Shown here: positions 1 through 64,000 of the stretch, piece by piece
How the letters are laid out: every line of letters starts with the position of its first letter
How positions within the stretch are numbered: position 1 is the first letter of the stretch
Source: Escherichia phage vB_EcoP_PAS59
Strand: one strand, 5' to 3'
Sequence record: OQ921332.1
Length of the DNA stretch: 64,000 nucleotides
Program-made: the position numbers and the translations under genes
Notes under the pieces: model-generated
Seen by the model: the letters and a program-made list of their open reading frames with translations, nothing else
What the model was told of the DNA's origin: nothing
Databases searched by the model: none

Positions 1-120
1 ATGTATATCTAACCAGTGAATACATACCCGTATTTCTCTTACTCATGTTGAGAAGGGATGAAAGGCTAGACTCTGATGTACTGTACAGGCATACTGATAG
101 TGACTATAATAACTGACATA

Positions 121-205
121 ATAACCTATGATAACTAATGATAACCTATGTAAACTATATCAATCCTCACACTACCCCAAGTTTAATAGTGATAACCTAT
201 GTTAA
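121..205. repeat. direct repeats of ATAACCTATG (about 121-130, 141-150, 192-201; related copy 437-446)
   Basis: read from sequence; non-coding left end. Confidence 0.5.
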
Positions 206-393
206 TGTTTCATGAGTGGATTATTGATGTATGTATCATTAGACTGGTATTAGTTTCTTTTATCATTCTTTTAGGTCTGTTTCTTTTTCAGCGTGTCTTT
301 ATTCTTTTTCTTTTAGTTGTTTGAGTAAATTATTTGACTGGTAATTTACTACCGCATGGTCTGACCTGTTACCTGTAACTAACTTACATTATA

Positions 394-492
394 CCCTACC
401 CGTTTCCCCTTCCCCGTTAGGCTTCTTACCCATTGGCTAACCTATGCGGCACGTCTTACCCATCTATCTATCCCGTTGGTCTGCTACCCGTT
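394..492. repeat. iterated short motifs CCCGTT (x4) and TCTTACCCAT (x2)
   Basis: read from sequence; no ORF of 60 aa or more in bp 1-700. Confidence 0.4.
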
Positions 493-608
493 CTGTAAGT
501 GTTATAAAATTGTAAGCTGTATCTCTGAACAAGAAAGTTTAGTAAATTAAATTCTCTTTATATTCAGTGAGTTAGGATTATAAATCTAGATAGTTTGAAA
601 ATAAGTGG

Positions 609-636
609 TTGACATGTTTTTCCTTTAATGTATAGT
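609..636 (+). promoter_or_regulatory. sigma70-type promoter TTGACA-N16-TATAGT, overlapping a TAATGTATAG motif (626-635)
   Basis: consensus -35 at 609-614, -10 at 631-636. Confidence 0.45.
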
Positions 637-770
637 TGCAATCGTAGTTTGAATTATCGTTAATGAAGCAGTGATGTAAAGTAGTTAGCGGTGATAGTGA
701 GCAGTGAAGGTTGATCAGCCTAAGTAACTACACACGACAAACAATCTTTCATTTATCAGGAGTAGTAATA

Positions 771-1271
771 ATGGCTATCAAAGCAATGCAGGCTATCAAT
801 CTAGCGTCCTATGCACTGGTTGCAGCTATCGGTGTTAGTGCTATCGCTACCAATGTTCAGGCTAAAGATGATAAAGTGTTATCCGCTCCTACAGGTCTGC
901 AATCCTTTGTTAGCACGTTTAAGAATGCTCCTGATATGACTTGTCGTGACGTTGGTAGTGATGGTAATGATGCCTTCTGGCGTGTACACTTCAATGAAGT
1001 CACTACCGCTAATGTGCGTGTCACTCTTACCCCATTGGGCGAGAAATCTGGCACTCAGTCAGTCATTAAATTGAAACGTGCTGATAGTGATCATGACATG
1101 GTTACTTATTCTCTATATCAGAAGGTTGAGAAAGAAAAATTACAGTTTGTAACTAATCTCGTTAGTTATGGTGATGTGAGTGAAACCGTACTCGCTACTA
1201 CTGCATATCATGACGGTGTAGCAGTTTATACAACCTTTATTAACTTTGCTAATTGTGATATTGTTCAATGA
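771..1271 (+). CDS. secreted protein of unknown function
   Basis: ORF track 711..1271, start moved to ATG 771 behind AGGAG; N-terminal signal peptide MAIKAMQAINLASYALVAAIGVSAIATNVQA. Confidence 0.55.
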   Translation: MAIKAMQAINLASYALVAAIGVSAIATNVQAKDDKVLSAPTGLQSFVSTFKNAPDMTCRDVGSDGNDAFWRVHFNEVTTANVRVTLTPLGEKSGTQSVIKLKRADSDHDMVTYSLYQKVEKEKLQFVTNLVSYGDVSETVLATTAYHDGVAVYTTFINFANCDIVQ

Positions 1272-1364
1272 ATATGGTTTACCCTTTCTTGTTCTTTCTT
1301 GCAATCTTATTGTATGTTCGTAGTTGTATAGCCCTTGTTTCTCAAGCTATTAAGGATTAAACTA

Positions 1365-1613
1365 ATGAATGAGTCATACGCAACCGTAATAAATGCCTAT
1401 ATGTGCATTCAGCATGGTGATTTGGTTATCAGTGGTAAATATGGCCTTGTACTGATTCCTATCCGTGCTTTGGCTTCCTTGTCTTCAGCACATGCACGCA
1501 TGACTATTGCCCGATTGTCCGGCCTTGATCCGATGACCGCTAGCGAGTATCGCGATTTGCTGGTTAAGTCTGGTTTATCGCTGGAAGAACTGTTAACCGT
1601 CGAGGATAATTAA
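1365..1613 (+). CDS. hypothetical protein
   Basis: ORF track 1335..1613; internal ATG 1365 behind AAGGA. Confidence 0.45.
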   Translation: MNESYATVINAYMCIQHGDLVISGKYGLVLIPIRALASLSSAHARMTIARLSGLDPMTASEYRDLLVKSGLSLEELLTVEDN

Positions 1614-1615
1614 CG

Positions 1616-1888
1616 ATGGAAACTATTGCCATTATTGAAACACATAATTACGGCGTAGGCATTACACTGAATTATGACGCTATGGCTGACGTTGGTAATT
1701 TGTTATTGATCACCCCTAGCGATATGAAAATTATTGCCTTCACTGGTATTATGCTTATTGGTGCGGATTATCTTGAGCTGGCCCAATTCTTTGCCCGTAA
1801 TGGCCTACTATTGGACGTTGACGAGGTGCAAGCCATTTGTGAAACCTTTGATGACTATCTAGATAAGGTTGTAAGTGGTGATTCATAA
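1616..1888 (+). CDS. hypothetical protein
   Basis: ORF track; tightly packed after previous gene. Confidence 0.45.
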   Translation: METIAIIETHNYGVGITLNYDAMADVGNLLLITPSDMKIIAFTGIMLIGADYLELAQFFARNGLLLDVDEVQAICETFDDYLDKVVSGDS

Positions 1889-1980
1889 ATACTTCTTGCA
1901 TTGCCTGTTAGTAATTAGTATCATGTTATTTATCTATGACGTGATTTCTTATGTTGTTCGTTCCTTCTAAGGCTTGAATT

Positions 1981-2307
1981 ATGAAAATTAAATTAGCTGT
2001 ATGTGCTGCCTTGTTCGCTGTTTCTTCCGTGTCACATGCTGCCGTATTCAACGAGGCCAGTTTAGATGGTCTGCAATGCACCTATCTAATGGAAAACTAC
2101 GACACTGGCAAGAAGTCCAGCAAGGCAATATTGATTGACCTGAACGACTACGACAGCAAGATAGTTGATAGTAAGTCTGCAATGCTGGTCAATCAGACAA
2201 CAGGCAAGCAAATCACCATTGATCACATGATGCGATCTAGCATGACGTTGTTCGATGAGTCGATGAATGAAATAGCATCAGGTAACGGCACTTGCACCAA
2301 TCCGTAA
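1981..2307 (+). CDS. secreted protein of unknown function
   Basis: ORF track; signal peptide MKIKLAVCAALFAVSSVSHA. Confidence 0.55.
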   Translation: MKIKLAVCAALFAVSSVSHAAVFNEASLDGLQCTYLMENYDTGKKSSKAILIDLNDYDSKIVDSKSAMLVNQTTGKQITIDHMMRSSMTLFDESMNEIASGNGTCTNP

Positions 2308-2327
2308 CTAATCCGTAAGACTCTCTA

Positions 2328-2352
2328 AGCGCCCTTTTGAGGCGCTTTTTTC
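2328..2352 (+). terminator. rho-independent terminator
   Basis: AGCGCC-loop-GGCGCT stem followed by T-run. Confidence 0.6.
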
Positions 2353-2666
2353 ATTTCTAAGGTGATTGCACATCTTGCCCCTGTTTAGCTCGTTAGGATG
2401 CTTCCTATGTGCCTAGATTTCGATTATAGGGCTTGTTTTCTTCCTCCCTTGATGTTATTCGTGTGTGCGTTCCTTTATGCCTAAAAGAAAGTGAAATTAT
2501 TTTAGAAAAAGACTTGCAACGGTTTTAGGATAGTGTATATTGAATCTTGTCAGGACGTGATGCAGTAAGTTACCTCCTGATAGGCTAGATTCTTAGCCTT
2601 GCTCTTTAATAATTCGATTAGTGTATCTTGATAAACTCCCAACCATGCCATAATGAGGATTTATCA

Positions 2667-2867
2667 ATGAACGTGTATACCTTCTCAAGCAAAGACACGC
2701 AAATCACTTGCACTAGCATTAACGTTACTAACATGATTATGAGAATAGTCGGTAGTACATTACAGCAGGCAAAAGAGATGGTAGCCGATGCCGATAAAGG
2801 CAAAGCTATTGCGGTGTTATCGCTGGTAAGTACGGATAAAGATTTAACCTTTAAACGTATGAACTAA
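2667..2867 (+). CDS. hypothetical small protein
   Basis: ORF track 2628..2867; internal ATG 2667. Confidence 0.35.
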   Translation: MNVYTFSSKDTQITCTSINVTNMIMRIVGSTLQQAKEMVADADKGKAIAVLSLVSTDKDLTFKRMN

Positions 2868-2929
2868 GGTAAGGTTAGCGGCCTTAACGGTCGCTAGTTT
2901 ATCAAGATGCATTAATCGAAAAATAGTTG

Positions 2930-2957
2930 TTGACACATCGAATCATTATGATAAGAT
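2930..2957 (+). promoter_or_regulatory. sigma70-type early promoter (TTGACA ... TAAGAT)
   Basis: perfect -35 at 2930-2935; -10-like 2952-2957; GTTCAC follows as in the next promoter. Confidence 0.45.
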
Positions 2958-3003
2958 GTTCACACGGTCAGCGATGACATAAAACATCCGGCACTTAGTG
3001 CCC

Positions 3004-3023
3004 CGCTCTTTAACAATTTATCG
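3004..3023 (+). promoter_or_regulatory. boxA-like antitermination element CGCTCTTTAACAATTTATCG
   Basis: 18 of 20 nt identical to E. coli rrn boxA TGCTCTTTAACAATTTATCA as I recall it. Confidence 0.55.
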
Positions 3024-3089
3024 TCTTGCCCTTTCGCAAAGATTCACGCGAGATAAGGGAAGAGAATAAAAAGAAGACGATAAAAAGAG

Positions 3090-3117
3090 TTGACAAGGTG
3101 AAACGTTCTGATAGAAT
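3090..3117 (+). promoter_or_regulatory. sigma70-type early promoter TTGACA-N16-TAGAAT
   Basis: -35 at 3090-3095, -10 at 3112-3117. Confidence 0.55.
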
Positions 3118-3140
3118 GTTCACTAAGCAGTAAGAAACAC

Positions 3141-3156
3141 CGCTCTTTAAAAATAT
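3141..3156 (+). promoter_or_regulatory. degenerate boxA-like element CGCTCTTTAAAAATAT
   Basis: shares the GCTCTTTAA core with the 3004 and 3367 copies. Confidence 0.35.
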
Positions 3157-3256
3157 GAATCAGAAAGTTAAGCGCAACCGCTTACAATCTTGTTAATCCA
3201 ATGCGTGATTAACTGGTCATTCGAAAGAATAGACGAGAAAAAGATTAAAAAAGTGG

Positions 3257-3285
3257 TTGACACGCTAAACAGGATGATTCATAAT
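3257..3285 (+). promoter_or_regulatory. sigma70-type early promoter TTGACA-N17-CATAAT
   Basis: -35 at 3257-3262, -10 at 3280-3285. Confidence 0.55.
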
Positions 3286-3366
3286 GAGCACTCACTAGAC
3301 AACTAGTGAAACGCGAAACCACGGCGAACGGTGGCGGGAGGTGAGAAAGCACCTCGATAGATTTAC

Positions 3367-3386
3367 CGCTCTTTAACAATTTAAAC
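3367..3386 (+). promoter_or_regulatory. boxA-like antitermination element CGCTCTTTAACAATTTAAAC
   Basis: 17 of 20 nt identical to rrn boxA as recalled. Confidence 0.5.
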
Positions 3387-4198
3387 TTCTTCCTATATCG
3401 GTTGAACATGGCGAGCAATAATAACCATTGCAAGCTATGCCAGATAAAACGATGTAAGGCGCTCTAAAATATCAGAGGAAACCGCTTTATAATCCCTTAC
3501 TGGAAACGACACCACTGATAAATGAAGTTATTGAGTACATGCAAGGCTTAAGCTAATCGCCTACGGTTAAAGGGTAGCGGCGGCGGTGCTAGTAAAGTGC
3601 TACAATAATAGACGTTTATCGGGGTAGTCAAGTCCGACGAATTAACGCTCAATAGCGAGCGGCGGGAGGGGGTTAAAGAGTAGCAAATTGCTATTTAACA
3701 ATAAGGTTTAAGCGTGAGTATTTACTAAGTGAGTGTTTTGATACACATCAATAGCGATGTGAGTACATAAACATGTAGTGTAGTAAATCGTGAGAGAGAT
3801 AATCAAACGCCAAAGTATCAGGCGGTCAATGACTCTTTACCATATGCTTTCCCTTAGTAGGCGATAAGCAGGTTTAGAGAGTTGATATAAAAGGGTATCA
3901 CGAAGCGAAAGCAAAGTAGATAGTAATGCCATCGGCTAGAAATTTAGCTAATTAGAGATGGACGCGCTTGCCTTATTGTGATGATTGATCATCGCTGGCA
4001 AATCGGCTTTGTTTATAGCGATTAGTTGAATCCACCAGATGAAACATCACGGCAAGTTAGGCGGCAAGGTTAACTCCTGATAAGACCGCCTGATTTACCA
4101 CTGGTTACTAATGGTTAGTGATTAGTGTTAAGTCATAGTGACTTGAATAGCCCATAGAGGGCGGCGCATAGTGCGTTTATAATTGAAAGGTGAATATC

Positions 4199-5101
4199 AT
4201 GGCTAAAGTTTTTAATCTGGTTAACGAATCCGGCTTTAATGCACTGGCAAACAACATTCGTAGCAATAACGCGGCGATCAAACAAGATGTTTCTAACTTC
4301 CTGTTAGGGCATTTGCAGCACTTCCGCACCAACGGTAAGAAACTGGATGTATTGCAGGCGGCGGTTGATTTCTTGTTAACTGAACGTTATCGTGACTTAG
4401 ATGTGATTGCGGTTGCCATCTCTTTCTTAACTCCTATCAAATATAACACTGACGGGGCGAACGGTAAGAAGAAATGGATTAATCTGGAAGGTGAAGCGAA
4501 AGCTAAAGAAGATGCTAAACCGGAACAGGTTAAATCTAAAATGGAACAAAACCGCGCCCGCTGGTCGAATTCCTTTGAACGCTTTGCTAAAGGTGAAGAC
4601 GTGCAGGTTGATAACCCAGCATTCTACAAAGGTTGCAATGACAACGTTCCGGTAGCAAACCAGATCAACCAGAAGGTTAACGAAAACTTTAATCAGGATA
4701 TTTATGCACTGGTTGACCGTCTGGCTGCAATCCGTATTGAAGCGGCATTACTAGCAGATGAACGCAATGGCGCATCTTCTGATAACACTATCGCATTGAG
4801 TGAAGAAGTCGGCAAAGTTAAGAAAACTTTCGATTCACTCCTTAAGAAAGTGACCGCATCAACTGTATCTATCAGCGATGACTACCTGATTAATGCCTCG
4901 ACTAAAGAGCTTGAATCTCTGGACTCATACGCTGATGAAATGGAAAAAGCGATCAACGAAATGACTGAAAAATTGTCTAACCTTCGTGGTCGCATCTCAA
5001 ATGCTTCAACTATCAAAGCGAACGAGAAAGCTGCGCAGGAAGAAGAAGAAGTGTTGCGCAAAGCTGCCGAAATCATGGCAGCACGCCAACAAGCTGCATA
5101 A
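4199..5101 (+). CDS. early protein of unknown function (300 aa, acidic coiled-coil C-terminus)
   Basis: ORF track 4190..5101; ATG 4199; first long gene after the promoter and leader region. Confidence 0.6.
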   Translation: MAKVFNLVNESGFNALANNIRSNNAAIKQDVSNFLLGHLQHFRTNGKKLDVLQAAVDFLLTERYRDLDVIAVAISFLTPIKYNTDGANGKKKWINLEGEAKAKEDAKPEQVKSKMEQNRARWSNSFERFAKGEDVQVDNPAFYKGCNDNVPVANQINQKVNENFNQDIYALVDRLAAIRIEAALLADERNGASSDNTIALSEEVGKVKKTFDSLLKKVTASTVSISDDYLINASTKELESLDSYADEMEKAINEMTEKLSNLRGRISNASTIKANEKAAQEEEEVLRKAAEIMAARQQAA

Positions 5102-5120
5102 CCTATAATAAAACACATGA

Positions 5121-5154
5121 GGCGCTATTCGAAAGGGTAGCGCCTTTTTCTTTT
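5121..5154 (+). terminator. rho-independent terminator
   Basis: GGCGCTA-loop-TAGCGCC followed by TTTTTCTTTT. Confidence 0.6.
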
Positions 5155-5208
5155 ACTAGTGCATTGATTCAGTGTGCTAATCAAAGAAACTAAAAAGAGA
5201 TAAACACC

Positions 5209-5433
5209 ATGCCAAAACTGAAAACAGAAGTTAAGATGTATCGTAACATTCTCAACAACATGACCTATCGTAAAACCGATAAATACGGAATCGAATGCAA
5301 ATGCATTCTTACTGGCAAGTGGTATCCGTCGCCGATTCAAGAACAAGCATTGATTGAAAACTCTGTTACTTACACTATCACGCAGGAAACTAAGCTAGGC
5401 CGATTCCTTCGTAAGCTGGGGTTACGCAAATGA
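5209..5433 (+). CDS. hypothetical small protein
   Basis: ORF track. Confidence 0.45.
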   Translation: MPKLKTEVKMYRNILNNMTYRKTDKYGIECKCILTGKWYPSPIQEQALIENSVTYTITQETKLGRFLRKLGLRK

Positions 5434-5651
5434 TCTTAACTCAATCCCATTTGTGCCCTATCTGTAAGAAAGCACGTGCTAACAATAACCATCGCAAGTG
5501 TAGTAGAATCTTACAGCGTCGTCGTAATGATGCCGAGATGGATAAGATTCGAAAGAATCAGTATGAGCACGAAAGAAAACAAGCGGCGATTAGTGCATCT
5601 TCTGTAATGTATCGTCGTGTAAGAGCACTCCAATATAAAGAGGTTGTTTAA
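5430..5651 (+). CDS. small basic zinc-ribbon-like protein
   Basis: ORF track; CPICKK...HRKC; ATGA overlap with upstream gene. Confidence 0.45.
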   Translation: MILTQSHLCPICKKARANNNHRKCSRILQRRRNDAEMDKIRKNQYEHERKQAAISASSVMYRRVRALQYKEVV

Positions 5652-5861
5652 ATGACTAGTTTAAGCACGTTAGAGAAGAAAGCGACTCGACTGCTAGGAC
5701 GTCGTGTCCGCTACCACTACCTGAATAAAGGTAAGGCATTAACTGGACGTATTACCACGGTATCAAGTCGCTGCGGTAAACTAATCTCCGTAAGTGTTCT
5801 CTTTGATGGCGAACGTGTAGCAATTACACGTAGTTGGAAATCGTTTAGTTTAATTGATTAA
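5652..5861 (+). CDS. hypothetical small protein
   Basis: ORF track; abuts upstream stop. Confidence 0.45.
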   Translation: MTSLSTLEKKATRLLGRRVRYHYLNKGKALTGRITTVSSRCGKLISVSVLFDGERVAITRSWKSFSLID

Positions 5862-5931
5862 GTTATTTGGTTAAGCCTTGCTATGTGGTAAGGCTTGCAC
5901 GATATAATTTATCAGCGAAAGGAATAAAGCA

Positions 5932-6375
5932 ATGGCTAAATCTAAAATCAGCATGAAAGGCGGACGAGTGTTCTCTATGAGTGAGCTGGAAAAAGAAAAG
6001 CCAGCCGCTGTTAGTCATATTAGCAAACGTAGCCTTAAACGAAGAGCTATGAAACAGGCCGCTCAAGCACATAAAGAATCACCTGTACCAAAGGTGCTAG
6101 GTCGTCGTGTTCATCGTGCTGATGCGCTTCTTCTTGCTGATCACAAGCGTTCCTTGTTAACCAACGGGGCAGCAAAAACAGAACAAGAAAAACGTTTAGA
6201 AATCTTTTGTAATGGTCGCACTAAAGGTAAGCAGAAGAATAAAGGTAGCACTAAGCCACCGAAAGCATTTCCTACTACTAGTCAATGTGCACCGGATGTT
6301 TTCTACGCTGACAGTAAACACAAGTGGGGAGTTGAAAAATATATTGACCCAATCAAAACAGCAAGAGTTAAGTAA
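5932..6375 (+). CDS. highly basic (Lys/Arg-rich) protein, possibly nucleic-acid binding
   Basis: ORF track; composition only. Confidence 0.45.
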   Translation: MAKSKISMKGGRVFSMSELEKEKPAAVSHISKRSLKRRAMKQAAQAHKESPVPKVLGRRVHRADALLLADHKRSLLTNGAAKTEQEKRLEIFCNGRTKGKQKNKGSTKPPKAFPTTSQCAPDVFYADSKHKWGVEKYIDPIKTARVK

Positions 6376-6405
6376 GCCCCTTCTGTACCAGTGGTCAACT
6401 ACTAT

Positions 6406-6454
6406 GACGCTCTTCTTGAGCGTCTTTTGTCTGCCGCCTCTGTGCGGCTTTTTG
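6406..6454 (+). terminator. two tandem rho-independent terminators
   Basis: GACGCTC/GAGCGTC stem + T-run, then GCCGC/GCGGC stem + T-run. Confidence 0.55.
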
Positions 6455-6612
6455 CGTAGCTAGTGATGCCTAAAGGGAACTCCCTTTGTGAATCATTGGC
6501 ATGGTTCAATCCCTATTGGATGGTCATTTGACCGGGCCTTTAACGAGGCCGCTTTTTTAAGAGTCTTTGCGAGGATTTTTAAATGAGTGAGGTCATGTTC
6601 ACTTTTCAGGTC

Positions 6613-6639
6613 GCCCCGTCTTCGGATGGGGCTTTTTTA
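6613..6639 (+). terminator. rho-independent terminator
   Basis: GCCCCGTC-ttcg-GATGGGGC followed by TTTTTT. Confidence 0.55.
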
Positions 6640-6690
6640 TGCCCGTAAAACAGGGGGTAGTAAGTTCTGATAACGACAGCACAGCTACTT

Positions 6691-7077
6691 TTGACATTGA
6701 CTATTTATTATGAGGCAGGGAATCAGCCAACCGCTTGCAAAGCATTAGTAGCGGATACCGTAATAAACAGAATGTCACAACGAAAACTGACTGCCGAGCA
6801 GGTTATAAATCAACGAAACCAGTTCGAGTGGATACCCGTCCTATTAAAGAAGGAGAAACCTTTTAAGCGTTATGTAAAGCTGATTCGTGATGATAATCCT
6901 CTGACGAAGAAGTCAATCAGAGAGAGCGAGTGGCTTGCAAGGCGTGCACTGAAGAAAGGTTATGTGCCTTTGTACAGCGGTACATACTTTCAGAGTAAGA
7001 GCGAAGGGGTGCCAAAGTGGTATACCAATCCAATGTATTGTGGTGATTTAGTGTTCAATAATAGTGCCCGTGATTGA
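6691..7077 (+). CDS. possible SleB-like cell-wall hydrolase domain protein
   Basis: ORF track (TTG start, no clear RBS); EAGNQ...VADTVINR resembles the cell-wall hydrolase motif. Confidence 0.3.
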   Translation: MTLTIYYEAGNQPTACKALVADTVINRMSQRKLTAEQVINQRNQFEWIPVLLKKEKPFKRYVKLIRDDNPLTKKSIRESEWLARRALKKGYVPLYSGTYFQSKSEGVPKWYTNPMYCGDLVFNNSARD

Positions 7078-7278
7078 TTCATAGGTGCCAAGATTGACAA
7101 ACTAAATTTCCTTATAAATCACACACTTATGATTTTCTCTGCAAAAAGTGGAAGTGATTTGGGACCAGAGGTAATGACTGTATATAGACCTCTGAAAATT
7201 ATTGATAGAAATTAAGTTTAGAAATAATAAATTCTAAATAACATTTCTTATAATATCTTACTTTAAGAGGATAAAGAT

Positions 7279-7584
7279 ATGACTTTAGAGGTTTATAGAT
7301 TCCTTCTCGTACTCACCGTAACGATTTCTGTTCTAGGATTTATTGCGTTAAGTAATAAGTCAGCAAGCTGGAAGCGTCGTTATGAGTTCCTTCTTAAGCA
7401 AGAGGAAGTCTTTAATGCTGATGTTCGTTCCAAACTGCTCAAGATGCAGGAGCAAATTGAAGCACGTAATGATCGTTTGGCTTCTTTGGGTTGGGAGATT
7501 AAACGTATTCAAGATCTCAACAAGCAACTCGCTGAAGAAATTAAACGCCAGAATGAGGAAACAGAGGATGCGCTCAAAGGTTAA
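7279..7584 (+). CDS. membrane-anchored coiled-coil protein
   Basis: ORF track; N-terminal TM helix then charged helical region. Confidence 0.5.
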   Translation: MTLEVYRFLLVLTVTISVLGFIALSNKSASWKRRYEFLLKQEEVFNADVRSKLLKMQEQIEARNDRLASLGWEIKRIQDLNKQLAEEIKRQNEETEDALKG

Positions 7585-7744
7585 GTTTACCACTGGTAAC
7601 ACTGTTCGCCTTGTTGGCGGTACTCAAACAGGTGTTATTCGTCGGAGAACAACGATTGATGGTGTTCTCTGTTATCTTGTTCAGTGGAATGGTGAGTCTT
7701 CTCCTTCCTTCGAACGTCGTACTGATTTGGTGCTAGTCAAATGA
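7553..7744 (+). CDS. hypothetical small protein
   Basis: C-terminal part of ORF track 7382..7744; internal ATG 7553. Confidence 0.3.
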   Translation: MRKQRMRSKVKFTTGNTVRLVGGTQTGVIRRRTTIDGVLCYLVQWNGESSPSFERRTDLVLVK

Positions 7745-7974
7745 AGATAAACTTCGAAATCATCCCAAAGGTTAAAGAAAAGCAGCTAATCTTCAGTGAT
7801 CTCTCTAACGGGGATATTTTTAAATTTAAGAATGTTGATGCTGATACTTATCTTTGGATGAAAATTGACAAACGGTCTGCCATGAAGTTAAGTGACACTT
7901 CTGACATCACTGATGTATTTATCCATTCTGAAGTCTCTAAGTACAAATACAAAATTATCATTGAGGGTAAGTGA
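7741..7974 (+). CDS. small protein, GDxF paralog family
   Basis: ORF track; SNGDIFKF motif shared with 7974, 8735, 11249, 12306, 13948. Confidence 0.5.
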   Translation: MKINFEIIPKVKEKQLIFSDLSNGDIFKFKNVDADTYLWMKIDKRSAMKLSDTSDITDVFIHSEVSKYKYKIIIEGK

Positions 7975-8204
7975 TGAAAATTAATCTCTTCTCTGTAGTT
8001 GTTACTAAAAAGCTCAGTGAGTTACGTCCGGGCGATGTATTCCGTTTACCGACTAACTCTGAAAATGTCTACCTAAAGACAGACACTAGACTTAACGATA
8101 TGCATCGTGTGGTTGGTCTTAGTCAGGGGACACTGTTCCAATTACAGGAAGACCATGAAGTTATCCCTGTACCTGATGTTCAAGTAACTCATATCAATGG
8201 TTAA
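7974..8204 (+). CDS. small protein, GDxF paralog family
   Basis: ORF track 7971..8204; PGDVFR ... IPVP shared with 13948..14199. Confidence 0.5.
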   Translation: MKINLFSVVVTKKLSELRPGDVFRLPTNSENVYLKTDTRLNDMHRVVGLSQGTLFQLQEDHEVIPVPDVQVTHING

Positions 8205-8206
8205 GT

Positions 8207-8340
8207 AACATCGACTTATAGCCCTTGTGTTTATCAGAGGGCTATGTGAGGGTGTTCCTCAATTAACTATAATCTCAACGCCATATGGCTCACCGCTAGG
8301 GCGAGACTTGTCTCAAACATCCGGTGATAGACTAAAACCT
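8207..8340 (+). repeat. conserved intergenic element, copy 1 (perfect 8-bp hairpin 8218-8245 plus ~90 nt of conserved sequence)
   Basis: near-identical to 14201-14340, including ATAGCCCT-loop-AGGGCTATGTGAG and CTCAAACATCCG. Confidence 0.55.
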
Positions 8341-8510
8341 GTTAATTTTCGAACAGCTTTCCGATATGTAGGGGTATGTATCGGTTTGGGATAGAGAACA
8401 ATCTAGGGGTAGAGAGTTCTCGACAGTTAGTACAAGCGGAAGCCTTAACGTGTAGGGCTTCCCTTTATATTAACTGGCAAACCTGCCTCCACCAACAAAG
8501 AGAGAACGAT

Positions 8511-8651
8511 ATGAAGAAGACAACCAAACGTATGAACCGTCCTGAACGTATGGATGCAGTAGCAAATGGTGCTCTGAAGATTGAGTCTGCCATGCTTCGT
8601 CTGACAACTAACATCCGTAAGCGTCAAGGTGATTGGTTCTACGGTGGATAA
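8511..8651 (+). CDS. hypothetical small basic protein
   Basis: internal ATG of ORF track 8376..8651 behind AGAGAGAA. Confidence 0.3.
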   Translation: MKKTTKRMNRPERMDAVANGALKIESAMLRLTTNIRKRQGDWFYGG

Positions 8652-8734
8652 TTAATAATGGGCTGCCCTTCGGGGTGGCCTTTGTTGTTTTAATTAAGGG
8701 ACAACTCTTAATTAAACTAACAAGAGAGGTTGAT

Positions 8735-8986
8735 ATGTTCAATCGTTTATTTGACCGTAAAGGTCGCACTGACATACTGATACCCTCTATCGGTGTGCCA
8801 GCTAAGTTCGGTGAGATACGTGCTGGTGATTTCTTCATGGAATCAGGTCGTCTTCATCTGAAGATTAATCTTGAACACGCTGTAGAAATCCTCAGTGATG
8901 ATAAGCCAATCATTGGCACTTCGGTGTACAGTGCAAACCATACTGTATTTGTTGTCAACGTCCAGATTGAGATTAAAAAGCCATGA
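8735..8986 (+). CDS. small protein, GDxF paralog family
   Basis: ORF track 8633..8986, start moved to ATG 8735 behind AGAGAGG; AGDFF motif. Confidence 0.45.
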   Translation: MFNRLFDRKGRTDILIPSIGVPAKFGEIRAGDFFMESGRLHLKINLEHAVEILSDDKPIIGTSVYSANHTVFVVNVQIEIKKP

Positions 8987-9291
8987 CAATTTCATCTTCA
9001 ACTCGCTGCAATCCTAATGTAGATATCCGTGCTCAAATGTCTAAGATGCCCGGTGTTACTCATTTAGAGTTCACCTACAGTCACTCGCGGTATGAACCGG
9101 GCTTTACTGTGGTAATAAAATCTCCGTGGTTAACAATGACATTGTTCTCGGATGAAGTTGAGAAGGCGGTGAATGGTATTAAGTCAGGCGGACTTAAACT
9201 TTTATCCACTGAACTGGCTGATGAGTTCATGCCTCTTATCCGTAAAGGTGTGGCTAAAATGAACAAAATGATGGAGGCTGCAAAGCAATGA
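8983..9291 (+). CDS. hypothetical protein
   Basis: ORF track; ATGA overlap. Confidence 0.45.
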   Translation: MTISSSTRCNPNVDIRAQMSKMPGVTHLEFTYSHSRYEPGFTVVIKSPWLTMTLFSDEVEKAVNGIKSGGLKLLSTELADEFMPLIRKGVAKMNKMMEAAKQ

Positions 9292-9542
9292 CAAACTTCC
9301 GAGCAGCAGTTATTACGAAAGTAATAGCAGTTGGTGATGTAATGATGCAAGTTCCTCTGAACACTCGTTACATTGCCATTGACCGAATGGGTTATGTGTG
9401 GGCTTGGAAGTGGAAGCCTACTTACAATGAACTGTTCGACGAATACCAGTGCGCTGGGCCTTACATGCCAACGTTGGTTGGTGTGTATGAAGACGGTCCT
9501 TGTCGTACTCCTCAGTTAATTGAACTACCGGCGTGTGCTTAG
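9288..9542 (+). CDS. hypothetical protein
   Basis: ORF track. Confidence 0.45.
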   Translation: MTNFRAAVITKVIAVGDVMMQVPLNTRYIAIDRMGYVWAWKWKPTYNELFDEYQCAGPYMPTLVGVYEDGPCRTPQLIELPACA

Positions 9543-9543
9543 T

Positions 9544-9708
9544 ATGATTAAATGGTTCAAGCGTCTTGTGCATCTGCATGATTGGGTAATCCTTGAAAAA
9601 TATACGCTGAAGATTACTGACGATCACGGTGGGACAAAGCACAAAGGTCTTCGCTATATTATGCAGTGTAAAGTGTGTGGTCATGTTACCAAGCGTGACA
9701 TGATCTAA
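9544..9708 (+). CDS. small zinc-ribbon-like protein (tandem paralog 1 of 3)
   Basis: MIKWFKRL...CKVCGH; internal ATG of ORF track 9520..9708. Confidence 0.45.
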   Translation: MIKWFKRLVHLHDWVILEKYTLKITDDHGGTKHKGLRYIMQCKVCGHVTKRDMI

Positions 9709-9717
9709 GGGATCATT

Positions 9718-9882
9718 ATGATTAAATGGTTCAAGCGTCTCTTTCATTTCCATGAGTGGGAAGATCTTTCTACTTATGAATTGACGATCACAAATAAACT
9801 TACTGACAGAGAGCGACAAGGGTTGCGTATCTACTCTCGCTGTAAAGTGTGTGGTCTGCACAAGAAAACAGATTTGATCTAA
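9718..9882 (+). CDS. small zinc-ribbon-like protein (tandem paralog 2 of 3)
   Basis: 54-aa ORF below the track cutoff; MIKWFKRL...CKVCGL. Confidence 0.4.
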   Translation: MIKWFKRLFHFHEWEDLSTYELTITNKLTDRERQGLRIYSRCKVCGLHKKTDLI

Positions 9883-9890
9883 GGGGTGTT

Positions 9891-10100
9891 ATGTTCTTTC
9901 GTAAGAAAAAGCCCGAAGATTCTGGATGTAAACATGAATGGGTGGTCACTGAAAACTTACATATCACTCACGCTAAAGACACTCCAGTAGAGAGAAAAGA
10001 ATCTCGTGTATCTCGCATCTGTAAACACTGTTTGAAAATAGAACAGCATAAAGTTCCCGGTCATATCGGTCATGATGTGGCCTTGCGTATTTTCAGTTAA
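9891..10100 (+). CDS. small zinc-ribbon-like protein (tandem paralog 3 of 3)
   Basis: internal ATG of ORF track 9849..10100; H.W ... ICKHC. Confidence 0.4.
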   Translation: MFFRKKKPEDSGCKHEWVVTENLHITHAKDTPVERKESRVSRICKHCLKIEQHKVPGHIGHDVALRIFS

Positions 10101-10109
10101 ACAAATCCA

Positions 10110-10185
10110 GCACCCTTAGCTCAATGGACAGAGCAGCGACCTTCTAAGTCGTTGGTTACAGGTTCGAATCCTGTAGGGTGCACCA
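10110..10185 (+). tRNA. tRNA-Arg (anticodon TCT)
   Basis: hand-folded cloverleaf: acceptor GCACCCT/AGGGTGC, D-arm GCTC..GAGC, anticodon loop CTTCTAA, T-arm ACAGG-TTCGAATC-CTGT, encoded CCA. Confidence 0.85.
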
Positions 10186-10203
10186 ATCAACGTAGGAGGG
10201 TTT

Positions 10204-10344
10204 ATGACCCCTGAGTTTAATGAGTGGTTCGATGATATCTTTACTTCTCCTTTGTTCAGCGAAGAAGAAAGAGAAGAACTTAAAACCTACCTATGGATGG
10301 CTTGGCGAGATAGCCGCCGTAAGGCGCTTCAGGAGGGATCATGA
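10204..10344 (+). CDS. small protein (46 aa), paralog of 11879..12010
   Basis: EWF...EELKTY.W.AWRDSRRK shared; below the track cutoff. Confidence 0.4.
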   Translation: MTPEFNEWFDDIFTSPLFSEEEREELKTYLWMAWRDSRRKALQEGS

Positions 10345-10667
10345 GCTGGGGTGGTGTAATTACCTTAACCTGTATCTTTATCGCCTGTGTAGCTCTTACA
10401 GGCTGTGTACAGCATCGTCCTGATGGGTGGTGTGCATTATCTGTAGAAGGTGTCTGTGTTTCCCGTTGGCATAGTGGGGAGAAGGTTCCTAGCGGTGAAA
10501 TTGATATGCGTTATGCTGGCGCTTCTTGTTCTAATGGCGGTGCTGTTGACGAGAAAGCTTATGCAAAACGTGACATGGAAACACAAGGTGATTGGTCACG
10601 ATACGACTTCATCTCCCGTGGTGTACAGTGTAGTGGCTCTGTGACAACAACAGGTAAGGAGTGGTGA
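10341..10667 (+). CDS. Cys-rich secreted protein or lipoprotein
   Basis: ORF track; signal peptide with LTGC lipobox-like site. Confidence 0.4.
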   Translation: MSWGGVITLTCIFIACVALTGCVQHRPDGWCALSVEGVCVSRWHSGEKVPSGEIDMRYAGASCSNGGAVDEKAYAKRDMETQGDWSRYDFISRGVQCSGSVTTTGKEW

Positions 10668-10668
10668 T

Positions 10669-10923
10669 ATGTCTAGTCATTATTCTGATACGAAAGCTTT
10701 ACTGGAAACAGCGGCTCAGACTTCATGCCAACAGCAAGTAAAAATGTTGTTGGTTGATATTCGTAATCTGCGTTGGCTTATCAAAGAAGGTCATATCGGA
10801 AACGCTGCCTATTACAACGTTAAAGATATCCTTCGCCGCCAGCACTTTCTTATCCACGGAAACGTGGTCACTCGCAACTATCAGTGGAATGGTCAATGGT
10901 TACAGCAGCGTATGTCCTCCTGA
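10669..10923 (+). CDS. hypothetical protein
   Basis: ORF track. Confidence 0.4.
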   Translation: MSSHYSDTKALLETAAQTSCQQQVKMLLVDIRNLRWLIKEGHIGNAAYYNVKDILRRQHFLIHGNVVTRNYQWNGQWLQQRMSS

Positions 10924-11150
10924 TTTATGTTATTGGTTGGTGGTTAGCAGCCATCGTAGTTAAGTGGTGCTTCAAAACCAATACATTCTATAACTTCTTC
11001 CACAACCCGTGGAGTGGTAAGCCTGATGAATATTCTATCTGGATAGTAATATTCTTCTGGCCTATTTTGTTATTATTCCTCTTACTCATCCCTTTCATGC
11101 TCCTGTTAGGGTGGGTGTTGGACAAGATGACAATCTTTATTATACATTGA
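10896..11150 (+). CDS. small membrane protein (paralog of 11622..11870)
   Basis: two hydrophobic helices; shared F.WPI motif; internal ATG of ORF track 10884..11150. Confidence 0.4.
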   Translation: MVTAAYVLLIYVIGWWLAAIVVKWCFKTNTFYNFFHNPWSGKPDEYSIWIVIFFWPILLLFLLLIPFMLLLGWVLDKMTIFIIH

Positions 11151-11248
11151 AAGAAAGGATTAATAAAACCCACTTCATCATGTATGGTCGTACTAGAAGT
11201 TATATCAAGTATGACTTTTGGAACTCTTACTACGGTTAGGATGTTATT

Positions 11249-11470
11249 ATGAAACTGAATTCTAAACAGTGCCTTAAAACTGTTGAACTATCCTCCCTCT
11301 CTAATGGGGATGTTTTTGGGCACGATAAACATTTCTGGATTAAAACAGATTTCTTAAATGACGGGTACATCACCTGCGTCAATCTTTGGAATGGTTCGGT
11401 AGATGGTTATCGCCCTAGTGCACAAGTGGTTCCTCAGCCTGATGCAAAGGTTGTAGGTTTAGTCTACTAA
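11249..11470 (+). CDS. small protein, GDxF paralog family
   Basis: ORF track; SNGDVFGHDKHFWIKTD. Confidence 0.45.
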   Translation: MKLNSKQCLKTVELSSLSNGDVFGHDKHFWIKTDFLNDGYITCVNLWNGSVDGYRPSAQVVPQPDAKVVGLVY

Positions 11471-11479
11471 GGAATTCAT

Positions 11480-11653
11480 ATGGCTTGCTATGGTGGTGGT
11501 GAAGTGTGTGACGATGATGACATGGAATCCAACGGAGAGTGCCCTGACTGTGGGTGTGAGACGTGGAATGGTGTGTCAGTATATCCTGCCTGTAGTTATT
11601 CACCAGTGATTTGTAAAACATGTGGAGATCAACCTTGTGATCAGTCCTGTTAG
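11480..11653 (+). CDS. small Cys-rich protein (57 aa)
   Basis: ATG behind AAGGA; CPDCGC and CKTCGDQPCDQSC clusters; below the track cutoff. Confidence 0.4.
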   Translation: MACYGGGEVCDDDDMESNGECPDCGCETWNGVSVYPACSYSPVICKTCGDQPCDQSC

Positions 11654-11870
11654 TGTGTTAATAGTCTACCTGATAGGTATTGTGTTAACCTCAGCTCTGA
11701 TAAAATTCCTTGATGTAAAAGGTAGTGTCGAGTTCAGAGGATGGGGTAACGAACCAAACCTATCAAAGATAGCAATTATAGTTTTTCTATGGCCCATTGT
11801 TGCTGTGATGTTTATATCCCTTTGCTTGTGGGCAGGGCTGTGGGGTTTCATTCTTCCTAAAAAGGAGTAG
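11622..11870 (+). CDS. small membrane protein (paralog of 10896..11150); start uncertain
   Basis: ORF track; F.WPI motif. Confidence 0.4.
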   Translation: MEINLVISPVSVLIVYLIGIVLTSALIKFLDVKGSVEFRGWGNEPNLSKIAIIVFLWPIVAVMFISLCLWAGLWGFILPKKE

Positions 11871-11878
11871 GGGTATTT

Positions 11879-12010
11879 ATGACTAAAGAATTTTTAGAGT
11901 GGTTTGGAAATACCTTCAAAGAATATCTATTCTCTCCAGAAGACTTTGAAGAGCTGAAAACCTACACTTGGTTGGCTTGGAGAGATAGCCGACGAAAAAT
12001 GAATAAGTAA
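11879..12010 (+). CDS. small protein (43 aa), paralog of 10204..10344
   Basis: ATG behind AAAGGAG; EWF...EELKTYTWLAWRDSRRK. Confidence 0.4.
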   Translation: MTKEFLEWFGNTFKEYLFSPEDFEELKTYTWLAWRDSRRKMNK

Positions 12011-12305
12011 TATCGTGAAGGACTCTTACGAGAGTCCTTTGAGATAGGACTTCAGATCTTCTATCAAACTAACTTTCACGTAACTAGCCCATAAGGGCGT
12101 TACCCTTCAATAACCCAGCCCACTAAGGGGGCGGGAGTTTAGTGCTGGAAAAGCATAACGCTTATCCTACAAAGGCAACCGATTGTTAGATCTTACATGC
12201 AATATTAATTAATAGGATATGGGAGGATTCGTCCCCTCCCCCTATTTATGAAAGCATTCTCCCGAGAGTTCTCTCATAAATTGGTCCATAACTAAAGGTG
12301 GTAAA

Positions 12306-12560
12306 ATGAAAGTTAACAAACCAGCCAGTAAGAACGCAATACCACTCAGCGCTCTGCGTCTTGGGGATTGCTTCATGTACCCTAACAGTGAAGATGGTGA
12401 TTTGTATATCTTACTGTCTACAGAGTTCTCCACTCGTTTGTGCATTAAGGGTGCGGACGAGCACAGACTTGTAGCCTGTCTTAACACAGGCCGAGCGACA
12501 GCTCCTCGTAAAGATGTTGCTGTTATTCCTATTAAAGCTGAAGCAACTATTAAGGAGTAA
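12306..12560 (+). CDS. small protein, GDxF paralog family
   Basis: ORF track; LRLGDCFMYP. Confidence 0.45.
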   Translation: MKVNKPASKNAIPLSALRLGDCFMYPNSEDGDLYILLSTEFSTRLCIKGADEHRLVACLNTGRATAPRKDVAVIPIKAEATIKE

Positions 12561-12563
12561 GCA

Positions 12564-12827
12564 ATGGCTCTGACCATTAACAAAACTCGTATTGCGGATA
12601 TTCCTCTAATGGTGGCAGGTGTTTCTATCGGTTCTTTCTTTACTTTGAAAGAAGATAAAGAACAAACCATTTACATGAAAGTGAACAAAAGCTCTAATGG
12701 TTGTGAATACCACCGAGCTGTGTCTGTGCAGAGTGGATACGTTCGTAATATGGCATCCAATATGCCAGTTGGTGTTGTGTTTGAATCAGCAACTCTGGAT
12801 TTAGTGGAGAAGATCAGTGAAACATAA
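12564..12827 (+). CDS. small protein (divergent GDxF-family member?)
   Basis: ORF track. Confidence 0.4.
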   Translation: MALTINKTRIADIPLMVAGVSIGSFFTLKEDKEQTIYMKVNKSSNGCEYHRAVSVQSGYVRNMASNMPVGVVFESATLDLVEKISET

Positions 12828-13074
12828 AGACCATCCAAAGTATGTATCGCTATTGGATGCAGCCCTTCTCTGCACGTACTGGCTCCTTATTGTTATTGGG
12901 GTTGTGCTAATGATATGTGGTGTCGTACAGTTCTTTATGTATCTGCAAAGCGTGTTAGATACCACATTAGCTAACACTATAATCCTTGCAATTCTCGGTG
13001 TTATTGCTTTCTGTGTGATTGTCTTCTTCGTTTGGTTATCTATGAACGACGACTCTACACACACCTTCTATTGA
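12817..13074 (+). CDS. small membrane protein
   Basis: ORF track; two hydrophobic helices. Confidence 0.35.
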   Translation: MKHKDHPKYVSLLDAALLCTYWLLIVIGVVLMICGVVQFFMYLQSVLDTTLANTIILAILGVIAFCVIVFFVWLSMNDDSTHTFY

Positions 13075-13273
13075 CAGGAGAAAATCAGTGAGAAAACGTG
13101 CCTACTCTGAAGAAGAAATGGTTAACTTGAAAGGCTTCGGTCAACGACAGCCTGACGGTTCAGTTATCTGGTACATTAACGGACAGAAAAAGGCAAGTAA
13201 ATAAGCCCTCTTCTCTCCTCCTTTTAACTACTATGACGCCTCTCTTTTCGGCGCTGTTTTGGAGCTTCAAAAA

Positions 13274-13687
13274 ATGGCTGGGAAATTCCCCAACGTAAGC
13301 AAGAAATTGGCTTACCTCACGTATAAAGAAAACATTGATCTTCTGGTCAAGCTTTATCCGGCTTCATTCAACAAGCAATTCCCTCTTCCTTTGGAGCTTA
13401 ACATCCATAAGGAAATAGCCCGTAAGACCGGTTGGTCAGCGGAGAAAACAAGCATGGTGCTCAACATCTGGACTACTCGTATGGAGTATGTGATGATGGC
13501 CTGTAGCACTGGTAAACGCTTCAAGCTGCACTCTGTAGCTATGAAGATTCGTAGCCCTATCGACCCTGAGCCGATGGCTGGGTTCAGTAGCCGTTTGAAA
13601 TCTTTCCGTGATCGTGGTCGTGTAGTGAAATTCAAGCATGACTTCTCTTACAAGTTTGGATACGAAGCGTTCCAATTTGTTGTTTAA
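13274..13687 (+). CDS. ProQ/FinO-domain RNA-binding protein (putative)
   Basis: internal ATG of ORF track 13259..13687; pattern YPASFNKQFPLPLELNIHKEIARKTGWSAEKTSMVLNIWTTRMEYV aligns with the E. coli ProQ N-terminal domain as recalled. Confidence 0.45.
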   Translation: MAGKFPNVSKKLAYLTYKENIDLLVKLYPASFNKQFPLPLELNIHKEIARKTGWSAEKTSMVLNIWTTRMEYVMMACSTGKRFKLHSVAMKIRSPIDPEPMAGFSSRLKSFRDRGRVVKFKHDFSYKFGYEAFQFVV

Positions 13688-13714
13688 TCTCTCTTTAAAA
13701 TAAGGTAATAAAAC

Positions 13715-13948
13715 ATGTCTAAAGTTAGCGCAATTGATGCCATCCGTCAGCCGTTCCAGTTCCAGTCTAAATCAACTCAGACCCACAGCGAACCTAAACA
13801 GATTCGTCTGGGCGGTACAGAGAAGACTGTATTTGATATTGCGAAAAACAAAAGCGTAACCATCGTCGAAGGCGGCGAACTGGTTAATGTTTCCCACCGT
13901 ATTCGCACTGGCAAGACTGCCAAAGATCGTGCTAAGAAAGGTTTGTAA
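13715..13948 (+). CDS. hypothetical small protein
   Basis: ORF track; translation-initiation region AAGGTAATAAAnATGTCTAAAGT repeated at 34410. Confidence 0.45.
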   Translation: MSKVSAIDAIRQPFQFQSKSTQTHSEPKQIRLGGTEKTVFDIAKNKSVTIVEGGELVNVSHRIRTGKTAKDRAKKGL

Positions 13949-14199
13949 TGCAAATTTCCAATAAAACACCTCCTGAGCCTACTGTTCAAGTAAAAGATAT
14001 GACACCGGGAGATGTGTTTCGTTCGGTTGAATATCCGGGGGAATTCTTTATCCGAACCCCTTCTGCCTCTGTTGATGGTGTCACTAAGCCGGTAACAGCA
14101 GTTCAGTTGAGCACAGGTCATCTCTTCCGTTTAGAGCTTGACATGGCAGCTATTCCTGTTCCGACAGCAATCCTCCGCTTCGACGGAGACACAGAGTAA
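13948..14199 (+). CDS. small protein, GDxF paralog family
   Basis: ORF track; PGDVFR ... IPVP. Confidence 0.5.
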   Translation: MQISNKTPPEPTVQVKDMTPGDVFRSVEYPGEFFIRTPSASVDGVTKPVTAVQLSTGHLFRLELDMAAIPVPTAILRFDGDTE

Positions 14200-14200
14200 C

Positions 14201-14340
14201 ATCTATAGCCCTCGTGAGTATCAGAGGGCTATGTGAGCTATTCTGGCTCAACTAACCTAATCTTAATTTAATCTTACCCGTATGGGGCCGATGCTAGGGA
14301 GAGGAACAATCCTCAAACATCCGTCGGATAGAATATTTTA
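14201..14340 (+). repeat. conserved intergenic element, copy 2 (hairpin 14206-14231)
   Basis: near-identical to 8207-8340. Confidence 0.55.
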
Positions 14341-14604
14341 AGAGCAGGTTATCCACAGATATTGGGTGATATCTATTTAATTGGCCTTAAAGCTTGGCTC
14401 TCTTAGGAGAGTCCTTTTTTAAGTTCAAAGAAGAGGTTGTATGGATAATAAGTTGAAAGCTAAATTCTTATTGGCAGCAATCTTTATTTGCTTAGCCACT
14501 GTAGGGTTTGTCAGGATGTACTCTTTTGCATCTTGTGAATTAAGCAAGAATGATAGAGGGTCTTACAACTGGCTAACCAATCAATGTGACAAACAGGAGA
14601 AGTT

Positions 14605-14967
14605 ATGAACCTACGCCCCATTAAAGGCCATGTGAACCTGTCTACGCTTCATAAAGTAGCAAATGATTTAGGTGGTATGGATGAGAATGATTTGGAGCAG
14701 AATTTGCTCTGGATTGCTAATGGCATCAAGGCGGCAAAGGCCAAAATGGCTCGTGCACAAGGTAAACTAAAAGCGAATAAATATCTTATTCGTCGTCGTA
14801 ATGTCTTGCCTCAGGATGTGGTGAGTTTAGCTTTATCGGGATATAAAGCGGCAGAGTTAGAACTTCAGGAAGCTGAATTTGAAAAGATGCGCTTCCAAGA
14901 GAACTATCGAAACTTCCGTAGTATTGACTACATTCGCAAATCTCTGGGCCTTCTGGTATCAGAGTAA
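14605..14967 (+). CDS. hypothetical protein
   Basis: ORF track. Confidence 0.5.
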   Translation: MNLRPIKGHVNLSTLHKVANDLGGMDENDLEQNLLWIANGIKAAKAKMARAQGKLKANKYLIRRRNVLPQDVVSLALSGYKAAELELQEAEFEKMRFQENYRNFRSIDYIRKSLGLLVSE

Positions 14968-14977
14968 AGAGGTAAAA

Positions 14978-16195
14978 ATGTTCCCTGTAACACTTCAAAG
15001 CTGGAAAGAATCAGAAGACGTTGTAACTGTTTGGCCTCCTTGTTATGGTTTCCTGAAAGCAGGTTACTATCAGGGTGGTGATTATGATGAAGATGAAGAT
15101 GGTTATCCTGACTACTACAACGCATATGACAGCAATTTTGGCTGGAATATCCGTATTAAGGTGTGGAGTGAGGGTATGATGGTTCGTCAAGGCACTGCTG
15201 AAGAGAATGTTCTCGAAAACATGATGCCTATGTCCGAAATCAAGTACATCTGGAACTCTGGTACACACCTTCCCGCTTATGGTGTAAAACGTTATGGCGA
15301 TAAAGAGCCTATTACCACTCAGTATTTCCGCGAAGGGTTGGAGAATGGAGACCCTCGTCCTCCGTCTCATGTAGAAACATGGGCAGAAGAAAACAACCGT
15401 CCTGATATTACTGATCGCGCTGTAATGGAAACCTTTGAAGCATTCATGGATAAAGACCTCGATTCATGTCTGGTGTGGCATGAAGCAGGATTCATGGGTG
15501 TTTGTACTGATGGTTGTCCTGCTGATCGCGCTCTGTTCTATCTGATGCTGAATCGCACATTCTATACAGATGATGAAAAATCTGCTGTGTATGAAATGTT
15601 GAACAAGATGTATAAGAAGGGCTGGTCTCCTTTAGCCTCTCTTGCATTCAGCCGACTGATCAACTCTTCAGTGGATGTGTTCGGTAACGAACGTGTTGCT
15701 TTAACAGGGAATGATTACGATTCCTGTATCTTCCAAGCATCTCTGTATACAGTGGGTGTTGGCAGTACAATGGTTGAACCTCGCCAGACCAAGTGGCGAC
15801 AGTGTGAATACACCGAAGGTGAAGGGCATCTTCGTGATGAAGACTTCCCCAGTCTGCTCTACCGTAGTGAAGGTGTGCGAGACTGTCGAGTGAATAACTC
15901 AATGTTCTTACCAATCCTTCTTCCTCAGTATTGCAATCTGCCGAATGGTGAACGTCCGGTCATCACAGAGAAGTCACTCTTGGTTGAATTTATCCGAGAA
16001 GTAGCTGAATCTGAAACATCTTTTGATAAAATTGTGTTCGGTTATAACTGGAACAATGAAACAGCTTCAGCTCGAAGCTACAACACGTATAACATTATCA
16101 GTAGTATGTCCAATGGACTGACAGGTAGTAATTATACAGTACGTCCCTCAGAAGAGTGGGAAAACATTTTGGAAAAATTATTCTTCAATAAATAG
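14978..16195 (+). CDS. large acidic Trp/Tyr-rich protein of unknown function (first gene of the amide-ligase block)
   Basis: ORF track 14879..16195; ATG 14978 behind AAGAGG. Confidence 0.55.
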   Translation: MFPVTLQSWKESEDVVTVWPPCYGFLKAGYYQGGDYDEDEDGYPDYYNAYDSNFGWNIRIKVWSEGMMVRQGTAEENVLENMMPMSEIKYIWNSGTHLPAYGVKRYGDKEPITTQYFREGLENGDPRPPSHVETWAEENNRPDITDRAVMETFEAFMDKDLDSCLVWHEAGFMGVCTDGCPADRALFYLMLNRTFYTDDEKSAVYEMLNKMYKKGWSPLASLAFSRLINSSVDVFGNERVALTGNDYDSCIFQASLYTVGVGSTMVEPRQTKWRQCEYTEGEGHLRDEDFPSLLYRSEGVRDCRVNNSMFLPILLPQYCNLPNGERPVITEKSLLVEFIREVAESETSFDKIVFGYNWNNETASARSYNTYNIISSMSNGLTGSNYTVRPSEEWENILEKLFFNK

Positions 16196-16203
16196 AGGCG
16201 AAT

Positions 16204-17154
16204 ATGTCAATCTCCGCATCGATTGCTCCGGTAACACCGGCAGAGGATTTCGGTGAGTCAGTGTTTAAAGGAAGGGCTTGCTTTGGTACTTTTAACTGTA
16301 TGCACATGTACTCTGTTACAGACATTAATGGCGACAGTCTTAGACAAACAAACCTTCGTGATAGAACTTCAGAAATTGAAGTTATTAACTTCTGGCCTCA
16401 CAATTTTTATGGCGTACCGTCTAAAGATATCGAAAGAGCTTTAGTTGAAGCAACAGACATTTTTAACTCAATGTCTTGCTATAAAGATATGTTCTCTGTC
16501 ACTTCGGTGAACTCTATTGCCGTGAACCTTCGAAACCATCCAGCAGACAAGGTGTTTACTGGACTAATGACCATCCGTAGCTATTTGGATGGTGATTTTA
16601 ATGGAATGGAGTTCCTTCAGGAAGGCGTACAAGACAAGGAAGAGTTGCTTAAGCGACAACGAATCGGTTTAGCTCTACGCCTAGCTGGTTTAAGTCGTAA
16701 CTTCTTTGGTCGCTGGTGTTATAGTAATGACGTAGACTCAACTGATGAGTCAGCAGCGACTTATTTTGATGGTGACATGAGTGCAATTGCATTTCTGCCA
16801 CTAATTTGCACCACTGATGAATTTTCTGAAAACGTATGGGTTCAGAATGTGTTCGGTGTTGATGATAACCGAGATGGTTATGTACGAAACCATAATGATG
16901 GAGTTCTCCGTCGTATGGCACGTCGTCGTGACCAAGACCCTGACCATTATGAGAGTATGAGTGAGTGGTTGCGTCTCTGGTCAACTTGTGCAGGTCACAA
17001 GCGAGAAGTATTAGATCAGCGTATGGACAGAATTACTGTTCGCAGTTTTATTGAACGTCTGATGCAAGCAGTACCTTCCTCAATGACACCAGAAGAAGCT
17101 GGTGCCCGTGTTGTTTCCCTTTTTGATGAACTCGTGGAGTATTACAATGACTAA
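16204..17154 (+). CDS. protein of unknown function
   Basis: ORF track; stop overlaps next start. Confidence 0.55.
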   Translation: MSISASIAPVTPAEDFGESVFKGRACFGTFNCMHMYSVTDINGDSLRQTNLRDRTSEIEVINFWPHNFYGVPSKDIERALVEATDIFNSMSCYKDMFSVTSVNSIAVNLRNHPADKVFTGLMTIRSYLDGDFNGMEFLQEGVQDKEELLKRQRIGLALRLAGLSRNFFGRWCYSNDVDSTDESAATYFDGDMSAIAFLPLICTTDEFSENVWVQNVFGVDDNRDGYVRNHNDGVLRRMARRRDQDPDHYESMSEWLRLWSTCAGHKREVLDQRMDRITVRSFIERLMQAVPSSMTPEEAGARVVSLFDELVEYYND

Positions 17155-17953
17155 GCGCGCTTTCCTTATTGGCTCTGACCCTGAAATGTTTGTTCGTACT
17201 GCTTCCGGTATTATCACCTCTGTGGCTGGTAAGCTGGGCTGTTCTAAAGATAATAAAATTGATCTGGCTCCTGATGTTCGTCTTCAAGAAGACAACGTTC
17301 TGGCTGAATTCGATATTAACCCACAGAAAGGGTTTGAAGCGTTTGATGATAATATTCAGCGTGGTATTGATCTGACTAACAAAGTTCTCAATGAACGTGG
17401 CATGGAGGCAGCACTTGGGATTAGCTCTCATGTGTTCACTTCAGAAGAACTTGAATCATTCCACCCGTCAGCTTTTGTATTTGGCTGTACTCCTGATTTC
17501 AATGCCTTCACTGGACAAAAGAACCCTTCACCAGTCGCAACCGATAAGGGTTTGCGTACTGCTGGGGGTCATGTGCACCTTGGTGTCTCCGGGACTTTAG
17601 AGATTACTCGACAAACTCAAATGATGTTGGGTGTGTTATGTGATTACTTCCTGTCCTTGCCAGCTGTGATCATGGATAAAGACACTCGTCGTAAAGAGTT
17701 GTACGGAAAGGCTTCTGCCATTCGCTACAAAGATTACGGTATTGAATATCGTTCTCTTTCTAACTTCTGGATTGGTGATAAGTCCACTCGCAAGTTTGTT
17801 TACGAGCAAGTGGATAAGGTTGTTCAGGGTTGTGATATGGAAGTGTTGATGTCACTTCACTCTCGCCTTCCAATTGAAAAGCTTCATAACATCATCAACA
17901 GCAACGATGTTAAAGAAGCGGATAAATTCTCCTCTAAACTCCAGATTGTATAA
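17147..17953 (+). CDS. glutamine-synthetase/GCS-like carboxylate-amine ligase (amidoligase), putative
   Basis: internal ATG of ORF track 17102..17953; motifs GSDPEMF, GGHVHLG, GIEYRSL in the order of the E..E / H.H / E.R motifs of YbdK-type ligases. Confidence 0.4.
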   Translation: MTKRAFLIGSDPEMFVRTASGIITSVAGKLGCSKDNKIDLAPDVRLQEDNVLAEFDINPQKGFEAFDDNIQRGIDLTNKVLNERGMEAALGISSHVFTSEELESFHPSAFVFGCTPDFNAFTGQKNPSPVATDKGLRTAGGHVHLGVSGTLEITRQTQMMLGVLCDYFLSLPAVIMDKDTRRKELYGKASAIRYKDYGIEYRSLSNFWIGDKSTRKFVYEQVDKVVQGCDMEVLMSLHSRLPIEKLHNIINSNDVKEADKFSSKLQIV

Positions 17954-17962
17954 GGTGATATT

Positions 17963-18589
17963 GTGAGCTTGTTAAGAGATTTTCAACACTATTATTGTGG
18001 AACATGGATTGCTCAGCGATCACCTGATGGTAAAAACCTCCCTCTATATGTGCTTGATGTTCGTCAGCAAGGTAACTTTGATATCGACGACTACTCACAC
18101 GACGCTGAAAGGTCTTTAGTGTTTGAGGCGGAACGCTGGACTAAAAACTCTGAAGGTCAGTTTGAACGTCAGATTGTTAGTAATATCCCAGTGTTTGATC
18201 ACAGCCTCATTCTAGAGTCTCCAGATGTAGGATACCTTCAGCATGGTAATAACATGGTGAGCTGGACCCATATCAACCCTGTTCGTCAGCGAGCTAAAGG
18301 CTTGATGGGGAATAAACTTCGTGGTGCTGCACCTTCTCTCGGACGTTCGATTCCGGGTGATTTGGTGTACAACTTGTTTAATCCAGAGTTTGAAGGGTTG
18401 GTTACTCGTTTCATCTATATCAACCCTGTCGATGGAAAAGTGTATTACAAAGGGGCTTACGTTGGAAACGTGCTTCTTGAAGCTGGCTATGGCGACAACG
18501 GTCGCCAATCTTTAAACCTTCTGGAGAAGTTCAAGCACATTTCTTCAGACCTGTCATCATATAATGTAGAGTTGGTGGAATCACTATGA
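17963..18589 (+). CDS. protein of unknown function
   Basis: ORF track; RBS AAGGTGA. Confidence 0.5.
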   Translation: MSLLRDFQHYYCGTWIAQRSPDGKNLPLYVLDVRQQGNFDIDDYSHDAERSLVFEAERWTKNSEGQFERQIVSNIPVFDHSLILESPDVGYLQHGNNMVSWTHINPVRQRAKGLMGNKLRGAAPSLGRSIPGDLVYNLFNPEFEGLVTRFIYINPVDGKVYYKGAYVGNVLLEAGYGDNGRQSLNLLEKFKHISSDLSSYNVELVESL

Positions 18590-19686
18590 CAACCGTAGCA
18601 CAAGTTTTTGGATACCGTAACCCTCGCTTATCTGAACCGCATCCAAGCATTGCTTTTCAGTGTGGTGTTGGTATTGAGTTAGAAGTCGAAGGTACTACTG
18701 ACATTGACGTTGATATGTGGGTTTGTACTGAAGACGGCTCTCTTCGTGATGGTTGTGAGTTAGTGTGTTCACGACCTTACAACGGTGAAGAATTACTTCG
18801 TGCTATTAACAATCTGAGTGAAGCAGTACAGGATTCTGGAGCCGAGGGGACTTGGCGCTGCTCCACTCACGTTCATATGGATATGCGGGACGCTGATAGT
18901 AATATCCTTAAGAAAGTTATTCTTGGGTGGACGTTCTATGAAAAGATGATGTTCAAATGTTCTGGATATCATCGTTACCGTAGTAACTTCTGCCCAGCTT
19001 TTGCTGTTGTTCAAGCTCAAGTTATGAATGCTTCATCAGCGTTCAACCGAGATGGGGAAGATTTCTTCCGTACTCTTGTTAATAGCTGGGACAAGTATAC
19101 CTCCCTTAACCTGTTGCCTCTATCTCAGTTTGGTTCTGTTGAGTTTCGTATTTCAGAGCCGAAGTGGAAAAAGAGTCAGCTGCTAAATCTGGTCAATCGC
19201 TTCTTGGTTCTCAAGAAACTGGCTGTTGAATATGCAGATTTAGATAATGAAGCTTATGTTGAGAAGTTGAATGAGCTGCGCTTCGCTCCTATGATTCAAC
19301 ATCTACCTCTAGACTATACTCCAAGAGATAGCGATCTCACTGAAGGGTATCGTCTTGCCCGTGATATTCTGTTCTGTCGTGAGCAATCTGTAACTTTGGT
19401 TGGTCGTGTTCGTGTGCAACAGACTGGCCCTGATGGTGAAGTCCTTATCAACTTACGTGACATGAATGACTTCTATGGTTTCTTGGGATATGTGCGCGGT
19501 AATGCCAACACTGTCTATGAAGAGATCATGACCTACTACACCCCTCAGATTGAAAGCACTCGAATCGCAACGGTTCGTGAAATTCGTCACATGTTTGCAT
19601 TGATGCGTGAATCAGGTAGCAGTGATAATAACATCACTGATTACATTCCAGACCATCTGGAAATGCAATTAGAACGACTGCTGTAA
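18586..19686 (+). CDS. glutamine-synthetase/GCS-like carboxylate-amine ligase (amidoligase), putative
   Basis: ORF track; motifs GIELEVEG, CSTHVHMD, SVEFRISE. Confidence 0.45.
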   Translation: MTTVAQVFGYRNPRLSEPHPSIAFQCGVGIELEVEGTTDIDVDMWVCTEDGSLRDGCELVCSRPYNGEELLRAINNLSEAVQDSGAEGTWRCSTHVHMDMRDADSNILKKVILGWTFYEKMMFKCSGYHRYRSNFCPAFAVVQAQVMNASSAFNRDGEDFFRTLVNSWDKYTSLNLLPLSQFGSVEFRISEPKWKKSQLLNLVNRFLVLKKLAVEYADLDNEAYVEKLNELRFAPMIQHLPLDYTPRDSDLTEGYRLARDILFCREQSVTLVGRVRVQQTGPDGEVLINLRDMNDFYGFLGYVRGNANTVYEEIMTYYTPQIESTRIATVREIRHMFALMRESGSSDNNITDYIPDHLEMQLERLL

Positions 19687-19763
19687 CACAATGGGCGCTC
19701 TGATAAAGGGCGCATTTAAAGGTTAATTAGATGAAAGGGTTTACCCTTCAGGTGGATTAGAAA

Positions 19764-21797
19764 ATTTGTGGTATCGTATTAGCTGGCGGCAACATGACCT
19801 CAACAGATTTGGATATTTTCAACCAACTTCTGTATGCTGGTGTTTTCCGTGGACAGCACTCAACTGGTGTGTTTGGTCAGCGTAAAGGTGAAAAGCAAGT
19901 CTTCTCTTATAAAGAAGCTCTTCCTTCTTATGCTTTTATGCTCCAGACAGAATATACAAATATTACCAAAGGGCTTACGAACTACGTAGTTCCTCCTTCG
20001 TGGATTGTTGGTCACAGCCGACATGCCACTCGTGGGGCTGTCAATGCTCGAAATGCTCACCCATTTACTCACGGGGATATTACTCTGGTTCATAATGGAA
20101 CCCTGTTAGATCAAGATCTCCTTCCTGACAGTAAGCGTTTCGAAGTTGATAGTGAAAACATCTGCCACTCAATTAATACCATTGGAGCAGCAGAGACTAT
20201 CCAAAAACTGGATGGTGCATTCACTTTGATTTGGCATGATGCTAAAGACAACACGCTTCACATTATCCGTAATGATGAGCGTCCTTTCCACCTAGCCCGT
20301 TGTGGTTTAGATTGGTTTGGGGCTTCTGAAGAAGCTATGCTTATGTGGATTTTAGAGCGTTCTAAATCCCACAAGAACCGTATCAATGACCACTTCGAAT
20401 GTAAAGTGGGAACTGAGTATATCTTTGATGTGTCTAACAGTCGTATGACTCTGGTTCAAGAGGTGGAGCACAAGCTTCCGGTTTTTACGATAACGAGTCG
20501 CTGGGGCGGCTATTACTCGAACTCCTCTCTATATCAGAACCGACAGACAAACAAATCAAGCAGCAGCACAAGCGACATTTACGGAAACAAAGACGACAAG
20601 CCCGGCGTGACAAGCGGAGACATTCGTCGTCGTAAAGCGATTGAAGACCAGAACAAACTGGCTGCCGATCGTGGTCTTCCTTATCGTCGTGATGGTCGTG
20701 TGGATATTATTCCTCACGAGTTCCATGCTTATAACAACACAGATCGTGGTAAGATGGTTGGTTACATCTACGACGATAAAGCCCAAGAGTATGTCGAAGG
20801 GGATGTTCACAACGTAGCCAAAGATGAATATCTTAAGGCTCTTGAAAACCCAAAGGTAGTATATCGCGGGACGATTGCTTGTATCTCCGAAGTGGACAGT
20901 ATGATTCGCCTCGTACTAACTTCAGGGCTGTTTGTTGATGCTACAGATAAGGAGCCTCAAAGCACTACTGCTGATTTTGATGATGATATCCCTTTTGATG
21001 CAGAGGACTCCTTCATCACTAAAAATGGTGTAGAAGTCACTCGTAAGTTCTGGGAATCTCACTCTCATGGAGATTGTGGTGGCTGTGATAAGCACATTGA
21101 CTGGAAAGATGCTCGTAAGGCTGTGTTTGCTTACCAAGCGTACTGGCATCCAGAATGCTTCGAAGCGTTGTCTAAAACCTCTGAAGAGGAAGAAGACGTA
21201 CCTTTGGGTGTATGTGCTGTCTGTGGTGAAGTCAAGACTGATTTCGAGTTTGACAACGAAATGAGTAAACTTCGTGGTGAAGATATTTGTTATATCTGCT
21301 CCAAAGAAATCAAAGATAAAGTAAAAAATGTTACTCTGTCTGAAGGTTATATTTGGACTAAAGCAGTAGACACAACTAATCCGCGTCGTCCTGAAGTGGC
21401 TGTTCGTGTTGATGAACGTATGCTTAGCCGTATGATTGTAATGGTCAGCTCAGCAAAACGTTCAGGGGATATTACACTCGCAGATGTTCCTAACTCATAT
21501 TTGGAAAAACGTGGTGGCGATACTTATGCCATTTCCGTTTACGGTCCAAAGAATGCCCCAAAGGAGGTACCCGCTGAGAAAGCGGAGACATTTCCAGAAA
21601 AATCAACCTCTCTCCGAAAAACAGTTGTCAGTTATGACGGACAACGAACAGCTGAGTTCACAAAAGCCCTCTGGACTTCAATTGGGTTTTGTGCAGTCTG
21701 TTATAAACAAATTCCGTGGCGTGATGCAGAAACTTGCTCACTAAACAAAGAAAATAGAGTGATCTGTAATTCAGATTACTGTAAAGGTAAACACTAA
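19764..21797 (+). CDS. class-II (Ntn) glutamine amidotransferase with Cys-rich C-terminal extension; start proposed at ATT 19764
   Basis: ORF track gives 19794..21797, but the in-frame codons just upstream encode (I)CGIVLAGGN, the canonical N-terminal Cys of PurF/GlmS-type amidotransferases; RGQ motif; C-terminal CxxC clusters. Confidence 0.5.
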   Translation: MCGIVLAGGNMTSTDLDIFNQLLYAGVFRGQHSTGVFGQRKGEKQVFSYKEALPSYAFMLQTEYTNITKGLTNYVVPPSWIVGHSRHATRGAVNARNAHPFTHGDITLVHNGTLLDQDLLPDSKRFEVDSENICHSINTIGAAETIQKLDGAFTLIWHDAKDNTLHIIRNDERPFHLARCGLDWFGASEEAMLMWILERSKSHKNRINDHFECKVGTEYIFDVSNSRMTLVQEVEHKLPVFTITSRWGGYYSNSSLYQNRQTNKSSSSTSDIYGNKDDKPGVTSGDIRRRKAIEDQNKLAADRGLPYRRDGRVDIIPHEFHAYNNTDRGKMVGYIYDDKAQEYVEGDVHNVAKDEYLKALENPKVVYRGTIACISEVDSMIRLVLTSGLFVDATDKEPQSTTADFDDDIPFDAEDSFITKNGVEVTRKFWESHSHGDCGGCDKHIDWKDARKAVFAYQAYWHPECFEALSKTSEEEEDVPLGVCAVCGEVKTDFEFDNEMSKLRGEDICYICSKEIKDKVKNVTLSEGYIWTKAVDTTNPRRPEVAVRVDERMLSRMIVMVSSAKRSGDITLADVPNSYLEKRGGDTYAISVYGPKNAPKEVPAEKAETFPEKSTSLRKTVVSYDGQRTAEFTKALWTSIGFCAVCYKQIPWRDAETCSLNKENRVICNSDYCKGKH

Positions 21798-21808
21798 GAG
21801 GTATAGTT

Positions 21809-22042
21809 ATGGAAGTTCGTAAACTGATGTTGGATAACGTGGTAACTACCCGTCGTATTCCGATGACAAGCACAGGATGTGATAACCTCCGAGCAATTCA
21901 GAAGTGGATGCAAGAAGGTATTGGGAAGCTGGTTGACTCTCCAGTAGAAATCCCTTTTCCAACCGTTATCAATAACGTGTTGGCTGACTATGTTAAAATG
22001 AAGGGGATTAAAGTTGAGCCTCATGTCAAGCAAGGGAGCTAA
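21809..22042 (+). CDS. hypothetical small protein
   Basis: ORF track. Confidence 0.35.
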   Translation: MEVRKLMLDNVVTTRRIPMTSTGCDNLRAIQKWMQEGIGKLVDSPVEIPFPTVINNVLADYVKMKGIKVEPHVKQGS

Positions 22043-22244
22043 GCCTCACCTGACAATGCTGGAGTATCAACAACTCCGACTTCAACAACTGGTAACGGAG
22101 CAGCGAAAGCTGTATCCGTTTGCTTTTAACTTAATCGACTCTCCAAGTGATGCCCAAGAAGACGAAATGTTCGCCGAGTATTGGGCAATCGAAGCTAAAA
22201 TTCAATCCTGTCGTAACGAAATTCTTAAACTAAAAGGTATCTAA
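22014..22244 (+). CDS. hypothetical small protein
   Basis: ORF track. Confidence 0.3.
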   Translation: MSLMSSKGAKPHLTMLEYQQLRLQQLVTEQRKLYPFAFNLIDSPSDAQEDEMFAEYWAIEAKIQSCRNEILKLKGI

Positions 22245-22246
22245 AA

Positions 22247-23494
22247 ATGACTACTCGTATCCGTGTTCTTCCGTATGGCCCGTCTGATTCTGTTAACGCT
22301 CTGGTATCTGCTATCAGTGATACTATCCGTGATGAACGTATCAACGCTAACATAATGGGTCTTCTTTCAGAGAACAGTCGCTGGCGTTCTCGTGAGGATG
22401 ATGTGGTTGTGAACTACGGGAACCGTCGCTATCCTGAATCCTTCTTTGGTTCTGCAACTGTCCTTAACCGTACCGCAGCCTTACATATGGCAGCGAACAA
22501 ACGTCGTGCTTTCAGCGTGATGGACCAAGCAGGTGTTAAAACTGTTGAGTATACAGATGTTCAAGAGATTGCTCAGGAGTGGTCAAACTCTGGCAACATT
22601 GTGTATGAACGTCATGAACTGACTGGTCACTCTGGTTCGGGTATCGTTGTTGTTGAGCCTCGTGATTCAATTGGTCAAGCTGAACTGTACACCAAAGGTA
22701 TTCAAGGTCCACGTCGTGAATGGCGTGTCCATGTGTTCAAAGGTGTTATCACCTATGTTCAGAAGAAGATTCGTCGTAACGGCTATCGTGAAGACCCTAA
22801 CTATCGTGAAGATGTTCGTAACCATCACACTGGTTGGGTTTACTCAAGTTCCTTCACAGACGCTCCAAATGATGCATCTCTGATCAACGCAGTGAAGGCC
22901 GTTGAATCGATGGGTCTGGATTTTGGTGCAGTTGATATCATTACCAAAGGCCGAGAAGCATGGGTACTGGAAGTTAACACAGCACCGGGCCTGACTGGTA
23001 CAACTCTGGATATCTACCGTCACAACATCCTTGAGTTTGTTAAAGCTCAAAATCCTCTCTATACTCCTCAGTATAAAGTGGGTTACCAGACTCCTGTTGA
23101 AGCTCCAATCGAAGACGGAGATGGAGAGTTGGTAGATGACAGCGAAAGCGCTAATGATGAAAACTTTGCACTGGAAGGTCAGGTAGCACAGCCGGTTGAG
23201 TTGGTAGATGTAGTTCCTGAAGAGATGCAACTGGAAGGTCAGATGAATACTCAAACTATTCGTAATGCACCTACTGGTTACACTTTATCTCGTGGTTATT
23301 GGATTGCAGATATCCGTCATGTCCATAACAACCTGCAACCGAATGCAATGTCTTCCAATGTCATTTTGTTCTGTGATGGTCGTAACTTCTACCGTAGTGG
23401 CTGGAACGTTCCGGTCAATCCAGTCCAGATTCATAACCCTCGCAAGTTAGAATCTGTCAATGTTGAAGGTAGCGAAGTAGCAGTAACTCTGTAA
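22247..23494 (+). CDS. ATP-grasp ligase (RimK-like) with acidic C-terminal extension
   Basis: ORF track; ERHELTGHSGSGIVVVEP, EWRVHVFKG, DFGAVDII...WVLEVNTAPG. Confidence 0.55.
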   Translation: MTTRIRVLPYGPSDSVNALVSAISDTIRDERINANIMGLLSENSRWRSREDDVVVNYGNRRYPESFFGSATVLNRTAALHMAANKRRAFSVMDQAGVKTVEYTDVQEIAQEWSNSGNIVYERHELTGHSGSGIVVVEPRDSIGQAELYTKGIQGPRREWRVHVFKGVITYVQKKIRRNGYREDPNYREDVRNHHTGWVYSSSFTDAPNDASLINAVKAVESMGLDFGAVDIITKGREAWVLEVNTAPGLTGTTLDIYRHNILEFVKAQNPLYTPQYKVGYQTPVEAPIEDGDGELVDDSESANDENFALEGQVAQPVELVDVVPEEMQLEGQMNTQTIRNAPTGYTLSRGYWIADIRHVHNNLQPNAMSSNVILFCDGRNFYRSGWNVPVNPVQIHNPRKLESVNVEGSEVAVTL

Positions 23495-23520
23495 TTAAAT
23501 TAAACAAAAAGGAATTTGTA

Positions 23521-23763
23521 ATGTTGTCTATCGAAGATTTGATCAGCCGTGGAATGACCGAAGAAAAAGAGCCTCTGATTGTAGGCTCTCGTAAAGCTAT
23601 CAACCAACTCTGTGAAGAGTTCGGTATCACAAATAAGAGAATGATTGGTAATCAGTTCTCTGCAATCATCACCTTCCTCAAACGAGGTGATAAATATTCA
23701 ATGGAAAGTGCTGAGCGTATCATCGCAATTGCACAAGCAGATAAGGGAGTAACAAGTCTGTGA
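23521..23763 (+). CDS. hypothetical small protein
   Basis: ORF track. Confidence 0.4.
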   Translation: MLSIEDLISRGMTEEKEPLIVGSRKAINQLCEEFGITNKRMIGNQFSAIITFLKRGDKYSMESAERIIAIAQADKGVTSL

Positions 23764-23945
23764 ATAAATATACAATCATGTTTCGTACAGTAACATCAGA
23801 AGGGAATATTCAATCTCTGGATATTCAAGCAGACCGCTTTGAATCACTTGGAACAAATGTCAATTTCTTCCGAGGCGCAGAGCTAGTAGGTACGTTCCAA
23901 TCTGATGTATTAACTGGTGTGATCAAACACTTCGAAGTAGAATAA
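23760..23945 (+). CDS. hypothetical small protein
   Basis: ORF track; followed by hairpin AGCCTC...GAGGCT. Confidence 0.4.
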   Translation: MNKYTIMFRTVTSEGNIQSLDIQADRFESLGTNVNFFRGAELVGTFQSDVLTGVIKHFEVE

Positions 23946-24011
23946 TTTGCTTTAGCCTCTTCGAAAGAGGAGGCTAGTTCGAATTTAACTGAAACACTAA
24001 AAGGTAATATA

Positions 24012-24443
24012 ATGTCTGATAAAGTACTAGTTGCAACTTACGGAAGCTTGAGAAAAGGTCAACACAACCACGCTATCAATGCTCGTGCAGGTGGTGTGTC
24101 TATTGGTGAAGGGTGGACAGTAAACAACTGTAACCTGTATCAGTATTGCACAGCATACTTCCCAAGTGTATCTTTGGAGCATGACAGCAATGGTAAGCCT
24201 GTTCGTGTAGAAGTCTTTGAAACAACCCAAGCTGGTCTGGAAGGTCCGTATGACGGTCTGGAAGGTCATCGTGGTAATGATAACCCATACACCTTTTATA
24301 AGCGTACACTGATTCCAGTATTATTGGACAGCGGTGAAACTGTGGAAGCGTGGATTTATCACATCGACGAAGAACAAGATGTTCTGGTTGAATCGGGTGA
24401 CTGGACAGCATATCTGGCAGGTGAGAAGGATGACAGTAACTGA
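24012..24443 (+). CDS. gamma-glutamyl cyclotransferase-like (GGCT/AIG2 fold) protein
   Basis: ORF track; N-terminal YGSLRKG motif. Confidence 0.5.
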   Translation: MSDKVLVATYGSLRKGQHNHAINARAGGVSIGEGWTVNNCNLYQYCTAYFPSVSLEHDSNGKPVRVEVFETTQAGLEGPYDGLEGHRGNDNPYTFYKRTLIPVLLDSGETVEAWIYHIDEEQDVLVESGDWTAYLAGEKDDSN

Positions 24444-24636
24444 CAGGCAGAAGTTAAGAAAGCTTGAATCTGACTACTTAAAGATGCGGTGGAAGATTAA
24501 TCGCTATGAAAAGTTTGTCAGTATGCTCACACCTGATAAGCACTCTGAAGAGTTTATTCACAGAACAAAGCAAACCTTGCAGGGTTTTCGAAACTTGCAA
24601 GATGACGTGTGGGAAGAAATACGATCGTTTTATTAA
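24430..24636 (+). CDS. hypothetical small protein
   Basis: internal ATG of ORF track 24334..24636. Confidence 0.35.
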   Translation: MTVTDRQKLRKLESDYLKMRWKINRYEKFVSMLTPDKHSEEFIHRTKQTLQGFRNLQDDVWEEIRSFY

Positions 24637-24671
24637 GAAGATTGCTCAAGGAATTCCAAGGAGGATAGAGC

Positions 24672-26462
24672 ATGTCAAAGATCATTTTGGGAGACACAGG
24701 CTGTAAAGAGTGCATCTCTCATGGTCGTGATAAGACCCATAATCACATGATTCTCTTCCGAAATGAAGAGTCCGGTGAGGAGTGGGGTTCATGTAACAGA
24801 TGTGGTGCGTATGAAATCTTCGAGAAAGGAACGACGCCCACTCCTAATGAAAAGAAAGAGCTGTCCCCTGAAGAACTTCGAGAAGTCTTAGACGATTGCT
24901 TAGAGCTTCCTCAGGGAGAGTTGACTCGTCGCTTAATCCCTAAAGCTGTGTCTGAACGCTATGGATGCCGTATTGGTTTAAGTCAAACAGACGGTCAAAC
25001 TCCTGACAGCTACTTCTTCCCTCGTGAACGTGATGGGAATATTGTTGGATATGAAGTAAAACTTCTAGACAGCAAGAAATTCTATTATGTAGGTAATGTG
25101 AAAGAAGCCGACTTATTTGGTATGGCTCAAGCACAACGTGGTGACGTATACAACAAGAAACTCTTCATCTTTGAAGATCCTCTCTCTTGTATGTCTGGGT
25201 TCCACGTACTTACCGCGTTTACAAACGCAACTAACATCAAACCTGCTTGCGTCTCTCTTCCGTTCGGTGCAGGTTCAATCTCTTCTGTCTTATCAAGAAA
25301 CCGTGATTTTATTAATGGTTTCGAGGAGATTGTACTCTGCATGGACAATGATGATGCAGGTGAGATTGCTTTAACTAAGGGTCGTTCTCTGTACCCGCAT
25401 GTTAAGTTTTCAAGGATTCCAAAAGGTACGTTCACTTATAACGGACAAGAAAAGGAAATCAAAGATGCAAACGACATGTTACTGGCAGGGAGAGGTCAAG
25501 AGCTTTTCAATAATCTTAAGTATTCAGCTAAGCGGGAATCTCCTGCTGGAGCTGTTACAGTTTTTGATTGCCTCGAAGATGCTCTGAAGAAAGCGGAATG
25601 GGGTATTCCTTATCCGTGGAAAACTCTTAACGACATGACCTTTGGTATTCGTTGGGGAGAGATGGTTGCAATCGGCGGTGGTGTTGGTTCAGGTAAAACC
25701 TTAATCGCACACGAACTGGTAGCATGGCTTTGCCTTGAGCATGGTTTTAATGGTGGTGGCTTCTTCTTGGAAGAGAAGGTAGGCATGTCTGTTAAGAACA
25801 TTGCTGGTAAGTCTGCATCTGTTCCATTTCACCGACCAGATGTTGAGTATGAAGAAAGCCAGCTACGAGATGAAGCACTTCGATACGCTGATAAGTTTTT
25901 CTTATACGACAACTTTGGACAGAATGAGTGGGAAGACATTAAGCAGTGTATTCGCTTTTGGGTAGTTGAGAATCAATGTAAGTTTATCATCCTTGATAAC
26001 ATCACTGCATTGGTATCTCACTTAACTCCATCCGAAGTGAATACAGAAATCAGTAAGATTGCTTCAGAGCTTGCTGGTATGTGTAAGGAATTAGACTTCA
26101 CTGCTTTTGTGTTATCTCACTTGAATGCTCCGGCGGGCGGTGCCCCTCACGAAGAAGGTGGTCAGGTTAAAGAAGTACAGTTTACTGGCTCACGTTCATT
26201 AATGCGCTGGTGTCAATGTATTATCGGTTTCGAACGTAATAAACAAGCGGATGGGTTAGGTAAAAACTTGTCAATCATACGTCTGCTCAAAGAGCGTAAC
26301 TATGGACAGACGGGGGTTTGCTATACCAAATATATTAACGAAACAGGTCGTCTTGTAGAACGAGAAGATCATGAAGTTGATGAAGATAATCCGTTTACAG
26401 TCACCAACGGAGAAGATGCAGCTTCCTTACTCTCACAAGAAGGGGAGGCGCGTCCGTGGTAA
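24672..26462 (+). CDS. T7 gp4-like primase-helicase
   Basis: ORF track; RBS AGGAGG; zinc ribbon CKEC...CNRC; Walker [10 protein letters not shown]. Confidence 0.85.
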
Positions 26463-27004
26463 AGAAACTGTATGCGTTTGATATTGAAGGTGATAACCTC
26501 TATGACGGTATTCAGAATGTCTGGTGTATATGGATATTTGATGTACTGTCTGGAGAACGGTGGGGGTATCGCCCTCACCAAATTGAAGAAGCACTACACA
26601 AACTGAAAGAAGCTGATGTAGTAATAGGTCACAATATTATTGATTTTGACCTTCCTGCTTTGTTTAAATTCTATTCTCATGTGATACCTTTTCGTTTTAA
26701 TGTCTTTGATACTCTGTGCCTGAGTCGATACCTCAAGCCTGACCGTATTGGTGACAGTCCAGAATACCCCAAAGGCGACCCTAGACATGGCCCTCGCGGT
26801 CATGGCCTCAAGCAATGGGGTGAATTTCTGGGAGAGCTGAAGGGTGATTATGGTGAACAGGAAGAAGCATGGGACGCATTCACTGAAGACATGTTCACAT
26901 ATTGTGAGCAAGACGTTAACTTGACAGTTAAGGTTTACATGTGTCTTTGCCAAATGGCAGGATTTGATTATAAGAATCCCCCATCTCTCAACTGGAAAAT
27001 GTAG
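26456..27004 (+). CDS. family-A DNA polymerase, N-terminal 3'-5' exonuclease domain (separate ORF)
   Basis: ORF track; Exo I motif FDIEG; [38 protein letters not shown] align with T7 gp5 residues ~1-190 as recalled; ends at a stop. Confidence 0.8.
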
Positions 27005-27006
27005 AA

Positions 27007-28479
27007 ATGATTAAGATTCCATTATCTGAATTGAACCTTCAAGAAGGAGAAGCCCTCAGTGTAGGGCTTGACCTGATTCGTAATTTGATCAGAGATAACG
27101 TAGTCCCTGATGGCATCTATCCTGTTATTGCAGGTGGTGCTATCCGTGATACGTTCTTTCAAAATAGAACTCCGAATGATGTTGATATCTTCCTAGTTCA
27201 AGGAGGATTACGTTGGAACGCTCGTCAGGAAAATAGCCCTGCTAACGTAGGTAATGCTGCACTTTTCCTTGACAACTTCTTATCTTGGACAGAAAGTAAA
27301 GGGCTTCAGGTTACATCTCGACTAATTCAGCCTGTTAACGGGACAACCTATGCTGAAGCGCTTTTCACTTTCCAAGAGATTCTGGAAATCGAGATTGATC
27401 AAGTTAAAATCCAGATGATGATTAATCTACCTTTGGATATGGATACTTTAAGCCGTCGCTTCCCTATGATCTGTCAAGGGTTTATGACTCTTGGTAATCT
27501 GTATGTGTCAAACGAAGGTTTGTTTGCAATGTCATACACTCGTGACATTCCTGTGGTGTCCAGTCGTGAAATGAAGTATGTTCACAAGAAGTGGCCTGAA
27601 GCAACTGTTGCAGTTTATAGCAGTTCTACCGAATATATGCACCTTGCAATGGGAGCTTTCGGTGAGCCAGAAGTTCACCTGATTAGTGATTTAGTTGGAC
27701 CTATGGCTGGTGTAAATTTATATCAGAATCAGCGTCGTCATTATACCCTGAAGATGATGGAAACTACATTAAACATTCCTCAGGAAAGGGGTCGTAGTTA
27801 TCTGGACGAGGAAGTTAACCTACAGACAGAATGGTCTAGTGGATTAACCACTATAGGTGCTGAAGCAATTACACGACCTTGGACTCCGGGAACTAACAGA
27901 CGAGATCTTCAAGCTTTTAATGAAGAAACTTCTCGAACTGTTCGAGGAGGTGTTGTAGGGTATAACGTACAACCTCATGAAAGACCTCGTGATACTTTCA
28001 CTGGTAGTTTTGGTAGTGCACACTCTTCTGGAATGGATACTCGTACATGGCATGTCCAAGGAGGAACTGCTCGTCCTATTCCCTCTCCGTCAATGGATGA
28101 TTTGCAGCGTTCTCGTCGTTCATGGGAAACAGTAAGCTCTGTTGTTCAGGGTCTACGTGCTAGTGATATTGAACGTGTAGAAGTTGGTGATTTGCCAACC
28201 TCTACAGAAGATCGAGTATCAGCTATAGCGGCTCGTGAAGCTGCTCATATTGGTTTTGCATCATTAGCTAATGACGCTAACGAAGCTCCTCGACCTGTTG
28301 GTCGTCGTAATGGTCTAGCTCACTCTGACACTGCACTTGGTGCAGAACTACGAGCAGCAGCTCGTGAGCTATCTGGTGAGCTTCACAACAACCTGGCAGG
28401 TGTTACACTATCTCGTGAAACAGCTCGTAATATGATTAATAATTTGGCATCATCTGTACAAGGAAACAGAAACTCATGA
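27007..28479 (+). CDS. Pol-beta superfamily nucleotidyltransferase (CCA-adding/poly(A) polymerase-like head) with low-complexity C-terminal half
   Basis: ORF track; GGAIRDTFFQNRTPNDVDIF matches the GGxVRD...DxD signature. Confidence 0.5.
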   Translation: MIKIPLSELNLQEGEALSVGLDLIRNLIRDNVVPDGIYPVIAGGAIRDTFFQNRTPNDVDIFLVQGGLRWNARQENSPANVGNAALFLDNFLSWTESKGLQVTSRLIQPVNGTTYAEALFTFQEILEIEIDQVKIQMMINLPLDMDTLSRRFPMICQGFMTLGNLYVSNEGLFAMSYTRDIPVVSSREMKYVHKKWPEATVAVYSSSTEYMHLAMGAFGEPEVHLISDLVGPMAGVNLYQNQRRHYTLKMMETTLNIPQERGRSYLDEEVNLQTEWSSGLTTIGAEAITRPWTPGTNRRDLQAFNEETSRTVRGGVVGYNVQPHERPRDTFTGSFGSAHSSGMDTRTWHVQGGTARPIPSPSMDDLQRSRRSWETVSSVVQGLRASDIERVEVGDLPTSTEDRVSAIAAREAAHIGFASLANDANEAPRPVGRRNGLAHSDTALGAELRAAARELSGELHNNLAGVTLSRETARNMINNLASSVQGNRNS

Positions 28480-29009
28480 GTCTTTTAGGTTCTCAAGAAT
28501 TACACAGCGTTATTGATAATGGCTTTTTAGATGCGGAGCATAAATATGTTAACGCTGCTAGTGTGGATATCCGTATTGGTGATACTATCCTTGTTGAAGA
28601 GCAGGCTGATGGTATTGTTGACATTGATGCTAAAGAAAACCTCAAGTGGAAAGAAGTAAAAATCCCTGAAGATGGTATCGTTATCACTCCGGGACAGTTC
28701 TTCTTAGCTCACTCAATGGAAGAGTTTAACCTTCCAGACAATATTTCAAGTCTGTTTGTACTCCGCTCCTCAATGGCTCGTTGTGGTTTAAACCATCTCC
28801 ATGCTGGTTGGGCTGATGCAGGGTTTAATAACAGTAAGCTGACCTTTGAGTTCCATAACGTTACTCACAATCACAGCTTACGAGTTCGTGCTGGGATGCG
28901 TGTCGGTCAAATGGTTATGTTTGAACACTCTCACGCTGGTGATGATTCCTATGCAGTGAAGGGTCGTTATAACAACTCCGATGGGGTTGTTGCTTCTAAA
29001 GGTGTATAA
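28476..29009 (+). CDS. dcd: dCTP deaminase / dUTPase-superfamily protein
   Basis: ORF track; AASVDIRIGD and RSSMARCGL resemble Dcd motifs. Confidence 0.6.
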   Translation: MSLLGSQELHSVIDNGFLDAEHKYVNAASVDIRIGDTILVEEQADGIVDIDAKENLKWKEVKIPEDGIVITPGQFFLAHSMEEFNLPDNISSLFVLRSSMARCGLNHLHAGWADAGFNNSKLTFEFHNVTHNHSLRVRAGMRVGQMVMFEHSHAGDDSYAVKGRYNNSDGVVASKGV

Positions 29010-29027
29010 CTGATGGAGTTTGGAACA

Positions 29028-29225
29028 ATGAAAAGACGTTGGGTTGTTCGTGTTCACTGGAGCAGTGGTACAGAATCAATGGGTATCAGAAACACTCGTC
29101 AAGAAGCTCGCGCTCATAAGAAGTTCCTATTAAGCTGCGAAAGTACTATTGACAAGATCACTATCCACAAAGCTCAGGACTTTAAATCAGGTCGTTTCTA
29201 TATCAGCGGAAAGGTACATTACTAA
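29028..29225 (+). CDS. small protein (tandem paralog 1, ends KVHY)
   Basis: internal ATG of ORF track 29013..29225; W.VRV.W...TRQEAR shared with next gene. Confidence 0.4.
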   Translation: MKRRWVVRVHWSSGTESMGIRNTRQEARAHKKFLLSCESTIDKITIHKAQDFKSGRFYISGKVHY

Positions 29226-29431
29226 TGGCTAAATTATGGGCAGTTCGTGTTAAATGGGCTAACAAAGATCTCGGTGGTGACTGTCTTAAATTATTCGACA
29301 CACGACAAGAAGCTCGTCTTGCTAAGAAAGCTACAAAAGCTTTAGGACTCGCTGAAAAAGTGGATATTCATCGCTGGTTTCAAAATGATAATAACAGTGC
29401 TGGGTCCTTGACTAGCAAGGTCCACTACTAG
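29225..29431 (+). CDS. small protein (tandem paralog 2, ends KVHY)
   Basis: ORF track. Confidence 0.4.
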   Translation: MAKLWAVRVKWANKDLGGDCLKLFDTRQEARLAKKATKALGLAEKVDIHRWFQNDNNSAGSLTSKVHY

Positions 29432-29501
29432 TTGGTAGTAGATATGATAACTCTCAAATGTATATACAGTATAAGAATATTGTATGAAACAGGAGAGAGT
29501 T

Positions 29502-29831
29502 ATGTTAGATTTGAGTAAAGTGGCCCCGCCATCTGAAGAGATTAGCAAAGCTAAAGTTATGCAGCAGTTCTATCATCGTGACATGCTTGGTCGTTATATC
29601 AAGAATCGTGATGTTGTTGCATGGTCTATTGGAAACCAAGGCTATCTTCTCAAAGTGTTGCAAGTTACTGGCTCAACAGCCAAGCGAGTCAAAGTCTATG
29701 ACCCTGAGATGGGGCGTTCTAAATCGGTAGACCCACAGAATTGCATTGTTATTACACAGCAGGTCATGGATAACATTGCTCGTAATGTAGCTAATTCAAC
29801 TAACTTAGAAGGGGATGCACCTAATGCATAA
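29502..29831 (+). CDS. hypothetical protein
   Basis: internal ATG of ORF track 29484..29831 behind AGGAGAGAG. Confidence 0.4.
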   Translation: MLDLSKVAPPSEEISKAKVMQQFYHRDMLGRYIKNRDVVAWSIGNQGYLLKVLQVTGSTAKRVKVYDPEMGRSKSVDPQNCIVITQQVMDNIARNVANSTNLEGDAPNA

Positions 29832-29919
29832 TAATGTCTTCGACTTACCAGAACTAACAAGAGTGGGTTCTAGTAATCCATTCTCTACTACTGATTCTTC
29901 TATCTCTCGTCTTGAGGGA

Positions 29920-30390
29920 ATGAATAAACTGATTAGCAGTAACAGCCTAGAGCACATTCTTTGTGGTGTGCAGGCTAACCTTGAACTTCTACACATCAAA
30001 GCAAAGAACTACCACTGGAACGTCTCTGGAGCTGGTTTCCAAGGTGTTCATGGGATGTTCGATGAGTTAGAAGATTATGCTCGTGAGGCAGGCGACCGAA
30101 TAGCAGAGCGTATGCGCTTCCATTGTGTTAAGGTGGATGCCACTGCTAGTAACTATTTAGGTCACGCTTGGTTCCGAGAAGGTAACGCTGATCTCGACAT
30201 GGACGGTATGCTTTCCGACATGTGCATGACTCTTATGTGTATCATTGAGAAGATGGACGAGTTTGATTCAGACTTGTGCACCTATCCAGTTGATCAGAGT
30301 ATGCTTCAAGAAATTAATGAAGGTCTTGGCAAGTTCTGTTACTTTGTCAAGAGCAACATGTCCCACTCTGGTGGTGATGTGTCTTACTAA
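29920..30390 (+). CDS. Dps-like ferritin-fold protein (start could be as early as 29815)
   Basis: ORF track 29815..30390; HIKAKNYHWNVSGAGFQGVHGMFDE...DRIAERMRF aligns with the Dps ferroxidase region. Confidence 0.5.
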   Translation: MNKLISSNSLEHILCGVQANLELLHIKAKNYHWNVSGAGFQGVHGMFDELEDYAREAGDRIAERMRFHCVKVDATASNYLGHAWFREGNADLDMDGMLSDMCMTLMCIIEKMDEFDSDLCTYPVDQSMLQEINEGLGKFCYFVKSNMSHSGGDVSY

Positions 30391-30453
30391 TCAAACCTCC
30401 GCCCTGTCTCGTTTGTTCAAGAGGTGGGGCGAACTTTTTATAAGGATGTGAAT

Positions 30454-30633
30454 ATGTTTTCAGCAATCGTATGGTCTGTGTGGGCAATTCTTGTTGGCGG
30501 TATCGTTTATCTGGCTCAGAAGCAGATGCTTAAAGAGAATCCGAATGATGCCAAACCTATTAAACATGGTAGCATTGCTCTGGTAGTTTTCTCTGTTGTC
30601 ATTCCTTTCCTTCTCCACCTGTTGACTGCATAA
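30454..30633 (+). CDS. small membrane protein (tandem paralog 1)
   Basis: internal ATG of ORF track 30424..30633; IVW.VW.I.VG.VIY...KENP. Confidence 0.4.
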   Translation: MFSAIVWSVWAILVGGIVYLAQKQMLKENPNDAKPIKHGSIALVVFSVVIPFLLHLLTA

Positions 30634-30642
30634 GGGTTTGAT

Positions 30643-30828
30643 ATGATTTCACTGATTGTGTGGGCCGTGTGGTCGTTAATAGTTGGTACTGTTATATATA
30701 AAGCTCGAAATTTAGCAATTAAAGAAAACCCAGCAGAAGAGGATGTTAAAGCTATCAAGCTAGGTAGTGTTGTTCTGGTACATTTTGCTATAACACTACC
30801 TCTTGTTATTATTCTTTGTATGCTATAA
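30643..30828 (+). CDS. small membrane protein (tandem paralog 2)
   Basis: ORF track. Confidence 0.4.
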   Translation: MISLIVWAVWSLIVGTVIYKARNLAIKENPAEEDVKAIKLGSVVLVHFAITLPLVIILCML

Positions 30829-31018
30829 GGAACCCAAAGAGTGAAACTAAACCTACCTGAAGAATTACAAGCACATGCCATTATCGTTAGTGGCTGTGTG
30901 ATGGGTCTTGGTCAGACAAAGAAGATTGCTCATGACTTAGCAAAAGGTCAGTATAAATCTTTTATTGTTGTTCCTGCTACCCAGCGTCATATCAATCTGT
31001 TTATTAACAAGGAATAGA

Positions 31019-31294
31019 ATGAGTAAAGTAATTAAGTTTTATAGTGATCAGTGTGCTCCATGTAAAGCAATGGCTCCTACCTTTGAGAAGGTTGTTAAGG
31101 AGTTTGATGTAGAAGTGGAAGAGATTAACATCCTTGAAGGTGATGGTCGTGAACAAGCTGTTAAGTATGGTGTACGAAGTATCCCTGCTTTCGTTGTGCC
31201 TGACCGTAACAGTGGTGCACACTACAGCCTCTCCGGTATGCAGACTGAAGCAAACCTGAAAGCATTTTTGGATACAGCTCTAGGCAATAAATAA
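31019..31294 (+). CDS. thioredoxin
   Basis: internal ATG of ORF track 30965..31294 behind AAGGA; CAPCK active site; YGVRSIPAFVV and LKAFLDTALG align with E. coli TrxA. Confidence 0.75.
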   Translation: MSKVIKFYSDQCAPCKAMAPTFEKVVKEFDVEVEEINILEGDGREQAVKYGVRSIPAFVVPDRNSGAHYSLSGMQTEANLKAFLDTALGNK

Positions 31295-31309
31295 TAAGGG
31301 TATTCACGG

Positions 31310-31801
31310 ATGAATAATATTGACCCGTCAATAAAAGAAGCTCTTGATTACGACCCTTTGACTGGAGATTTCCGATGGGTTAAAACTTATGGAAAAGGAC
31401 ACAAAGGGTCTATAGCTGGTTCTGTAAATACCAATGGGTATTTGAGAATCGTTTATAAAGGTGCTAGATACTACGCTCATCGACTTGCTTACTGGTGGGA
31501 CACTGGATTGCTTCCTGAAGAAGTAGATCACATAGACCGCAACAGGATAAACAACAAAAGAGAGAATCTTAGGGGGACTACTAGATCAGGAAATGGCCTA
31601 AACAAAGTAGCTCAGAGTAATAATTTATCAACCGGAGTGATTGGAGTGACTGTCCATAGAAGGAAAAGTGGCTCTATTGCTTACCGGGCGGTATTTAAAT
31701 CTAAGCACATAGGACTCTTCTCAACCATAGAAGAAGCCTCTAGGGAATATAATAAAGTCAAGGAGACTTACATAAATGACAATCAAAGCTTCATTAATTG
31801 A
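31310..31801 (+). CDS. HNH homing endonuclease (HNH + AP2-like)
   Basis: ORF track; AHRLAYWWDTGLLPEEVDHIDRNRINNKRENLR; paralogous to 42242, 45226, 46618; overlaps ThyX start. Confidence 0.7.
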   Translation: MNNIDPSIKEALDYDPLTGDFRWVKTYGKGHKGSIAGSVNTNGYLRIVYKGARYYAHRLAYWWDTGLLPEEVDHIDRNRINNKRENLRGTTRSGNGLNKVAQSNNLSTGVIGVTVHRRKSGSIAYRAVFKSKHIGLFSTIEEASREYNKVKETYINDNQSFIN

Positions 31802-32423
31802 TAACTTCGGTTCAGATCTTACAGTAGTCAATGCTGCTCGTGTAACTATGGGGGTAGAAAGGGAAGAATTAAAAGAAAGTGACACTCGTCTAATAAATTT
31901 TCTAGCTCGGGAACGGCACGTAAGTCCTTTTCGTCACCCACAAGCGAGCTTCAGATGCGAAGCTCCTATAGCAATTGCACGACAGTTACAGAAGCATCAA
32001 GTTGGTTTTTCTTGGAACGAGATGAGTCGTAGATATAAAGATGGAGCAGTGGATATTTTCATACCTAAAGAAATCTTCTCCCGTCCAGATGATCTACATT
32101 CTGGTTCTGGAATACTTCTTGAAGGGGAGGAAGAGGCAAAAGCTTTAGCTTTGTTTAACTCTGCGTACGAGGCATCTCTTGCTAGTTATGACGAATTGAT
32201 TAAGTTCGTAGCTCCTGAACAAGCTAGATTTGTTTTACCTCAAGGTATGGTAACTACTTGGTACTGGACTGGTAGCTTGTATGGCTGGTTTGAATTGTGT
32301 CGTCAACGACTATCATCCCATGCTCAATATGAAGTTCGACTATTTGCTCAGTCATTAGATGAAGAGATGGCTAAACTCTATCCAATCTCATGGGCAGCTT
32401 TGAAGAAAACTTTGGAGAGTTAA
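31776..32423 (+). CDS. thyX: flavin-dependent thymidylate synthase (ThyX-like)
   Basis: ORF track; RBS AAGGAGA; RHPQASFR and RLSSHAQYEVR motifs. Confidence 0.6.
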   Translation: MTIKASLIDNFGSDLTVVNAARVTMGVEREELKESDTRLINFLARERHVSPFRHPQASFRCEAPIAIARQLQKHQVGFSWNEMSRRYKDGAVDIFIPKEIFSRPDDLHSGSGILLEGEEEAKALALFNSAYEASLASYDELIKFVAPEQARFVLPQGMVTTWYWTGSLYGWFELCRQRLSSHAQYEVRLFAQSLDEEMAKLYPISWAALKKTLES

Positions 32424-32568
32424 TTTTGGAAGAAAACGATGATGATGTTTTCTGTACACGGTGCGGTATGACAGTTGATGATGCTTACGACCCTACAGTA
32501 GAGATTTGTCCTTGCTGCGGAGTTTGTGAGTATTGTTGTAGTCACAATTCAGATGAATAGGTAAAACT

Positions 32569-32754
32569 GTGGACTTATACAAAACATGTAGCTTCTGTCA
32601 AAAGCAGAAGCTTCTTATCAACTTCAAGCTGAACGAGGAAACAGGTTTGGGTCATGCTTTTTGTCATGATTGCAGACACTACCTTGAACAGAAACAATAT
32701 ATAAACTGGTTGCATTATTTCAACCCCAGCATCTACGAGCACAAGGTTATCTAA
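32569..32754 (+). CDS. small Cys/His zinc-finger-like protein
   Basis: ORF track. Confidence 0.35.
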   Translation: MDLYKTCSFCQKQKLLINFKLNEETGLGHAFCHDCRHYLEQKQYINWLHYFNPSIYEHKVI

Positions 32755-33075
32755 ATGATCAACGATAGTACATTTAGGACTGGTAACGGAAATGAAATCA
32801 GTCCTGCTGAAGTGATTAAACGACACAGAACACAGATGCTTATCCACTCCTATTTGTATTATTGGTTGGATGACCCAATCTGGTCTGACGATAAGTGGCA
32901 ACAAGTGGCTGATGACTTAACCACCTTGCAAGAGATGTATCCTGAGCCTATTGGATTCTTCGATTCAGAGTTCAATGGATGGAATGGCTCCACTGGTATG
33001 CATCTTCCTCATGACGAGCGTATAGCTTGTATGGCTACTGAAGTATACCGTTTACATAAGGACAAATCAATCTGA
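32755..33075 (+). CDS. hypothetical protein
   Basis: ORF track. Confidence 0.45.
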   Translation: MINDSTFRTGNGNEISPAEVIKRHRTQMLIHSYLYYWLDDPIWSDDKWQQVADDLTTLQEMYPEPIGFFDSEFNGWNGSTGMHLPHDERIACMATEVYRLHKDKSI

Positions 33076-33257
33076 AATGTTTTAAATGTGAATCAACTCT
33101 TCTCCATTTGGACTCGAAAGTAATACGGGAGCTTGCCAAAGGCTCCCCGACTAAAGGGAAGAATAAGAAGTTTGTCGAAATTAAGGTTATAGGTATCCAT
33201 TGCTCAGAGTGTAAATCCTGTAGCTTCTTATATGAAGAACACGGAGGTAGGAAATGA
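33072..33257 (+). CDS. candidate zinc-ribbon protein with no canonical start codon (CTG 33072 or ATC 33066 proposed)
   Basis: open frame 33060-33257 encodes CFKC...CSECKSC; stop overlaps the PhoH ATG; AAGGA 9 nt upstream of CTG. Confidence 0.3.
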   Translation: MKCFKCESTLLHLDSKVIRELAKGSPTKGKNKKFVEIKVIGIHCSECKSCSFLYEEHGGRK

Positions 33258-33991
33258 GTCGTAGAGAATCTCGGAAAGCATCACGGAGAGAATTACGTCG
33301 TGAAGCTCTCGTCACCAAGAAAGGAAAGCGGGAATTTGAAGAAGTAGTTCTTGCTAAGCCGGTAGTACCTCAGAACCAATTCCAGAGTGAGCTGCTTGAT
33401 GCAATTAAAACCAAACAGGTTGTATTCACAGATGCTCCTGCTGGCTGTGGTAAGACATTCGTAATCACTTCTACAGTGATCGATGCTCTGAAGAGTGGGA
33501 AGATTGAGAAGATTATCCTAAGCCGACCTGCTGTTGGTATGGGTAACAGTCTAGGATTACTTCCCGGTGGGCTTCGTGAGAAATTTGAACCATACCTGAT
33601 GCCAATTGTTGATGTTATCACTCAGCGTTATGGTAAAGGCTTCTATGAGTGTCAAATTGGTAATGGTAACATTGAGTTTGTACCTCTGGAATACCTCCGT
33701 GGCCGTTCATTCAACGATGCTATTGTGATTGTTGATGAGTTCCAGAATACCACTCCTGATGAAGCATATTCAATTATGACTCGTCTTGGTGAAACCTCTC
33801 AGATGTTCTGTATGGGGGACACCAATCAGCACGATATGCGTGGTGAGAGTGGTCTAGATTGGGCTACTGATTTCATATACCGTCACAAATTGTTTGAATT
33901 TGCCGCTCTAGTAGATGGTGAATCGGATGATATTGTTCGTTCAGGTTTCTGTAAAGCTATTGTCAAAGCAATGGAATCTGAAAAATCATAA
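33254..33991 (+). CDS. phoH: PhoH-like ATPase
   Basis: ORF track; Walker A AGCGKTF; Walker B VIVDEFQN. Confidence 0.8.
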   Translation: MSRRESRKASRRELRREALVTKKGKREFEEVVLAKPVVPQNQFQSELLDAIKTKQVVFTDAPAGCGKTFVITSTVIDALKSGKIEKIILSRPAVGMGNSLGLLPGGLREKFEPYLMPIVDVITQRYGKGFYECQIGNGNIEFVPLEYLRGRSFNDAIVIVDEFQNTTPDEAYSIMTRLGETSQMFCMGDTNQHDMRGESGLDWATDFIYRHKLFEFAALVDGESDDIVRSGFCKAIVKAMESEKS

Positions 33992-33993
33992 AC

Positions 33994-34004
33994 ATAATGT
34001 ATAC
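33994..34004 (+). promoter_or_regulatory. candidate phage-sigma promoter motif ATAATGTATAC
   Basis: member of the recurring TAATGTATA motif set; ~32 nt upstream of ATG 34036. Confidence 0.4.
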
Positions 34005-34035
34005 TCCTTAGTGTACACTGATATATTAAGGAGTT

Positions 34036-34353
34036 ATGATGACCGATAAGGCGAAAAGAGATTATGCACAAGAACGAAGAACTGCAATCAAACGTGGGGA
34101 GACAGGTGTTGGTAGCAAGAGCGGAGATGCTCAGCGCCACCGTGCACGTCGCATCGTTGAAAAACGCGATGGAAAAGCTGCTGTCCGAGGTAAAGATGTT
34201 GGACACAAACGATCAATCAAGTCGGGAGGTTCTAATGCGTCAAGTAACTTACGTGTTGAATCAGTCTCTCGAAATCGCTCGAACGGCGGCAAAAGTGGAG
34301 ATCGTGCTGGAAAATCAGCAGGCGGTCGCAAAGGAGCTTTAAGCTCAAGCTAA
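34036..34353 (+). CDS. highly basic Lys/Arg/Gly/Ser-rich protein (an alternative helical ORF exists in another frame, 34064..34342)
   Basis: ORF track; RBS AAGGAG before ATG 34036. Confidence 0.4.
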   Translation: MMTDKAKRDYAQERRTAIKRGETGVGSKSGDAQRHRARRIVEKRDGKAAVRGKDVGHKRSIKSGGSNASSNLRVESVSRNRSNGGKSGDRAGKSAGGRKGALSSS

Positions 34354-34357
34354 TATA

Positions 34358-34388
34358 AGGCTACCCATTTCGGGTGGCCTTTTCTTTT
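34358..34388 (+). terminator. rho-independent terminator
   Basis: AGGCTACCC-loop-GGGTGGCCT followed by TTTTCTTTT. Confidence 0.6.
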
Positions 34389-34409
34389 ATGTAACCTAAG
34401 GTAATAAAT

Positions 34410-34661
34410 ATGTCTAAAGTAACTTATATCACTGTAACTGATTTCCTTCCTTCTCTGAACACAACTGAGAGTTATACTTTTCCTGTAGAAAATGTTACAA
34501 GCTCTGTTGAGATGATTCAGTTTAACAAAACAACAGCTCGTACTAATGTAACCCTTCGTGGCCCTGATGGCAAGTTCATCTCCTTCCGTGATAAGGGTGT
34601 TCCTAAGCGTATTGCTAAATCTATTGAAAATCTGAAACCTTTCCCCAACTTTGGTGCATAA
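34410..34661 (+). CDS. small protein (tandem paralog 1; KTARTNV...NLKPFP family)
   Basis: ORF track. Confidence 0.45.
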   Translation: MSKVTYITVTDFLPSLNTTESYTFPVENVTSSVEMIQFNKTTARTNVTLRGPDGKFISFRDKGVPKRIAKSIENLKPFPNFGA

Positions 34662-34662
34662 T

Positions 34663-34920
34663 ATGAAGATTAGCTTAATCCAAATTCGTGATCATCTCTT
34701 TAATGGTGACGCTCAGACTCATGACTACAAGGTTAATCAAGGACAACACCCTACCAATCACCTGATTGGAGGGATTTCTTTATTGCCTAATAAAACAGCA
34801 CGGACTAATGTAATGATTCGTGGTAAGGATGGTAAATTCCTCTCTTATCGTGACCCTGAAATCTGTGCTATTGTTCGTACAGCCATGAACAACCTAAAAC
34901 CATTCCCGACAGTGGAGTAA
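34663..34920 (+). CDS. small protein (tandem paralog 2)
   Basis: internal ATG of ORF track 34651..34920. Confidence 0.45.
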   Translation: MKISLIQIRDHLFNGDAQTHDYKVNQGQHPTNHLIGGISLLPNKTARTNVMIRGKDGKFLSYRDPEICAIVRTAMNNLKPFPTVE

Positions 34921-34923
34921 GTT

Positions 34924-35274
34924 ATGCCAGTACCTCAACGCCTAGAACGTCACTGCGTTCTCAAATGGGACAATATTCATGACAACCTCTCTAGTCAAGA
35001 GTTTCGTCAGTTTATTGAATTGACAGCGAAGATTAACCGAAACCGACCAGCTCGAAATTATGTGGTGGTTAGTGACAAGTATCCAGAGCTGTATGAGCAG
35101 GTGTGGGGTATGAAACTTGCACAAGTTCAGAGGAACAGTAACGAACGGAGAGAAGCTCGTAGACAGAGAGCAGAAGATATTCCAGCAGTCTTTTATGTGG
35201 ATGAAGCGGAATCCTACGAACAGTTAGATATTGTTGAGGATAACCAAGCGTTCACTGATTTAATATACCGATAA
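34924..35274 (+). CDS. hypothetical protein
   Basis: ORF track. Confidence 0.45.
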   Translation: MPVPQRLERHCVLKWDNIHDNLSSQEFRQFIELTAKINRNRPARNYVVVSDKYPELYEQVWGMKLAQVQRNSNERREARRQRAEDIPAVFYVDEAESYEQLDIVEDNQAFTDLIYR

Positions 35275-35290
35275 CTATAAGGAGTGGGTG

Positions 35291-37012
35291 ATGGATAACC
35301 CTGATAAGTTACCTTTCATAACGGAGATGACAGTCGCTGATATAATCTCAAAACAGGCGAAGCATGGAGTCAACTTCAACAGAAGAAACGCTCGGTGGTT
35401 TGTTCATCTTCTCAAAGAGATTATTGTCAATATTGATAAAGAACTGATTCCTCTCCTCCCCAAAATGCGGGTGGATGGTTCAACTTATTCTAAACCTTTT
35501 AAGAAATCAGGTGCTTTACAGAAGTGGCCTCAGCTCTATTGCGATAGGGTTGGTCTTAAAAGAGAAGATATCGGTGGGGCGTTTACTTGCGTTGAGTATG
35601 TAGATTTTGACCCATCAAAAGATGCACGTATTAAAGAAGCCTTGATGGATGAAGGTTTTATACCTCCAGAGTGGAATTATTCTAAGAAACCTTGGAATAC
35701 TTTTGAAATTCGTAAAGCTATGAAGAAGTATGGTACATACTCTGCATGGTATTCTGCTTGGATTCGAGGTAACGCTAAAGAGAAACAGACAGCAGAGATG
35801 ATAGATGCTGATATCCGAAGGTTTTTGGATAAGCACTTCCGTTATCACACTGTCAATTATATGAAAGCCTATGTCAGCGGTTTAGGTCTTAACCCTAACA
35901 GGAAGAAGCCTGTAACCTTTGATGAAATCAAAAAAGCTTTGGCTACATCAAACAAGTGGCCTACAGCCCCTACAAACCTTGAGGAGACTCTTGAAGAGGG
36001 GCTTGGGGGTGAACTAGGGGGTGTAGGAAGTTTGCTTAAGAGACGCGTTGTAGCGGCTCACAGGCTAGGTTTGATTAGCGGGCTTATCGACAAGGAACGT
36101 AAAGATGGTAAACTGTCCGCCGAAGCTAATAGCTGCGCTACTCCGACATTTCGTTTTAAACATCGCATTGTTGTTAATATTCCTTCTCGCGGTTTGTTTG
36201 GTCACGAGTGCCGCAGTCTTTTTCAATCTGACTATTCCTCAGACGATAGTCATAACCATCCTTTCATCATTACCAACCATATCCCTGATGGGTGTTACGT
36301 ACGAAAGGGTACTAACATTATCTACGAAATGGGAAAACCGGGCAAGAAAGACAAACCAATAGGTGCTTATAAATTTTATGTACCTGCTGGTCGTGAAGTC
36401 TTCTTAGGTTATGATGGCTCTGGTCTTGAGCTGAGGATGCTTGCTCATTACCTTATCAAAGAGTGTCGTGAGATGCTCGCTGAAGCAGAGCGGGAAAACA
36501 ACCCAGCTAAGAAACGGGAAGCTGAACGCGGTCTAGCTTCTGCTGTTATGTACAGAGATATTCTTTTAGAAGGGGATATTCACTCACATAACCAAAAACT
36601 TGCTGGCCTTCCTACTCGTGATAATGCTAAAACGTTTATCTACGCATTCAACTACGGAGCTGGTGACGCTAAGTTAGGAAGCATCGTAGGTGGTGGCTCT
36701 GATGAAGGGGCTGTCATGAGGGCAAGATTCTTAGCAGAGAATCCTTGTATTGCAATTCTTATTGAACGTATGACAGAGAAAGCACAAAGTGGATACATCT
36801 ACGGTGTGGATGGACGTCGTATTACAATGAGGAGGGATGCAACTGGAAAGGTTATGGTTCATAAAGCCTTAAACACCCTCTTACAGAGCGCTGGGGCGAT
36901 TGTTATGAAGTATGCAATGCTATTCCTTAATAAATGGATTGAGCGTGATGGTGTTCGTTGTGCGAAGGTTATTGACATGCATAAACTTCATTGTGCATGT
37001 AAAAGTTGGTGA
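35291..37012 (+). CDS. family-A DNA polymerase, polymerase domain (separate ORF, ~8.3 kb downstream of the exonuclease ORF)
   Basis: ORF track 35288..37012; motif A GYDGSGLELRMLAHY; motif B RDNAKTFIYAFNYGAG; NTLLQSAGA; collinear with T7 gp5 from about residue 200. Confidence 0.85.
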   Translation: MDNPDKLPFITEMTVADIISKQAKHGVNFNRRNARWFVHLLKEIIVNIDKELIPLLPKMRVDGSTYSKPFKKSGALQKWPQLYCDRVGLKREDIGGAFTCVEYVDFDPSKDARIKEALMDEGFIPPEWNYSKKPWNTFEIRKAMKKYGTYSAWYSAWIRGNAKEKQTAEMIDADIRRFLDKHFRYHTVNYMKAYVSGLGLNPNRKKPVTFDEIKKALATSNKWPTAPTNLEETLEEGLGGELGGVGSLLKRRVVAAHRLGLISGLIDKERKDGKLSAEANSCATPTFRFKHRIVVNIPSRGLFGHECRSLFQSDYSSDDSHNHPFIITNHIPDGCYVRKGTNIIYEMGKPGKKDKPIGAYKFYVPAGREVFLGYDGSGLELRMLAHYLIKECREMLAEAERENNPAKKREAERGLASAVMYRDILLEGDIHSHNQKLAGLPTRDNAKTFIYAFNYGAGDAKLGSIVGGGSDEGAVMRARFLAENPCIAILIERMTEKAQSGYIYGVDGRRITMRRDATGKVMVHKALNTLLQSAGAIVMKYAMLFLNKWIERDGVRCAKVIDMHKLHCACKSW

Positions 37013-37073
37013 ACTCGGTGAAACCCGACCATTAAGTTGAGGGCAATACCGAGCTAAGCTATTAGGAGGTGAT

Positions 37074-37469
37074 ATGGCTAAGAAAGATCTAGTGTTAGAA
37101 ACTACTGACACAGGATGTATCATCCCTATCTCACACAAACTTAATAAAGATGGTTACTTCAGAAAGGTAATAGATGGCAAATGGGTCATGTATCACCGAT
37201 ACGTCATGGAAGAAAAGTTTGGAAAGATTCCTGATGGGTTTGAAGTAAACCATAAATGCAAGAACAGAGCTTGCTGTAACACAGACCACCTAGAGATTCT
37301 ATGGGGGAGTGCTCATGCAATAGAATCCAATACAGGTAGAAACAGAGAAAGACAGGAAGCTGCTAAAGAATTCTGGCTTAATAATGAATGTACCGGTGTT
37401 GCTCTTGCGGAAAGATTTGGTGTGAGCTTTGGAATCGCTTGTAGATGGATTCGAAAGTGGAAAGTGTAG
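37074..37469 (+). CDS. HNH homing endonuclease inserted in the DNA polymerase gene
   Basis: ORF track; RBS AGGAGG; EVNHKCKNRACCNTDHLEILWGSAHAIESNTG. Confidence 0.75.
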   Translation: MAKKDLVLETTDTGCIIPISHKLNKDGYFRKVIDGKWVMYHRYVMEEKFGKIPDGFEVNHKCKNRACCNTDHLEILWGSAHAIESNTGRNRERQEAAKEFWLNNECTGVALAERFGVSFGIACRWIRKWKV

Positions 37470-37586
37470 AGACTATCCTTTGGGAGTAGGGGGTTAACAG
37501 GGAAACCCTCGAAGCGCCAACAACAGCAAATTAGCTATGCTGTTATGATATAGTCCGATACCCGAAGTAATTTGGGAATAACATAA

Positions 37587-37742
37587 ATGGATGAAGGTCA
37601 GTTCACTGTACATCGTGATGATGTTAACAAACTTCGTACCCTCACTGAAGAGTGTGTTCGTAAAGCAGGAGAGTACCTCAAGATGGAATGTCCTCTGGCA
37701 TCTGATTGCAAAATTGGATTAAACTGGAATCACACCCACTAA
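37587..37742 (+). CDS. DNA polymerase C-terminal segment (51 codons), separate mini-ORF or 3' exon
   Basis: translation MDEGQFTVHRDDVNKLRTLTEE...CKIGLNWNHTH aligns with the T7 gp5 C-terminus (...GKMGPNWAICH); in-frame TAA immediately precedes the ATG. Confidence 0.5.
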   Translation: MDEGQFTVHRDDVNKLRTLTEECVRKAGEYLKMECPLASDCKIGLNWNHTH

Positions 37743-37759
37743 TTTGTAGTGGAGGAATA

Positions 37760-37951
37760 ATGACTAGACATGTACATGAAACATGGGCCATTACGGGAGC
37801 AAAAGATGCAATTGTTTGCTGTAATGGACATTTCTGCATCTATAACACAGAAAGAAAAGCTATTCAAGAAGCGGCTGAGTTAATGGAAGAGTTTCCTGAT
37901 AAAGATTTCTCCATTAAGAATTTAACCATCAATCTCCCGTGGAAGAGCTGA
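37760..37951 (+). CDS. hypothetical small protein
   Basis: internal ATG of ORF track 37706..37951 behind GGAGG. Confidence 0.35.
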   Translation: MTRHVHETWAITGAKDAIVCCNGHFCIYNTERKAIQEAAELMEEFPDKDFSIKNLTINLPWKS

Positions 37952-38306
37952 ATCGTATTACGAAATGAACTAGTCTTATTGATTAGTTCTTTTTAAGGAG
38001 ACAAGGAAGTGGAAGAAGTAAAAAGTTCTGAATGGTGCTTGAAGCAACAAAAACTCGCACAGGAAGAAGGACGTTTTGATGATGCCAAAGTGTATGGGGA
38101 GCTTTTCCGTACATGGGTTGAACGAGAGGAGAAAGATCAATGATGGATTTGATTCGTAAACCTGCTCCAAAATGGAATGTATATTTCCAAGATGCTACAG
38201 GAAAATTTCACAACCAACTGGTTTATTCTGACGAAGAACGCGATGAAGTCGCTGCTCAGATTAAAGCAGGCGGTGGTACAGTTCTCAAAATTTATGAAAG
38301 GGAGTA

Positions 38307-38552
38307 ATGATGACTTTAACATCTAAAGAATTAAAAGAGACTTTGGAAACAACTGAAGGTAAGCAATTCTTTGTTGCACAGATTCATTCTATGGGCAAAG
38401 ATTCACTACGTCAGGCTTTGTATGAACTAACTACTGCGGTTCTTCAAACAGAAGCTGACGCTGAAGAAGCTCTAATTAAGCTAGAAGCCGCTCAGGCTGA
38501 AATTAATGGTTTGAAAGTTCGTATCAGTGAACTGGAAACACAGAATAAATAA
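38307..38552 (+). CDS. hypothetical helical protein
   Basis: ORF track. Confidence 0.4.
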   Translation: MMTLTSKELKETLETTEGKQFFVAQIHSMGKDSLRQALYELTTAVLQTEADAEEALIKLEAAQAEINGLKVRISELETQNK

Positions 38553-38576
38553 GCTACCTTCGGGTGGCTTTTCTTG
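38552..38576 (+). terminator. rho-independent terminator
   Basis: AGCTACC-ttcg-GGTGGCT followed by TTTTCTT. Confidence 0.55.
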
Positions 38577-38590
38577 TCTAAGAGGCTAGT

Positions 38591-38983
38591 ATGAATATTG
38601 GTTTAGATTATGATGATACTTTTACAGTGGACAAGGAGATGTGGACCCACATTGTAGGTCTTATGAAATCTCGTGGACATGATGTTCGTATCGTCACTTA
38701 TCGTTTTGCTCAGCCCAATGGGTATTCAAATGAAGAGCTTCTAGCAGATGCAGCAAGTCTAGATATTCCTGTTATCTTTTGCAACGGTGTTCAGAAGGAT
38801 TCTGTCACTCAGAGCTTGGGTTTCTTTGTGGATGTTTGGATTGATGACTTCCCTGTCGGTATCCCTAAAATGGACCACCTAGATGGAATGCTAAAGGGTG
38901 TAAGACTTAATGACCTTAAAGCAGCACCTCCGGTAGAAATAGCCTCTCCTGTGTACTCTGAAGAGCCTCTGGTGATACGATGA
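38591..38983 (+). CDS. HAD-superfamily hydrolase-like protein (possible nucleotidase)
   Basis: ORF track; motif I GLDYDDT; later VWIDDF. Confidence 0.4.
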   Translation: MNIGLDYDDTFTVDKEMWTHIVGLMKSRGHDVRIVTYRFAQPNGYSNEELLADAASLDIPVIFCNGVQKDSVTQSLGFFVDVWIDDFPVGIPKMDHLDGMLKGVRLNDLKAAPPVEIASPVYSEEPLVIR

Positions 38984-39155
38984 AGAAGTTTCTAATCTGG
39001 TCTATTGTAATTGCTCTGTTTCTTTGGGTGATGGATGCTCTTGGAGATTATAGCAAAGAAGACTGTGAGACTCGAATCTCTCAAGAGTTTAAATCAGAGA
39101 CCAAGTGGGTTGATGGTCGCTGTTACATCAAGGATTGGGGAAGGGTCTTATCAAG

Positions 39156-39335
39156 ATGAAGAAATACAGCGTGTGGTTCAATGAGGTAGAAGAGGGTTTT
39201 GATGAAGTTGGTGGTTGGGTTAATATCCTAAACACAGACGACATAGAAGAGGCCGAGAAATGCGCCCTAAACTACAACTCTGGATATTATGAAAGAAATT
39301 GGGAGCACGATGAAATACTACAAAGTAGTTTATAA
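39156..39335 (+). CDS. small acidic protein (paralog of 39903..40070)
   Basis: internal ATG of ORF track 39135..39335; Y.VW..E...GW..IL.TDD.EEAE. Confidence 0.4.
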   Translation: MKKYSVWFNEVEEGFDEVGGWVNILNTDDIEEAEKCALNYNSGYYERNWEHDEILQSSL

Positions 39336-39495
39336 GTTAAATTTATACCTTCGTGGAACAGGCAGTCTTGAAGTGTCAGGGTGTAAAGTTGTAGAAGAAG
39401 AAAACCCTATTAAAGCTGTTGAGAAGGTTAAAGAGACTATTAAGCTTGAAGAAATAGGAAGTTTTGAATTAGTTGATATTGAGGAAGTTAAATGA
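39310..39495 (+). CDS. hypothetical small protein
   Basis: internal ATG of ORF track 39289..39495. Confidence 0.35.
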   Translation: MKYYKVVYKLNLYLRGTGSLEVSGCKVVEEENPIKAVEKVKETIKLEEIGSFELVDIEEVK

Positions 39496-39716
39496 TTTGG
39501 GTTCATACTTATAAGATTGGAAAGAAAATAGTTGACCGAATTCACTATGATGAAGCAGAAGCTCAGGCTTCTCTGGCAGTTCTTGGTGGTAAGGTGAGGA
39601 ATTATGTAGAGGCTGGTAAGCCAGTTAACAATCCACCTGTTCTAGAGTATCTCGGAACAAACAATCCAATCACAGCAATGTCAATCATCAACAATAAACA
39701 AAGGGAGTTGTTATAA
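39492..39716 (+). CDS. hypothetical small protein
   Basis: ORF track. Confidence 0.4.
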   Translation: MIWVHTYKIGKKIVDRIHYDEAEAQASLAVLGGKVRNYVEAGKPVNNPPVLEYLGTNNPITAMSIINNKQRELL

Positions 39717-39919
39717 TGACTAATGAATATATTATTAAAAATGATGCGACAGGTTTGTTTCAATTCATCACAGATGCGACAGACTATGGACAACTTATCA
39801 ATTTCGTAGAACTTGCAAAGCTCAAGGAAGAAATTGATGCTCTATATGCCGACGAGCAATCTAAACTCCTACAAGAGTCTCTAAGTGGAGATTACATCTG
39901 TGATGGTTGCACAATCTAA
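39716..39919 (+). CDS. hypothetical small protein
   Basis: ORF track. Confidence 0.4.
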   Translation: MTNEYIIKNDATGLFQFITDATDYGQLINFVELAKLKEEIDALYADEQSKLLQESLSGDYICDGCTI

Positions 39920-40070
39920 ACGATATAAAGTCTGGCTAGATGAAGGAGCTGAGTATCCTGAAGGTTTTGGCTGGAAAGTTATTCTGGAAACAGATGATAT
40001 GGAGGAGGCTGAAACGAAAGCTGAATCTTTCAACTACTCATATTATGAGGACACATACGAGAATGGCTGA
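39903..40070 (+). CDS. small acidic protein (paralog of 39156..39335)
   Basis: internal ATG of ORF track 39885..40070. Confidence 0.4.
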   Translation: MVAQSKRYKVWLDEGAEYPEGFGWKVILETDDMEEAETKAESFNYSYYEDTYENG

Positions 40071-40569
40071 AGTTTATTTTGCAGGTGATGGTCACCTAGG
40101 CCATCGTAATATTTGTAACTTTAGAAAGAAGTTTAGTAGTATTGAAGAGCATGACAAAGCTATCTTAGCAGCGTTTGATCATGTTACTAAACGTGATAAA
40201 ACTTTCTTTACAGGTGACTGGGTGTTTGAGAAGTATGCACTTGATATTATCGCTGAAGTAAAAGGAGAGAAGCATCTTGTCTTAGGGAACCATGACAGAT
40301 TAGAACTTCTCCCTGATATGATGAAAGTCTTTAGACACATCAGTGGTGATTATAAGTACAAAGAGTTTTGGGTAACTCATATTCCTATTCACTCTGATGA
40401 AATGAGAGGAAAGTATAATATCTATGCTCATACTCATAATCATGTGATTGATGATTGGAGATACTTCTGTACTTCGATGGAACAAATCAACTTTAAAGCT
40501 GTATCTCTGCAAGAGATTAGGAAGACCTTTGATGAAAGAAGAAAAGAACAAAGTATCATCACTATTTAA
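40063..40569 (+). CDS. calcineurin-like metallophosphatase
   Basis: internal ATG of ORF track 39940..40569; motifs GDGHLGH, LGNHD, AHTHNH. Confidence 0.6.
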   Translation: MAEVYFAGDGHLGHRNICNFRKKFSSIEEHDKAILAAFDHVTKRDKTFFTGDWVFEKYALDIIAEVKGEKHLVLGNHDRLELLPDMMKVFRHISGDYKYKEFWVTHIPIHSDEMRGKYNIYAHTHNHVIDDWRYFCTSMEQINFKAVSLQEIRKTFDERRKEQSIITI

Positions 40570-41045
40570 ACCACCTGTTGTTTATAAAGATAGTCTCAGA
40601 GATCAATACAGTAAGATGTTAAAAGATCAAGCTGAATCTAACTTACTTTATCAGCGAATAGTAGAAGAATCTAGATTAAAAGGAATGATGGAGTGGTAAC
40701 TTATGTTCTTTACTTCTTAGCTTTCTTAGGAATAATCTTTTTATCTATTATTATTGAATTTGGTTTAAGTAAGTTAGTTAACTATTTAGGTAGTAAGTAA
40801 TTAATATTCTTTTAAATAGAGAATCAAAGTCCCTAGGAGTCCCCACAACCTAAATCAAGGATTCCTTAATTCTCTATTTTTATCTCGCAGGTGTCTCCTG
40901 CCCTTCGGTACTTGCAAGGGTTACAATGATTGCCCAATATACAAGCCTGCAATAGCTTTACTAGCTATACCATATATACATTACTACTTGTCATTATCTA
41001 CTACCAAAAAGGTTATAGTATAATAGAACCTTATCTGTATAGGTG

Positions 41046-41057
41046 TAATGTATATAG
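41046..41057 (+). promoter_or_regulatory. candidate phage-sigma promoter motif TAATGTATATAG
   Basis: ~57 nt upstream of the SSB-like gene; same motif on the minus strand upstream of the 1481-aa gene. Confidence 0.45.
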
Positions 41058-41113
41058 TATACAAACCGCTCAAAGAGAGCAACAATCTTAAATCTATATA
41101 AGGAAATATTAAT

Positions 41114-41854
41114 ATGTCTATGATCCCTGAACTGTCTGTATCCCGTAAATCCAACTACGATGTAATCCCTGATGGTGAGTACGAAGCACGTATTGTTCGT
41201 GTTGTAGGTTTGGGTGTTCACAATCGTGACCCTTGGATTGACCCTAAGACCAAAGCAGTTACCCCTAAGAACCCAGCTTTCCGTATGGACTTAGCTTTTG
41301 AGCTGATTGGCGTAGATGCAACAGGGACTGATAATGAAGGCAAACCTCTGGACCCTCGTCCTGCTTGCCAGTTTAAATCTTTCGATGTAAACCCACGAGC
41401 TAAGAACTCTGGTATTCTAAATCTGATTAAAATGATCGACCCAAGTGTTCAAGCACTGAAAGGTGATTTGGGTTGGTTTAAAGATATGCTGTTAGGTCAG
41501 CCTGTTAACATTCTGGTTAACTCTTACACCAATAAAGCTGGTGAGAAGAAAAACTCCATTAAAAGCATCACTCCAATCCCGACTAAATATCGTGACGCGG
41601 TAGGTGCTCCTCGTAGTGAGTTGATCTTCTTCGAACCGTATGCTGAGACTGACGCTAACTTAGCTGCTTATCAAGCAATCTTCCCATTCCAACGTAACCT
41701 CTTGACTCAAGCTAACGATGCTAAGAATATCCCTCTGGCTGGTCGTGAAGTTACTAAAGCTTCTGATACTGAACAGAAAGATGCTACTCCAAGCATCCCT
41801 ACCATTAATGAAGAGCCGCAATCAACCTTTGAAGAGGATGATTCGCCTTTCTAA
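41114..41854 (+). CDS. single-stranded DNA-binding protein (T7 gp2.5-like), putative
   Basis: ORF track; acidic C-terminal tail ending FEEDDSPF; position in the replication module. Confidence 0.45.
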   Translation: MSMIPELSVSRKSNYDVIPDGEYEARIVRVVGLGVHNRDPWIDPKTKAVTPKNPAFRMDLAFELIGVDATGTDNEGKPLDPRPACQFKSFDVNPRAKNSGILNLIKMIDPSVQALKGDLGWFKDMLLGQPVNILVNSYTNKAGEKKNSIKSITPIPTKYRDAVGAPRSELIFFEPYAETDANLAAYQAIFPFQRNLLTQANDAKNIPLAGREVTKASDTEQKDATPSIPTINEEPQSTFEEDDSPF

Positions 41855-41876
41855 GAATCTCTCCTTGTAACAGCTT

Positions 41877-41900
41877 AGCCACCTTCGGGTGGCTTTTTTC
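41877..41900 (+). terminator. rho-independent terminator (overlaps the GTG/ATG region of the next gene)
   Basis: AGCCACC-ttcg-GGTGGCT followed by TTTTTTC. Confidence 0.5.
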
Positions 41901-41912
41901 GTTGGAGTTAAA

Positions 41913-42254
41913 ATGGAAAAGCTTCAAAACAATATAGGTTTTTTAATCTTCACAGCTCTGGTTTTCTTTGGTGGTGTCAAGTTTGAGCAATACAGAAGTG
42001 ATAGTAATGCTCTTGACCATGAGAAGAAACAGCAAGAGATTGAGGTTGAGAGAGCTAAGGCTGCTGATGAAGTGGCTCAGAAAGTTCTGACTGGTTTATC
42101 TAACTGGAAGAAGAACACGGAAACTATTTACAAAGAGATGCATTATGAAAAGACTAAGCCAGTTTTTTACAATGTGTGTGCTAGTGATGAGTATGTAGGA
42201 CTTTTCAATGAACGACAGCAACAAGCAGCGGAGGCACTGAAATTAAAGAATTAG
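41913..42254 (+). CDS. i-spanin-like protein (N-terminal TM helix plus periplasmic coiled coil), putative
   Basis: internal ATG of ORF track 41889..42254; its C-terminal GLFNERQQQAA is repeated at protein level at 42743-42775. Confidence 0.4.
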   Translation: MEKLQNNIGFLIFTALVFFGGVKFEQYRSDSNALDHEKKQQEIEVERAKAADEVAQKVLTGLSNWKKNTETIYKEMHYEKTKPVFYNVCASDEYVGLFNERQQQAAEALKLKN

Positions 42255-42736
42255 TTAAATATCTATCTTACAATGAGGTTTCTGGTCTTCTCTGCTGGAA
42301 ACAGTCTGAGGATAAGAGCGCTCAGTGGAATTCAAGATTCGCTGGAAAGGTGGCAGGTTGTAAAGCCACAGATGGCTATACAGTGATTACCTATCAATAT
42401 AAACAGTACAAAGCTCATAGAATTGCTTGGTATATCAAAACTGGAGAGATTCCTGATTTTCAAATAGACCATAAAGATTTAGACAAATCTAATAATTCTT
42501 GGAGCAATCTAAGAAGAGCAACACCTGTCCTTAATAATGCCAACAAAATAGTTCAAAAGAACTCTTTAACTGGAATAAAAGGTGTAGGGTACAGGTCGGA
42601 TATTAACAAATGGAGTGCTCGCATCGGATATCAAAACAAAGTAATTTGGCTTGGTTATCACAGCACTCAAGATGGTGCAGAAAATGCTTACAAAGAAAAA
42701 GCAAAAGAGTTGTTTGGTGATTTTTCTCGCTTCTAG
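42242..42736 (+). CDS. HNH homing endonuclease; start proposed at ATT 42242
   Basis: ORF track gives 42350..42736, but the conserved N-terminal region (KELVKYLSYNEVSGLLCWK, aligning with LKRLLKYDPNSGQFTWK of 45226) lies upstream in frame with no ATG/GTG/TTG; GGAGG 7 nt before the ATT. Confidence 0.55.
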   Translation: MKELVKYLSYNEVSGLLCWKQSEDKSAQWNSRFAGKVAGCKATDGYTVITYQYKQYKAHRIAWYIKTGEIPDFQIDHKDLDKSNNSWSNLRRATPVLNNANKIVQKNSLTGIKGVGYRSDINKWSARIGYQNKVIWLGYHSTQDGAENAYKEKAKELFGDFSRF

Positions 42737-42950
42737 TTTGATGGCTTGTTCAACGAGCGACAACAGCAGGCAGCTAATGCCCTTACCAACAAACCTAAAA
42801 GCTGAATGTGATGTAGACCTCCCTTTACTTCAGAGTGGACAGGGAGTAGCACTTGCAACAACACTCGAGTGGTATCAGGACAATTATACAACCTGTGCCG
42901 CTAACCACAACGGTTTGCTTAAAGCTCTCAAGGAGAGAGGAATACAATGA
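42672..42950 (+). CDS. o-spanin-like lipoprotein, putative
   Basis: internal ATG of ORF track 42651..42950; KKKQK n-region, hydrophobic core, LMAC lipobox-like site; overlaps the remnant i-spanin 3' end in another frame. Confidence 0.4.
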   Translation: MVQKMLTKKKQKSCLVIFLASSLMACSTSDNSRQLMPLPTNLKAECDVDLPLLQSGQGVALATTLEWYQDNYTTCAANHNGLLKALKERGIQ

Positions 42951-43171
42951 TCAGAGCGGAACTTACAATACCAGAAGGTGTTACTCAGTTTCATGCAGTA
43001 TGGGAACACAATAACCAAATCTTTGGTTGTACCTTCAAGTTCTTTATTAATGAAAATGGGTCTTATTGGGCTTATTATGTCCCTGAAGATGATATATGGT
43101 CTCGGATTGGGCATCCAAGTCAACACATTCCTTGCCCTGAAACAGCAATGTATTTATTCTGCGTAGTTTAA
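42947..43171 (+). CDS. hypothetical protein
   Basis: ORF track. Confidence 0.4.
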   Translation: MIRAELTIPEGVTQFHAVWEHNNQIFGCTFKFFINENGSYWAYYVPEDDIWSRIGHPSQHIPCPETAMYLFCVV

Positions 43172-43195
43172 TATAAAGTAAGTTAAGGATGACTT

Positions 43196-43846
43196 ATGAA
43201 GAAAAAGACAACACCCACACGCTATCGTATTCATGGCATACCTATTAAATACTACCCAACCTTCGATGAATTCTATCGAGAGAATTGGAAAGTTGTGCAT
43301 AAGTATTTTATGTACGACATTAAAGATTATCACGAAGCAGAGGATGTTGCTCAGGAAGTGTTACTGAACTCTTGGCGTTTTGTATTTGCAAAGCAAGAAG
43401 AACTGCTGCTTACCGATGAAAAAGATATTGAACACATGACTTATCGTGTGAAGAATATCATCTGGTCGATTCGTTCTAATCGACAGACAGTTGGAGACAG
43501 ACGTATCTATTCTATTCCAGAGGCTGATATGTTTAGACCTCCCGAGATGAATTCATGGGAAAGTCCTTTAGAGATTGCTATGGATAAGCATGATTCTACT
43601 GGAGACCCATTCTTGGAATCTAGAATCTTTTTCTTCTTCCAAGACCTAAGTGATATTATGGAAAACCGCAAGATGGCAAGTATGTTCTCAATGCTCTTCC
43701 TCGGTATTCCTCATGATCACATCCAACAAGAGCTGGGAATTTCACACGGAACCTTCTATCGCCGTTATTCGGAGAATCGTGATCTGTATGAAGCGGTAGT
43801 AGAGAAGCACTTTGATAAAGAAGATCTTCAAGGGATGATTCAATAA
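43196..43846 (+). CDS. ECF-like sigma factor (phage-encoded), putative
   Basis: ORF track; region-2-like [15 protein letters not shown]; C-terminal HTH-like [19 protein letters not shown]. Confidence 0.5.
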
Positions 43847-44442
43847 TGAGTAAACCTTTAGTAGTAATCCTAAATGGACCTCCGGGTTGTGGTAAAGATA
43901 CAATCGCTAATGCTTGGTTAGAGAAGACAGCTGGTAACACTGAGTTTAGACCGCATGTAAAGGCTTTTAAGGAGCCTATGTATCGGGTGGCTGCTGCTGC
44001 ATTAGGTCTCCCTCTTTATGAGTTCATGGAGCTGTACAACGACCGTGAGTGGAAAGAACTTGTCCGTCCTGAATGGGGAGGTAAGTCAGTTCGAGATTTG
44101 ATGATTGCAACTAGCGAGAATTATCTGAAGCCTATGTTTGGTGAGACCTGCATGGGTAAACTTGCTGTTAGCAGTATCCAACAACATATCCCATCACAGA
44201 ATGATGTTATCGTCTTCTCTGATGGTGGTTTTAGAGCAGAAGTTGAAGAACTAGAGAGACACTTCCATGTTCGAGTAGTTCAGGTTCTCCGCGATGGCTG
44301 CTCCTTTGAAGGAGACTCCCGTTCTTATATTGAAGGAACAAACCTACCAACCTACCTCCTCTTTAATGACCGTTCTGTAGAAGAGGCAGTTGAGGATTTA
44401 GAGTGGATTATTGAAGGGACACGGAGAGATCTCTATGTCTGA
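43846..44442 (+). CDS. P-loop nucleotide kinase (dNMP kinase-like)
   Basis: ORF track; Walker A ILNGPPGCGKDT. Confidence 0.55.
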   Translation: MSKPLVVILNGPPGCGKDTIANAWLEKTAGNTEFRPHVKAFKEPMYRVAAAALGLPLYEFMELYNDREWKELVRPEWGGKSVRDLMIATSENYLKPMFGETCMGKLAVSSIQQHIPSQNDVIVFSDGGFRAEVEELERHFHVRVVQVLRDGCSFEGDSRSYIEGTNLPTYLLFNDRSVEEAVEDLEWIIEGTRRDLYV

Positions 44443-45253
44443 TGTAATCTATCCTGAAGTGGCAATTGTGGATGCAGATGTTCTACGATATGAAGTCGGT
44501 GCTCTTACACAAGAGCATCCTTTTCTAGACACAGGTCGTGTTCCAGTTGATTATGGATTCTTGATTGAACGACTTCAACATAAAATAGATGTAATCATTG
44601 CAAGGTCTGGTTGCGAGAAAACAATCTTTTACTTCAGCGAAGGTGGTAATTTTCGGTTTGATATTGCTAAGCAGCAAGGCTATAAAGCTAATCGACCACC
44701 GGGAGAAAGACCTCACCACTGGCAAAATGTCAGTGATTACATTAAAGAGAATTACGAATACGTAGAAGTTTTTGGGAGAGAGGCGGATGATGCCCTAGCT
44801 GAAAGACAGAGACGTGATAAGAACACTATCATTTGCACCCGTGATAAAGATTTGTTAATCACTCCCGGATGGCATTACCGTTGGGCTTGCGGGGAGAGAC
44901 AGAAAGAAGTACCTCCTCACTATGTATCAGAGGAAGTAGCATGGCAGAACTTCTTCTACCAGATGCTGATCGGGGATAGCACAGATAACATTCCCGGATG
45001 CGGTGAGAAGGTTGAAATGATGTGGGGTGGCAATCTAGTAATGCGTCGTAAAGGCATTGGTAGTAAGGCTGCAATCAAACTTATTGAGAAGGTATTCGAT
45101 AAGTGGACTCTTTATCATATTATACGAATGGAATACTATAAAAGGTTCGAGGAAGAAGCAGAAGCTAAGATGTTAGAAAATGCTCGATTGCTCTTCGTTG
45201 GACAAGCTGAAGGTGACCTCTTTGATTGGTCATGGTTAAACAAGGAATGGTGA
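44435..45253 (+). CDS. 5'-3' exonuclease (T7 gp6-like)
   Basis: internal ATG of ORF track 44411..45253; GYKANRP, CTRDKDLL, IGDSTDNIPG align with T7 gp6 motifs as recalled. Confidence 0.65.
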   Translation: MSDVIYPEVAIVDADVLRYEVGALTQEHPFLDTGRVPVDYGFLIERLQHKIDVIIARSGCEKTIFYFSEGGNFRFDIAKQQGYKANRPPGERPHHWQNVSDYIKENYEYVEVFGREADDALAERQRRDKNTIICTRDKDLLITPGWHYRWACGERQKEVPPHYVSEEVAWQNFFYQMLIGDSTDNIPGCGEKVEMMWGGNLVMRRKGIGSKAAIKLIEKVFDKWTLYHIIRMEYYKRFEEEAEAKMLENARLLFVGQAEGDLFDWSWLNKEW

Positions 45254-45741
45254 TCTTGGATAGAGAAGAGTTAAAAAGGCTTCTCAAGTATGATCCAAAT
45301 AGTGGTCAGTTTACTTGGAAAGTTAAGAAAGGTAGGAAGAATGTTGGAGATGCGGCTGGATGCTTTTATGGAAAACATAGATACCGCTGCATCAAGTTAA
45401 ATCAAATATTGTATCAATCTCATAGACTTGCATACCTTTACATGGAAGGTTACATTCCTGATTGTGTAGACCACATAGACGGAGACCCTTCTAATAACAA
45501 GTGGTGCAATCTAAGAGAAGCAACTTTAAGTCAGAATCAGTGGAACAGAAAGATCTCTATAAACTGCACTTCCGGAATCAAGGGAGTCTCTTTCCATAAA
45601 AGAGCTAATAAGTGGAGAGCTATTATTGGAGTGTCTGGGAAATCTATCCATCTAGGGTATTATGCAACTAAAGAAGAGGCTGAAGAAGCCCTGAGACTGA
45701 AAAGAGAAGACCTACACTTAGGCTTTCATCGTCACAAATAA
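45226..45741 (+). CDS. HNH homing endonuclease (HNH + AP2-like)
   Basis: ORF track; SHRLAYLYMEGYIPDCVDHIDGDPSNNKWCNLR. Confidence 0.7.
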   Translation: MVMVKQGMVILDREELKRLLKYDPNSGQFTWKVKKGRKNVGDAAGCFYGKHRYRCIKLNQILYQSHRLAYLYMEGYIPDCVDHIDGDPSNNKWCNLREATLSQNQWNRKISINCTSGIKGVSFHKRANKWRAIIGVSGKSIHLGYYATKEEAEEALRLKREDLHLGFHRHK

Positions 45742-45764
45742 AACTTGGGAATAAGGATATTATA

Positions 45765-45956
45765 ATGGGTAAATTTGACTATCGTTCGTATGATGAAAAC
45801 TTCTCTACTCGCGAATCTCGTAAAGATCAAAAGATTAAGCACCAAGCATTTGATCGTCGCACAGGTCGTATCCCTCGTGCTGATAAAGAATCACACCGAG
45901 TCAATAAACGCATTTGGGAAGACGCTGATATGGATGTAGGTTATGGCGAAAGCTGA
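45765..45956 (+). CDS. hypothetical small protein
   Basis: ORF track. Confidence 0.4.
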   Translation: MGKFDYRSYDENFSTRESRKDQKIKHQAFDRRTGRIPRADKESHRVNKRIWEDADMDVGYGES

Positions 45957-46347
45957 GAAGACAAGATGCTCTGGTCAGTGGACTGAAGCACGTTATAACT
46001 CCTTCATTAAGTCAGGGATTCGTTCTCTGACTAGGAAATGGAAACCTATGTTTGATTCTCTCAAAGAGGCTCAGACAGAACGTAAAATCAACCCTAAAAC
46101 TGGCAAACTGGCAATGCACTATAAGTGTGCTATGTGTGGTAATGATTCTCCTCTTAAAGACGTAGCAGTAGACCATATAGAGCCTATTGTTCCAGTGGAC
46201 CATGAAGCTACTTGGGATGAAATCATCGAGAGGGCTTTAGTTGAGAAAGATGGTTTTCAAGTCTTATGCAAAGAGCCTTGCCATAAGATAAAAACTAAGG
46301 AAGAGAATGATGCAAGACGTGAATTTAAAAAATCTAGAGACTCCTGA
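45943..46347 (+). CDS. HNH-family nuclease, putative
   Basis: ORF track; CAMCGNDSPLKDVAVDHIEPIV ... LCKEPCH. Confidence 0.5.
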   Translation: MAKAEKTRCSGQWTEARYNSFIKSGIRSLTRKWKPMFDSLKEAQTERKINPKTGKLAMHYKCAMCGNDSPLKDVAVDHIEPIVPVDHEATWDEIIERALVEKDGFQVLCKEPCHKIKTKEENDARREFKKSRDS

Positions 46348-46609
46348 AGAAAAGGAAGTCTTTGAATCCATGAACAAGGAAAGCACAAATGATCAAGTAT
46401 CTACGAAACAAGTTCTTCGCTTTAGCTATCGTAATTGGAGAGGCGAGATTGCAGACCGCTCCGTTATTCCTATACGAACCTCAGTTGCTTCTTCCCGTTA
46501 TCATAATGGGGGCAAACCTTGTTGGATAATGACCGCTTGGGACAATGACAAGAATGACATTCGAGAGTTTAAGCTCTCTGATATTATTAAGTATTATGAT
46601 TTAATCTAG
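46307..46609 (+). CDS. hypothetical protein (start uncertain)
   Basis: ORF track. Confidence 0.35.
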   Translation: MMQDVNLKNLETPEEKEVFESMNKESTNDQVSTKQVLRFSYRNWRGEIADRSVIPIRTSVASSRYHNGGKPCWIMTAWDNDKNDIREFKLSDIIKYYDLI

Positions 46610-46617
46610 GAGGTCTT

Positions 46618-47121
46618 ATGAATGAAGAGAAGTGGACCCATTTTCTATACTCCTCTGAATCTCCTTCTGGATTTCTCTGGAGGAGTAAACCAGCCCCTTT
46701 TGTAAAAATAGGAAGCGTGGTAGGTACGAAAAACAAGAAAGGTTATTGGGAAATCAACACCAAAAACTCTGGAAGAATTAAAGCTCATCGGTTGGTTTGG
46801 GAGTACCATAATGGACCTATCCCAGAAGGGTTTTTGGTAGACCACATAGATAATAACCTAGACAACAATACAATAGAAAATCTTAGACTTTGTAATGCGA
46901 AGGAAAGTGCTAGGAATACTAGAGGTTGGAGCAGTAAAAGAGATTCTTTACCTAAAGGTATTCATGACAACTCTCATGGAGGAAAGAATCCGGGATACTA
47001 CCAAGCTCGAATTTACATATCAGGTAAATCTTACACGAAATCTTCATACGATATCTTATATTTACACAGATGGCTTAAGAGTAAAAGAGAGGAACATCAT
47101 GGAGAGTTTAAAAAAGATTGA
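46618..47121 (+). CDS. HNH homing endonuclease
   Basis: ORF track; AHRLVWEYHNGPIPEGFLVDHIDNNLDNNTIENLR. Confidence 0.65.
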   Translation: MNEEKWTHFLYSSESPSGFLWRSKPAPFVKIGSVVGTKNKKGYWEINTKNSGRIKAHRLVWEYHNGPIPEGFLVDHIDNNLDNNTIENLRLCNAKESARNTRGWSSKRDSLPKGIHDNSHGGKNPGYYQARIYISGKSYTKSSYDILYLHRWLKSKREEHHGEFKKD

Positions 47122-47155
47122 TGAATTCGATGGATTCTAACATCTAGAAATAAAG

Positions 47156-47190
47156 AAGCCCCCTTCCTTTTCAGGTTGGGGGCTTTTCTC
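47156..47190. terminator. bidirectional rho-independent terminator between convergent transcription units
   Basis: AAGCCCCC-loop-GGGGGCTT with T-rich tracts on both strands. Confidence 0.6.
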
Positions 47191-47193
47191 GTT

Positions 47194-50100
47194 TTACTCC
47201 TTAGCTCGAACTCTAACACGGAGTTTAGCTTGACGCTTACTTCTCTCCAACTTGTCAGACAGAGAACCACGTTTGACTTTCAACTCTCCCTCGTCATTAT
47301 ACTTCTCCAAGAACTGTAAATACTCTTGTCGAGTAGTTGTCTTGTAAGAAGGAATCTTAGCATTAGGATTCGCTTCAATCACACGTCTAATCTTAGCTAC
47401 ATCATCCCTCCCTAAAAGTTTCCCTTTAGCTTGTTCTGCTGTAGAACCAAAGATCTTCTCAAGTGCTCGAGATTTGTTACCACCTGCCGAAGCAGCACCA
47501 AGTTTCGCAATAGCAGAATAATCATCAGCACTAAACCAAGCCACTGGATTATCTCCATAACGTTTCTTGTTCTCAGCAGCAGTCTGTAGAGCACGCACAA
47601 ATCGACGGTTGTTACCAGCCTTATCTGCACCATGAACCCTATCTAGAACCTCTGCAACACTCGCCAACTCCTGCAAGTCTTTCCCTTCAATAAAAGCTTT
47701 CTCTGCTTTGTTAGCAAAGTCGTCTTCCTGCTTCTTAATACTTTCAAGAATATCAGAGTTAGCCTGAGATCTTTCATCCTCAGGTAGAGCCGAACGAATC
47801 TTCTCCATTTCTTTCTCTTCATCTAAAAGTTTCTTAAAGTCAGAATCAACTTTACGAGCATCTTCGATAGCTTTTGATGTTTCTGCATCAAGGTCAGAAG
47901 TTTTCCCATCTGCATCACCAGTTGCCTTAGCAATCTCTCTTTCGATTGGAGTAGCTGTTTCATACTTCTTAACAAACTTCTCTACGTCAGATTCGATACG
48001 AGCACGAGCATTCTGATGTTCCACTGGAGTCATAGGTTTCTCTAACAAAGCATACCGATTGTCCATATAAGAACCAGCATACGCTTCAGCATCCTCCCTA
48101 GAAACCCCCTTCTCTTCCAAAGTGTTGACTAAACGCTTATGAATGTCGTCACGTTGACGTTGAACTGCCATTAGGTCATTCTCTCGTTCCTGAGCTTCTT
48201 TCAGAGCCTTATCTCTCTTCACTCTAGAATCAATATCAAACCTACGGTTCATTTCCTCAGCCTGTTCATACATCCTATTCCACTTAGCCTCACGAGCATC
48301 TTCCTCTGCTTCGGTCAAACGACGTTTGCGATCGAGGTAATCACTCTCAGCGTTGTGAATACGTTCAATAATACTACGGAAACGCTCTGGTGGTACTGGA
48401 GAGTTTTTATCATGGTGAGCAGCAAGCTGCTTCAAAGTACGACCTTCCTGAGCTTCTCTGACACTTTCAGGCAATTCTTTGAACATCTTCTCCATCTCGG
48501 ACTTCTGAGCCGCTATAGCTTCCAAGGACTGCTTTTCAGCTTCCATAGCTGCCTTGGCATCATTACGAGCCTTAGCTCTGTTACGGAGCGTCTCAAGACG
48601 TTCTTGACGTGCTTGCAAGTGTTTAGCCGCTGCTTCGTATTGAGAGTTCTTGTTAGCCTTGTTGAACATGTTAACTTCTCGGTTATATGTATTGATAAAC
48701 CCATCCCACACATCCTTCATTTGACCAACTTCCAAAGCCTCAACCCTTCCAGCTTTCTCTGAAGATTTAAACTTACTCTCCACGAAGTCTTCCATAATCC
48801 TACGCATAGCATCTTTCTGAGCAGGACGTAACGGTTCTGCATCAAGCAGTGTACCAATTTCATCCTGAAGCTCTTTCTTCTGATCTACCAGTTTAGGAGC
48901 ATCTTTCTTGTCAAAAGCTTTATTCTCTTCCAGAGCCTCTCGATAGAGACGGTCAAATTCATCATCTCTCTGTTTCTGATATAAACGCTCAGCTCTTCGT
49001 TTCAGTGAGTCTAGACTTGTGACGTTTCCACCCAAACCCTTCTCTTCAGCACGTAAAGCCTTAGTAGCAATATCAGAAGGCAACCCACGCTCTTTTACCC
49101 AATCAGCAAAAGAAGAACGAACATGTTGAGACTTAGCAGAAGCAATACCTTGCTGTGAAGCTAGCTGGTTTCTAGCCATCTCTTCATGACGCTGTGTGTT
49201 GTTTGCTTGGTCTTCCTGACGGATACGACGCATAAGCTCTTTAGGGTCTCCTTTATAAGAAAGGAAGTTTTCCGCAGTAGCTTTGGCTTTAGCAGCAGCC
49301 GAATACAAAGAACGAGCAAATCGGTCAGCACGATCTTTTGTTGCCTGACGGGCAGCAGTTGACATAGAAGCCAGACGCTCTACACCGAGTGATGGTTTAA
49401 CAGGCTCAGGAGCCTTCTCAGGAGCTTTGGGCGCACGAGCAGGTAATGGCTCAGGTTTCTCTTGAGGTTCCTCTACGGTCTTCTCAGGAGCTTCTTTAGC
49501 ACGTTCTGCTTCCTCTGCTTCTTGACGTTTCTTCGCTTCTGCTACAGCTCTGCGCTGAGCTACTAGTTCTCTTGCTGTCAGTGCTTCTTGCTGTGGTTCA
49601 GGTTCTGGAGTAGTGCTTTCTTGAGCCTGAGCAGCTTCCGCTTCTTGACGTCTAAGTTCTGCTTGTTGTAGAGCACGTCTTTGAGCAACTAAATCTCTTG
49701 CCGTAAGAGGTGTTTCAGTAGGAGCTGGAGAGGAAGGAATTTCTTCCGTCACAGTAGTAGCAGAAGGCTCCTCACGAACCGGTTCGGAAGGGGCATCATT
49801 TTGGGTACGGAATTTGATGTCTTCTGTGGTTGGTTCTTCTTCCATTTTTGCTCTTGCTTCTTCGGCTTGAGTTCTAGCTCGTTGTACTTCTAAATCCGCT
49901 CTAGCCAAAGAACGAATAGCTTCACTATTAGCTGACTGTTGTTTCTCTCGTTGAGCACGAGCACGATCAGAAGTGAAACGATTAAGTACATACTTAGCCG
50001 CACCAAGAGGATTCTTAACCAAGACAGGAGCTGGAGCTTCACGGAAACCATCATCAGTCAGAGAGGTCCAACCGCGATCTTGGTTGCTCATGAACTTAGC

Positions 50101-51639
50101 CGTGTTATTTAAAGTGAAAGCATCTTGAATAGGATTAAACCCTTCAGGCATACCTTTCAGTTTCTTCAACCCACCAATAGCCTTCTTCATCTCTGGAGAA
50201 ACATTATCAGAGAGCTTCTGCAACTGAGTAGCTTTCTCAATGAAGTTATTTAGATCTTCGCCATCACGAGCTTTGAAACGATTTGCTTCGCTGTAGAAGG
50301 TCTTGTAGGCATCAATAAAGTCACGGTCAGCTTGTGTACGGTTCTTAATGTCAATAGCACTACCAGTAAAGTCACCACTCGCTCGGAGAGCTACTAACTC
50401 TCGGTCTAGGTTGTCTAGAACATCAGTAAGAGCCTTGGTGTTGTCTTTAGTGTAGTCAGCCATCGCATCTTTCATTGCTACAGCTTGTTTCTGGTTATAC
50501 TCATTGTCAGCAAAAGCTTTACCTTGAGTCTTCTTAGGAGAAGCTAAAGGATTGAGACCGGGAACGTTAGAACTGTCTTTCTGAACAGTAGCAGCCTTCT
50601 CTGCACGACTTTGGTCTGTATTTAAGATGCGCTGAACAGCAGGAGAATCCATAGCAACTGCATCAGTGATACGGAAACCATTTTCATCTAGAAGATTTAA
50701 AGCAGAAGCAGCATTAGCATTCTCAGCTTTAGAGTAGGCTTCACGAAGTTCATCAGCATTAGCAGCTTTACGAATAGCTTCATCTTCAGCAGCAATATCA
50801 GTTTTAACATGCTCAGGAGTACGGTCAAATACTTGAGGGCTAGAACGACTTATCAATCCATGAACCCCACCAATTGCCCCACCATAAGCAGCACCAAGTG
50901 CACCCTCTTCAATAGCCCCTTCTAAGACATTAGCGAGAGTAGTATCATCCCCATATTTGTTCTGAGCTTCAGCAGCACCTACAATAGCACCACCCTTAGC
51001 ACCCGCAACTGCGTTGGAAGCTACGCTCTGTCCTACACGACCAAGAGTCGTAGAAGCTGTACCAGTCATACCCGGAAGGATTTTCTGAGCAGCGTAGTTA
51101 GCACCACCAACAAGAGCAGCATCCAGAACTGACTTGTCTTCGTCTTCTTTTGGAGTTTGGTCAGCATATGCACGACCTGTTTCACGAGCCGCAATAACAG
51201 CAGCAGCAACAGCAGGGTTTGCAACTGTCAAACCAATATCAGCAGCAACTCCAGCATACTGACCAGCTGTTTTACCAAAACCATCTTCTATTTTAGATAA
51301 GCGCTCTTCTAACAATTGCTTGGAGTTCTCTTGAATACGCTTACCGTAGCTTGTTTCTGAACCAGTTAAGTTTTCACCAATCTCTACCAGCCCACCTATA
51401 CCCCTAGCAGCACTAGCTGCAATGTTAGCACCACCAGATTGAAGAGCGTTAGACACACCTTGAGCAAACTCCCCAATAGCACCTCGTTCTTCTTGTTGTG
51501 GTTGCTCTTGTGGTTGAGTCTCAGGAATAGTGCCCCCTGCTGCCTTGTATTGTTCTCTCATTTGAGCCTGTTGCTCTGGAGAGGCATTCAGATACGCAGG
51601 AGCTTTGGAAGCTTCTTCCCACGATTTTAAATTAGCCAT
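47194..51639 (-). CDS. large virion protein (1481 aa; Ala/Glu/Lys/Gln-rich, long helical regions)
   Basis: ORF track; RBS AAGGAG on the minus strand; function inferred from size, composition and position. Confidence 0.55.
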   Translation of the reverse strand: MANLKSWEEASKAPAYLNASPEQQAQMREQYKAAGGTIPETQPQEQPQQEERGAIGEFAQGVSNALQSGGANIAASAARGIGGLVEIGENLTGSETSYGKRIQENSKQLLEERLSKIEDGFGKTAGQYAGVAADIGLTVANPAVAAAVIAARETGRAYADQTPKEDEDKSVLDAALVGGANYAAQKILPGMTGTASTTLGRVGQSVASNAVAGAKGGAIVGAAEAQNKYGDDTTLANVLEGAIEEGALGAAYGGAIGGVHGLISRSSPQVFDRTPEHVKTDIAAEDEAIRKAANADELREAYSKAENANAASALNLLDENGFRITDAVAMDSPAVQRILNTDQSRAEKAATVQKDSSNVPGLNPLASPKKTQGKAFADNEYNQKQAVAMKDAMADYTKDNTKALTDVLDNLDRELVALRASGDFTGSAIDIKNRTQADRDFIDAYKTFYSEANRFKARDGEDLNNFIEKATQLQKLSDNVSPEMKKAIGGLKKLKGMPEGFNPIQDAFTLNNTAKFMSNQDRGWTSLTDDGFREAPAPVLVKNPLGAAKYVLNRFTSDRARAQREKQQSANSEAIRSLARADLEVQRARTQAEEARAKMEEEPTTEDIKFRTQNDAPSEPVREEPSATTVTEEIPSSPAPTETPLTARDLVAQRRALQQAELRRQEAEAAQAQESTTPEPEPQQEALTARELVAQRRAVAEAKKRQEAEEAERAKEAPEKTVEEPQEKPEPLPARAPKAPEKAPEPVKPSLGVERLASMSTAARQATKDRADRFARSLYSAAAKAKATAENFLSYKGDPKELMRRIRQEDQANNTQRHEEMARNQLASQQGIASAKSQHVRSSFADWVKERGLPSDIATKALRAEEKGLGGNVTSLDSLKRRAERLYQKQRDDEFDRLYREALEENKAFDKKDAPKLVDQKKELQDEIGTLLDAEPLRPAQKDAMRRIMEDFVESKFKSSEKAGRVEALEVGQMKDVWDGFINTYNREVNMFNKANKNSQYEAAAKHLQARQERLETLRNRAKARNDAKAAMEAEKQSLEAIAAQKSEMEKMFKELPESVREAQEGRTLKQLAAHHDKNSPVPPERFRSIIERIHNAESDYLDRKRRLTEAEEDAREAKWNRMYEQAEEMNRRFDIDSRVKRDKALKEAQERENDLMAVQRQRDDIHKRLVNTLEEKGVSREDAEAYAGSYMDNRYALLEKPMTPVEHQNARARIESDVEKFVKKYETATPIEREIAKATGDADGKTSDLDAETSKAIEDARKVDSDFKKLLDEEKEMEKIRSALPEDERSQANSDILESIKKQEDDFANKAEKAFIEGKDLQELASVAEVLDRVHGADKAGNNRRFVRALQTAAENKKRYGDNPVAWFSADDYSAIAKLGAASAGGNKSRALEKIFGSTAEQAKGKLLGRDDVAKIRRVIEANPNAKIPSYKTTTRQEYLQFLEKYNDEGELKVKRGSLSDKLERSKRQAKLRVRVRAKE

Positions 51640-51672
51640 AACGTCTCCTTATAAATAAAAATGTCCTACCTC

Positions 51673-51684
51673 CTATATACATTA
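51673..51684 (-). promoter_or_regulatory. candidate phage-sigma promoter motif TAATGTATATAG (minus strand)
   Basis: reverse complement of plus-strand CTATATACATTA, ~35 nt upstream of ATG 51639. Confidence 0.45.
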
Positions 51685-51709
51685 TAAGAGATAGGACTTA
51701 GGTCTTAGA

Positions 51710-53377
51710 TTACTGTAACATCCAACTTGTGTCCGCTGGAGCAGAAGAAAGAGCACCTGTTAATCGAGGATTTGTAGCATCCCCACCAACAGCTGCTTCA
51801 GCTTCACTCTCAAACGTACCGAATGGGTCATAGAAACCAGCAGAAGGAATAGCACGGTTGACAAGAGCTGTCGCTCGTTTCTTATCCATACCAGAGCCAA
51901 TATACGCTTCGATCGTTGCTTTCTTAGCATCCTTAACACCCTTCTCAGCGGAAGTAGCACCAACAGTTGCCTGCTTACGAGCATATGACAGAGCAGCATC
52001 AGAGGGACGATAACCTGCTTTAAGTGACCATGTATTACCCAACTTAACAAAGATGGACGGGTCTTCTGCAAAGTGGGCTAAGTCATCAGCTTGGAGAGAA
52101 CGGTTAGCACCGATTTCTGCCCTTGCGGAGTTCATAATAGCCTGCATGTAAGCAGAACGAGCAGTTTGGTAATCCTTATCCTTAACAGCTTTGTCTGCCA
52201 AATCCAAGTCCTTATGAGACTGGTTGAACAGACCTGCTTTCTCTGCCCACTGCTTAGCAACTGTACCTTCTGCTGTGTTCTGAGCCAGACGAACTTCTTT
52301 CGGATTGAAAGTAAAGCTCTGAGCAGCTTTCTCTGCACGATCTGCTTTAACTTGATCACGATATCCAATAAGTTCTTTCTGTTTCTCAAACTGAGCATTA
52401 GCACGTTCTTCAGCAGCACGGCGAGTTTCAGCAGCACGCTCCCGCATAGAGTTCTCTTGAATCTGCTGACGTCTATCCCATTCACGGTTAGCACGTTCTT
52501 CATCTTGAGCAGCAAGAGCCATTTTCTCCTGAGGACTAATTTGACGCATTTTAAGAAGAGAAGGATCTCCTGAAGCAATTGCAGCAGCAACCGAGTCTTG
52601 AGAGTAGCCTTGCTCTAACAGAGCGTCACGATTAGCTTCTAACTGTTGTTTAGTTTCATCCTGAGCAGCCAAACCAGAGCCAATCTGGAAAGCTTCAATA
52701 GGGGACTTACCAGACATAATAGAAAGACCAACACCCATCAACCCTGTATAGAAACTAGACTTCTGATAGAAAGGTTGTTTTTGAAGTTCATTCCAAGCTT
52801 GAGCTGGGTCTTTGGCTTTAGCAACTTCCATAATATCATTATTGATACGCTCTTGATCTTTAGCACGGGTAGCACCAGCCATACCTTCAGGAGCAGGATT
52901 ACTATTAGCTAGAGTATTAATAACGTTCTGAGCCTGTTCCACCTGAACTGGAGAAAACTCTTTATCTGTTTCTTCCAGAGGTTTACGAGGGGGGGTAACA
53001 GGAAGAGGATCACTAGGCATTAATCCAGCAGCCTGTAAACCTTCATCAGAGGAAAGATCTGGATTAGCCACAGCAGGAGCTGGTTCACCGATATCAATAC
53101 CCTGAAGGCTCGTAGGGGTTCCTTGATTCTCTGATTCCAGAAGTCTCTGTCTGAATCCTGGGTTTAACATAGCCTCTTGATCTTCCTGAGCAGTAGCAAC
53201 AAGAGAAGATAAACCTACAGGAGAGGCAGGAGGTCTCTGACTATACATTGAAACATCAGCAGCTGGGTAAGCAGGTCTTGCCATGTATGGAGAGGCCGAA
53301 GCGGCCCCTTGTTTAACACCATAAATCTGATTTCTTGGGTCTTGACTGCGAAGATACGCATAAGAAGTTTGTTGCAT
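51710..53377 (-). CDS. virion-associated protein of unknown function (555 aa)
   Basis: ORF track; position in the structural operon. Confidence 0.55.
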   Translation of the reverse strand: MQQTSYAYLRSQDPRNQIYGVKQGAASASPYMARPAYPAADVSMYSQRPPASPVGLSSLVATAQEDQEAMLNPGFRQRLLESENQGTPTSLQGIDIGEPAPAVANPDLSSDEGLQAAGLMPSDPLPVTPPRKPLEETDKEFSPVQVEQAQNVINTLANSNPAPEGMAGATRAKDQERINNDIMEVAKAKDPAQAWNELQKQPFYQKSSFYTGLMGVGLSIMSGKSPIEAFQIGSGLAAQDETKQQLEANRDALLEQGYSQDSVAAAIASGDPSLLKMRQISPQEKMALAAQDEERANREWDRRQQIQENSMRERAAETRRAAEERANAQFEKQKELIGYRDQVKADRAEKAAQSFTFNPKEVRLAQNTAEGTVAKQWAEKAGLFNQSHKDLDLADKAVKDKDYQTARSAYMQAIMNSARAEIGANRSLQADDLAHFAEDPSIFVKLGNTWSLKAGYRPSDAALSYARKQATVGATSAEKGVKDAKKATIEAYIGSGMDKKRATALVNRAIPSAGFYDPFGTFESEAEAAVGGDATNPRLTGALSSAPADTSWMLQ

Positions 53378-53391
53378 AATTATTCTCCTAA

Positions 53392-54363
53392 TTAAGAGCT
53401 AGCTAAGCCACCGATAACACCGCCAGCTAAAGCACCCCAAGGGCCAAAAGCTGAACCAGCAGCAGCACCACTCGCAGCACCGCCTAGGAAGCCTCCACTA
53501 CCACCAGATGTTTTAGTAGTTGTGGTTGTTCCCAAAGCCCCGTTAAGAACCCCGGCAGCACCTAGTTGATTGTTAATATCCTGCCAACCCCAATTAGCAG
53601 CATTCTGAGCATTCTCATAAGCATTGTTCAAATCAGACTGCTGTTGTTGCTGCTGTTGCAGTCCTGCATTCCACTGATTCATCATTTGCTGTTGTGATAG
53701 CTGACCAGCTTGGTTTCCTAGATTAGCAAGGTTGGAGCCAATGTTAGATAAACCACCTAAAGCAGATGCTTGTGTTTGTCTATTACCAGAAAGAATGTTC
53801 TGTGCTTGAGTTAGAGCAGAGTCATAGGCACTATTAGTAATATTAGTTGCTGTGTTCTGCATCTGGTTCAGAGCATCACCCTGAGCAAAAGATTTAGCCA
53901 TACGTGCACCAGAACCTTGCTGACCAGCAAACTGCTGAGAGATTTGAGGAAGTGCATTCCTAGCCAAACTCTGTTGGGTTTGTTCATTATTCGCTGCAAT
54001 AGCTGCTTGCACAGCCTCGTCGTCATAGAGCTGGCCTGCAAGAGCCCCAATCTGTTCTCCAGTGATTTGACCAGAGTTTGCAAGGTTGTTATATCCAGAG
54101 TATGTGTTATCTAGATACCCTAAACCAGATTGAGCAGCATCCATGTATTGAGAAGAAAGTGCACCTAATGCACCAGATTGTGATAGGTTGTTCAGAGCCT
54201 CTTGCTGGTTTTGATTAAGTCCAACATTTTCTCGATACACATAATCGCCTGAACTAGTGTTATTAACCTGATTGACCAGCTGATCAATATAGGATTGAAT
54301 GTAGTCAGGTCTTGTCATTTTAGAAGTAGTCTTGCTACTCCCACCACCAAATAAACCTGCCAT
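53392..54363 (-). CDS. Gln/Asn/Gly-rich structural protein (paralog of 54822..55874)
   Basis: ORF track; shared LFG..S.KTT N-terminus and Q/N-rich repeats. Confidence 0.5.
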   Translation of the reverse strand: MAGLFGGGSSKTTSKMTRPDYIQSYIDQLVNQVNNTSSGDYVYRENVGLNQNQQEALNNLSQSGALGALSSQYMDAAQSGLGYLDNTYSGYNNLANSGQITGEQIGALAGQLYDDEAVQAAIAANNEQTQQSLARNALPQISQQFAGQQGSGARMAKSFAQGDALNQMQNTATNITNSAYDSALTQAQNILSGNRQTQASALGGLSNIGSNLANLGNQAGQLSQQQMMNQWNAGLQQQQQQQSDLNNAYENAQNAANWGWQDINNQLGAAGVLNGALGTTTTTKTSGGSGGFLGGAASGAAAGSAFGPWGALAGGVIGGLASS

Positions 54364-54812
54364 TATTTACCTCCTCGCAGATATTTAATTGCATTTTCTA
54401 GGTTTTCTGGTGAATCTTTAAAAAGACCTAAACCAGTGTTACAACTAGAACACAGCAAACCTCTAATGTGAAGACCTTCATGACAATGATCGACAGCAAG
54501 TCTCTTAACAACCCCTTTCAGGGTTGCTGTCTCTGGTTGACCACAGATTGCACAAAGTCCTTCTTGCTTTTCAAACAGTGCATCATATTCTGCAAGAGTT
54601 ATTCCATAAAGTCTTCTCAGGTTTCGGTCTGTTATATTCTCAACAGGTTCACCATAGAGTTTTTTATAGTATGACGGACTGGTTGTTTCTAAACCAGAGC
54701 TTTTGAGTTTTCTTTTTTCTTTCTCTCTCTGGCGGCTAGCCAGATATTTAGATACATCCCTATAACCTTTCTTACGAGCAGCAGCTATAGTGGATTCTGA
54801 GTATTCTTCCAT
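54363..54812 (-). CDS. HNH endonuclease (endonuclease VII-like) between two paralogous structural genes
   Basis: ORF track; CAICGQPE...LAVDHCHEGLHIRGLLCSSCNTGLGLF. Confidence 0.7.
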   Translation of the reverse strand: MEEYSESTIAAARKKGYRDVSKYLASRQREKEKRKLKSSGLETTSPSYYKKLYGEPVENITDRNLRRLYGITLAEYDALFEKQEGLCAICGQPETATLKGVVKRLAVDHCHEGLHIRGLLCSSCNTGLGLFKDSPENLENAIKYLRGGK

Positions 54813-54821
54813 AGCTCCTCC

Positions 54822-55874
54822 TTAATTTGCTCCAAAGGCTCCTAGAACACCACCTAAGATATTACTCCCTGCGGTAGATAGCCAGTTGCTCTGACCGTTC
54901 TGTTGAGACAGGTTTGAGCCACCAATCATAGGACCAGCCATCCCAGCTTGACCTCCAGAAGCATTGTACGAATTCCAAGCATTAGTAGTTTGCTGGTTAG
55001 GGGTAAAAGCACCTAGACGACCAGCAATACCAAGACCAGTAATCCCAGCACCAAGGATTTGTTGTGAAGCATTAGGGGCAGCACCTCTATTAGTAATAGT
55101 GTACCCAGCCATTGGACTTACTGAGTTTAATACATTAAGCTGATTGTTAAGCTGATTCCAACCATACTGCTGACTACCAATAGCATTCTCCCAATTGTTG
55201 TTAGCTTGGAGTTGATCTTGCTGCTGTTGAAGGTTTCCAGCAATGAGCTGATTCTGTATTGCCTGTTGACCAGCTTGTACTCCAGCAGCACCTAGATTCA
55301 AGTTCTGACCTGCTAAACCAGATTGAGCATTTAGCAAACCTTGCTGATAAGAGTTGTTATTCAGAAGATTACTAACACCCATATTTTTACCCTGAATAGA
55401 GCGAGAGAGGTTAGTATTCGCTGAAGAAAGAGCAGCACCTTGGGCAGCAGCACGTCTCAGAGAACCTGAGTCAGATCCATTGCCAAGGGATACATTAGCA
55501 GCAGCTTTACCTGTAGACTTAGCTAGTGCAGAATTATTCAATCCAGAACTAAAGTTATTAACATCCTGAGCAGAGATACCACCTTTATTAACTAGGTTTT
55601 GGTATTTCTGAGCCAACTCATTCATCTGGTCTAGCCCTTGTTGAGTTCGAGGAGTATACATCTGACTAAGTTGGTTAAGTGTATTAGAGTTTGCTAAATT
55701 AGAAAGAGCTGCCGTTTGGCCTTCATTAAAGCCCGCTATATTACGACTGATGAACCCTTGGTCATTTTGATTCATAGCTTGGGCATTGGCTACAATCTGT
55801 TTCAGAAGAGCATCAACCTGAGAAGACGGAGCTACCGTAGTCTTAGATTTAGGAGCAGAACCGAAAAGAGACAT
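54822..55874 (-). CDS. Gln/Asn/Gly-rich structural protein (paralog of 53392..54363)
   Basis: ORF track. Confidence 0.5.
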   Translation of the reverse strand: MSLFGSAPKSKTTVAPSSQVDALLKQIVANAQAMNQNDQGFISRNIAGFNEGQTAALSNLANSNTLNQLSQMYTPRTQQGLDQMNELAQKYQNLVNKGGISAQDVNNFSSGLNNSALAKSTGKAAANVSLGNGSDSGSLRRAAAQGAALSSANTNLSRSIQGKNMGVSNLLNNNSYQQGLLNAQSGLAGQNLNLGAAGVQAGQQAIQNQLIAGNLQQQQDQLQANNNWENAIGSQQYGWNQLNNQLNVLNSVSPMAGYTITNRGAAPNASQQILGAGITGLGIAGRLGAFTPNQQTTNAWNSYNASGGQAGMAGPMIGGSNLSQQNGQSNWLSTAGSNILGGVLGAFGAN

Positions 55875-55883
55875 ATGTCCTCC

Positions 55884-56681
55884 TTATCTGTAAATGTCAG
55901 TGCCTATGCTAGACAGACGTCTAAGCACGGCTTGTGTTTGTGGACTATATCGAGAACCTGCCTGAGTGGGAGCATGTGCTCTTTGCACAGTTTGAGAGTT
56001 AGGTTGCTTTCCTGCAAGCATAGAGGCAGCTGCCAATACAGCATTACCAAAATTCTGTTGAGGTTTTTGATCCTCTCCGGAAGATTGTTCGTCAGAGTAA
56101 AACTCTACAGGACTACCACCTAAAGCTCCAGCCTTACTTGCAGCTATCTCTGCCTGAGTTGGAGCATTAGCAGCTCCTTCTTTAGTAAGTGTGTTAGAGC
56201 CGAATTGGTCTACAGGTTGTGCTGCTTTCAAAGCACCGACAGGGTTAGCCACTTGAGATGCTGCTGTATTCTTATCAAAGAATGGTAGGAACAGTTTGTT
56301 ATTCATCGAATCCAAAGCCTGAGGCGTAAACCCCTTCTTACCAGAGAACATCTGTTTAGCACCGCCAGTCCCTTCTGAATATCCCACCAAAGCCTTCCTC
56401 ACATCGCCATCAAAAGCTTTTAGATTATCTCTTAAATATCTAGCACCCATGTCAATATTCTTTGCAGGGTCTAGCCTATCTTCAAGTTTGTACCCATAAT
56501 CTTTAGCCAACCCCTTACTAATTTGCATTAAACCTACTGGCCCTGTACCTGATGCAACAGAGGGTCTACCACTAGACTCCCTCTGGATAACTGCATGGAT
56601 AAGAGCAGCAGGAATGCCGTACTTCTTAGAAGCTTGCTGGACCATAGGATCTAGCTCAGACACTCCCATTCTTATTGTCAT
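55884..56681 (-). CDS. lytic transglycosylase (SLT-domain) virion protein
   Basis: ORF track; QRESSGRP...GLMQI motif. Confidence 0.7.
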   Translation of the reverse strand: MTIRMGVSELDPMVQQASKKYGIPAALIHAVIQRESSGRPSVASGTGPVGLMQISKGLAKDYGYKLEDRLDPAKNIDMGARYLRDNLKAFDGDVRKALVGYSEGTGGAKQMFSGKKGFTPQALDSMNNKLFLPFFDKNTAASQVANPVGALKAAQPVDQFGSNTLTKEGAANAPTQAEIAASKAGALGGSPVEFYSDEQSSGEDQKPQQNFGNAVLAAASMLAGKQPNSQTVQRAHAPTQAGSRYSPQTQAVLRRLSSIGTDIYR

Positions 56682-56693
56682 ACGTCCTCCTTG

Positions 56694-57728
56694 TTATATA
56701 CTTGCAAAAACTTTAGTTGCATCTAATACAGGAACGGAGATCCCTATAGTTGAGTTAGAGCCTAGGTCGTAGGAGTTATCCCACTGGAACATATACCTCC
56801 CATACCCTGTACCAAAAGAAGAACCATTCATAGTGTGTGACCTAGCATGTTGGAAATACCAACCACTACCACTACCTCGGATAGCACCTACACCAGAAGA
56901 TAAAGGTATCATTGGGTATGAGATTCCTGTATTCCCACCACTATAAGGCATGAAATTGTGAATCATCATTGGTGTTCTGTAAGTAGAGAATACACACTGA
57001 GAGCCGTTAGGAGAATAAATGTTTAGTCCTCCATTGTGAGTAGGGACACTACCACCATCACAGAATACTGCAACCCTAACTGTTCCAATGTTACCACCTG
57101 CGTTGTTGTTTCCGTTATTGTAAGATCTGTTCTGATACACACGGATAGTTCTATCACCAGCTGTGTAGAGAAGACCTGCACCACTATTTGACCAGTTAGC
57201 AAATACCATGTATCTATTTGAGTCAAACCCGCTAATTGCTGGTATTTGCATAGAGCCGTTGATTGTTCCCTCCCAAGCATAGATACACTGACCAACTGTA
57301 CCACTATCAGAGATGGAGAAATAGTCAGCTGTGTTTGAAAAAGTAATACCGTAATTTCTATTAGCTCTAGGCCAAATCTGATATACGTTAAACCCACAAT
57401 CAAACAAAGGGTTGCTTCCGGGGTTTTGATTGATACTGACCCTAAAGGTAGAATTGTTAACCACAGATATTCCGGTGACACAATAAACATCAGGAACCAA
57501 GTTAGGAGGGACTTCCCATTGCCAACACAAACTACCAATCGGAGCAATAACAATCTGACCTGAACCATCCCAGCCAGATATAGGAAAATCTCTACTCCCA
57601 CCATTGAAGTTGTAATTACCACTTACTCTGTTCTTAAACTGAGGGAATGTTGAATCGCTATCAATATATAAGTCAGCTGGAGAAGCTGGTCCCGGACCTA
57701 CCGGAGTTGTCCAAATCCCATATGCCAT
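56694..57728 (-). CDS. tail fibre distal / receptor-binding protein, putative
   Basis: ORF track; Gly/Asn/Ser-rich; start 1 nt after the stop of 57730..58743. Confidence 0.45.
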   Translation of the reverse strand: MAYGIWTTPVGPGPASPADLYIDSDSTFPQFKNRVSGNYNFNGGSRDFPISGWDGSGQIVIAPIGSLCWQWEVPPNLVPDVYCVTGISVVNNSTFRVSINQNPGSNPLFDCGFNVYQIWPRANRNYGITFSNTADYFSISDSGTVGQCIYAWEGTINGSMQIPAISGFDSNRYMVFANWSNSGAGLLYTAGDRTIRVYQNRSYNNGNNNAGGNIGTVRVAVFCDGGSVPTHNGGLNIYSPNGSQCVFSTYRTPMMIHNFMPYSGGNTGISYPMIPLSSGVGAIRGSGSGWYFQHARSHTMNGSSFGTGYGRYMFQWDNSYDLGSNSTIGISVPVLDATKVFASI

Positions 57729-57729
57729 A

Positions 57730-58743
57730 TTACCATGTCCCTATTCTGATTCTCAAAACACCATTACCGTCATAGAAATCTATACGGCTTCCATTCATCC
57801 ACAGCCTGTTACCACCAGAGCTTGGACCTAGTTGGAAATCTCCACCAACTGTAAGTCTCCAGTTAGTTCCGCTCATTGCACCAGCAGTGATTTTATTAGC
57901 TGCCAAGTTTTGAATCTGAGCATTACTAACAGACACATTATCAATTTGTGCCCATTGGATTCTAGCATTTGCTATCATTGCTGTCGTTATATTGACATTC
58001 TTGATGTCCGCAAATTCCATCCTAGCTCGACCGTTCTCAAAAACAAAAGGAGTGTTACCTGTTGTTCCGTTACCAACTATAAACTTGTTAGCAGTAACTT
58101 GAAATTGGCTATTAGTTCCGTTGTTGGTCAGCTTAACACCAGCATACTGACCGTTGACAGAAGAGTTGACACCCCAAGTAGCCTCATATGAAGAAAGTTT
58201 CATATATTGAGATAAAGAGTTCTGAACTGTAGTAACTTTACCATCTACCGTTGCTATCTGTTGACCTTGAGCGGTAAGCTCTGTTTGAACTAAAGCAATC
58301 TCTTGACCTTGGTCATTTACAATACCTTCTACCGTTTGAATCTTAAGATTAGCCCCTTCAATAGAGGTCTTGAAGCCTGCTACCGTCCCATCTAGTTTGG
58401 TAGGAGGAACAGTTGAGTTATCCCAAATATCTTCAGTGGACAGATTACCCATTTGTGTCTGGATATCAGCAATAGCTGTTTCAATCTCTGTAGTAATTCT
58501 ATTCTCAAGTTCGTCAAATTGAAGATTCATTGCATTAAGAGCTTTGATTCGAACATCAATCTCATCATGTATCTCATCAATTGCTTGGAACATTTGGTTT
58601 GTAGCGGTGCTGACTTTCTGGAGTTCATCATAAACCGCAACGTTGTATTTATCCGTATCCTCTACATTGTTGAGAAAGCCAACGTTGTAGGGAAGCGTGG
58701 TGTTGTTTCTTCCAGTATTCTTACGAAAACCTCCAGCACCCAT
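57730..58743 (-). CDS. tail fibre protein (N-terminal coiled coil)
   Basis: ORF track; helical N-terminus then beta-rich C-terminus. Confidence 0.5.
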   Translation of the reverse strand: MGAGGFRKNTGRNNTTLPYNVGFLNNVEDTDKYNVAVYDELQKVSTATNQMFQAIDEIHDEIDVRIKALNAMNLQFDELENRITTEIETAIADIQTQMGNLSTEDIWDNSTVPPTKLDGTVAGFKTSIEGANLKIQTVEGIVNDQGQEIALVQTELTAQGQQIATVDGKVTTVQNSLSQYMKLSSYEATWGVNSSVNGQYAGVKLTNNGTNSQFQVTANKFIVGNGTTGNTPFVFENGRARMEFADIKNVNITTAMIANARIQWAQIDNVSVSNAQIQNLAANKITAGAMSGTNWRLTVGGDFQLGPSSGGNRLWMNGSRIDFYDGNGVLRIRIGTW

Positions 58744-58790
58744 AAGTACCTCCCATTATAAACAATAAAAGGGGCCGAAGCCCCTTGTCG

Positions 58791-61790
58791 TTACCTTCGA
58801 CCGCCAACAGCAAACTCTATAGTGAGTCCATTCATAGAGGCATTACTATTAACATCATTATCTATAACATTATAGAATAGGTATGGATGGTTCAATCTGA
58901 CCGATACGTGACGATCTACACCAACCCTAAACTCTTTAGTTGAGTGATTATGTCCATACTCATTAGAGAATTGACTTCCACCTGCTTCGAACACATAAGT
59001 ACCTGTTCCAGTTACTTGTGGTCTAAACTTGTTGATGTGTTTTTGATTCCATTCATTAGTGACATTATCAAAGTCAATACCAGTCCTCTCTAGCCTCATT
59101 TCTAAAGGCCTTTCTATAACTGTATCATTTGATCTGTCATAAAAATAATCTAAAGCACCAACATCTACTTGATAGAACCCTCTCAAGAAAGAACCTACTA
59201 TTGTAACCCTCTGACGGAAGTTTGTTGCATCCTTTCTCCAGACAAGTTTGTCAATAGATGGATCATCCCAAGTGACTTCTTGAAAGTCTGCCCAAATAGG
59301 ACCACGCTCAAGAACAGGAGGATCAACCAAACCAATACAGTAAGAGTATGGAATAGTACGGAAAGACCAAGTATCAAATTCGTAGTTCCAAACAGCAGCT
59401 TTGGTACAAGCGAAACTCTCTTTTGGCTCTCCCGGTCCTACATATAGAATCCAAACTTCTTTCTTATCTTGATGTAGATGGACTTTGGTAGCTATAGGAT
59501 TTACTAGGCATATTTCATTGATTAGCATATTCTTAACACGGTTAGAAGCAATAGACTTCTTAGATGCCCCATTATGAAGAATAACATCGTTCTGAGTAAC
59601 TACAAAATGACCACCCTCTACTTCCACAACACATTCGGGAGCAAGAATTCCTGAATCGTTAAACAACTTCTTAAACATCAGAGGTTGATATGTGTTATTA
59701 GTGGGTGACCCAATGTATGTCTCAAATTCAGTGTAAACAAACAAATAGTCCTTCAGAGGTAACACTTCTATAAGACTACCGTTCGAATCTGCAAGATCAA
59801 TATACCCTGCATACCCATTCTCAAGAGCTTCAGTCTGTCCGACAATATTAGCAGCAAGATCAGAGCTGACAGCCCTATCATATGCATAATCATCCCACAG
59901 CTCTGGAGCCTTGTTCTCTTCTGCAAAATTAGACCAACGAAGACGCAACGGGTAATGTGTTGTAACGCCAGAAGCATTAGATTCTCTCATATTCAGAGCA
60001 AACAATCTGTTGTTAAATGCACGAATGCGCTCACACTTCCAGTTATACTTCTTAACAGAAGGGTTCCCTGATGCATCTACTACTGTCTGTTCACCCCATC
60101 CCGGCAAGTCAACAAAGTATTCAGAATCAAACTCTTTAACTTGAGGAGTTTCATAATGGGTGGTTGCAACTGCACAGTTAGAGATGATAGTATGATACCA
60201 CGGGTAATCTTCAAAAGCATCGTAGTCTTTTTGAACCATCTGACTTACAGTGCAGGTAACTTTCACTTCACCCTTACGGAGAGCTGTGAGCTTGAGAGTA
60301 GGACTACTGGTGTTGGTAGTAGACACATAACCACTCTTATCTACGGTCCATTTATAGGAATAGTTACCAGTCGGAGAAGCTGTTGCTGTCAATACAATCT
60401 CTTCACCAACATCCAGAGAGGCATCTATAATATCCAAAGTCACGCCACTTAAAGGAGGATCATTAGCTAGAAGAGCAGCTCTGCCAAAACCTTCAAGGTC
60501 CATTACGTTAGAGTAGTCATAGAAATTGTTACCTTCTGCCATACCTGTTGTATCAATTCCAGTGTTCTCTGATGCAAAATATACCACATCTTCTTTCTCA
60601 ATCACAGGCTCTTCTACCGGAGCTTCAGGAGTAATAGAGTAAGACAAAGAACGAGCCATTCTAGAAGCCAAACCAACTTGAACTTCACAAGTAGCGGTAC
60701 GATTACCTTCTACAGTTGTTGCTGTAATTTGAGTATACCCCGCTACTAAACCAGTAATAGTTGCTTCTGTACTAGAACCACTAACAGTAGCAATGTTGGG
60801 GTTAGAACTTGTCCAAGTGATTGCTTTGTTAGGGGCATTGGCTGGATTAACCGTAGCTGTTAGTATGTACTGAGTCCCTCTATTCATTGTTACATTCTCT
60901 TGACTTAGAGAGATGCTATCAATCTGAGGAATTGCAGAAACTACACAAGATGCAGTTTTTGTCCCATTATCAGCTGTAATGGTTACGTTACCTTCTCCTG
61001 AAGCCCTCAATACTGCGGTTAAAGAGTTTGAGTTAGGTGTGACTGACACAATACTTGGGTTAGAGCTTGTCCAAGTGACGCTTGGTTTTCCTGTAATAGC
61101 AGTAAGTGTTGAAGTTCCTCCTTTTCTCACTGTCAATGTATCCTGACTTAAGAAGATTCCAGAATCTCCATCAATAATGTTAACAGCAATCTGAGTGGAC
61201 ACAGATTCATCTGCTGTTCGAACTGTAACTACTAGATTTCCTTCAACAGCTTTAGAAGTAAGTGTTGCTTTTTTGGAATCTGTAGGGTCAACAACAATGC
61301 TACCATATGCTGAATTACTTACTGACCAAACTAGATTAGTATTCTGTGCATCTTCCGGGGTTATACTGACTTCTAAAACCTTTGTCTTGTTGAAAGTCAT
61401 TGAGACAGAAGACTCTTTAGGGGTAATAGAAGATACAACCGGATAGATCTTGAGTGTCGCTGTTGCTTTCTTAGTTGCCGTAGCAACCTTGCGGCTGATA
61501 TCAGTAAGCCCTTCATCAGTTAATTTGTACAACTTCTTGTCTGTACCAACTACAAGGAAACTATTGCCAGCACTGTAATAATCAAAAGGCATAGAGATAA
61601 AAGAAAGAGGGGTTAGGTCTTTATCTTCATCAACGTAAGAAAGAGGGGCATTGCCCCCCGTCTTAAATACCCTCTGCTCTACAAAGCGAGCATTAATAGC
61701 GTTAGTGAAAGCATTTGGTGCTAAGTCAGTAGGTGCTTGGTCAGCGATAACCCCAACTGCCCCTAATGATTTTATTGGATATAAAGCCAT
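58791..61790 (-). CDS. large structural protein with tandem bacterial Ig-like (Big_2) domains
   Basis: ORF track; three or four ~80-aa repeats of the type ...TSSNP.IATVS... between residues ~130 and 370. Confidence 0.55.
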   Translation of the reverse strand: MALYPIKSLGAVGVIADQAPTDLAPNAFTNAINARFVEQRVFKTGGNAPLSYVDEDKDLTPLSFISMPFDYYSAGNSFLVVGTDKKLYKLTDEGLTDISRKVATATKKATATLKIYPVVSSITPKESSVSMTFNKTKVLEVSITPEDAQNTNLVWSVSNSAYGSIVVDPTDSKKATLTSKAVEGNLVVTVRTADESVSTQIAVNIIDGDSGIFLSQDTLTVRKGGTSTLTAITGKPSVTWTSSNPSIVSVTPNSNSLTAVLRASGEGNVTITADNGTKTASCVVSAIPQIDSISLSQENVTMNRGTQYILTATVNPANAPNKAITWTSSNPNIATVSGSSTEATITGLVAGYTQITATTVEGNRTATCEVQVGLASRMARSLSYSITPEAPVEEPVIEKEDVVYFASENTGIDTTGMAEGNNFYDYSNVMDLEGFGRAALLANDPPLSGVTLDIIDASLDVGEEIVLTATASPTGNYSYKWTVDKSGYVSTTNTSSPTLKLTALRKGEVKVTCTVSQMVQKDYDAFEDYPWYHTIISNCAVATTHYETPQVKEFDSEYFVDLPGWGEQTVVDASGNPSVKKYNWKCERIRAFNNRLFALNMRESNASGVTTHYPLRLRWSNFAEENKAPELWDDYAYDRAVSSDLAANIVGQTEALENGYAGYIDLADSNGSLIEVLPLKDYLFVYTEFETYIGSPTNNTYQPLMFKKLFNDSGILAPECVVEVEGGHFVVTQNDVILHNGASKKSIASNRVKNMLINEICLVNPIATKVHLHQDKKEVWILYVGPGEPKESFACTKAAVWNYEFDTWSFRTIPYSYCIGLVDPPVLERGPIWADFQEVTWDDPSIDKLVWRKDATNFRQRVTIVGSFLRGFYQVDVGALDYFYDRSNDTVIERPLEMRLERTGIDFDNVTNEWNQKHINKFRPQVTGTGTYVFEAGGSQFSNEYGHNHSTKEFRVGVDRHVSVRLNHPYLFYNVIDNDVNSNASMNGLTIEFAVGGRR

Positions 61791-61801
61791 TATAGCCCTC
61801 C

Positions 61802-62605
61802 TTAGCTAATACGTCTCCAAATGTGTGCTGCTCGGAACGGCGGCAATGTGTTAATAGGTTGGCGAGATGTATCATCACGACCAAAACTAACAGAACCTGT
61901 GATTGTGTGTGAGTGAGTATTAGTGTCAGTCACCTGAGTGTAACCACTACCCGGACTATACCAGTTAGGGCTGCTGTTATGACCACTTGCATCACCTCGT
62001 CCCATTCTGATATTGTGTGAGTGGGAATAAGAACTAACTTGGAAGCTAGAGCCATTGATTGTGGTTAGAGGTATGTTATCAGCACGAATCGTATTGAATA
62101 CGCGACCACCTGTACCACCTGCTTGAAATTCTACACGTTGGGCGTTAGGAACAGACCCATCAGGGTTAACAACACCAGTACCCATAATAACACCTGTTAC
62201 TTTAGCCCAAGAGCCAAAACCAAGAGATGCAGAATCACCGGGGTTAATATCTTCTTCAGTGATGTAATAAGAACCAATACGGTACAACTTATTCTGCATC
62301 CAGTTCAACATGAAAGCTTCCATCTGACCTTTTGTTACAGCATCCCTATCCCCGGTTCCCGGAGTAAGGTTCTTAATCATGAGATTACCAACATCCATAG
62401 CATCACCAGTAAAAGTGATCTTCTCTGATAGAGCTTTAAAAGATTCAGAAGAAAGGTTTACTGGTTCTGTAATATTTGGGAATGTGTTAATCAAAACCTG
62501 CTTAATAAGGCGGAGTTGAGCCGCCCCTTCATAAATGTAATCTCTGTCTCTAGGGTACAGAGGGTTTAAATCGGTAGTCACTACCGCAGTTGTTTCGATA
62601 GCCAA
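61802..62605 (-). CDS. tail/virion protein of unknown function
   Basis: ORF track; position between the Big_2 protein and the endolysin. Confidence 0.45.
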   Translation of the reverse strand: MAIETTAVVTTDLNPLYPRDRDYIYEGAAQLRLIKQVLINTFPNITEPVNLSSESFKALSEKITFTGDAMDVGNLMIKNLTPGTGDRDAVTKGQMEAFMLNWMQNKLYRIGSYYITEEDINPGDSASLGFGSWAKVTGVIMGTGVVNPDGSVPNAQRVEFQAGGTGGRVFNTIRADNIPLTTINGSSFQVSSYSHSHNIRMGRGDASGHNSSPNWYSPGSGYTQVTDTNTHSHTITGSVSFGRDDTSRQPINTLPPFRAAHIWRRIS

Positions 62606-62617
62606 AAGGCACCTCCA

Positions 62618-63142
62618 TTAATATTTTCCTGTGGTGTATAGGTCTGCTTCTGCAACCCTACGATTGTGAAGTCCCGGACTCTGTTGTTTTACACCCTTAA
62701 CAGTTATCTTATCCCAACGCAAGAATTCTGAATAAACATCACCCTTTACGTCCCCGTTAATCACTTTCCTAAGTTTTGAGGTTGATAGAGCACCACCACC
62801 AACATTAAAGTTGAACGAGGTGACAGCATCAAACTCATGAGCTAACATAGGAACTCTTATGTTTTTCTGAGTAGCACGAACAGAGTCTTGTGTGTCTCTA
62901 TCTAGCAGAGCTAGACAATCCTCTATAGAATACGTTAATCCTTGTCTTACTGGATACCCATTCATATCGCGCGTAGCCCCTACACATATTGTCCAGATTC
63001 CAGCGGAGTCTTTATAGGCTTTAGTTCTCATGCCTTCATGTTTCATGATAAACTCCATACCGTCCGGACTCAGGCTCATTTGTACAGGTGGCAATGCGAT
63101 AGCGTCCATCTTGACCTCCTTTTTGTTATTATGATAGGTCAA
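62618..63142 (-). CDS. endolysin, GH24 (T4-lysozyme-like) muramidase
   Basis: ORF track; catalytic-region pattern HEG...YKDSAGIWTICVG. Confidence 0.75.
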   Translation of the reverse strand: MTYHNNKKEVKMDAIALPPVQMSLSPDGMEFIMKHEGMRTKAYKDSAGIWTICVGATRDMNGYPVRQGLTYSIEDCLALLDRDTQDSVRATQKNIRVPMLAHEFDAVTSFNFNVGGGALSTSKLRKVINGDVKGDVYSEFLRWDKITVKGVKQQSPGLHNRRVAEADLYTTGKY

Positions 63143-63361
63143 TTAAGGAAGAATTTTTCTCAGAGCTGAAGATTGAGCATCTGGGCAAATAACAACCAAA
63201 TTATTTTGAATGGTCCTTTGTTTACATTGAGAACTAAGCTTCTCTACGGGAGCTTCTATAACAGAATGAGAGCTTACCGCATTTACAGGCACTGCCGTAG
63301 AAATCACAAAACCAGTCCCTAAGCAAGCAAGACCATAAGTTACTTGTTTCATCATTTTCAT
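63143..63361 (-). CDS. small secreted or membrane protein next to the endolysin (possible lysis accessory)
   Basis: ORF track; N-terminal signal or anchor MKMMKQVTYGLACLGTGFVISTAVPVNA. Confidence 0.35.
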   Translation of the reverse strand: MKMMKQVTYGLACLGTGFVISTAVPVNAVSSHSVIEAPVEKLSSQCKQRTIQNNLVVICPDAQSSALRKILP

Positions 63362-63452
63362 TTTCTTCTCCTTTTCGTTTTCCTTTTGGATATAATAGTT
63401 TCATTACTTATTCATCAGTTTCACTCCTAAAAGCCCCCGAAGGGGCTGTTAA

Positions 63453-64000
63453 TCATTTAGCAGCTTTCAGCGTAGCAACCTCCTTCTTCAACTCATCAAC
63501 CTGCTTCATCAACTCTAAAATAGCTTCATGATGAAGTGCCGCAGCAACACCATAAGTGTCTACAGACTTTGTATCTTTAACAATCGAACCATCTTGAAGC
63601 TCTGTATCCCCGGTAACTTTGACAGCATCAGGGAAGATTTTTTCCACATCTTGTGCAATAAACCCATAACCCACTTTATCACCGGATGTTTTAAGTTTCC
63701 AAGAAACACCTTTTATCTCTTTCATCTTGTCCAAAGGTTTTTCTATTCTAGAAATATCATCTTTTATTCTTTCATCAGAATCAGTGCTCCAACCACCCGG
63801 GCAAACAGCTCTTCCATCCTTGAGAAATTGAAAATGTTTTAGATTAGTTCCGGCTGTAGATGTTGATATGGTAACGTCACCATCACGCTCTGTGTAAAGT
63901 CTTCCATATATAGCAGTGTTAGCGCTGTTTTTAAATTCAATGAAAGATTGATTATTGTTGTTACCTACAAAAGTTGCTTTACCTTCACGAGAAATTAACT
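63453..64000 (-). CDS. tail fibre/spike C-terminal part with intramolecular-chaperone (peptidase S74-like) domain; 5' end lies beyond the window
   Basis: minus-strand frame open from 64000 to the stop at 63453; ...GWSTDSDERIKDDISRIE... and GFIAQDVEKIFPDAV match the autoproteolytic chaperone motif. Confidence 0.55.
   Translation of the reverse strand, partial: LISREGKATFVGNNNNQSFIEFKNSANTAIYGRLYTERDGDVTISTSTAGTNLKHFQFLKDGRAVCPGGWSTDSDERIKDDISRIEKPLDKMKEIKGVSWKLKTSGDKVGYGFIAQDVEKIFPDAVKVTGDTELQDGSIVKDTKSVDTYGVAAALHHEAILELMKQVDELKKEVATLKAAK

Follow-up and report, generated by a model that had tools for sequence, protein, structure and literature searches.

The best explanation for the start of the amidotransferase gene in the window (the whole stretch of 64,000 nucleotides analysed, which belongs to a phiEco32-like coliphage with 99.7% identity to vB_EcoP_SU7) is that this class II enzyme would be translated from an AUU codon at position 19764, embedded in an initiation module of hairpin and Shine-Dalgarno (SD) sequence that recurs in the family. 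A probability of about 0.82 is assigned to this reading, which is built on sequence comparisons. Three observations are new here: the family-wide recurrence of ATT or ATC starts, the exact 7-nt spacing of the SD, and the SD-adjacent hairpin of variable sequence. A literature search brought up no description of an ATT/AUU start for any phage amidotransferase. The relevant features are collected in Table 1.

Table 1. Features of the amidotransferase locus, in window coordinates.
Feature	Position	Strand	Basis or remark
Upstream gene, amidoligase	18586..19686	+	ORF list; Pfam Amidoligase_2, E 1e-08; 'amidoligase enzyme' in the SU7 record
First intergenic hairpin, GCGCUCU-GAUAA-AGGGCGC	19695..19713	+	MFE structure
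Near-invariant DNA island: leader, initiation region, first codons	19717..19783	+	~96 coliphages of three genera
Mini-ORF ATG AAA GGG TTT ACC CTT CAG GTG GAT TAG (MKGFTLQVD*), in frame	19731..19760	+	9 codons
SD-adjacent hairpin, UGAA(A)GGG-UUUA-CCCUUCA	19732..19750	+	Core AAGGG/CCCTT, 19735-19748
Shine-Dalgarno element GGTGGAT	19751..19757	+	Core ends 7 nt before ATT
In-frame TAG inside the spacer TTAGAAA	19758..19760	+	Closes the frame upstream of ATT
Predicted initiation codon ATT, to be decoded as fMet	19764..19766	+	Orthologue of ATG in distant homologues; ATT in all 96 coliphage records
Full coding sequence, 677 codons + stop	19764..21797	+	ORF list; PHROG 4736
TGT, predicted catalytic N-terminal Cys codon (Cys1 after Met removal)	19767..19769	+	Invariant; aligns to GlmS/PurF Cys1
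Predicted class II (Ntn) glutaminase domain	19767..20333	+	Pfam GATase_6, 53.7 bits (cut-off 27); motifs
ATG, Met11, non-conserved	19794..19796	+	Annotated start in the SU7, EK010 and ECBP2 records

Catalytic N-terminus and the conserved ATT codon

The ORF list opens the amidotransferase gene at ATG 19794 (an ORF of 667 amino acids), and the sequence bears out the claim of the initial annotation that the catalytic cysteine is encoded upstream of this codon. A single frame runs from the TAG through AAA, the ATT and TGT GGT ATC GTA TTA GCT GGC GGC AAC to the ATG, and the in-frame codons between TAG 19758 and ATG 19794 include no ATG, GTG or TTG. The GGTGGA reported upstream of the ATT is likewise in place, at 19751-19756, 7 nt before it. 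Two features that the initial annotation had not mentioned, the in-frame mini-ORF of 9 codons and a stable hairpin adjoining the SD, were also observed (Table 1).

The resemblance of the encoded (M)CGIV to an amidotransferase N-terminus, on which the initial annotation relied, is not due to chance. In an alignment based on a profile of 18 homologues, the Cys coincides with residue 1 of GlmS, that is, Cys1 of the mature glutaminase domain of the Escherichia coli enzyme (1xff_A, E 1.6e-15), and with Cys1 of PurF (1ecb_A), and the codon that precedes it aligns to Met1 of 4amv_A. The match spans GlmS residues 1-173; the profile was required to align Cys1, a single-sequence search of the PDB having reached the core motif only. 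PHROG 4736 matches residues 2-514 (E 1e-183), with residue 2 of the protein falling on position 2 of the profile. In the alignment of 18 sequences, Cys2 and Gly3 are invariant, and this Cys is the first residue after the initiator Met only if the start is ATT 19764. The glutaminase motifs are invariant or nearly so in the same sequences (R29-G30, H84xR86xxT89xG91, N97AHPF101, H110-N-G112 and D129-S130).

The N-terminal domain of the 677-residue product is a predicted class II (Ntn) glutamine amidotransferase, for which Pfam GATase_7 also scores 25.1 bits against a cut-off of 25. As in GlmS and PurF, the Cys nucleophile comes right after the initiator Met and the motifs of the glutamine site are conserved, but the phage protein has neither a sugar-isomerase nor a phosphoribosyltransferase domain. 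No SIS (sugar-isomerase) domain was detected in it by Pfam, and the C-terminal ~440 residues, which are Cys-rich and contain several CxxC pairs, have no Pfam match. The name GlmS was considered and rejected: the NCBIfam models PRK00331 and TIGR01135 score 41.5 bits (cut-off 381) and 33.7 bits (cut-off 418), respectively, and match residues 2-194 only. The GlmS label used in many records is a misnomer. The orthologues phi32_83 of phiEco32, gp085 of SU10 and those in Bas86-Bas94 are labelled 'glutamine amidotransferase / L-glutamine-D-fructose-6-phosphate aminotransferase'.

The comparative evidence favours the initially proposed ATT 19764, and translation almost certainly starts at this codon, not at ATG 19794. 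Homologues from other phage families have ATG-TGY-GGN (MCGI/LV) at the exact position of ATT-TGT-GGT (Proteus 3H10_20, Cronobacter 009, Vibrio Vp_R1, Salmonella SE131, Aeromonas LAh_8, Pantoea TacPo2 and LUZ24 gp19). Among phiEco32-like coliphages, ATT is present in 96/96 records, 27 of which are identical to the window over 71 nt, whereas the other 69 match the ATT/GGC variant exactly; the 71-nt element is found in 98 phage records altogether. No ATG revertant was seen among the coliphages, and a synthetic ATG version of the element was matched by 0 records. The near-invariant island that surrounds the ATT is about 88% conserved in Aeromonas phage BUCT695, which belongs to a different family. 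In this phage, identity reaches 88% in the 50-nt leader, compared with 46% in the 100 nt upstream of the leader and 44-60% in the coding sequence.

The use of ATT is not confined to this group. The 80 homologous loci identified in IMG/VR start with ATG (66), ATT (12), ATC (1) or TTG (1), so that ATT or ATC replaces ATG in about 16% of the phage amidotransferase family, in about 10 scattered lineages. A profile-based search was needed for this census, as a single-protein search yielded 4 loci only. The ATT lineages are scattered over the family tree, which was built by neighbour-joining and carries no support values. A narrow DNA pattern retrieved from IMG/VR only the known phages and one chance match. 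In 185,579 species genomes, the ATT arrangement had a single true match, a glmS.

Hairpin and Shine-Dalgarno sequence upstream of probable non-ATG starts

In every ATT/ATC homologue, the SD core ends exactly 7 nt upstream of the start codon and is followed by T, whereas in the ATG homologues the SD spacing varies from 2 to 10 nt. The 7-nt spacer is present in all 15 of the 15 unbiased ATT/ATC sequences, compared with 21/62 ATG sequences. In the unbiased set, ATT and ATG genes show no significant difference in SD strength (p 0.41), which gives no support to a stronger SD as the distinguishing property of the ATT genes; these differ in spacing and in the hairpin instead. The SD at 19751-19757 is itself weaker than that of most other ATT lineages: its best duplex with the anti-SD has an energy of -5.9 kcal/mol, and GGUGGA is mismatched to the anti-SD at its centre in the register used by the family.

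The hairpin adjoining the SD in the window has a predicted energy of -6.1 kcal/mol, with the arms 83-95% paired in the ensemble, and the single BUCT695 change inside it falls in the loop. The fold of the whole leader is no more stable than those of shuffled sequences (z -1.0), only the local hairpin being robust. It is not a genome repeat: elsewhere there are only weak matches, with 2-3 mismatches. Because loop and gap lengths vary and the stems are unrelated as far as MAFFT alignment is concerned, hairpins were compared across the family by position-anchored counts with matched controls; part of the ATT set was gathered with patterns that fixed the SD but left the hairpin free. A hairpin of 5-7 bp adjoins the SD in 20/28 non-ATG lineages and in 0/59 ATG lineages (p about 1e-13). 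Longer intergenic spacers were considered as the cause of this excess and rejected, since the association holds when only spacers of 25 nt or more are counted (15/18 non-ATG versus 0/17 ATG, p 2.5e-7). In another comparison, 12 of 13 ATT lineages had the SD-adjacent hairpin and none of the 6 ATG lineages that share the SD pattern did; among chance matches, 10 of 73 had one. Each lineage has a stem sequence of its own, and four lineages (L041, L145, L188 and L203) retain the hairpin even within upstream coding sequence. A sub-clade with ATT, ATC or TTG starts (L081, L098, L130 and L097) has no hairpin, which is therefore not obligatory.

The recurring module consists of a hairpin of 5-7 bp with a loop of 3-5 nt, a gap of 0-3 nt, GGAG(G)AU, 6 nt, and AUU-UGY-GG; the SD of the module in the window phage is GGUGGAU. 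For initiation at such a module, the 30S subunit would bind the SD de novo and the initiator tRNA would read AUU, giving fMet-Cys, whereupon deformylase and methionine aminopeptidase would expose Cys1. The N-terminal peptide predicted for the ATT start is CGIVLAGGNMTSTDLDIFNQLLYAGVFR, with Met removed and Cys alkylated. The hairpin might fix or stabilize the SD:anti-SD helix, for example, through stacking or register, so as to place the weak AUU exactly in the P site, and the AUU itself would keep the output low and sensitive to IF3 and to the physiological state of the host, as at infC. In E. coli, AUU initiates at 1-2% of AUG and the confirmed AUU starts are those of infC and pcnB only (bioRxiv 10.1101/063800); context, IF3 and ppGpp all affect AUU mRNAs (PMC5499595), and conserved non-canonical starts go together with strong, correctly spaced SDs (bioRxiv 10.1101/2025.06.19.660503).

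In ~96 coliphage genomes, the combination of ATT, SD and hairpin is frozen, and in an Aeromonas phage from another family it is nearly so. A tentative proposal, somewhat on the doubtful side, is that hairpin, 7-nt spacing and AUU together constitute a distinct initiation device, open to selection, that gates a glutamine-consuming phage enzyme: the structure next to the SD would make a very poor AUU usable yet dependent on the IF3 level, ppGpp and nutrients. With similar reservation, such a device may have been retained or re-created in at least 10 divergent lineages, with hardly any trace of it in the cellular paralogues glmS and purF.

Alternative readings of the start region

The AUU could also be reached by termination-reinitiation, with the mini-ORF translated, terminated at the UAG 3 nt before the AUU, and followed by a restart aided by the SD that lies inside the mini-ORF. 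In favour of this, the mini-ORF is in frame and preceded by AAAGG (8-9 nt before its ATG), it ends within the SD-to-AUU spacer, and it is kept in BUCT695; it might contribute in the lineage of the window. The layout is similar to that of infC, where the stop of thrS takes the same position (GGAGGA-A-TAA-GGT-ATT, compared with GGTGGA-T-TAG-AAA-ATT in the phage and GGAGGA-T-TAG-AAA-ATT in its metagenomic relatives), and lineages L040, L041 and L050 have a 4-codon ATG CAG GAG GAT TAG. Nevertheless, reinitiation is improbable. Most of the other ATT lineages have no ORF like the mini-ORF and none that ends in the spacer, upstream ORFs of at least 50 codons ending near the start being found in 7/32 non-ATG sequences as against 41/62 ATG sequences, and in four lineages there is no in-frame start upstream of the TAG at all. 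Stop triplets in the spacer are as common among ATG genes (76%) as among non-ATG genes (78%), so that TAG 19758 is not evidently functional. In BUCT695, the mini-ORF lacks the SD-like AAAGG before its ATG, and both substitutions in it are non-synonymous, with no synonymous changes, which points to constraint at the level of RNA rather than peptide. Two bases of the AUG that opens the mini-ORF, U and G, are moreover paired within the hairpin. The family-wide counts of ORFs and stops do not support the in-frame stop and mini-ORF as a general coupling device, and the mini-ORF is probably incidental to the hairpin.

It is very unlikely that the start is ATG 19794, which would give a glutaminase-dead product without the first ten residues, including the catalytic Cys. 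The ORF has no canonical start codon before this ATG, which was chosen by the depositors of three records (SU7, EK010 and ECBP2); the SU7 record marks a 4-nt RBS in front of it. The ATG is found, however, only in Suseptimavirus, the corresponding codon being CTC in Nieuwekanaalvirus, CTG in Kuravirus and AAC in BUCT695; absent from the sister genera, it cannot be a conserved start. The ten codons before it show the signs of coding selection: the changes between genera are mostly synonymous (GGT/GGC, GCT/GCA, GGC/GGG/GGT/GGA, AAC/AAT, GTA/GTC and TTA/TTG), with two replacements only, N to S and G to S. The conservation of all catalytic motifs of the glutaminase would be senseless without Cys1, and the sequence preceding the ATG, GCTGGCGGCAAC, offers just a weak SD-like GGCGG, whereas the strictly conserved SD and hairpin stand before the ATT. 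Starts downstream of the Cys codon are annotated in at least six records (SU7, EK010, ECBP2, KBNP1711, EP335 and BUCT695), and protein databases therefore hold versions that lack the catalytic Cys; expression constructs built from these records would be expected to be glutaminase-dead.

Slightly less likely still is a start at ATG 19731 with readthrough of the UAG, after which Cys1 would be exposed by autocatalytic removal of a 12-residue extension, MKGFTLQVD-X-KI. In SU7 as in BUCT695, the mini-ORF shares the frame of the main ORF, Ntn enzymes are capable of self-processing, the PurF of Bacillus subtilis has a propeptide that is removed autocatalytically, and UAG followed by A is not the strongest context for termination. 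However, no propeptide-type extension is encoded in the open frame, which TAG 19758 closes two codons before the Cys, and there is no suppressor tRNA, the sole tRNA in the 64-kb window being Arg-TCT. In wild-type E. coli, spontaneous readthrough of UAG should be far rarer than AUU initiation. In the other ATT lineages, the stops are out of frame or an upstream start is missing, and all ATG-start homologues begin directly with Met-Cys, without a propeptide. Finally, the notion of a sequencing error at the ATT, or of a recent mutation that inactivated the gene and left a pseudogene, for which one G to T change in an ATG would be enough, is effectively refuted by the fixation of the same ATT in 96 independently sequenced coliphage genomes, and also conflicts with its presence in 2 Aeromonas phage records and many metagenomic contigs, the intact and conserved 677-codon ORF, and the recurrence of ATT in about 10 divergent lineages, each time with constraint on the initiation region.

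Known AUU starts and the genomic neighbourhood

The proposed start of the phage gene shares with E. coli infC the AUU codon, a GGAGGA-type SD and the 7-nt spacer; in infC, this codon is what IF3 discriminates against (PMC5499595). The two systems differ in that infC has no SD-adjacent hairpin, that the stop in its spacer is the real stop of thrS, and that the product of infC regulates its own expression, whereas the phage protein is unrelated to translation. In Staphylococcus aureus, cvfC1 (AUU), ccpN (AUA) and infC (AUA) similarly combine a conserved weak start with a strong SD and conserved spacing, and the output of such non-canonical starts is about 10% of that of AUG and, in one case, depends on the medium (bioRxiv 10.1101/2025.06.19.660503). 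These are cellular genes of a Firmicute; in the passages considered, longer SD:anti-SD pairing compensates for the weak start and no flanking hairpin is mentioned. In the phage family, by contrast, the SD is not significantly stronger than in the ATG homologues, and it is the exact spacing and the hairpin that are special.

An ATT is already annotated as the start in phi32_83 of phiEco32 (2008), gp085 of SU10, and the BASEL phages Bas87, Bas88, Bas89 and Bas91; no experimental support was found for the annotations of phiEco32, SU10 and the BASEL phages, which are database annotations only. The records of Bas86-Bas94 list E. coli as the host. A coliphage gene with AUU fixed in about 100 genomes stands beside just two confirmed AUU starts of E. 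coli, and provides a natural, easily mutated system for finding out what makes a non-canonical start work. It is also suited to asking whether phages tie the expression of metabolic enzymes to the translation state of the host via such starts.

The amidotransferase gene is accompanied by genes for a COOH-NH2 ligase, an amidoligase and a RimK-like ATP-grasp enzyme, as identified with Pfam. For phage clusters of amidoligase and ATP-grasp genes, a role in the synthesis or modification of peptides or the cell wall has been proposed (Iyer et al. 2009, as cited in PMC10580990). The amidoligase gene ends with TAA, and 77 nt separate this stop from ATT 19764. In this intergenic region, neither a consensus terminator nor a sigma-70-like promoter was found. 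The consensus of the phiEco32 gp36 promoter, TAATGTATA, is not matched near the leader, and across the window it occurs no more often overall than expected by chance; an Rfam scan of positions 19600-19900, with E values up to 10, gave no credible match. The first intergenic hairpin is terminator-like but lacks a proper U run. Its pairing is kept across genera while the stem sequence varies (GUGCCUC/GGGGCAC in KBNP1711 and phiEco32), and a terminator is annotated at this hairpin in the record of phage 4E8.

The start codon of the amidotransferase gene

The window derives from a phiEco32-like podophage of the Gordonclarkvirinae that is 99.7% identical to Escherichia phage vB_EcoP_SU7 across the amidotransferase region (SU7 is also used below for the window's own sequence). 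The reading frame is as the initial annotation described it: TAG, AAA and ATT are followed by TGT GGT ATC GTA TTA GCT GGC GGC AAC and then by ATG 19794, where the ORF list places the start of the 667-codon amidotransferase ORF; no ATG, GTG or TTG occurs among the in-frame codons from the TAG to this ATG, and the Shine-Dalgarno (SD) sequence GGTGGA lies upstream of the ATT (see table). The proposal that translation starts at this ATT is judged correct, since five independent lines of evidence agree, and comparison shows ATT 19764 to be the start position.

Features of the window discussed in the text
Feature	Position	Strand	Remark
tRNA-Arg	10110-10185		anticodon TCT; sole tRNA
COOH-NH2 ligase	17102-17953		same cluster as amidotransferase
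Amidoligase_2 protein	18586-19686		same cluster as amidotransferase
Second intergenic hairpin	19695-19713		GCGCUCU-GAUAA-AGGGCGC
TTTAAA(G/T)GT(T)AA motif	19717-19731
Mini-ORF MKGFTLQVD*	19731-19760		ATG to TAG; in frame with amidotransferase
SD-adjacent hairpin	19732-19750		UGAA(A)GGG-UUUA-CCCUUCA
SD GGTGGA	19751-19756
In-frame TAG	19758-19760
Predicted ATT start codon	19764-19766
ATG start in the ORF list	19794
C-terminal Cys-rich region	20450-21797		residues ~230-677
RimK-like ATP-grasp protein	22247-23494		same cluster as amidotransferase (GATase_6/7)
TGGAGAT-tctgga-ATC	61157	-	788 open codons follow; flanking stem weak, 4-bp, AT-rich; most likely lies within a large gene, not at a start
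TAATGTATA, exact copies	626, 33995, 41046	+	published phiEco32 gp36 promoter consensus
TAATGTATA, exact copies	40975, 51676	-	published phiEco32 gp36 promoter consensus

Other phage groups carry ATG-TGY-GGN at the exact position of the window's ATT-TGT-GGT, among them the Grimontviridae 3H10_20, vB_CsaP_009, Vp_R1 and SE131 as well as Lahexavirus LAh_8, Pantoea TacPo2 and Bruynoghevirus LUZ24 gp19. With tblastn, 327 of 50,697 phage records were retrieved, and 59 of the 60 alignments listed start at query residue 1. The DNA at ~19717-19783 is invariant across three coliphage genera, compared with ~78-90% identity in the flanking coding DNA, and a 71-nt query (19714-19784) matched 98 records: 27 identical, 69 with one mismatch and 2 from Aeromonas phage at 88.7%. 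The ATT/GGC version of the junction is found at 100% in 69 records and the remaining 27 coliphage records have the window's ATT/GGT version; a synthetic ATG version has an exact match in none. Given that ~100 genomes contain no ATG revertant although one base change would suffice, this absence argues that the ATT is selected, more than tolerated. ATG 19794 is not conserved across the compared genomes: Nieuwekanaalvirus has CTC in its place, Kuravirus (phiEco32 among them) has CTG and the Aeromonas phage BUCT695 has AAC, and gene callers moved to a GTG or ATG 200-250 nt further downstream in those genomes. In the ten codons from ATT to ATG, the intergenus changes are mostly synonymous, with only two replacements (N to S and G to S).

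The ATT start is already known from the GenBank annotation of sister phages, namely phiEco32 phi32_83 (EU330206), SU10 gp085 and BASEL phages Bas87, Bas88, Bas89 and Bas91; the equivalent of ATG 19794 is used in the SU7, EK010 and ECBP2 records. Late downstream ATG or GTG starts, 10 to ~85 codons too late, are annotated for SU7 (MZ342906/NC_070980), EK010 (LC553734), ECBP2 (NC_018859), KBNP1711 (NC_023593), EP335 (NC_070979) and BUCT695 (NC_070977), which correspond to comparison loci L001-L003, L006, L007, L009 and L024, so that the deposited proteins lack the catalytic Cys1. The literature search found no paper discussing an ATT start of a phage amidotransferase. Judged by comparison, this is a further AUU-initiated gene beside infC and pcnB, the only confirmed AUU genes in E. 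coli, where AUU reporters yield ~1-2% of AUG output (bioRxiv 10.1101/063800). Three features are apparently undescribed in the searchable literature: repeated use of ATT at the Met-Cys junction throughout a family of phage enzymes, the stereotyped SD-to-ATT spacing in the amidotransferase family and the SD-adjacent hairpin associated with the ATT start.

The catalytic cysteine and the encoded protein

By homology, the Cys following the ATT is the catalytic Cys1, as initially annotated. A profile built from 18 aligned N-terminal domains, which are 27-86% identical to the window, aligns with 1xff_A, the mature glutaminase domain of E. coli GlmS, beginning at Cys1 (residue 1; E 1.6e-15), the codon before Cys corresponds to Met1 in 4amv_A, the unprocessed chain, and PurF structures are matched in the same way; the profile was needed for Cys1 because a single-sequence structure search covered the core motif only. 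In these domains C2 and G3 are invariant, as are the RG, HxRxATxG, NAHPF, HNG and DS motifs, and the comparison shows that the gene encodes an intact Ntn glutaminase.

PHROG 4736 matches residues 2-514, starting at profile position 2 (E 1e-183). GlmS identity was rejected: the NCBIfam GlmS model scores 41.5 bits against a threshold of 381 and its match is confined to residues 2-194, so that the protein is not GlmS but a class-II glutaminase domain with ~440 Cys-rich residues. These C-terminal residues have no Pfam match and contain several CxxC pairs (e.g. CGGCDKH...HPEC, CAVCGEV...CYIC and CAVCYKQ...CNSDYC), which suggest zinc-ribbon-like modules. Iyer et al. 2009 (as cited in PMC10580990) proposed that the gene cluster makes or modifies peptides or the cell wall.

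ATT starts, spacing and the SD-adjacent hairpin across the family

A metagenome scan with GGNGGATTAGAAAATNTGYGG, which allowed any base at the third position of the start codon, yielded, besides coliphages, ten contigs that represent six lineages of amidotransferase homologues, all very divergent (N-termini ICGIWAVIPRG.., ICGIHFVLGNG.., ICGLVGIMNF.., ICGIFGVLAAT.., ICGIVGIASNN.. and ICGIVGMAGAI..), all with ATT and with flanks unrelated to SU7; its ATG and ATC matches included no amidotransferases. Among 80 IMG/VR loci found by protein profile, and hence unbiased by DNA pattern, the codon before Cys is ATG in 66 (locus L083 included), ATT in 12 (5 phiEco32-like plus 7 other lineages), ATC in one and TTG in one. 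The ATT genes occupy about ten separate places, often adjoining ATG genes, in a neighbour-joining tree without support values. In 185,579 bacterial and archaeal species (one genome each), GGAGRAT-N6-ATT-TGY-GGN-ATH-GT, a pattern that would recover about one in two of the ATT genes of phages, has seven matches, one of them real. With this single true match, ATT at the Met-Cys junction is peculiar to this phage amidotransferase family, not general to Ntn amidotransferases. The match is a 607-aa glmS of a Hyphomicrobiales MAG (L135, JAPLOW010000103.1, minus strand around 2093-2119; GGAGGAT-ATAACT-ATT-TGC-GGC), which appears to use the same SD-ATT arrangement.

In the unbiased set, ATT and ATG genes show no significant difference in SD strength (p 0.41) but do differ in geometry. 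All 15 ATT/ATC sequences place the end of the SD core (GGAGGA, GGAGA, GGTGGA or GGCGGA) exactly 7 nt from the start codon, with T as the next base; among ATG genes the spacer varies between 2 and 10 nt and is 7 nt long in 21/62. The window contains a further element, absent from the initial annotation, a hairpin ending directly at the SD (-6.1 kcal/mol, arms >80% paired in the ensemble), beside which SD, spacer and ATT are 60-68% unpaired. SU7 fits a module of SD-abutting hairpin, fixed spacing and ATT (AAGGG-UUUA-CCCUU, CA, GGUGGAU-UAGAAA-AUU); within the 64 kb, no other such module in front of a long ORF has a hairpin of the required size (at least 5 bp and at least 2 G:C pairs).

Matched IMG/VR scans with GGAGRAT-N6-ATT-TGYGGNNT and its ATG twin recovered 21 true ATT homologues (13 lineages) and 17 ATG homologues (6 lineages). 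A hairpin (stem 5-7 bp, at least 2 G:C pairs, loop 3-5 nt, end -1 to +3 nt from the SD) is present in 12/13 ATT lineages versus 0/6 ATG lineages (p 2.6e-4) and 10/73 non-homologous chance matches (p 2e-8); the ATT set was partly collected with SD-containing patterns, the hairpin was part of no pattern, and the ATG and chance controls were matched. All stems differ (GCCCU/AGGGC, GAACC/GGUUC, CAAGC/GCUUG, CCUAG/CUAGG, AAUGC/GCAUU, AAAGC/GCUUU, GUCGG/CCGAC, CCGGC/GCCGG and others). Among all lineage-deduplicated genes, 20/28 non-ATG versus 0/59 ATG genes have the hairpin (p about 1e-13, with lineages not fully independent). Because ATT genes usually have a real intergenic spacer upstream, the test was repeated for genes with spacers of at least 25 nt (15/18 versus 0/17, p 2.5e-7); in four lineages the hairpin is preserved inside the upstream gene's coding sequence. 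It is frequent, not obligatory, since one ATT/ATC/TTG sub-clade lacks it (IMG/VR contigs L081 and L098, ATT; L130, ATC; L097, TTG), with spacers GGAGAU-UUUAUU or GGAGAU-AUUAUU in the first three; this sub-clade represents a second type of non-ATG initiation region within the family.

In this family, a strict 7-nt spacing together with a hairpin set against the SD looks like its own version of a compensating context for a weak start. AUU mRNAs are poor competitors, strongly context-dependent and responsive to IF3, ppGpp and nutrient state (PMC5499595). Conserved non-canonical starts of S. aureus are reported in a preprint to have strong SDs, conserved spacing and ~10% of AUG output (bioRxiv 10.1101/2025.06.19.660503). 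Following established bacterial initiation, the 30S subunit would bind the SD, the initiator tRNA would decode AUU as fMet, and deformylase and methionine aminopeptidase would expose Cys1. The hairpin may lock the SD:anti-SD helix in register or stack on it, holding the weak AUU in the P site, and AUU might keep a glutamine-consuming enzyme low, IF3-sensitive and physiology-sensitive.

The mini-ORF and the shared leader

The leader also includes a mini-ORF that the initial annotation did not mention. Translation of this mini-ORF followed by termination-reinitiation at the AUU was considered because E. coli infC has the same layout (GGAGGA-A-TAA-GGT-ATT, equal to the phage GGTGGA-T-TAG-AAA-ATT), its TAA being the thrS stop. 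However, the family data argue against reinitiation as a general mechanism: upstream ORFs of at least 50 codons ending near the start accompany 7/32 non-ATG versus 41/62 ATG sequences, the two groups have spacer stop triplets equally often (78% and 76%), and in four ATT lineages no in-frame start precedes the TAG. In SU7 the hairpin half buries the mini-ORF AUG, and the SD-like AAAGG before it is missing in BUCT695. Reinitiation is left as a minor option for the SU7 lineage only. UAG readthrough from the mini-ORF with subsequent propeptide cleavage is unlikely because the window has no suppressor tRNA and the ATG homologues all begin directly with Met-Cys.

The same leader occurs in BUCT695 (Grimontviridae, Libingvirus; ...TTAG ATG AAA GGG TTA ACC CTT CAG GCG GAT TAG AAA ATT TGT GGC...), whose protein is only 57% identical and groups with ATG-start 7-11-like phages. 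Identity is 88% in the 50-nt leader, compared with 46% in the DNA before it and 44-60% within the coding sequence. The two mini-ORF changes of BUCT695, hairpin loop UUUA to UUAA and SD GGUGGA to GGCGGA, are both non-synonymous for the mini-ORF, which suggests constraint on RNA, not peptide.

The motif TTTAAA(G/T)GT(T)AA, ~20-45 nt upstream of the start (about 3001-3020 in L024), is common to phiEco32-like phages, to BUCT695 and to several Grimontviridae with ATG starts (e.g. TTTAAATGTAAA; upstream of L057, L059, L061 and L062), in which it is similar to tAATGTAtA, the promoter element of phiEco32 gp36, and could be a promoter or some other signal. The count in the window of the gp36 (phage sigma factor) consensus with at most one mismatch is not above chance, with none near the amidotransferase leader. 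The second intergenic hairpin directly follows the amidoligase stop codon and has no U run; its stem varies among genera (GUGCCUC/GGGGCAC) with pairing preserved, and it is labelled a terminator in the record of a relative, phage 4E8.

Follow-up and report, generated by a model that had tools for sequence, protein, structure and literature searches.

A T7-type DNA polymerase probably encoded by an exonuclease gene and a distant, intron-containing polymerase gene in a phiEco32-like coliphage

Introduction

How many polypeptides make up a family A DNA polymerase whose coding sequence appears in three pieces? The question is raised by the phiEco32-like (Gordonclarkvirinae) coliphage vB_EcoP_PAS59 (OQ921332.1), of which a stretch of 64,000 nucleotides (hereafter the window) was analysed. 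Its ORF list contains, in this order, a 182-aa exonuclease ORF (26456-27004), 21 further ORFs, a polymerase ORF (35291-37012), an HNH ORF and a 51-codon ORF (37587-37742); a first-pass annotation had placed the three polymerase pieces at exactly these coordinates and had taken them for three separate polypeptides. We consider it very probable that this T7-type family A replicase consists of two gene products, a 182-aa exonuclease and a 614-aa polymerase, the gene of the latter being interrupted by a mobile group I intron. The division into exonuclease and polymerase is already known and published (PMC9965538, section 3.3.3; PMC3517423; PMC10201439), with public records annotating the split-off gene as "DNA polymerase exonuclease subunit", and the intron is a new instance of a known intron family.

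Results and Discussion

Layout of the locus

The following features, all on the + strand, were assigned:

24672..26462, +, T7 gp4-like primase/helicase gene, given for context (Pfam DnaB_C and Toprim_2; so annotated in Bas86 and SU7)
26456..27004, +, 3'-5' proofreading exonuclease, 182 aa (Pfam PF01612, DNA_pol_A_exo1; PHROG; fold)
27007..35274, +, intervening module of 21 ORFs (ORF list; Bas86 and SU7 annotations)
35291..36982, +, polymerase exon 1 (564 codons), encoding thumb, fingers and motifs A and B and ending with the motif C His
36983..37589, +, group I intron, IA2-like (PhiI/W31 type), 607 nt (boundaries against an intron-less allele; core helices; homology)
37074..37469, +, predicted intron-encoded HNH homing endonuclease gene, 131 aa, in the P6 loop (Pfam HNH_3, E 9e-12)
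37590..37742, +, polymerase exon 2, 50 codons plus stop, starting with the catalytic Asp-Glu of motif C

The exonuclease and polymerase genes lie 8.3 kb apart, and the 21 ORFs between them agree with the first-pass count of at least 20. They comprise a nucleotidyltransferase, a dCTP deaminase, a Dps-like DNA-binding protein, a thioredoxin, a free-standing HNH protein, ThyX, PhoH and small ORFs. Terminators and a candidate promoter had also been proposed in this interval: a terminator scan retained one strong terminator-like hairpin (34357-34381), but sigma-70-like promoter matches were no more numerous than chance predicts (25 found, 29.9 expected). Phages of the phiEco32-like group use their own sigma factor. 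At the gathering threshold, an Rfam scan of the whole window returned a tRNA and nothing else.

The separation of exonuclease and polymerase is kept in every relative examined, and is also found in LUZ24-like and Aeromonas/Vibrio phages. Bas86, SU7, ZCPS1 and APT65 share one gene order, with primase/helicase followed by exonuclease, variable cargo and polymerase; the first two genes are neighbours in ZCPS1 and APT65 too. The slot between exonuclease and polymerase holds 22 genes in Bas86, the nearest annotated relative; in Bruynoghevirus ZCPS1 it is 1.4 kb long, in Aeromonas phage APT65 9.6 kb.

In the window, the 3' end of the primase/helicase gene and the start of the exonuclease gene share 7 nt (CGTGGTAAAG). 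A primase/helicase-exonuclease fusion produced by frameshifting was considered and rejected, as CGTGGTAAAG lacks a slippery run and the overlap is not kept in APT65.

The stand-alone exonuclease gene

The exonuclease ORF starts with GTG, preceded at 7 nt by the Shine-Dalgarno (SD) sequence GGGGAGG, and phage EK010 encodes the same product (100% identity). The protein is specifically related to the exonuclease domain of T7 gp5 and is not a generic DnaQ-like nuclease: it aligns with T7 gp5 residues 4-142, matches PHROG families named 'DNA polymerase exonuclease subunit', and its AF2 model (pLDDT 91.9) has exclusively T7 gp5 entries as best fold matches (TMq 0.70-0.75). The residues of Exo I (D9, E11), Exo II (N60, D65) and Exo III (Y149, D153) are invariant in 31 homologues, and all 36 homologues inspected for domain content (105-208 aa) are without a fused polymerase domain. 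Because the catalytic residues are invariant across these stand-alone homologues, the loss of proofreading linkage that the first-pass annotation had offered as an option is unlikely.

Conversely, none of the best 120 polymerase homologues is long enough to include an exonuclease domain, and both the exonuclease and the polymerase match T7 gp5 best, by sequence and by fold (Foldseek for the polymerase). That the two are separate genes giving separate polypeptides, as first proposed, holds for the whole phage group. The distance of 8.3 kb and the terminator-like hairpin between the genes could fit an exonuclease acting as an independent nuclease in repair, recombination or host DNA degradation, with a polymerase devoid of proofreading. 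We regard this as improbable, given the specific relationship to T7 gp5 and the fact that, across three phage groups, four annotated genomes have a stand-alone exonuclease gene beside the primase/helicase gene and an exonuclease-less T7-type polymerase gene downstream. In S-SBP1-like phages, where an analogous split occurs, an AlphaFold-predicted complex superimposes on an intact enzyme, and the stability of family A polymerases reportedly depends on the exonuclease domain (both PMC10201439). Under the two-gene reading, the exonuclease, encoded directly after and overlapping the primase/helicase gene, and the polymerase, encoded 8.3 kb downstream, would associate non-covalently into a T7 gp5-like enzyme.

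The polymerase gene and its interruption

The polymerase ORF starts with ATG downstream of an SD sequence (AAGGAG), matches Pfam DNA_pol_A and contains motif A (DGSGLELR) and motif B (RDNAKTFIYAFNYGAG). When its N-terminus was searched against the PDB with phmmer, the sole match was between residues 64-133 and T7 residues 295-360. Exon 1 was delimited with the Pfam DNA_pol_A match and the T7 gp5 alignment, its 3' boundary being set by the uninterrupted Bas86 gene. Unspliced, the frame of exon 1 runs 9 codons into the insert (KLHCACKSW) and then meets a TGA, giving the 574-aa ORF product. An intein was rejected on the same observation, as the insert is not in frame.

ORF 37587-37742 matches the final 46 positions of Pfam DNA_pol_A and, once exon 2 is joined to exon 1, the product aligns with T7 gp5 ...VHDEIQ... 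through to the C-terminus. The comparison with relatives carrying an intact gene, which had been suggested at the outset, proved informative: the intron-less Bas86 allele, in a genome where the exonuclease is separate too, fixes unique intron boundaries that are exact to the nucleotide. Without 36983-37589, the coding sequence has the same 614-aa frame as in Bas86 and other intron-less relatives, and P0037, an uninterrupted protein of 614 aa, matches the product along its entire length at 99% identity. The last piece exists as an ORF, but its true boundary is 37590, since the in-frame ATG at 37587-37589 that precedes exon 2 represents the last three bases of the intron. RNA splicing is predicted to join 35291-36982 to 37590-37742, that is ...IDMH to DEGQF... 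with the junction peptide VIDMHDEGQFTVHR, in agreement with the Bas86 allele. In catalytic motif C (MHDE), the insertion point separates the His codon from the Asp codon, and motifs A, B and C are all intact once the exons are joined.

Structure and identity of the group I intron

The core helices of the intron, among them the P3/P7 pseudoknot (helix table, + strand), are:

36975-82 with 36993-37000, +, P1
36986-92 with 37590-96, +, P10
37005-11 with 37515-21, +, P3
37014-19 with 37048-53, +, P4
37024-26 with 37041-43, +, P5
37058-60 with 37463-65, +, P6
37469 and 37471-75 with 37551-56, +, P7
37476-85, +, P7.1
37489-37510, +, P7.2
37522-44, +, P8
37561-76, +, P9
37589, +, omega-G

A single guide, CUUCAUU-GUGCAUGU, forms both P10 and P1. 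In P1 the end of exon 1, ACAUGCAU (36975-82), pairs with GUGCAUGU (36993-37000) over 8 bp with a terminal U.G, the U being the last base of exon 1 and the pair invariant across nine distinct introns; in P10, CUUCAUU (36986-92) pairs with exon 2 GAUGAAG (37590-96). In 13a and Sekstaphage-1, synonymous changes in the exons are accompanied by covarying changes in the guide. With the 8 terminal nucleotides of exon 1 and the 7 initial ones of exon 2 paired in this way, the intron would excise itself from the mRNA by guanosine-initiated two-step transesterification.

P7.1 has the form UCC-N4-GGA and is followed by GUA and the P7.2 hairpin, and the HNH ORF lies between the strands of P6. This linkage of P7.1 and P7.2 by GUA, the ORF in P6 and insertion at site 881 place the intron in the IA2/PhiI-W31 subgroup as defined in PMC3428280. 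The minimum free energy fold gives P1, P3, P4, P5, P7.2, P8 and P9.

Compensatory (double) changes were found in 21 of the 55 core base pairs, with 96.8% of cells paired, a count biased towards the structure as the helix strands were extracted by hand with sequence anchors. This procedure was adopted because, with the ORF deleted, introns of different clades were misaligned by MAFFT at P7.2, P3' and P8. None of 500 shuffles scored as high and slid controls reached 30-39%; P7 and P4 are invariant and hence uninformative for covariation. In a permissive scan against Rfam RF00028 the intron stayed below the gathering score of 50, with partial matches of 30.9 bits (E 6.8e-6) and 10.9 bits that span P4-P6 and J8/7-P7-P9, likely because the core is divided by the 396-nt ORF in P6; an intron without an ORF, located in the polymerase gene of a relative, obtained 102 bits.

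The whole element, including the ORF, shares 66-69% nucleotide identity with the intron found at the same site (His|Asp) in T7-like phages, around which gene 5 of 13a and K1F is annotated as a joined CDS. Among the homologous introns, those of T7-like phages and Vp_R1 offer no in-frame start codon ahead of exon 2 and so must splice. Bonocora and Shub (2004; title cited in PMC3428280) are said to have reported self-splicing of the homologous PhiI and W31 introns.

These observations bear on the reading in which the exonuclease, a 574-aa body and a 51-aa C-terminal peptide act in trans as three separate polypeptides, with a free-standing HNH gene splitting the polymerase gene as in Aeh1 nrdA. 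The three ORFs do exist, the last with an in-frame ATG (37587), and several GenBank records annotate it as a CDS of its own with a predicted RBS. We nevertheless judge this reading very improbable, and the third piece of the first-pass annotation is better described as an exon. Around the HNH ORF lies a ribozyme core that is conserved and shows covariation, together with the P1/P10 pairings, U at -1 and omega-G, and start codons are missing at the equivalent place in the T7-like and Vp_R1 introns. A cut between the His and Asp of motif C would put the catalytic Asp-Glu on a 50-residue peptide, and no good SD sequence precedes the ATG at 37587, the nearest GGG lying within the P9 stem.

The predicted HNH endonuclease and intron mobility

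The HNH protein matches PHROG 6254 (E 3e-41) and has no sequence relative among solved structures. Its ATG is preceded by the SD sequence GGAGG and its stop codon abuts P7. Homologous HNH ORFs are intact (131-132 aa) in 12 of the 12 introns compared.

The intron occurs sporadically: 10 of 150 matching records cover at least 80% of a query consisting of the intron plus flanks, and in phiEco32, SU10, Bas86 and the majority of other relatives the match is confined to the exons. Intron and exons also differ in their relationships, the intron being 91.9% identical to that of Kuravirus N1203 (exons 71-78%) and 84.6% identical to that of SU7 (exons 94-96%). The intact ORF, the sporadic spread and the discordant histories of intron and exons identify, at the sequence level, a mobile intron with a predicted HNH homing endonuclease, and point to recent intron transfer within Gordonclarkvirinae. 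The endonuclease would cut or nick intron-less polymerase alleles of co-infecting relatives, thereby spreading the intron by homing.

An assembly artefact, which the first-pass annotation had named as grounds for abandoning its proposal, or a decaying pseudogene, would leave a broken polymerase and a phage dependent on host polymerases. Such an origin accounts for the presence of stop codons and for nothing further, and can practically be dismissed: the three-ORF layout is present in 98 public records of independently sequenced phages, all catalytic motifs and the HNH ORFs of 12 genomes are intact, and the intron boundaries are nucleotide-exact against intron-less alleles.

Comparison with known systems

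The split polymerases of phiEco32-like, LUZ24-like and S-SBP1-like phages share with the window a T7 gp5-type exonuclease gene of about 180 aa, located after the primase/helicase gene, and an exonuclease-less polymerase gene. There is no difference of substance from other Gordonclarkvirinae. In S-SBP1-like cyanophages, however, the split genes are adjacent following a recent frameshift (PMC10201439), and in LUZ24-like phages they are 1.4 kb apart, whereas 21 ORFs separate them here.

The closest counterparts of the intron are found in gene 5 of T7-like phages (PhiI and W31, with I-TslI; also annotated in 13a and K1F). The PhiI and W31 introns have been described at 'site 881' (E. coli Pol I numbering), with an ORF in P6a and in subgroup IA2 (PMC3428280). 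The site after the motif C His, the architecture (no P2, ORF in P6, P7.1 and P7.2 joined by GUA) and a homologous 131-aa HNH protein are common to both. In contrast, the host gene in the window is the exonuclease-less polymerase of another phage group, Gordonclarkvirinae; covariation has adapted P1, P10, P3, P8 and P9 to the new exons, the P5 loop is longer and P7.2 is shorter. Introns in the polymerase genes of SPO1, SP82, Bastille, Pf-WMP3 (site 674), phiL7 (676) and LUZ24 occupy other insertion sites (PMC3428280). Genes in pieces, such as Aeh1 nrdA/mobE, and inteins likewise place a homing endonuclease gene within a conserved enzyme gene, but here, unlike in Aeh1, the endonuclease gene is surrounded by a ribozyme and the pieces would be rejoined at the RNA level.

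Implications

A broader proposal, which we consider rather unlikely, is that separation of the exonuclease and its translational coupling to the primase/helicase might allow an independent exonuclease:polymerase stoichiometry with tuned fidelity or processivity. The holoenzyme could then have four parts (primase-helicase, exonuclease, polymerase and a phage thioredoxin bound to a retained TBD-like thumb segment), and the fission slot could be a hotspot for nucleotide-metabolism genes (1.4 kb in LUZ24-like phages, 8-10 kb here).

A literature search found no paper on an intron in Gordonclarkvirinae polymerase genes, and in several public records of Gordonclarkvirinae and Vp_R1 the polymerase is entered as two or three unrelated CDSs or its last exon lacks an annotation; the affected records should have a joined CDS and an intron feature. 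The same putatively mobile intron with its HNH gene is located at an identical catalytic-site codon boundary in the T7-type polymerases of Studiervirinae, Gordonclarkvirinae and Grimontviridae.

Open reading frames of the polymerase locus

In a nucleotide database search, 98 phage records matched 26400-38000, nearly all of them phiEco32-like Escherichia phages (Gordonclarkvirinae), with Bas86 as the top match (95.8% identity, 94% of the query covered). At the protein level the exonuclease is 100% identical to its counterpart in phage EK010. All ORFs named in the first-pass annotation, which had described a family-A DNA polymerase in three separated pieces, were present in the window, and the exonuclease, proposed to be collinear with T7 gp5 residues ~1-190, aligned to T7 gp5 residues 4-142. 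The SU7 GenBank record shows the same picture, with three "DNA polymerase" CDSs and one "homing endonuclease".

Features of the polymerase locus
26456-27004, + strand: exonuclease ORF, 182 aa; GTG start, GGGGAGG upstream; Pfam DNA_pol_A_exo1
35291-37012, + strand: polymerase ORF; ATG start, AAGGAG upstream; Pfam DNA_pol_A positions 143-334 of 381
36983-37589, + strand: intron, 607 nt; from alignment with the uninterrupted Bas86 gene
37074-37469, + strand: HNH_3 ORF, after the polymerase ORF and before the short one; Pfam HNH_3
37587-37742, + strand: short ORF; Pfam DNA_pol_A positions 335-380

Between the exonuclease and polymerase genes 21 ORFs were counted, in line with the "at least 20" reported before, including dCTP deaminase, thioredoxin, ThyX and PhoH (names as annotated in Bas86 and SU7). 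As to the terminators and candidate promoter suggested earlier, one convincing terminator-like hairpin was found (34357-34381), while a promoter scan gave sigma-70-type matches at chance level, no commoner than in shuffled sequence.

The last piece of the polymerase is an exon

The short ORF had been taken for a separate third polypeptide; it is instead an exon, cut off by a group I intron. In the related phage Bas86 the polymerase gene is uninterrupted (614 aa), and its alignment to the window gives one sole insertion point, ...GACATGCAT | 607 nt | GATGAAGG..., where the intron-less Bas86/phiEco32 allele reads ...ATTGACATGCATGATGAAGG... The cut separates His from Asp in "MHDE", aligned to "VHDEIQ" of T7 gp5, which holds the catalytic carboxylates of motif C. 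Exon 1 ends in U and the intron in G, and the predicted spliced junction would be ...GACATGCAT|GATGAAGG..., encoding the junction peptide VIDMHDEGQFTVHR. Near the 5' end of the intron, 36986-37000 (CUUCAUU-GUGCAUGU) takes part in two helices, P10 with the opening 7 nt of exon 2 and P1 with the closing 8 nt of exon 1, the latter terminating in a U.G pair; this is a textbook group I internal guide sequence.

Translation of three separate polypeptides without splicing would draw on the ATG that precedes exon 2 in the window, but this is simply the intron's final three bases, and the GGG closest to it belongs to the P9 stem. Moreover, the unspliced polymerase body would be left without the motif C Asp-Glu, and in T7-like phages and Vibrio phage Vp_R1 these genes must be spliced, since exon 2 has no in-frame start codon ahead of it. 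The three-piece reading holds for the separate exonuclease and is wrong for the last piece. An intein was also considered and rejected, since read-through from exon 1 meets a stop after 9 codons.

Intron family and fold

In distant-mode BLAST, similarity ran the full length of the element, starting 5 nt ahead of the 5' splice site and reaching 5-6 nt beyond the 3' one; a counterpart with 66-69% identity occupies the corresponding gene 5 position in many T7-like phages (including 13a, Sekstaphage-1, JeanTinguely, Bas104, and Yersinia and Klebsiella phages), and Vp_R1 was matched as well. Gene 5 of 13a and K1F has been deposited as a joined CDS around an HNH gene, and homologous HNH proteins of 131-132 aa are encoded in 12 of the 12 introns compared. 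In the PhiI/W31 introns of gene 5 the endonuclease ORF lies within P6a; these introns are assigned to subgroup IA2, marked by P7.1 and P7.2 linked by G-U-A (PMC3428280). The window intron shows exactly this pattern, with UCC-N4-GGA followed by GUA and the P7.2 hairpin, and is, judged from its sequence, a new member of the PhiI/W31 family in a new phage group; our literature search found no mention of an intron in Gordonclarkvirinae polymerase genes.

The standard Rfam scan did not detect the intron. A permissive scan gave two partial RF00028 matches, one of 10.9 bits upstream of the HNH ORF (P4-P6) and one of 30.9 bits (E 6.8e-6) downstream of it (P8, J8/7 (GAUAUAGUCC), P7 and P9). Neither reaches the gathering score (50), as expected because a 396-nt ORF sits in P6. 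MFE folding of the intron with its ORF removed recovered P1, P3, P4, P5, P7.2, P8 and P9 independently.

For covariation, the strands of P1, P10, P3, P4, P5, P6, P7, P7.1, P8 and P9 were taken from 12 introns (9 distinct). Standard pairs occupied 96.8% of cells, a percentage inflated because the strands were hand-picked, which leaves the compensatory changes unaffected: both sides had changed in 21 of 55 pairs. None of 500 shuffles reached the observed pairing and double-change values, and a partner-sliding control paired at 30-39%. Examples are P3 (GUUGGUG/CGCCAAC, UCUGGUG/CGCCAGA, CUCAUUG/CGGUGAG) and P9 (CCCGAA/UUUGGG, CUCCUA/UAGGAG, CUUCCA/UGGGAG, CACAGA/UCUGUG), while the P10 guide follows synonymous differences in exon 2 (GAUGAAG, GAUGAGAU, GAUGAAAU).

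Intron mobility

Most Gordonclarkvirinae (phiEco32, SU10, Bas86, E20-1 and others) gave exon-only matches, and about ten records carry the intron, including SU7, ECBP2, pEC-N1203-2Af.1 and FH3. In its exons the window most resembles the Suseptimavirus type (identities of 94-99% with SU7 and Bas86), yet its intron is only 84.6% identical to that of SU7 and 91.9% and 91.6% identical to those of Kuravirus N1203 and FH3, respectively, where the exons reach 71-78%. Such discordance between intron and exons is the outcome that homing predicts.

Related loci showed further arrangements. In Vp_R1 (MG603697; locus L004:85-2400) the deposited "DNA polymerase" CDS ends at the same His codon, followed by a homologous intron with its HNH ORF, and exon 2 (DEFQFT...) is wholly unannotated. 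A 77-kb Gordonclarkvirinae-like contig (ENA ERZ28621247 scaffold_71) has a second intron site and none at that of the window: an ORF-less group I intron of ~305 nt (locus L013:4354-4669; Rfam RF00028, 102 bits, E 3e-27) that interrupts motif B "NYGAG" inside its Tyr codon and is similar to the window intron in its P7/P7.1 core. This motif B site is probably why many polymerase clusters in the protein search are cut short at 440-457 aa.

Separate exonuclease and polymerase genes

The separation of exonuclease and polymerase is real, conserved across homologues and already known. In a search of 5.8 billion proteins none of 36 exonuclease homologues (all 105-208 aa) was fused to a polymerase domain, and the best 120 polymerase homologues (369-618 aa), among them "DNA polymerase part II" of LUZ24-like Pseudomonas phages, leave no room for an exonuclease domain. 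PHROGs families titled "DNA polymerase exonuclease subunit" match the exonuclease protein, and RefSeq uses the same label in phiEco32 and Bas86. Exo I (D9, E11), Exo II (H59, N60, D65) and Exo III (Y149, D153) are invariant in exonuclease protein alignments and line up with those of T7 gp5. T7 gp5 was also the top solved-structure match for the AlphaFold models of both the exonuclease (pLDDT 91.9; E 1.6e-9, TMq 0.70-0.75) and the uninterrupted polymerase (pLDDT 88.3; E 2.4e-25).

The order primase/helicase, exonuclease, cargo genes, polymerase is found in Bas86 and SU7, as well as in Bruynoghevirus ZCPS1 and Aeromonas phage APT65, with exonuclease-polymerase gaps of 1.4 kb and 9.6 kb in the latter two. 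We infer that a T7-like gene 5 was split long ago where its exonuclease and polymerase domains meet, after which nucleotide-metabolism genes would have built up in the gap. A more recent fission has been reported in S-SBP1-like cyanophages, where an AlphaFold complex of both products superimposes on the intact relative (PMC10201439). Given the literature, including this predicted complex, the two proteins may reasonably be expected to associate in the window's phage.

Neighbouring features

A phage thioredoxin gene (31019-31294) lies between the exonuclease and polymerase genes. Polymerase thumb residues 64-133 align weakly to T7 gp5 residues 295-360, which we take to overlap the T7 thioredoxin-binding domain. 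In the related phage Privateer, the phage thioredoxin has been proposed as processivity factor (PMC7881722).

A second, free-standing HNH endonuclease gene (31310-31801; 163 aa, PHROG 99) lies between thioredoxin and thyX, with a 26-nt overlap into the start of thyX. An extra HNH gene that follows phoH in Bas86 (locus L001:10142-10522) is absent from the window, so homing endonuclease content differs among close relatives. The 106-aa ORF at 32755-33075, named "NAD-dependent DNA ligase" or "DNA ligase" in relatives, is far too short to encode a whole ligase; it may represent the N-terminal domain on its own. Next after the polymerase gene, the ORF at 37706-37951 has a Pfam hit to PF25744 (phage T4 Y13H protein; E 2e-29). 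With the TTG listed as its start it runs into the 3' end of exon 2; the true start is probably the ATG near 37753, after GGAGG.

Elsewhere in the window, a tRNA gene (10110-10182; Rfam tRNA, 73 bits) is probably tRNA-Arg(UCU), since its anticodon loop reads CU-UCU-AA. The cumulative GC skew reaches its maximum at ~46000-48000, where G+C also increases from about 0.40 to 0.46; this suggests that, downstream of the replication genes, the coding strand switches or one module gives way to another.

Follow-up and report, generated by a model that had tools for sequence, protein, structure and literature searches.

The gene that lies between the exonuclease subunit gene of a split DNA polymerase and the dCTP deaminase gene of Escherichia phage vB_EcoP_PAS59 codes for a Pol-beta nucleotidyltransferase of the class II (CCA-adding/bacterial poly(A) polymerase) branch, in a 'head-only' form specific to its lineage. 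The window analysed is the whole stretch of 64,000 nucleotides (OQ921332.1), and is that of a phiEco32-like podophage (Gordonclarkvirinae, Suseptimavirus type). The gene is already named 'nucleotidyltransferase' in RefSeq and PHROGs (phrog_12715) and has been treated in print, and the present finding mainly confirms and refines the existing database annotation. On our analysis the best reading of the protein is an active template-independent terminal nucleotidyltransferase, of head-only class II type with a tail, to which we give an even chance.

The gene and its neighbours are as follows.
26456..27004, + strand: upstream neighbour, PolA-type 3'-5' exonuclease subunit of the split polymerase, 182 aa, DnaQ/PolA-type (PF01612, 24.2 bits; phrog_38876, 2.6e-67)
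27007..28479, + strand: nucleotidyltransferase ORF, 490 aa plus stop, ATG start; ortholog of phiEco32 gp73 and SU10 gp74 (phrog_12715, synteny)
28476..29009, + strand: downstream neighbour, dCTP deaminase (PF22769, 1.1e-34; TIGR02274 above cut-off)
35288-37012: polymerase domain ORF, the other half of the split polymerase

The exonuclease gene stops 2 nt ahead of the nucleotidyltransferase start (TAG-aa-ATG, 27002-27009), and at its far end the nucleotidyltransferase gene shares an ATGA (28476-28479) between its own stop and the start of dCTP deaminase. The gene is translationally coupled between the two, and an earlier note on this DNA had its coordinates and neighbours right. It lies inside an 8-kb nucleotide-metabolism block that separates the two polymerase genes. 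Scans for promoters, terminators and the phiEco32-type promoter motif gave nothing informative.

The earlier note called this placement unusual, which our comparisons do not support. The gene is a core gene of Gordonclarkvirinae, present in all 97 of the 97 cultured members at an identical position, and metagenomic relatives with as little as 23-29% identity have it there too. T7-like phages have related mini-enzymes of ~200 aa in their replication modules, and such enzymes recur in those of other podophages. PJNS034, the closest outgroup phage, retains the replisome genes for primase/helicase, exonuclease subunit and PolA but has neither the nucleotidyltransferase nor dCTP deaminase, ThyX, thioredoxin or Dps; in this one comparison gene content puts the protein nearer to dCTP deaminase and ThyX than to the replisome or to RNA functions. 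A single peptide of the SU10 ortholog gp74 has been detected by mass spectrometry (PMC4281155). Packaging of the enzyme in the virion was considered and rejected, as that sole peptide came from a PEG-only preparation in which other early enzymes were also present (PMC4281155).

The phrog_12715 profile matches the protein over almost its whole length (E 4e-163, aa 1-483 on positions 1-456 of 457). The window protein has no match in Pfam at E up to 1, including the PolyA_pol head PF01743, against which a phiEco32-type ortholog scores 18.8 bits, below the cut-off of 23. It has none in NCBIfam at E up to 0.1, including the PcnB models TIGR01942 and PRK11623, and PDB sequence searches with the single sequence and with a profile gave nothing significant. 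Word-indexed searches with the full protein or aa 1-285 return solely relatives that are at least 83% identical along their whole length. Remoter relatives were reached by a three-genus profile and exhaustive HMM search, which found the phage mini class-II-like nucleotidyltransferases (mini-NTases) at E 5e-8 to 8e-4, with PHROG cross-hits as well.

The mini-NTases (~170-230 aa; phrog_1614, 4400, 7967 and 10174) are exemplified by proteins of Pectobacterium, Ralstonia and Caulobacter Autographiviridae, LUZ24-like phages and LKD16. They are homologous to the Gordonclarkvirinae family throughout the catalytic core (hhalign probability 99.5%, E 1.9e-22, 183 columns), appear among its Foldseek BFVD matches, and share with it the motifs IQxM, F[DP]xxC and YxxK..K[FYW]P and a location in podophage replication modules. 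They in turn align with E. coli CCA-adding enzyme (85.5%) and PAP I (92.4%), and these alignments bring motif B and the helix of motif D into register. Direct comparison of the family with E. coli CCA or PAP I aligns only 21-25 columns, the CCA alignment being limited to motif A and that with PAP I (PcnB) giving 21 columns at a probability of 3%. The family differs from the mini-NTases in forming its own PHROG (12715), in having proline in place of aspartate at motif B, and in its 70-290-aa lysine-poor tail, core status and fixed place beside dCTP deaminase.

The AF2 model of the full-length protein is poor (pLDDT 52.9) and its Foldseek scores are marginal, though CCA-adding enzymes are still top-ranked. 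Remodelling aa 1-270 with a deeper alignment raised the pLDDT to 90.3. This model has the Pol-beta-type head fold, both that of a class II CCA-adding enzyme and that of the PcnB catalytic head. Its best structural matches are CCA-adding enzymes; 145-163 residues are superposable on class II structures, and no more. NP_344798.1 (2la3), a stand-alone CCA-enzyme head-domain protein that has no tail and is an 'uncharacterised protein' in its PDB entry, matches far less well in structure than the full-length class II enzymes do. These data support the assignment of the N-terminal domain to the Pol-beta nucleotidyltransferase superfamily. Its features are:
27007..27816, + strand: folded N-terminal domain, aa 1-270, class-II-type nucleotidyltransferase head with a conserved core (aa 1-205) and a small family-specific helical subdomain (aa 206-270)
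27133..27186, + strand: motif A, GGAIRDTFFQNRTPNDVD, GGAIRD-x9-DVD, aa 43-60 (G43 G44 R47 D48 D58 D60), start of the NTP-binding helix and two metal-binding aspartates
27376..27378, + strand: E124, likely the third catalytic carboxylate, D or E in 25/25 clusters, on modelled strand E122-130 next to the DxD strand
27460..27474, + strand: F152-P153-x-x-C156, equivalent of class II motif B (RRDFTINA), placed by an hhalign chain from the family through the mini-NTases (FDxxIC) to E. coli CCA/PAP (RRDLTIN/RRDFTIN)
27577..27597, + strand: Y191-V-H-K194-K195-W-P197, family signature helix (R[DE]xxYxxKKxP) at the site of the class II motif D helix; modelled helix 186-195

Conservation was examined in 25 clusters of relatives that are 21-29% identical to the window protein. 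G43, G44, R47, D48, D58, D60, Y115, Q136, Y191 and K195 are invariant in all 25, and position 188 is D or E throughout. Motif A is thus invariant; it is the GGAIRD...DVD signature pointed out in the earlier note, and is unique in the window. The pattern GG[AGSC][VILP]RD-x6-14-DxD has a single match across the six frames, for a chance expectation of ~2e-4. We also considered E127 as the third carboxylate, but it is kept in just 12/25 clusters while position 124 is acidic in every one. The two-metal active site predicted from the sequence (D58, D60, E124) is intact, as is the GGxxRD NTP-binding element, and dN/dS for the core is 0.10.

The form of motif A bears on a different kind of activity, in which the enzyme would not extend a polynucleotide at all, but would nucleotidylate a protein or small molecule (AMPylation-type takeover or counter-defence) or make or destroy a nucleotide signal. 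CD-NTases and minimal nucleotidyltransferases have the GS form of this motif, whereas GGxxRD is the class II form. The fold search ranks class II enzymes clearly above such groups, the window protein matches none of the PADLOC defence-system models, and the gene is core, not accessory, in Gordonclarkvirinae. In favour of such a role, the mini-NTases of T7-like phages have small genes for neighbours in the interval from primase/helicase to DNA polymerase, which in T7 holds accessory and anti-defence genes. Their distribution is also patchy and host-linked, with 37 of 46 Pectobacterium Autographiviridae having one and just 60 of >500 others (PMC7693777). Overall we consider this activity improbable.

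Of the other class II motifs, B and D are altered or absent. The motif equivalences are based on hhalign chains and the order of secondary-structure elements. Motif A is the sole stretch that aligns with CCA/PAP by sequence. The motif B consensus (RRD-F/L-T-I/V-N) is absent and the segment reads xxFPxxC, with P153 at the position of the ribose-contacting aspartate in 25/25 clusters; the arginine pair R150/R151 is not conserved, being confined to the clade of the window phage (2/25 and 5/25 clusters). Direct reading of aa 1-285 found no [ED]DxxR, the nucleotide template of class II enzymes. The helix at the motif D position reads R-E-M-K-Y-V-H-K-K, and its residue-level mapping on to the mini-NTases and CCA is of low confidence. 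The description of the N-terminal region as class-II- or poly(A)-polymerase-like therefore stands for the Pol-beta fold and the conserved carboxylates, but the sequence similarity ends at motif A, and the motif B aspartate and EDxxR are gone.

The C-terminal 220 aa (aa 271-490) form a tail that is predicted to be disordered and is arginine-rich and lysine-free; aa 267-490 are modelled at pLDDT <50. Within it we distinguish:
27901..27984, + strand: hypervariable linker, aa 299-326, in which close relatives differ by in-frame indels (alignment of 8 Suseptimavirus-type genes); dN/dS 0.62
27985..28476, + strand: conserved part of the tail, aa 327-490, predicted disordered or weakly helical, Arg-rich and Lys-free, with the last 35 aa nearly invariant

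With dN/dS at 0.27 in the conserved part and 0.18 over its last 35 aa, the tail is a genuine part of the protein under purifying selection. The earlier note described it as low-complexity and Ser/Arg/Ala/Gly-rich. The composition is correct, as R (11.7%), A (11.2%), S (10.2%) and G (8.8%) are the top four residues of aa 286-490, a stretch of 205 aa with 24 arginines and no lysine. 'Low-complexity' was an overstatement, since the entropy in 40-aa windows is 3.53 bits compared with 3.80 bits for the N-terminal part, and most of the C-terminal region is conserved in close relatives. The net charge of the tail is neutral in the window phage, and basic (pI 10-11.7) in several mid-length relatives. 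With a net charge of -10 and a pI of 4.7 the catalytic domain is acidic, as much so as the head and neck of E. coli CCA, and the tail is net neutral, so no basic nucleic-acid-binding surface is evident. Two ideas about the tail were discarded. The sequence DDLQR at aa 364-368 fits [EDG]DxxR, but as a template it is unconserved in phiEco32 and EP335 and has an estimated chance occurrence of ~0.2 per tail. The lack of lysine might have served to evade the phage amidoligase/ATP-grasp/GGACT system, but the protein is not tied to that cluster, because PJNS034 retains most of it (Amidoligase_2 giving no match) and has no nucleotidyltransferase.

In another reading the protein is an accessory factor, non-catalytic or structural, that serves the replisome and its split DNA polymerase; the tail would dock on replisome proteins and the nucleotidyltransferase fold would be a relic. 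It is translationally coupled to the exonuclease subunit, and many family members have an aromatic C-terminus, recalling the C-terminal tails of T7 gp2.5 and gp4. Yet the tail of the window phage ends without an acidic or aromatic motif, PJNS034 has the same split exonuclease/polymerase and lacks the gene, and the catalytic residues are all invariant across relatives as little as 21-29% identical. We therefore think such a role very improbable.

With the class II tRNA nucleotidyltransferases (3h37, 1ou5, 1miv, 4wby) the protein shares motif A (GGxxRD...DxD), an acidic third residue on the adjoining strand, and the succession of secondary-structure elements across the motif B/motif C region. 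Direct sequence similarity extends over ~21 residues, and the phage protein has neither the RRD of motif B nor EDxxR. It has none of the helical neck, body and tail domains with which those enzymes bind the acceptor and T arms of tRNA, and in their place has the disordered Arg-rich tail. PcnB (bacterial poly(A) polymerase I; 3aql) likewise has a C-terminal region attached to a class II catalytic head; in PcnB this region is basic, poorly ordered and required for RNA binding. The phage protein differs in the absence of neck and body, in having no PAP-specific homology past motif A, and in a tail that is net neutral and unrelated in sequence.

These differences bear on whether the protein truly repairs tRNA 3' ends, by adding CCA, CC or A, against host nucleases that attack them. 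CCA-adding enzymes are its top structural matches, and the phage does have a tRNA, as the earlier note said: one copy of tRNA-Arg(TCT) at 10110-10185. The repair of tRNA CCA ends that the note linked to this tRNA is not supported, since CCA is already encoded in the tRNA gene and the protein lacks the motif B aspartate, EDxxR and the tRNA-binding body and tail; a cca gene is also present in the host. In EDxxR the template Asp and Arg proved irreplaceable by in vivo selection (PMC11784652). Phage full-length tRNA nucleotidyltransferases constitute a separate family, phrog_2244, which the window protein does not match. We give tRNA repair a slim chance. Without EDxxR, domains for tRNA binding or the ribose sensor of motif B, the protein would not be expected to select C, C and A or to recognize tRNA in the canonical manner, and judged by its motifs the Gordonclarkvirinae protein is probably not a CCA-adding enzyme in the canonical sense.

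The terminal nucleotidyltransferase that we favor would move nucleotides from (d)NTPs to a polynucleotide 3'-OH without a template. This extrapolates from class II enzymes, and to our knowledge all those that have been characterized act in this way. The tail may supply substrate or partner binding in place of the body and tail domains. Discrimination between ribo- and deoxyribonucleotides may be absent, because the motif B ribose sensor is lost. A search of the literature on the family and the related mini-NTases found annotations and hypotheses only, and no measured activity.

The motif B aspartate of class II enzymes touches the ribose of the incoming NTP, and its loss would fit the use of dNTPs. 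The protein might act in DNA or nucleotide metabolism together with dCTP deaminase, as a candidate for covalent DNA modification or DNA 3'-end tailing. We know of no DNA modification pathway with a class II-type nucleotidyltransferase. The overlap of the two genes and their joint absence from PJNS034 are consistent with a common pathway, although the latter is the single comparison noted above; moreover dCTP deaminase and ThyX form an ordinary route of dTTP supply, and the mini-NTases of T7-like phages lack an accompanying dCTP deaminase. The BASEL II study raised the dCTP deaminase and nucleotidyltransferase pair of Gordonclarkvirinae as a hypothesis to explain restriction-modification resistance, which is strong in these phages and occurs without known modification or anti-restriction genes (PMC11990801). 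In the window the EcoRI, EcoRV, EcoKI and EcoP1 sites occur at about the expected frequency and are not depleted, so site avoidance does not explain resistance to these systems. We regard a role in DNA or nucleotide metabolism as possible but unlikely. The narrower proposal, that the nucleotidyltransferase and its coupled dCTP deaminase constitute a DNA-altering pathway (base or deoxynucleotide modification, or non-templated 3' tailing by an enzyme without the ribose sensor that its RNA-specific relatives have) underlying the resistance, is a long shot.

Several podophage groups have class II nucleotidyltransferases of the head-only kind in their replication regions, and the Gordonclarkvirinae family is the sole case in which the gene is core and its position fixed. 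It offers a tractable entry point, because phages with this gene are now available on E. coli K-12 (BASEL Bas86-93) and have an unexplained resistance to restriction. The acceptor and the nucleotide used would tell whether phages put CCA/PAP-type chemistry to use in RNA tailing, in chemistry on DNA ends or bases, or in counter-defence. If the DNA-altering pathway were true it would reveal a DNA-directed role for class II nucleotidyltransferases, possibly reaching to the mini-enzymes in the replication modules of T7-like phages.

The nucleotidyltransferase is encoded in a region sharing 95% DNA identity with Escherichia phages E20-1 and EK010 and 94% with SU7. These are phiEco32-like podophages (Gordonclarkvirinae) of the Suseptimavirus type. 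The earlier note placed the gene between an exonuclease ORF and a dCTP deaminase, and this is borne out by the ORF call and by the matches of its neighbors. The relevant features are as follows.

10110-10185 (+), tRNA-Arg(TCT), the single tRNA of the phage (ARAGORN), 3' CCA encoded
24672-26462, primase/helicase, upstream of the exonuclease
26456-27004, 3'-5' exonuclease of DnaQ/PolA type, 182 aa, directly upstream (PF01612; phrog_38876, 2.6e-67)
27007-28479 (+), nucleotidyltransferase, ATG start, 490 aa
28476-29009, dCTP deaminase, directly downstream (PF22769, 1.1e-34; TIGR02274 above cut-off)
35288-37012, DNA polymerase domain (PF00476), 8.3 kb downstream

Two bases separate the exonuclease stop codon from the nucleotidyltransferase ATG, whereas its own stop codon shares an ATGA with the start of the dCTP deaminase gene. 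The family A DNA polymerase is encoded in two parts, the exonuclease gene (26456-27004) and the polymerase gene (35288-37012), which are 8.3 kb apart, and between them lie genes for the nucleotidyltransferase, dCTP deaminase, a Dps-like protein, thioredoxin, HNH, ThyX and PhoH, among others. The HNH homing-endonuclease-like ORF (31310-31801, +), which takes its name from its annotated syntenic counterpart in Bas86, is flanked by the thioredoxin and ThyX genes, and the start of the latter (31776) falls within it. According to the BASEL paper, synteny at this locus is broken by homing endonuclease insertions alone (PMC11990801). Directly upstream of the primase/helicase, 14879-24443 is a phiEco32-type cluster containing a COOH-NH2 ligase (PF14395), Amidoligase_2, a class II glutamine amidotransferase, a RimK-like ATP-grasp protein, the gamma-glutamyl cyclotransferase GGACT and several ORFs without assigned function. 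In viromes, amidoligases and amidotransferases are found together with genes for thymidine hypermodification (PMC8989533); no 5-HMUDK or aGPT-Pplase-type matches were found among the window ORFs scanned. At 13259-13687 (+), a 142-aa ORF contains a domain of the ProQ/FinO RNA-chaperone type, scoring 27.2 bits against PF04352, which is at the gathering threshold.

The family-level assignment of the earlier note was right, and agrees with the existing name 'nucleotidyltransferase' in RefSeq and BASEL records; the protein matches phrog_12715 end to end (4e-163). One peptide of its ortholog, SU10 gp74, was detected in a PEG-only phage preparation (PMC4281155). The GGAIRD...DVD signature is indeed present as motif A (GGAIRD-x9-DVD, aa 43-60), and is unique in the six frames of the window, where even a permissive pattern for class II motif A gives this single match against a chance expectation of ~2e-4. 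Pfam, NCBIfam and PADLOC gave no match for the protein. PDB sequence searches with the single sequence or the family profile reached CCA-adding enzymes at E = 0.27-0.5 over the 21 motif A residues only, and hhalign aligned 25 columns of the family profile with E. coli CCA and 21 with PAP I. The family is small: among 1.84 billion cluster representatives searched exhaustively with an HMM, only 31 clusters reached an E-value of 1e-10 or lower. It matches the ~200-aa phage mini-nucleotidyltransferases with 99.5% probability over 183 columns (hhalign), and these in turn match E. coli CCA (85.5%) and PAP I (92.4%). This chain of profile comparisons links the family to the class II enzymes, i.e. CCA-adding enzymes together with the poly(A) polymerases of bacteria.

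The full-length AF2 model is poor (pLDDT 52.9, below 50 for aa 267-490) because of the tail. Remodeling of aa 1-270 with a 39-sequence alignment gave pLDDT 90.3 and pTM 0.88. In a structure-based homology search, which the earlier note had proposed, class II enzymes came ahead of the other nucleotidyltransferase groups, namely Rel, TENT5, TUT4, CD-NTases, OAS1 and Pol X (scores 8.1 or less). Approximately 145-163 of the 270 residues superpose, corresponding to the head domain. Nucleotidylation of proteins or small molecules, or nucleotide signaling, is conceivable, but the groups with such activities fell below the class II enzymes in this search. The protein is a class II-type head that is neither a CCA-adding enzyme nor PcnB.

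Conservation was analyzed across 25 family clusters whose identity to the window protein is just 21-29%. G43, G44, R47, D48, D58, D60, F62, Y115, I125, Q136, P153, Y191 and K195 are invariant, and positions 124 and 188 are D or E in every cluster. E124, on the strand adjacent to D58/D60, is probably the third metal-site carboxylate. The two-metal site (D58, D60 and putatively E124) and the start of the NTP-binding helix are therefore strongly constrained, and judged from its sequence the protein should be an active enzyme.

Other class II features are lost. Motif B (RRDLTIN/RRDFTIN) aligns with FDxxIC of the mini-enzymes and F152-P153-x-x-C156 of the window protein, so that its Asp is replaced by the invariant Pro; the two Arg of the window protein at this position occur in 2 and 5 of the 25 clusters, and are thus not conserved. 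The CCA/PAP motif D helix corresponds, with low alignment confidence, to helix 186-195 (R-E-M-K-Y-V-H-K-K). The class II catalytic core comprises motifs A-E, and the Asp and Arg of EDxxR are irreplaceable in vivo (PMC11784652); [ED]DxxR is absent throughout aa 1-285. Nothing similar to the tRNA-holding helical neck, body and tail of class II enzymes was found in the nucleotidyltransferase. Residues 206-270 form a small helical subdomain particular to the family, and disorder is predicted for aa 271-490. The phage does have its own tRNA-Arg, but its CCA is genome-encoded (...GGGTGC-A-CCA) and E. coli has its own cca gene. With the defining template and tRNA-binding domains also missing, the CCA repair suggested in the earlier note is unlikely. 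To our knowledge, every characterized class II enzyme performs template-independent nucleotide transfer to a 3'-OH. This generic mechanism is the best supported for the phage enzyme, and its tail would do the binding in place of body and tail domains.

That tail had been described as low-complexity. The bias is real, as aa 286-490 are richest in R, A, S and G (42% together), but the description is overstated, with a window entropy of 3.53 bits compared with 3.80 bits for the N-terminal part. Its frame is kept in eight close relatives despite several in-frame indels, and the tail is real coding sequence.

dN/dS along the nucleotidyltransferase
Catalytic core, 0.10
Linker aa 299-326, indel-carrying (window 27901-27984), 0.62
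aa 327-490, 0.27
Last 35 aa, 0.18

The linker is hypervariable between conserved flanks, with distinct in-frame insertions or deletions in nearly every close relative, among which protein length is 461-490 aa. Tails of different genera can barely be aligned, yet they are alike in composition. Beyond the Y..KK.P motif the 25 clusters combined have 17 Lys vs 292 Arg in ~3,380 residues, and the window protein has a lysine-free run of 241 residues (probability ~1e-6, given that Lys makes up 5.6% of residues across the phage). In many of the shorter relatives the tail is basic (pI 10-11.7) and has aromatic residues at the end. We infer that the tail is a binding element, for a polyanion or a partner protein. 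The tail with this lysine desert occupies 27598-28476, and only three other window ORFs are comparably lysine-poor: 53392-54363 (-), 54822-55874 (-) and 56694-57728 (-). Two are phrog_4287 'DNA ejection proteins' (lysine-free runs of 187 and 141 aa) and one is a phrog_1265 'membrane protein' in the structural module (306 aa).

The gene was found by tblastn in 97 of 50,697 phage records, all Escherichia or Shigella, and a primase/helicase at least 60% identical to that of the window occurs in exactly 97 records. The equality of these counts, compared as totals rather than record by record, suggests that the gene is present in all cultured members of the lineage. Both phiEco32 and EP335 preserve the gene order GGACT - primase/helicase - exonuclease - nucleotidyltransferase - dCTP deaminase ... 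thioredoxin - ThyX, as do metagenomic relatives whose nucleotidyltransferase is only 23-29% identical. In Autographiviridae (Caulobacter KSC, Ralstonia BOESR1 and Pectobacterium phages) the mini-enzymes are encoded close to primase/helicase and DNA polymerase, and one adjoins an exonuclease in a LUZ24-like phage; in no case is there a dCTP deaminase close by. The placement, called unusual in the earlier note, is therefore typical of the superfamily.

Escherichia phage PJNS034 is the nearest outgroup (54% identity in primase/helicase). It retains the primase/helicase, exonuclease subunit (46%), PolA (43%) and the greater part of the amidoligase cluster, in which Amidoligase_2 had no match. It lacks nucleotidyltransferase, dCTP deaminase, Dps, thioredoxin, ThyX and PhoH by tblastn and by a family HMM search covering its genome except for 761 bp, with ~3 kb of small ORFs between its two polymerase genes. 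The split polymerase therefore works without the nucleotidyltransferase, whose gene travels with the nucleotide-metabolism block in this single comparison. A purely structural role in the replisome conflicts both with this and with the invariant active site.

Since these phages resist restriction-modification systems, the BASEL II paper suggested that dCTP deaminase and nucleotidyltransferase form a possible DNA-modification route (PMC11990801). Resistance of Gordonclarkvirinae to EcoRI, EcoRV, EcoKI and EcoP1 is reported (PMC11990801), and the window contains their sites in normal numbers (observed/expected 15/20, 21/20, 5/6 and 110/99). The published resistance, the missing Asp of motif B, the coupling with dCTP deaminase and the joint absence of both genes from PJNS034 leave a DNA- or dNTP-directed role in consideration. 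We regard this role as rather improbable. Among other sites in the 64-kb window, CCWGG (Dcm/EcoRII) is nearly absent (2 vs 71 expected), GGATCC and CTGCAG are absent (10 expected each), and GATC is halved (125 vs 237). GAAGA/TCTTC (346 vs 138) and CAGCAG/CTGCTG (73 vs 21) are strongly over-represented, which may be mere codon and strand bias.

The significance of the analysis is modest unless the enzyme does act on DNA. It adds a head-only architecture with specific motif losses, a lysine-free tail under selection, and the core-gene status and fixed position of the nucleotidyltransferase. PJNS034 provides a natural comparison that separates the gene from the replisome, and the family is tied to a broader group of putative mini-enzymes from the replication modules of podophages.
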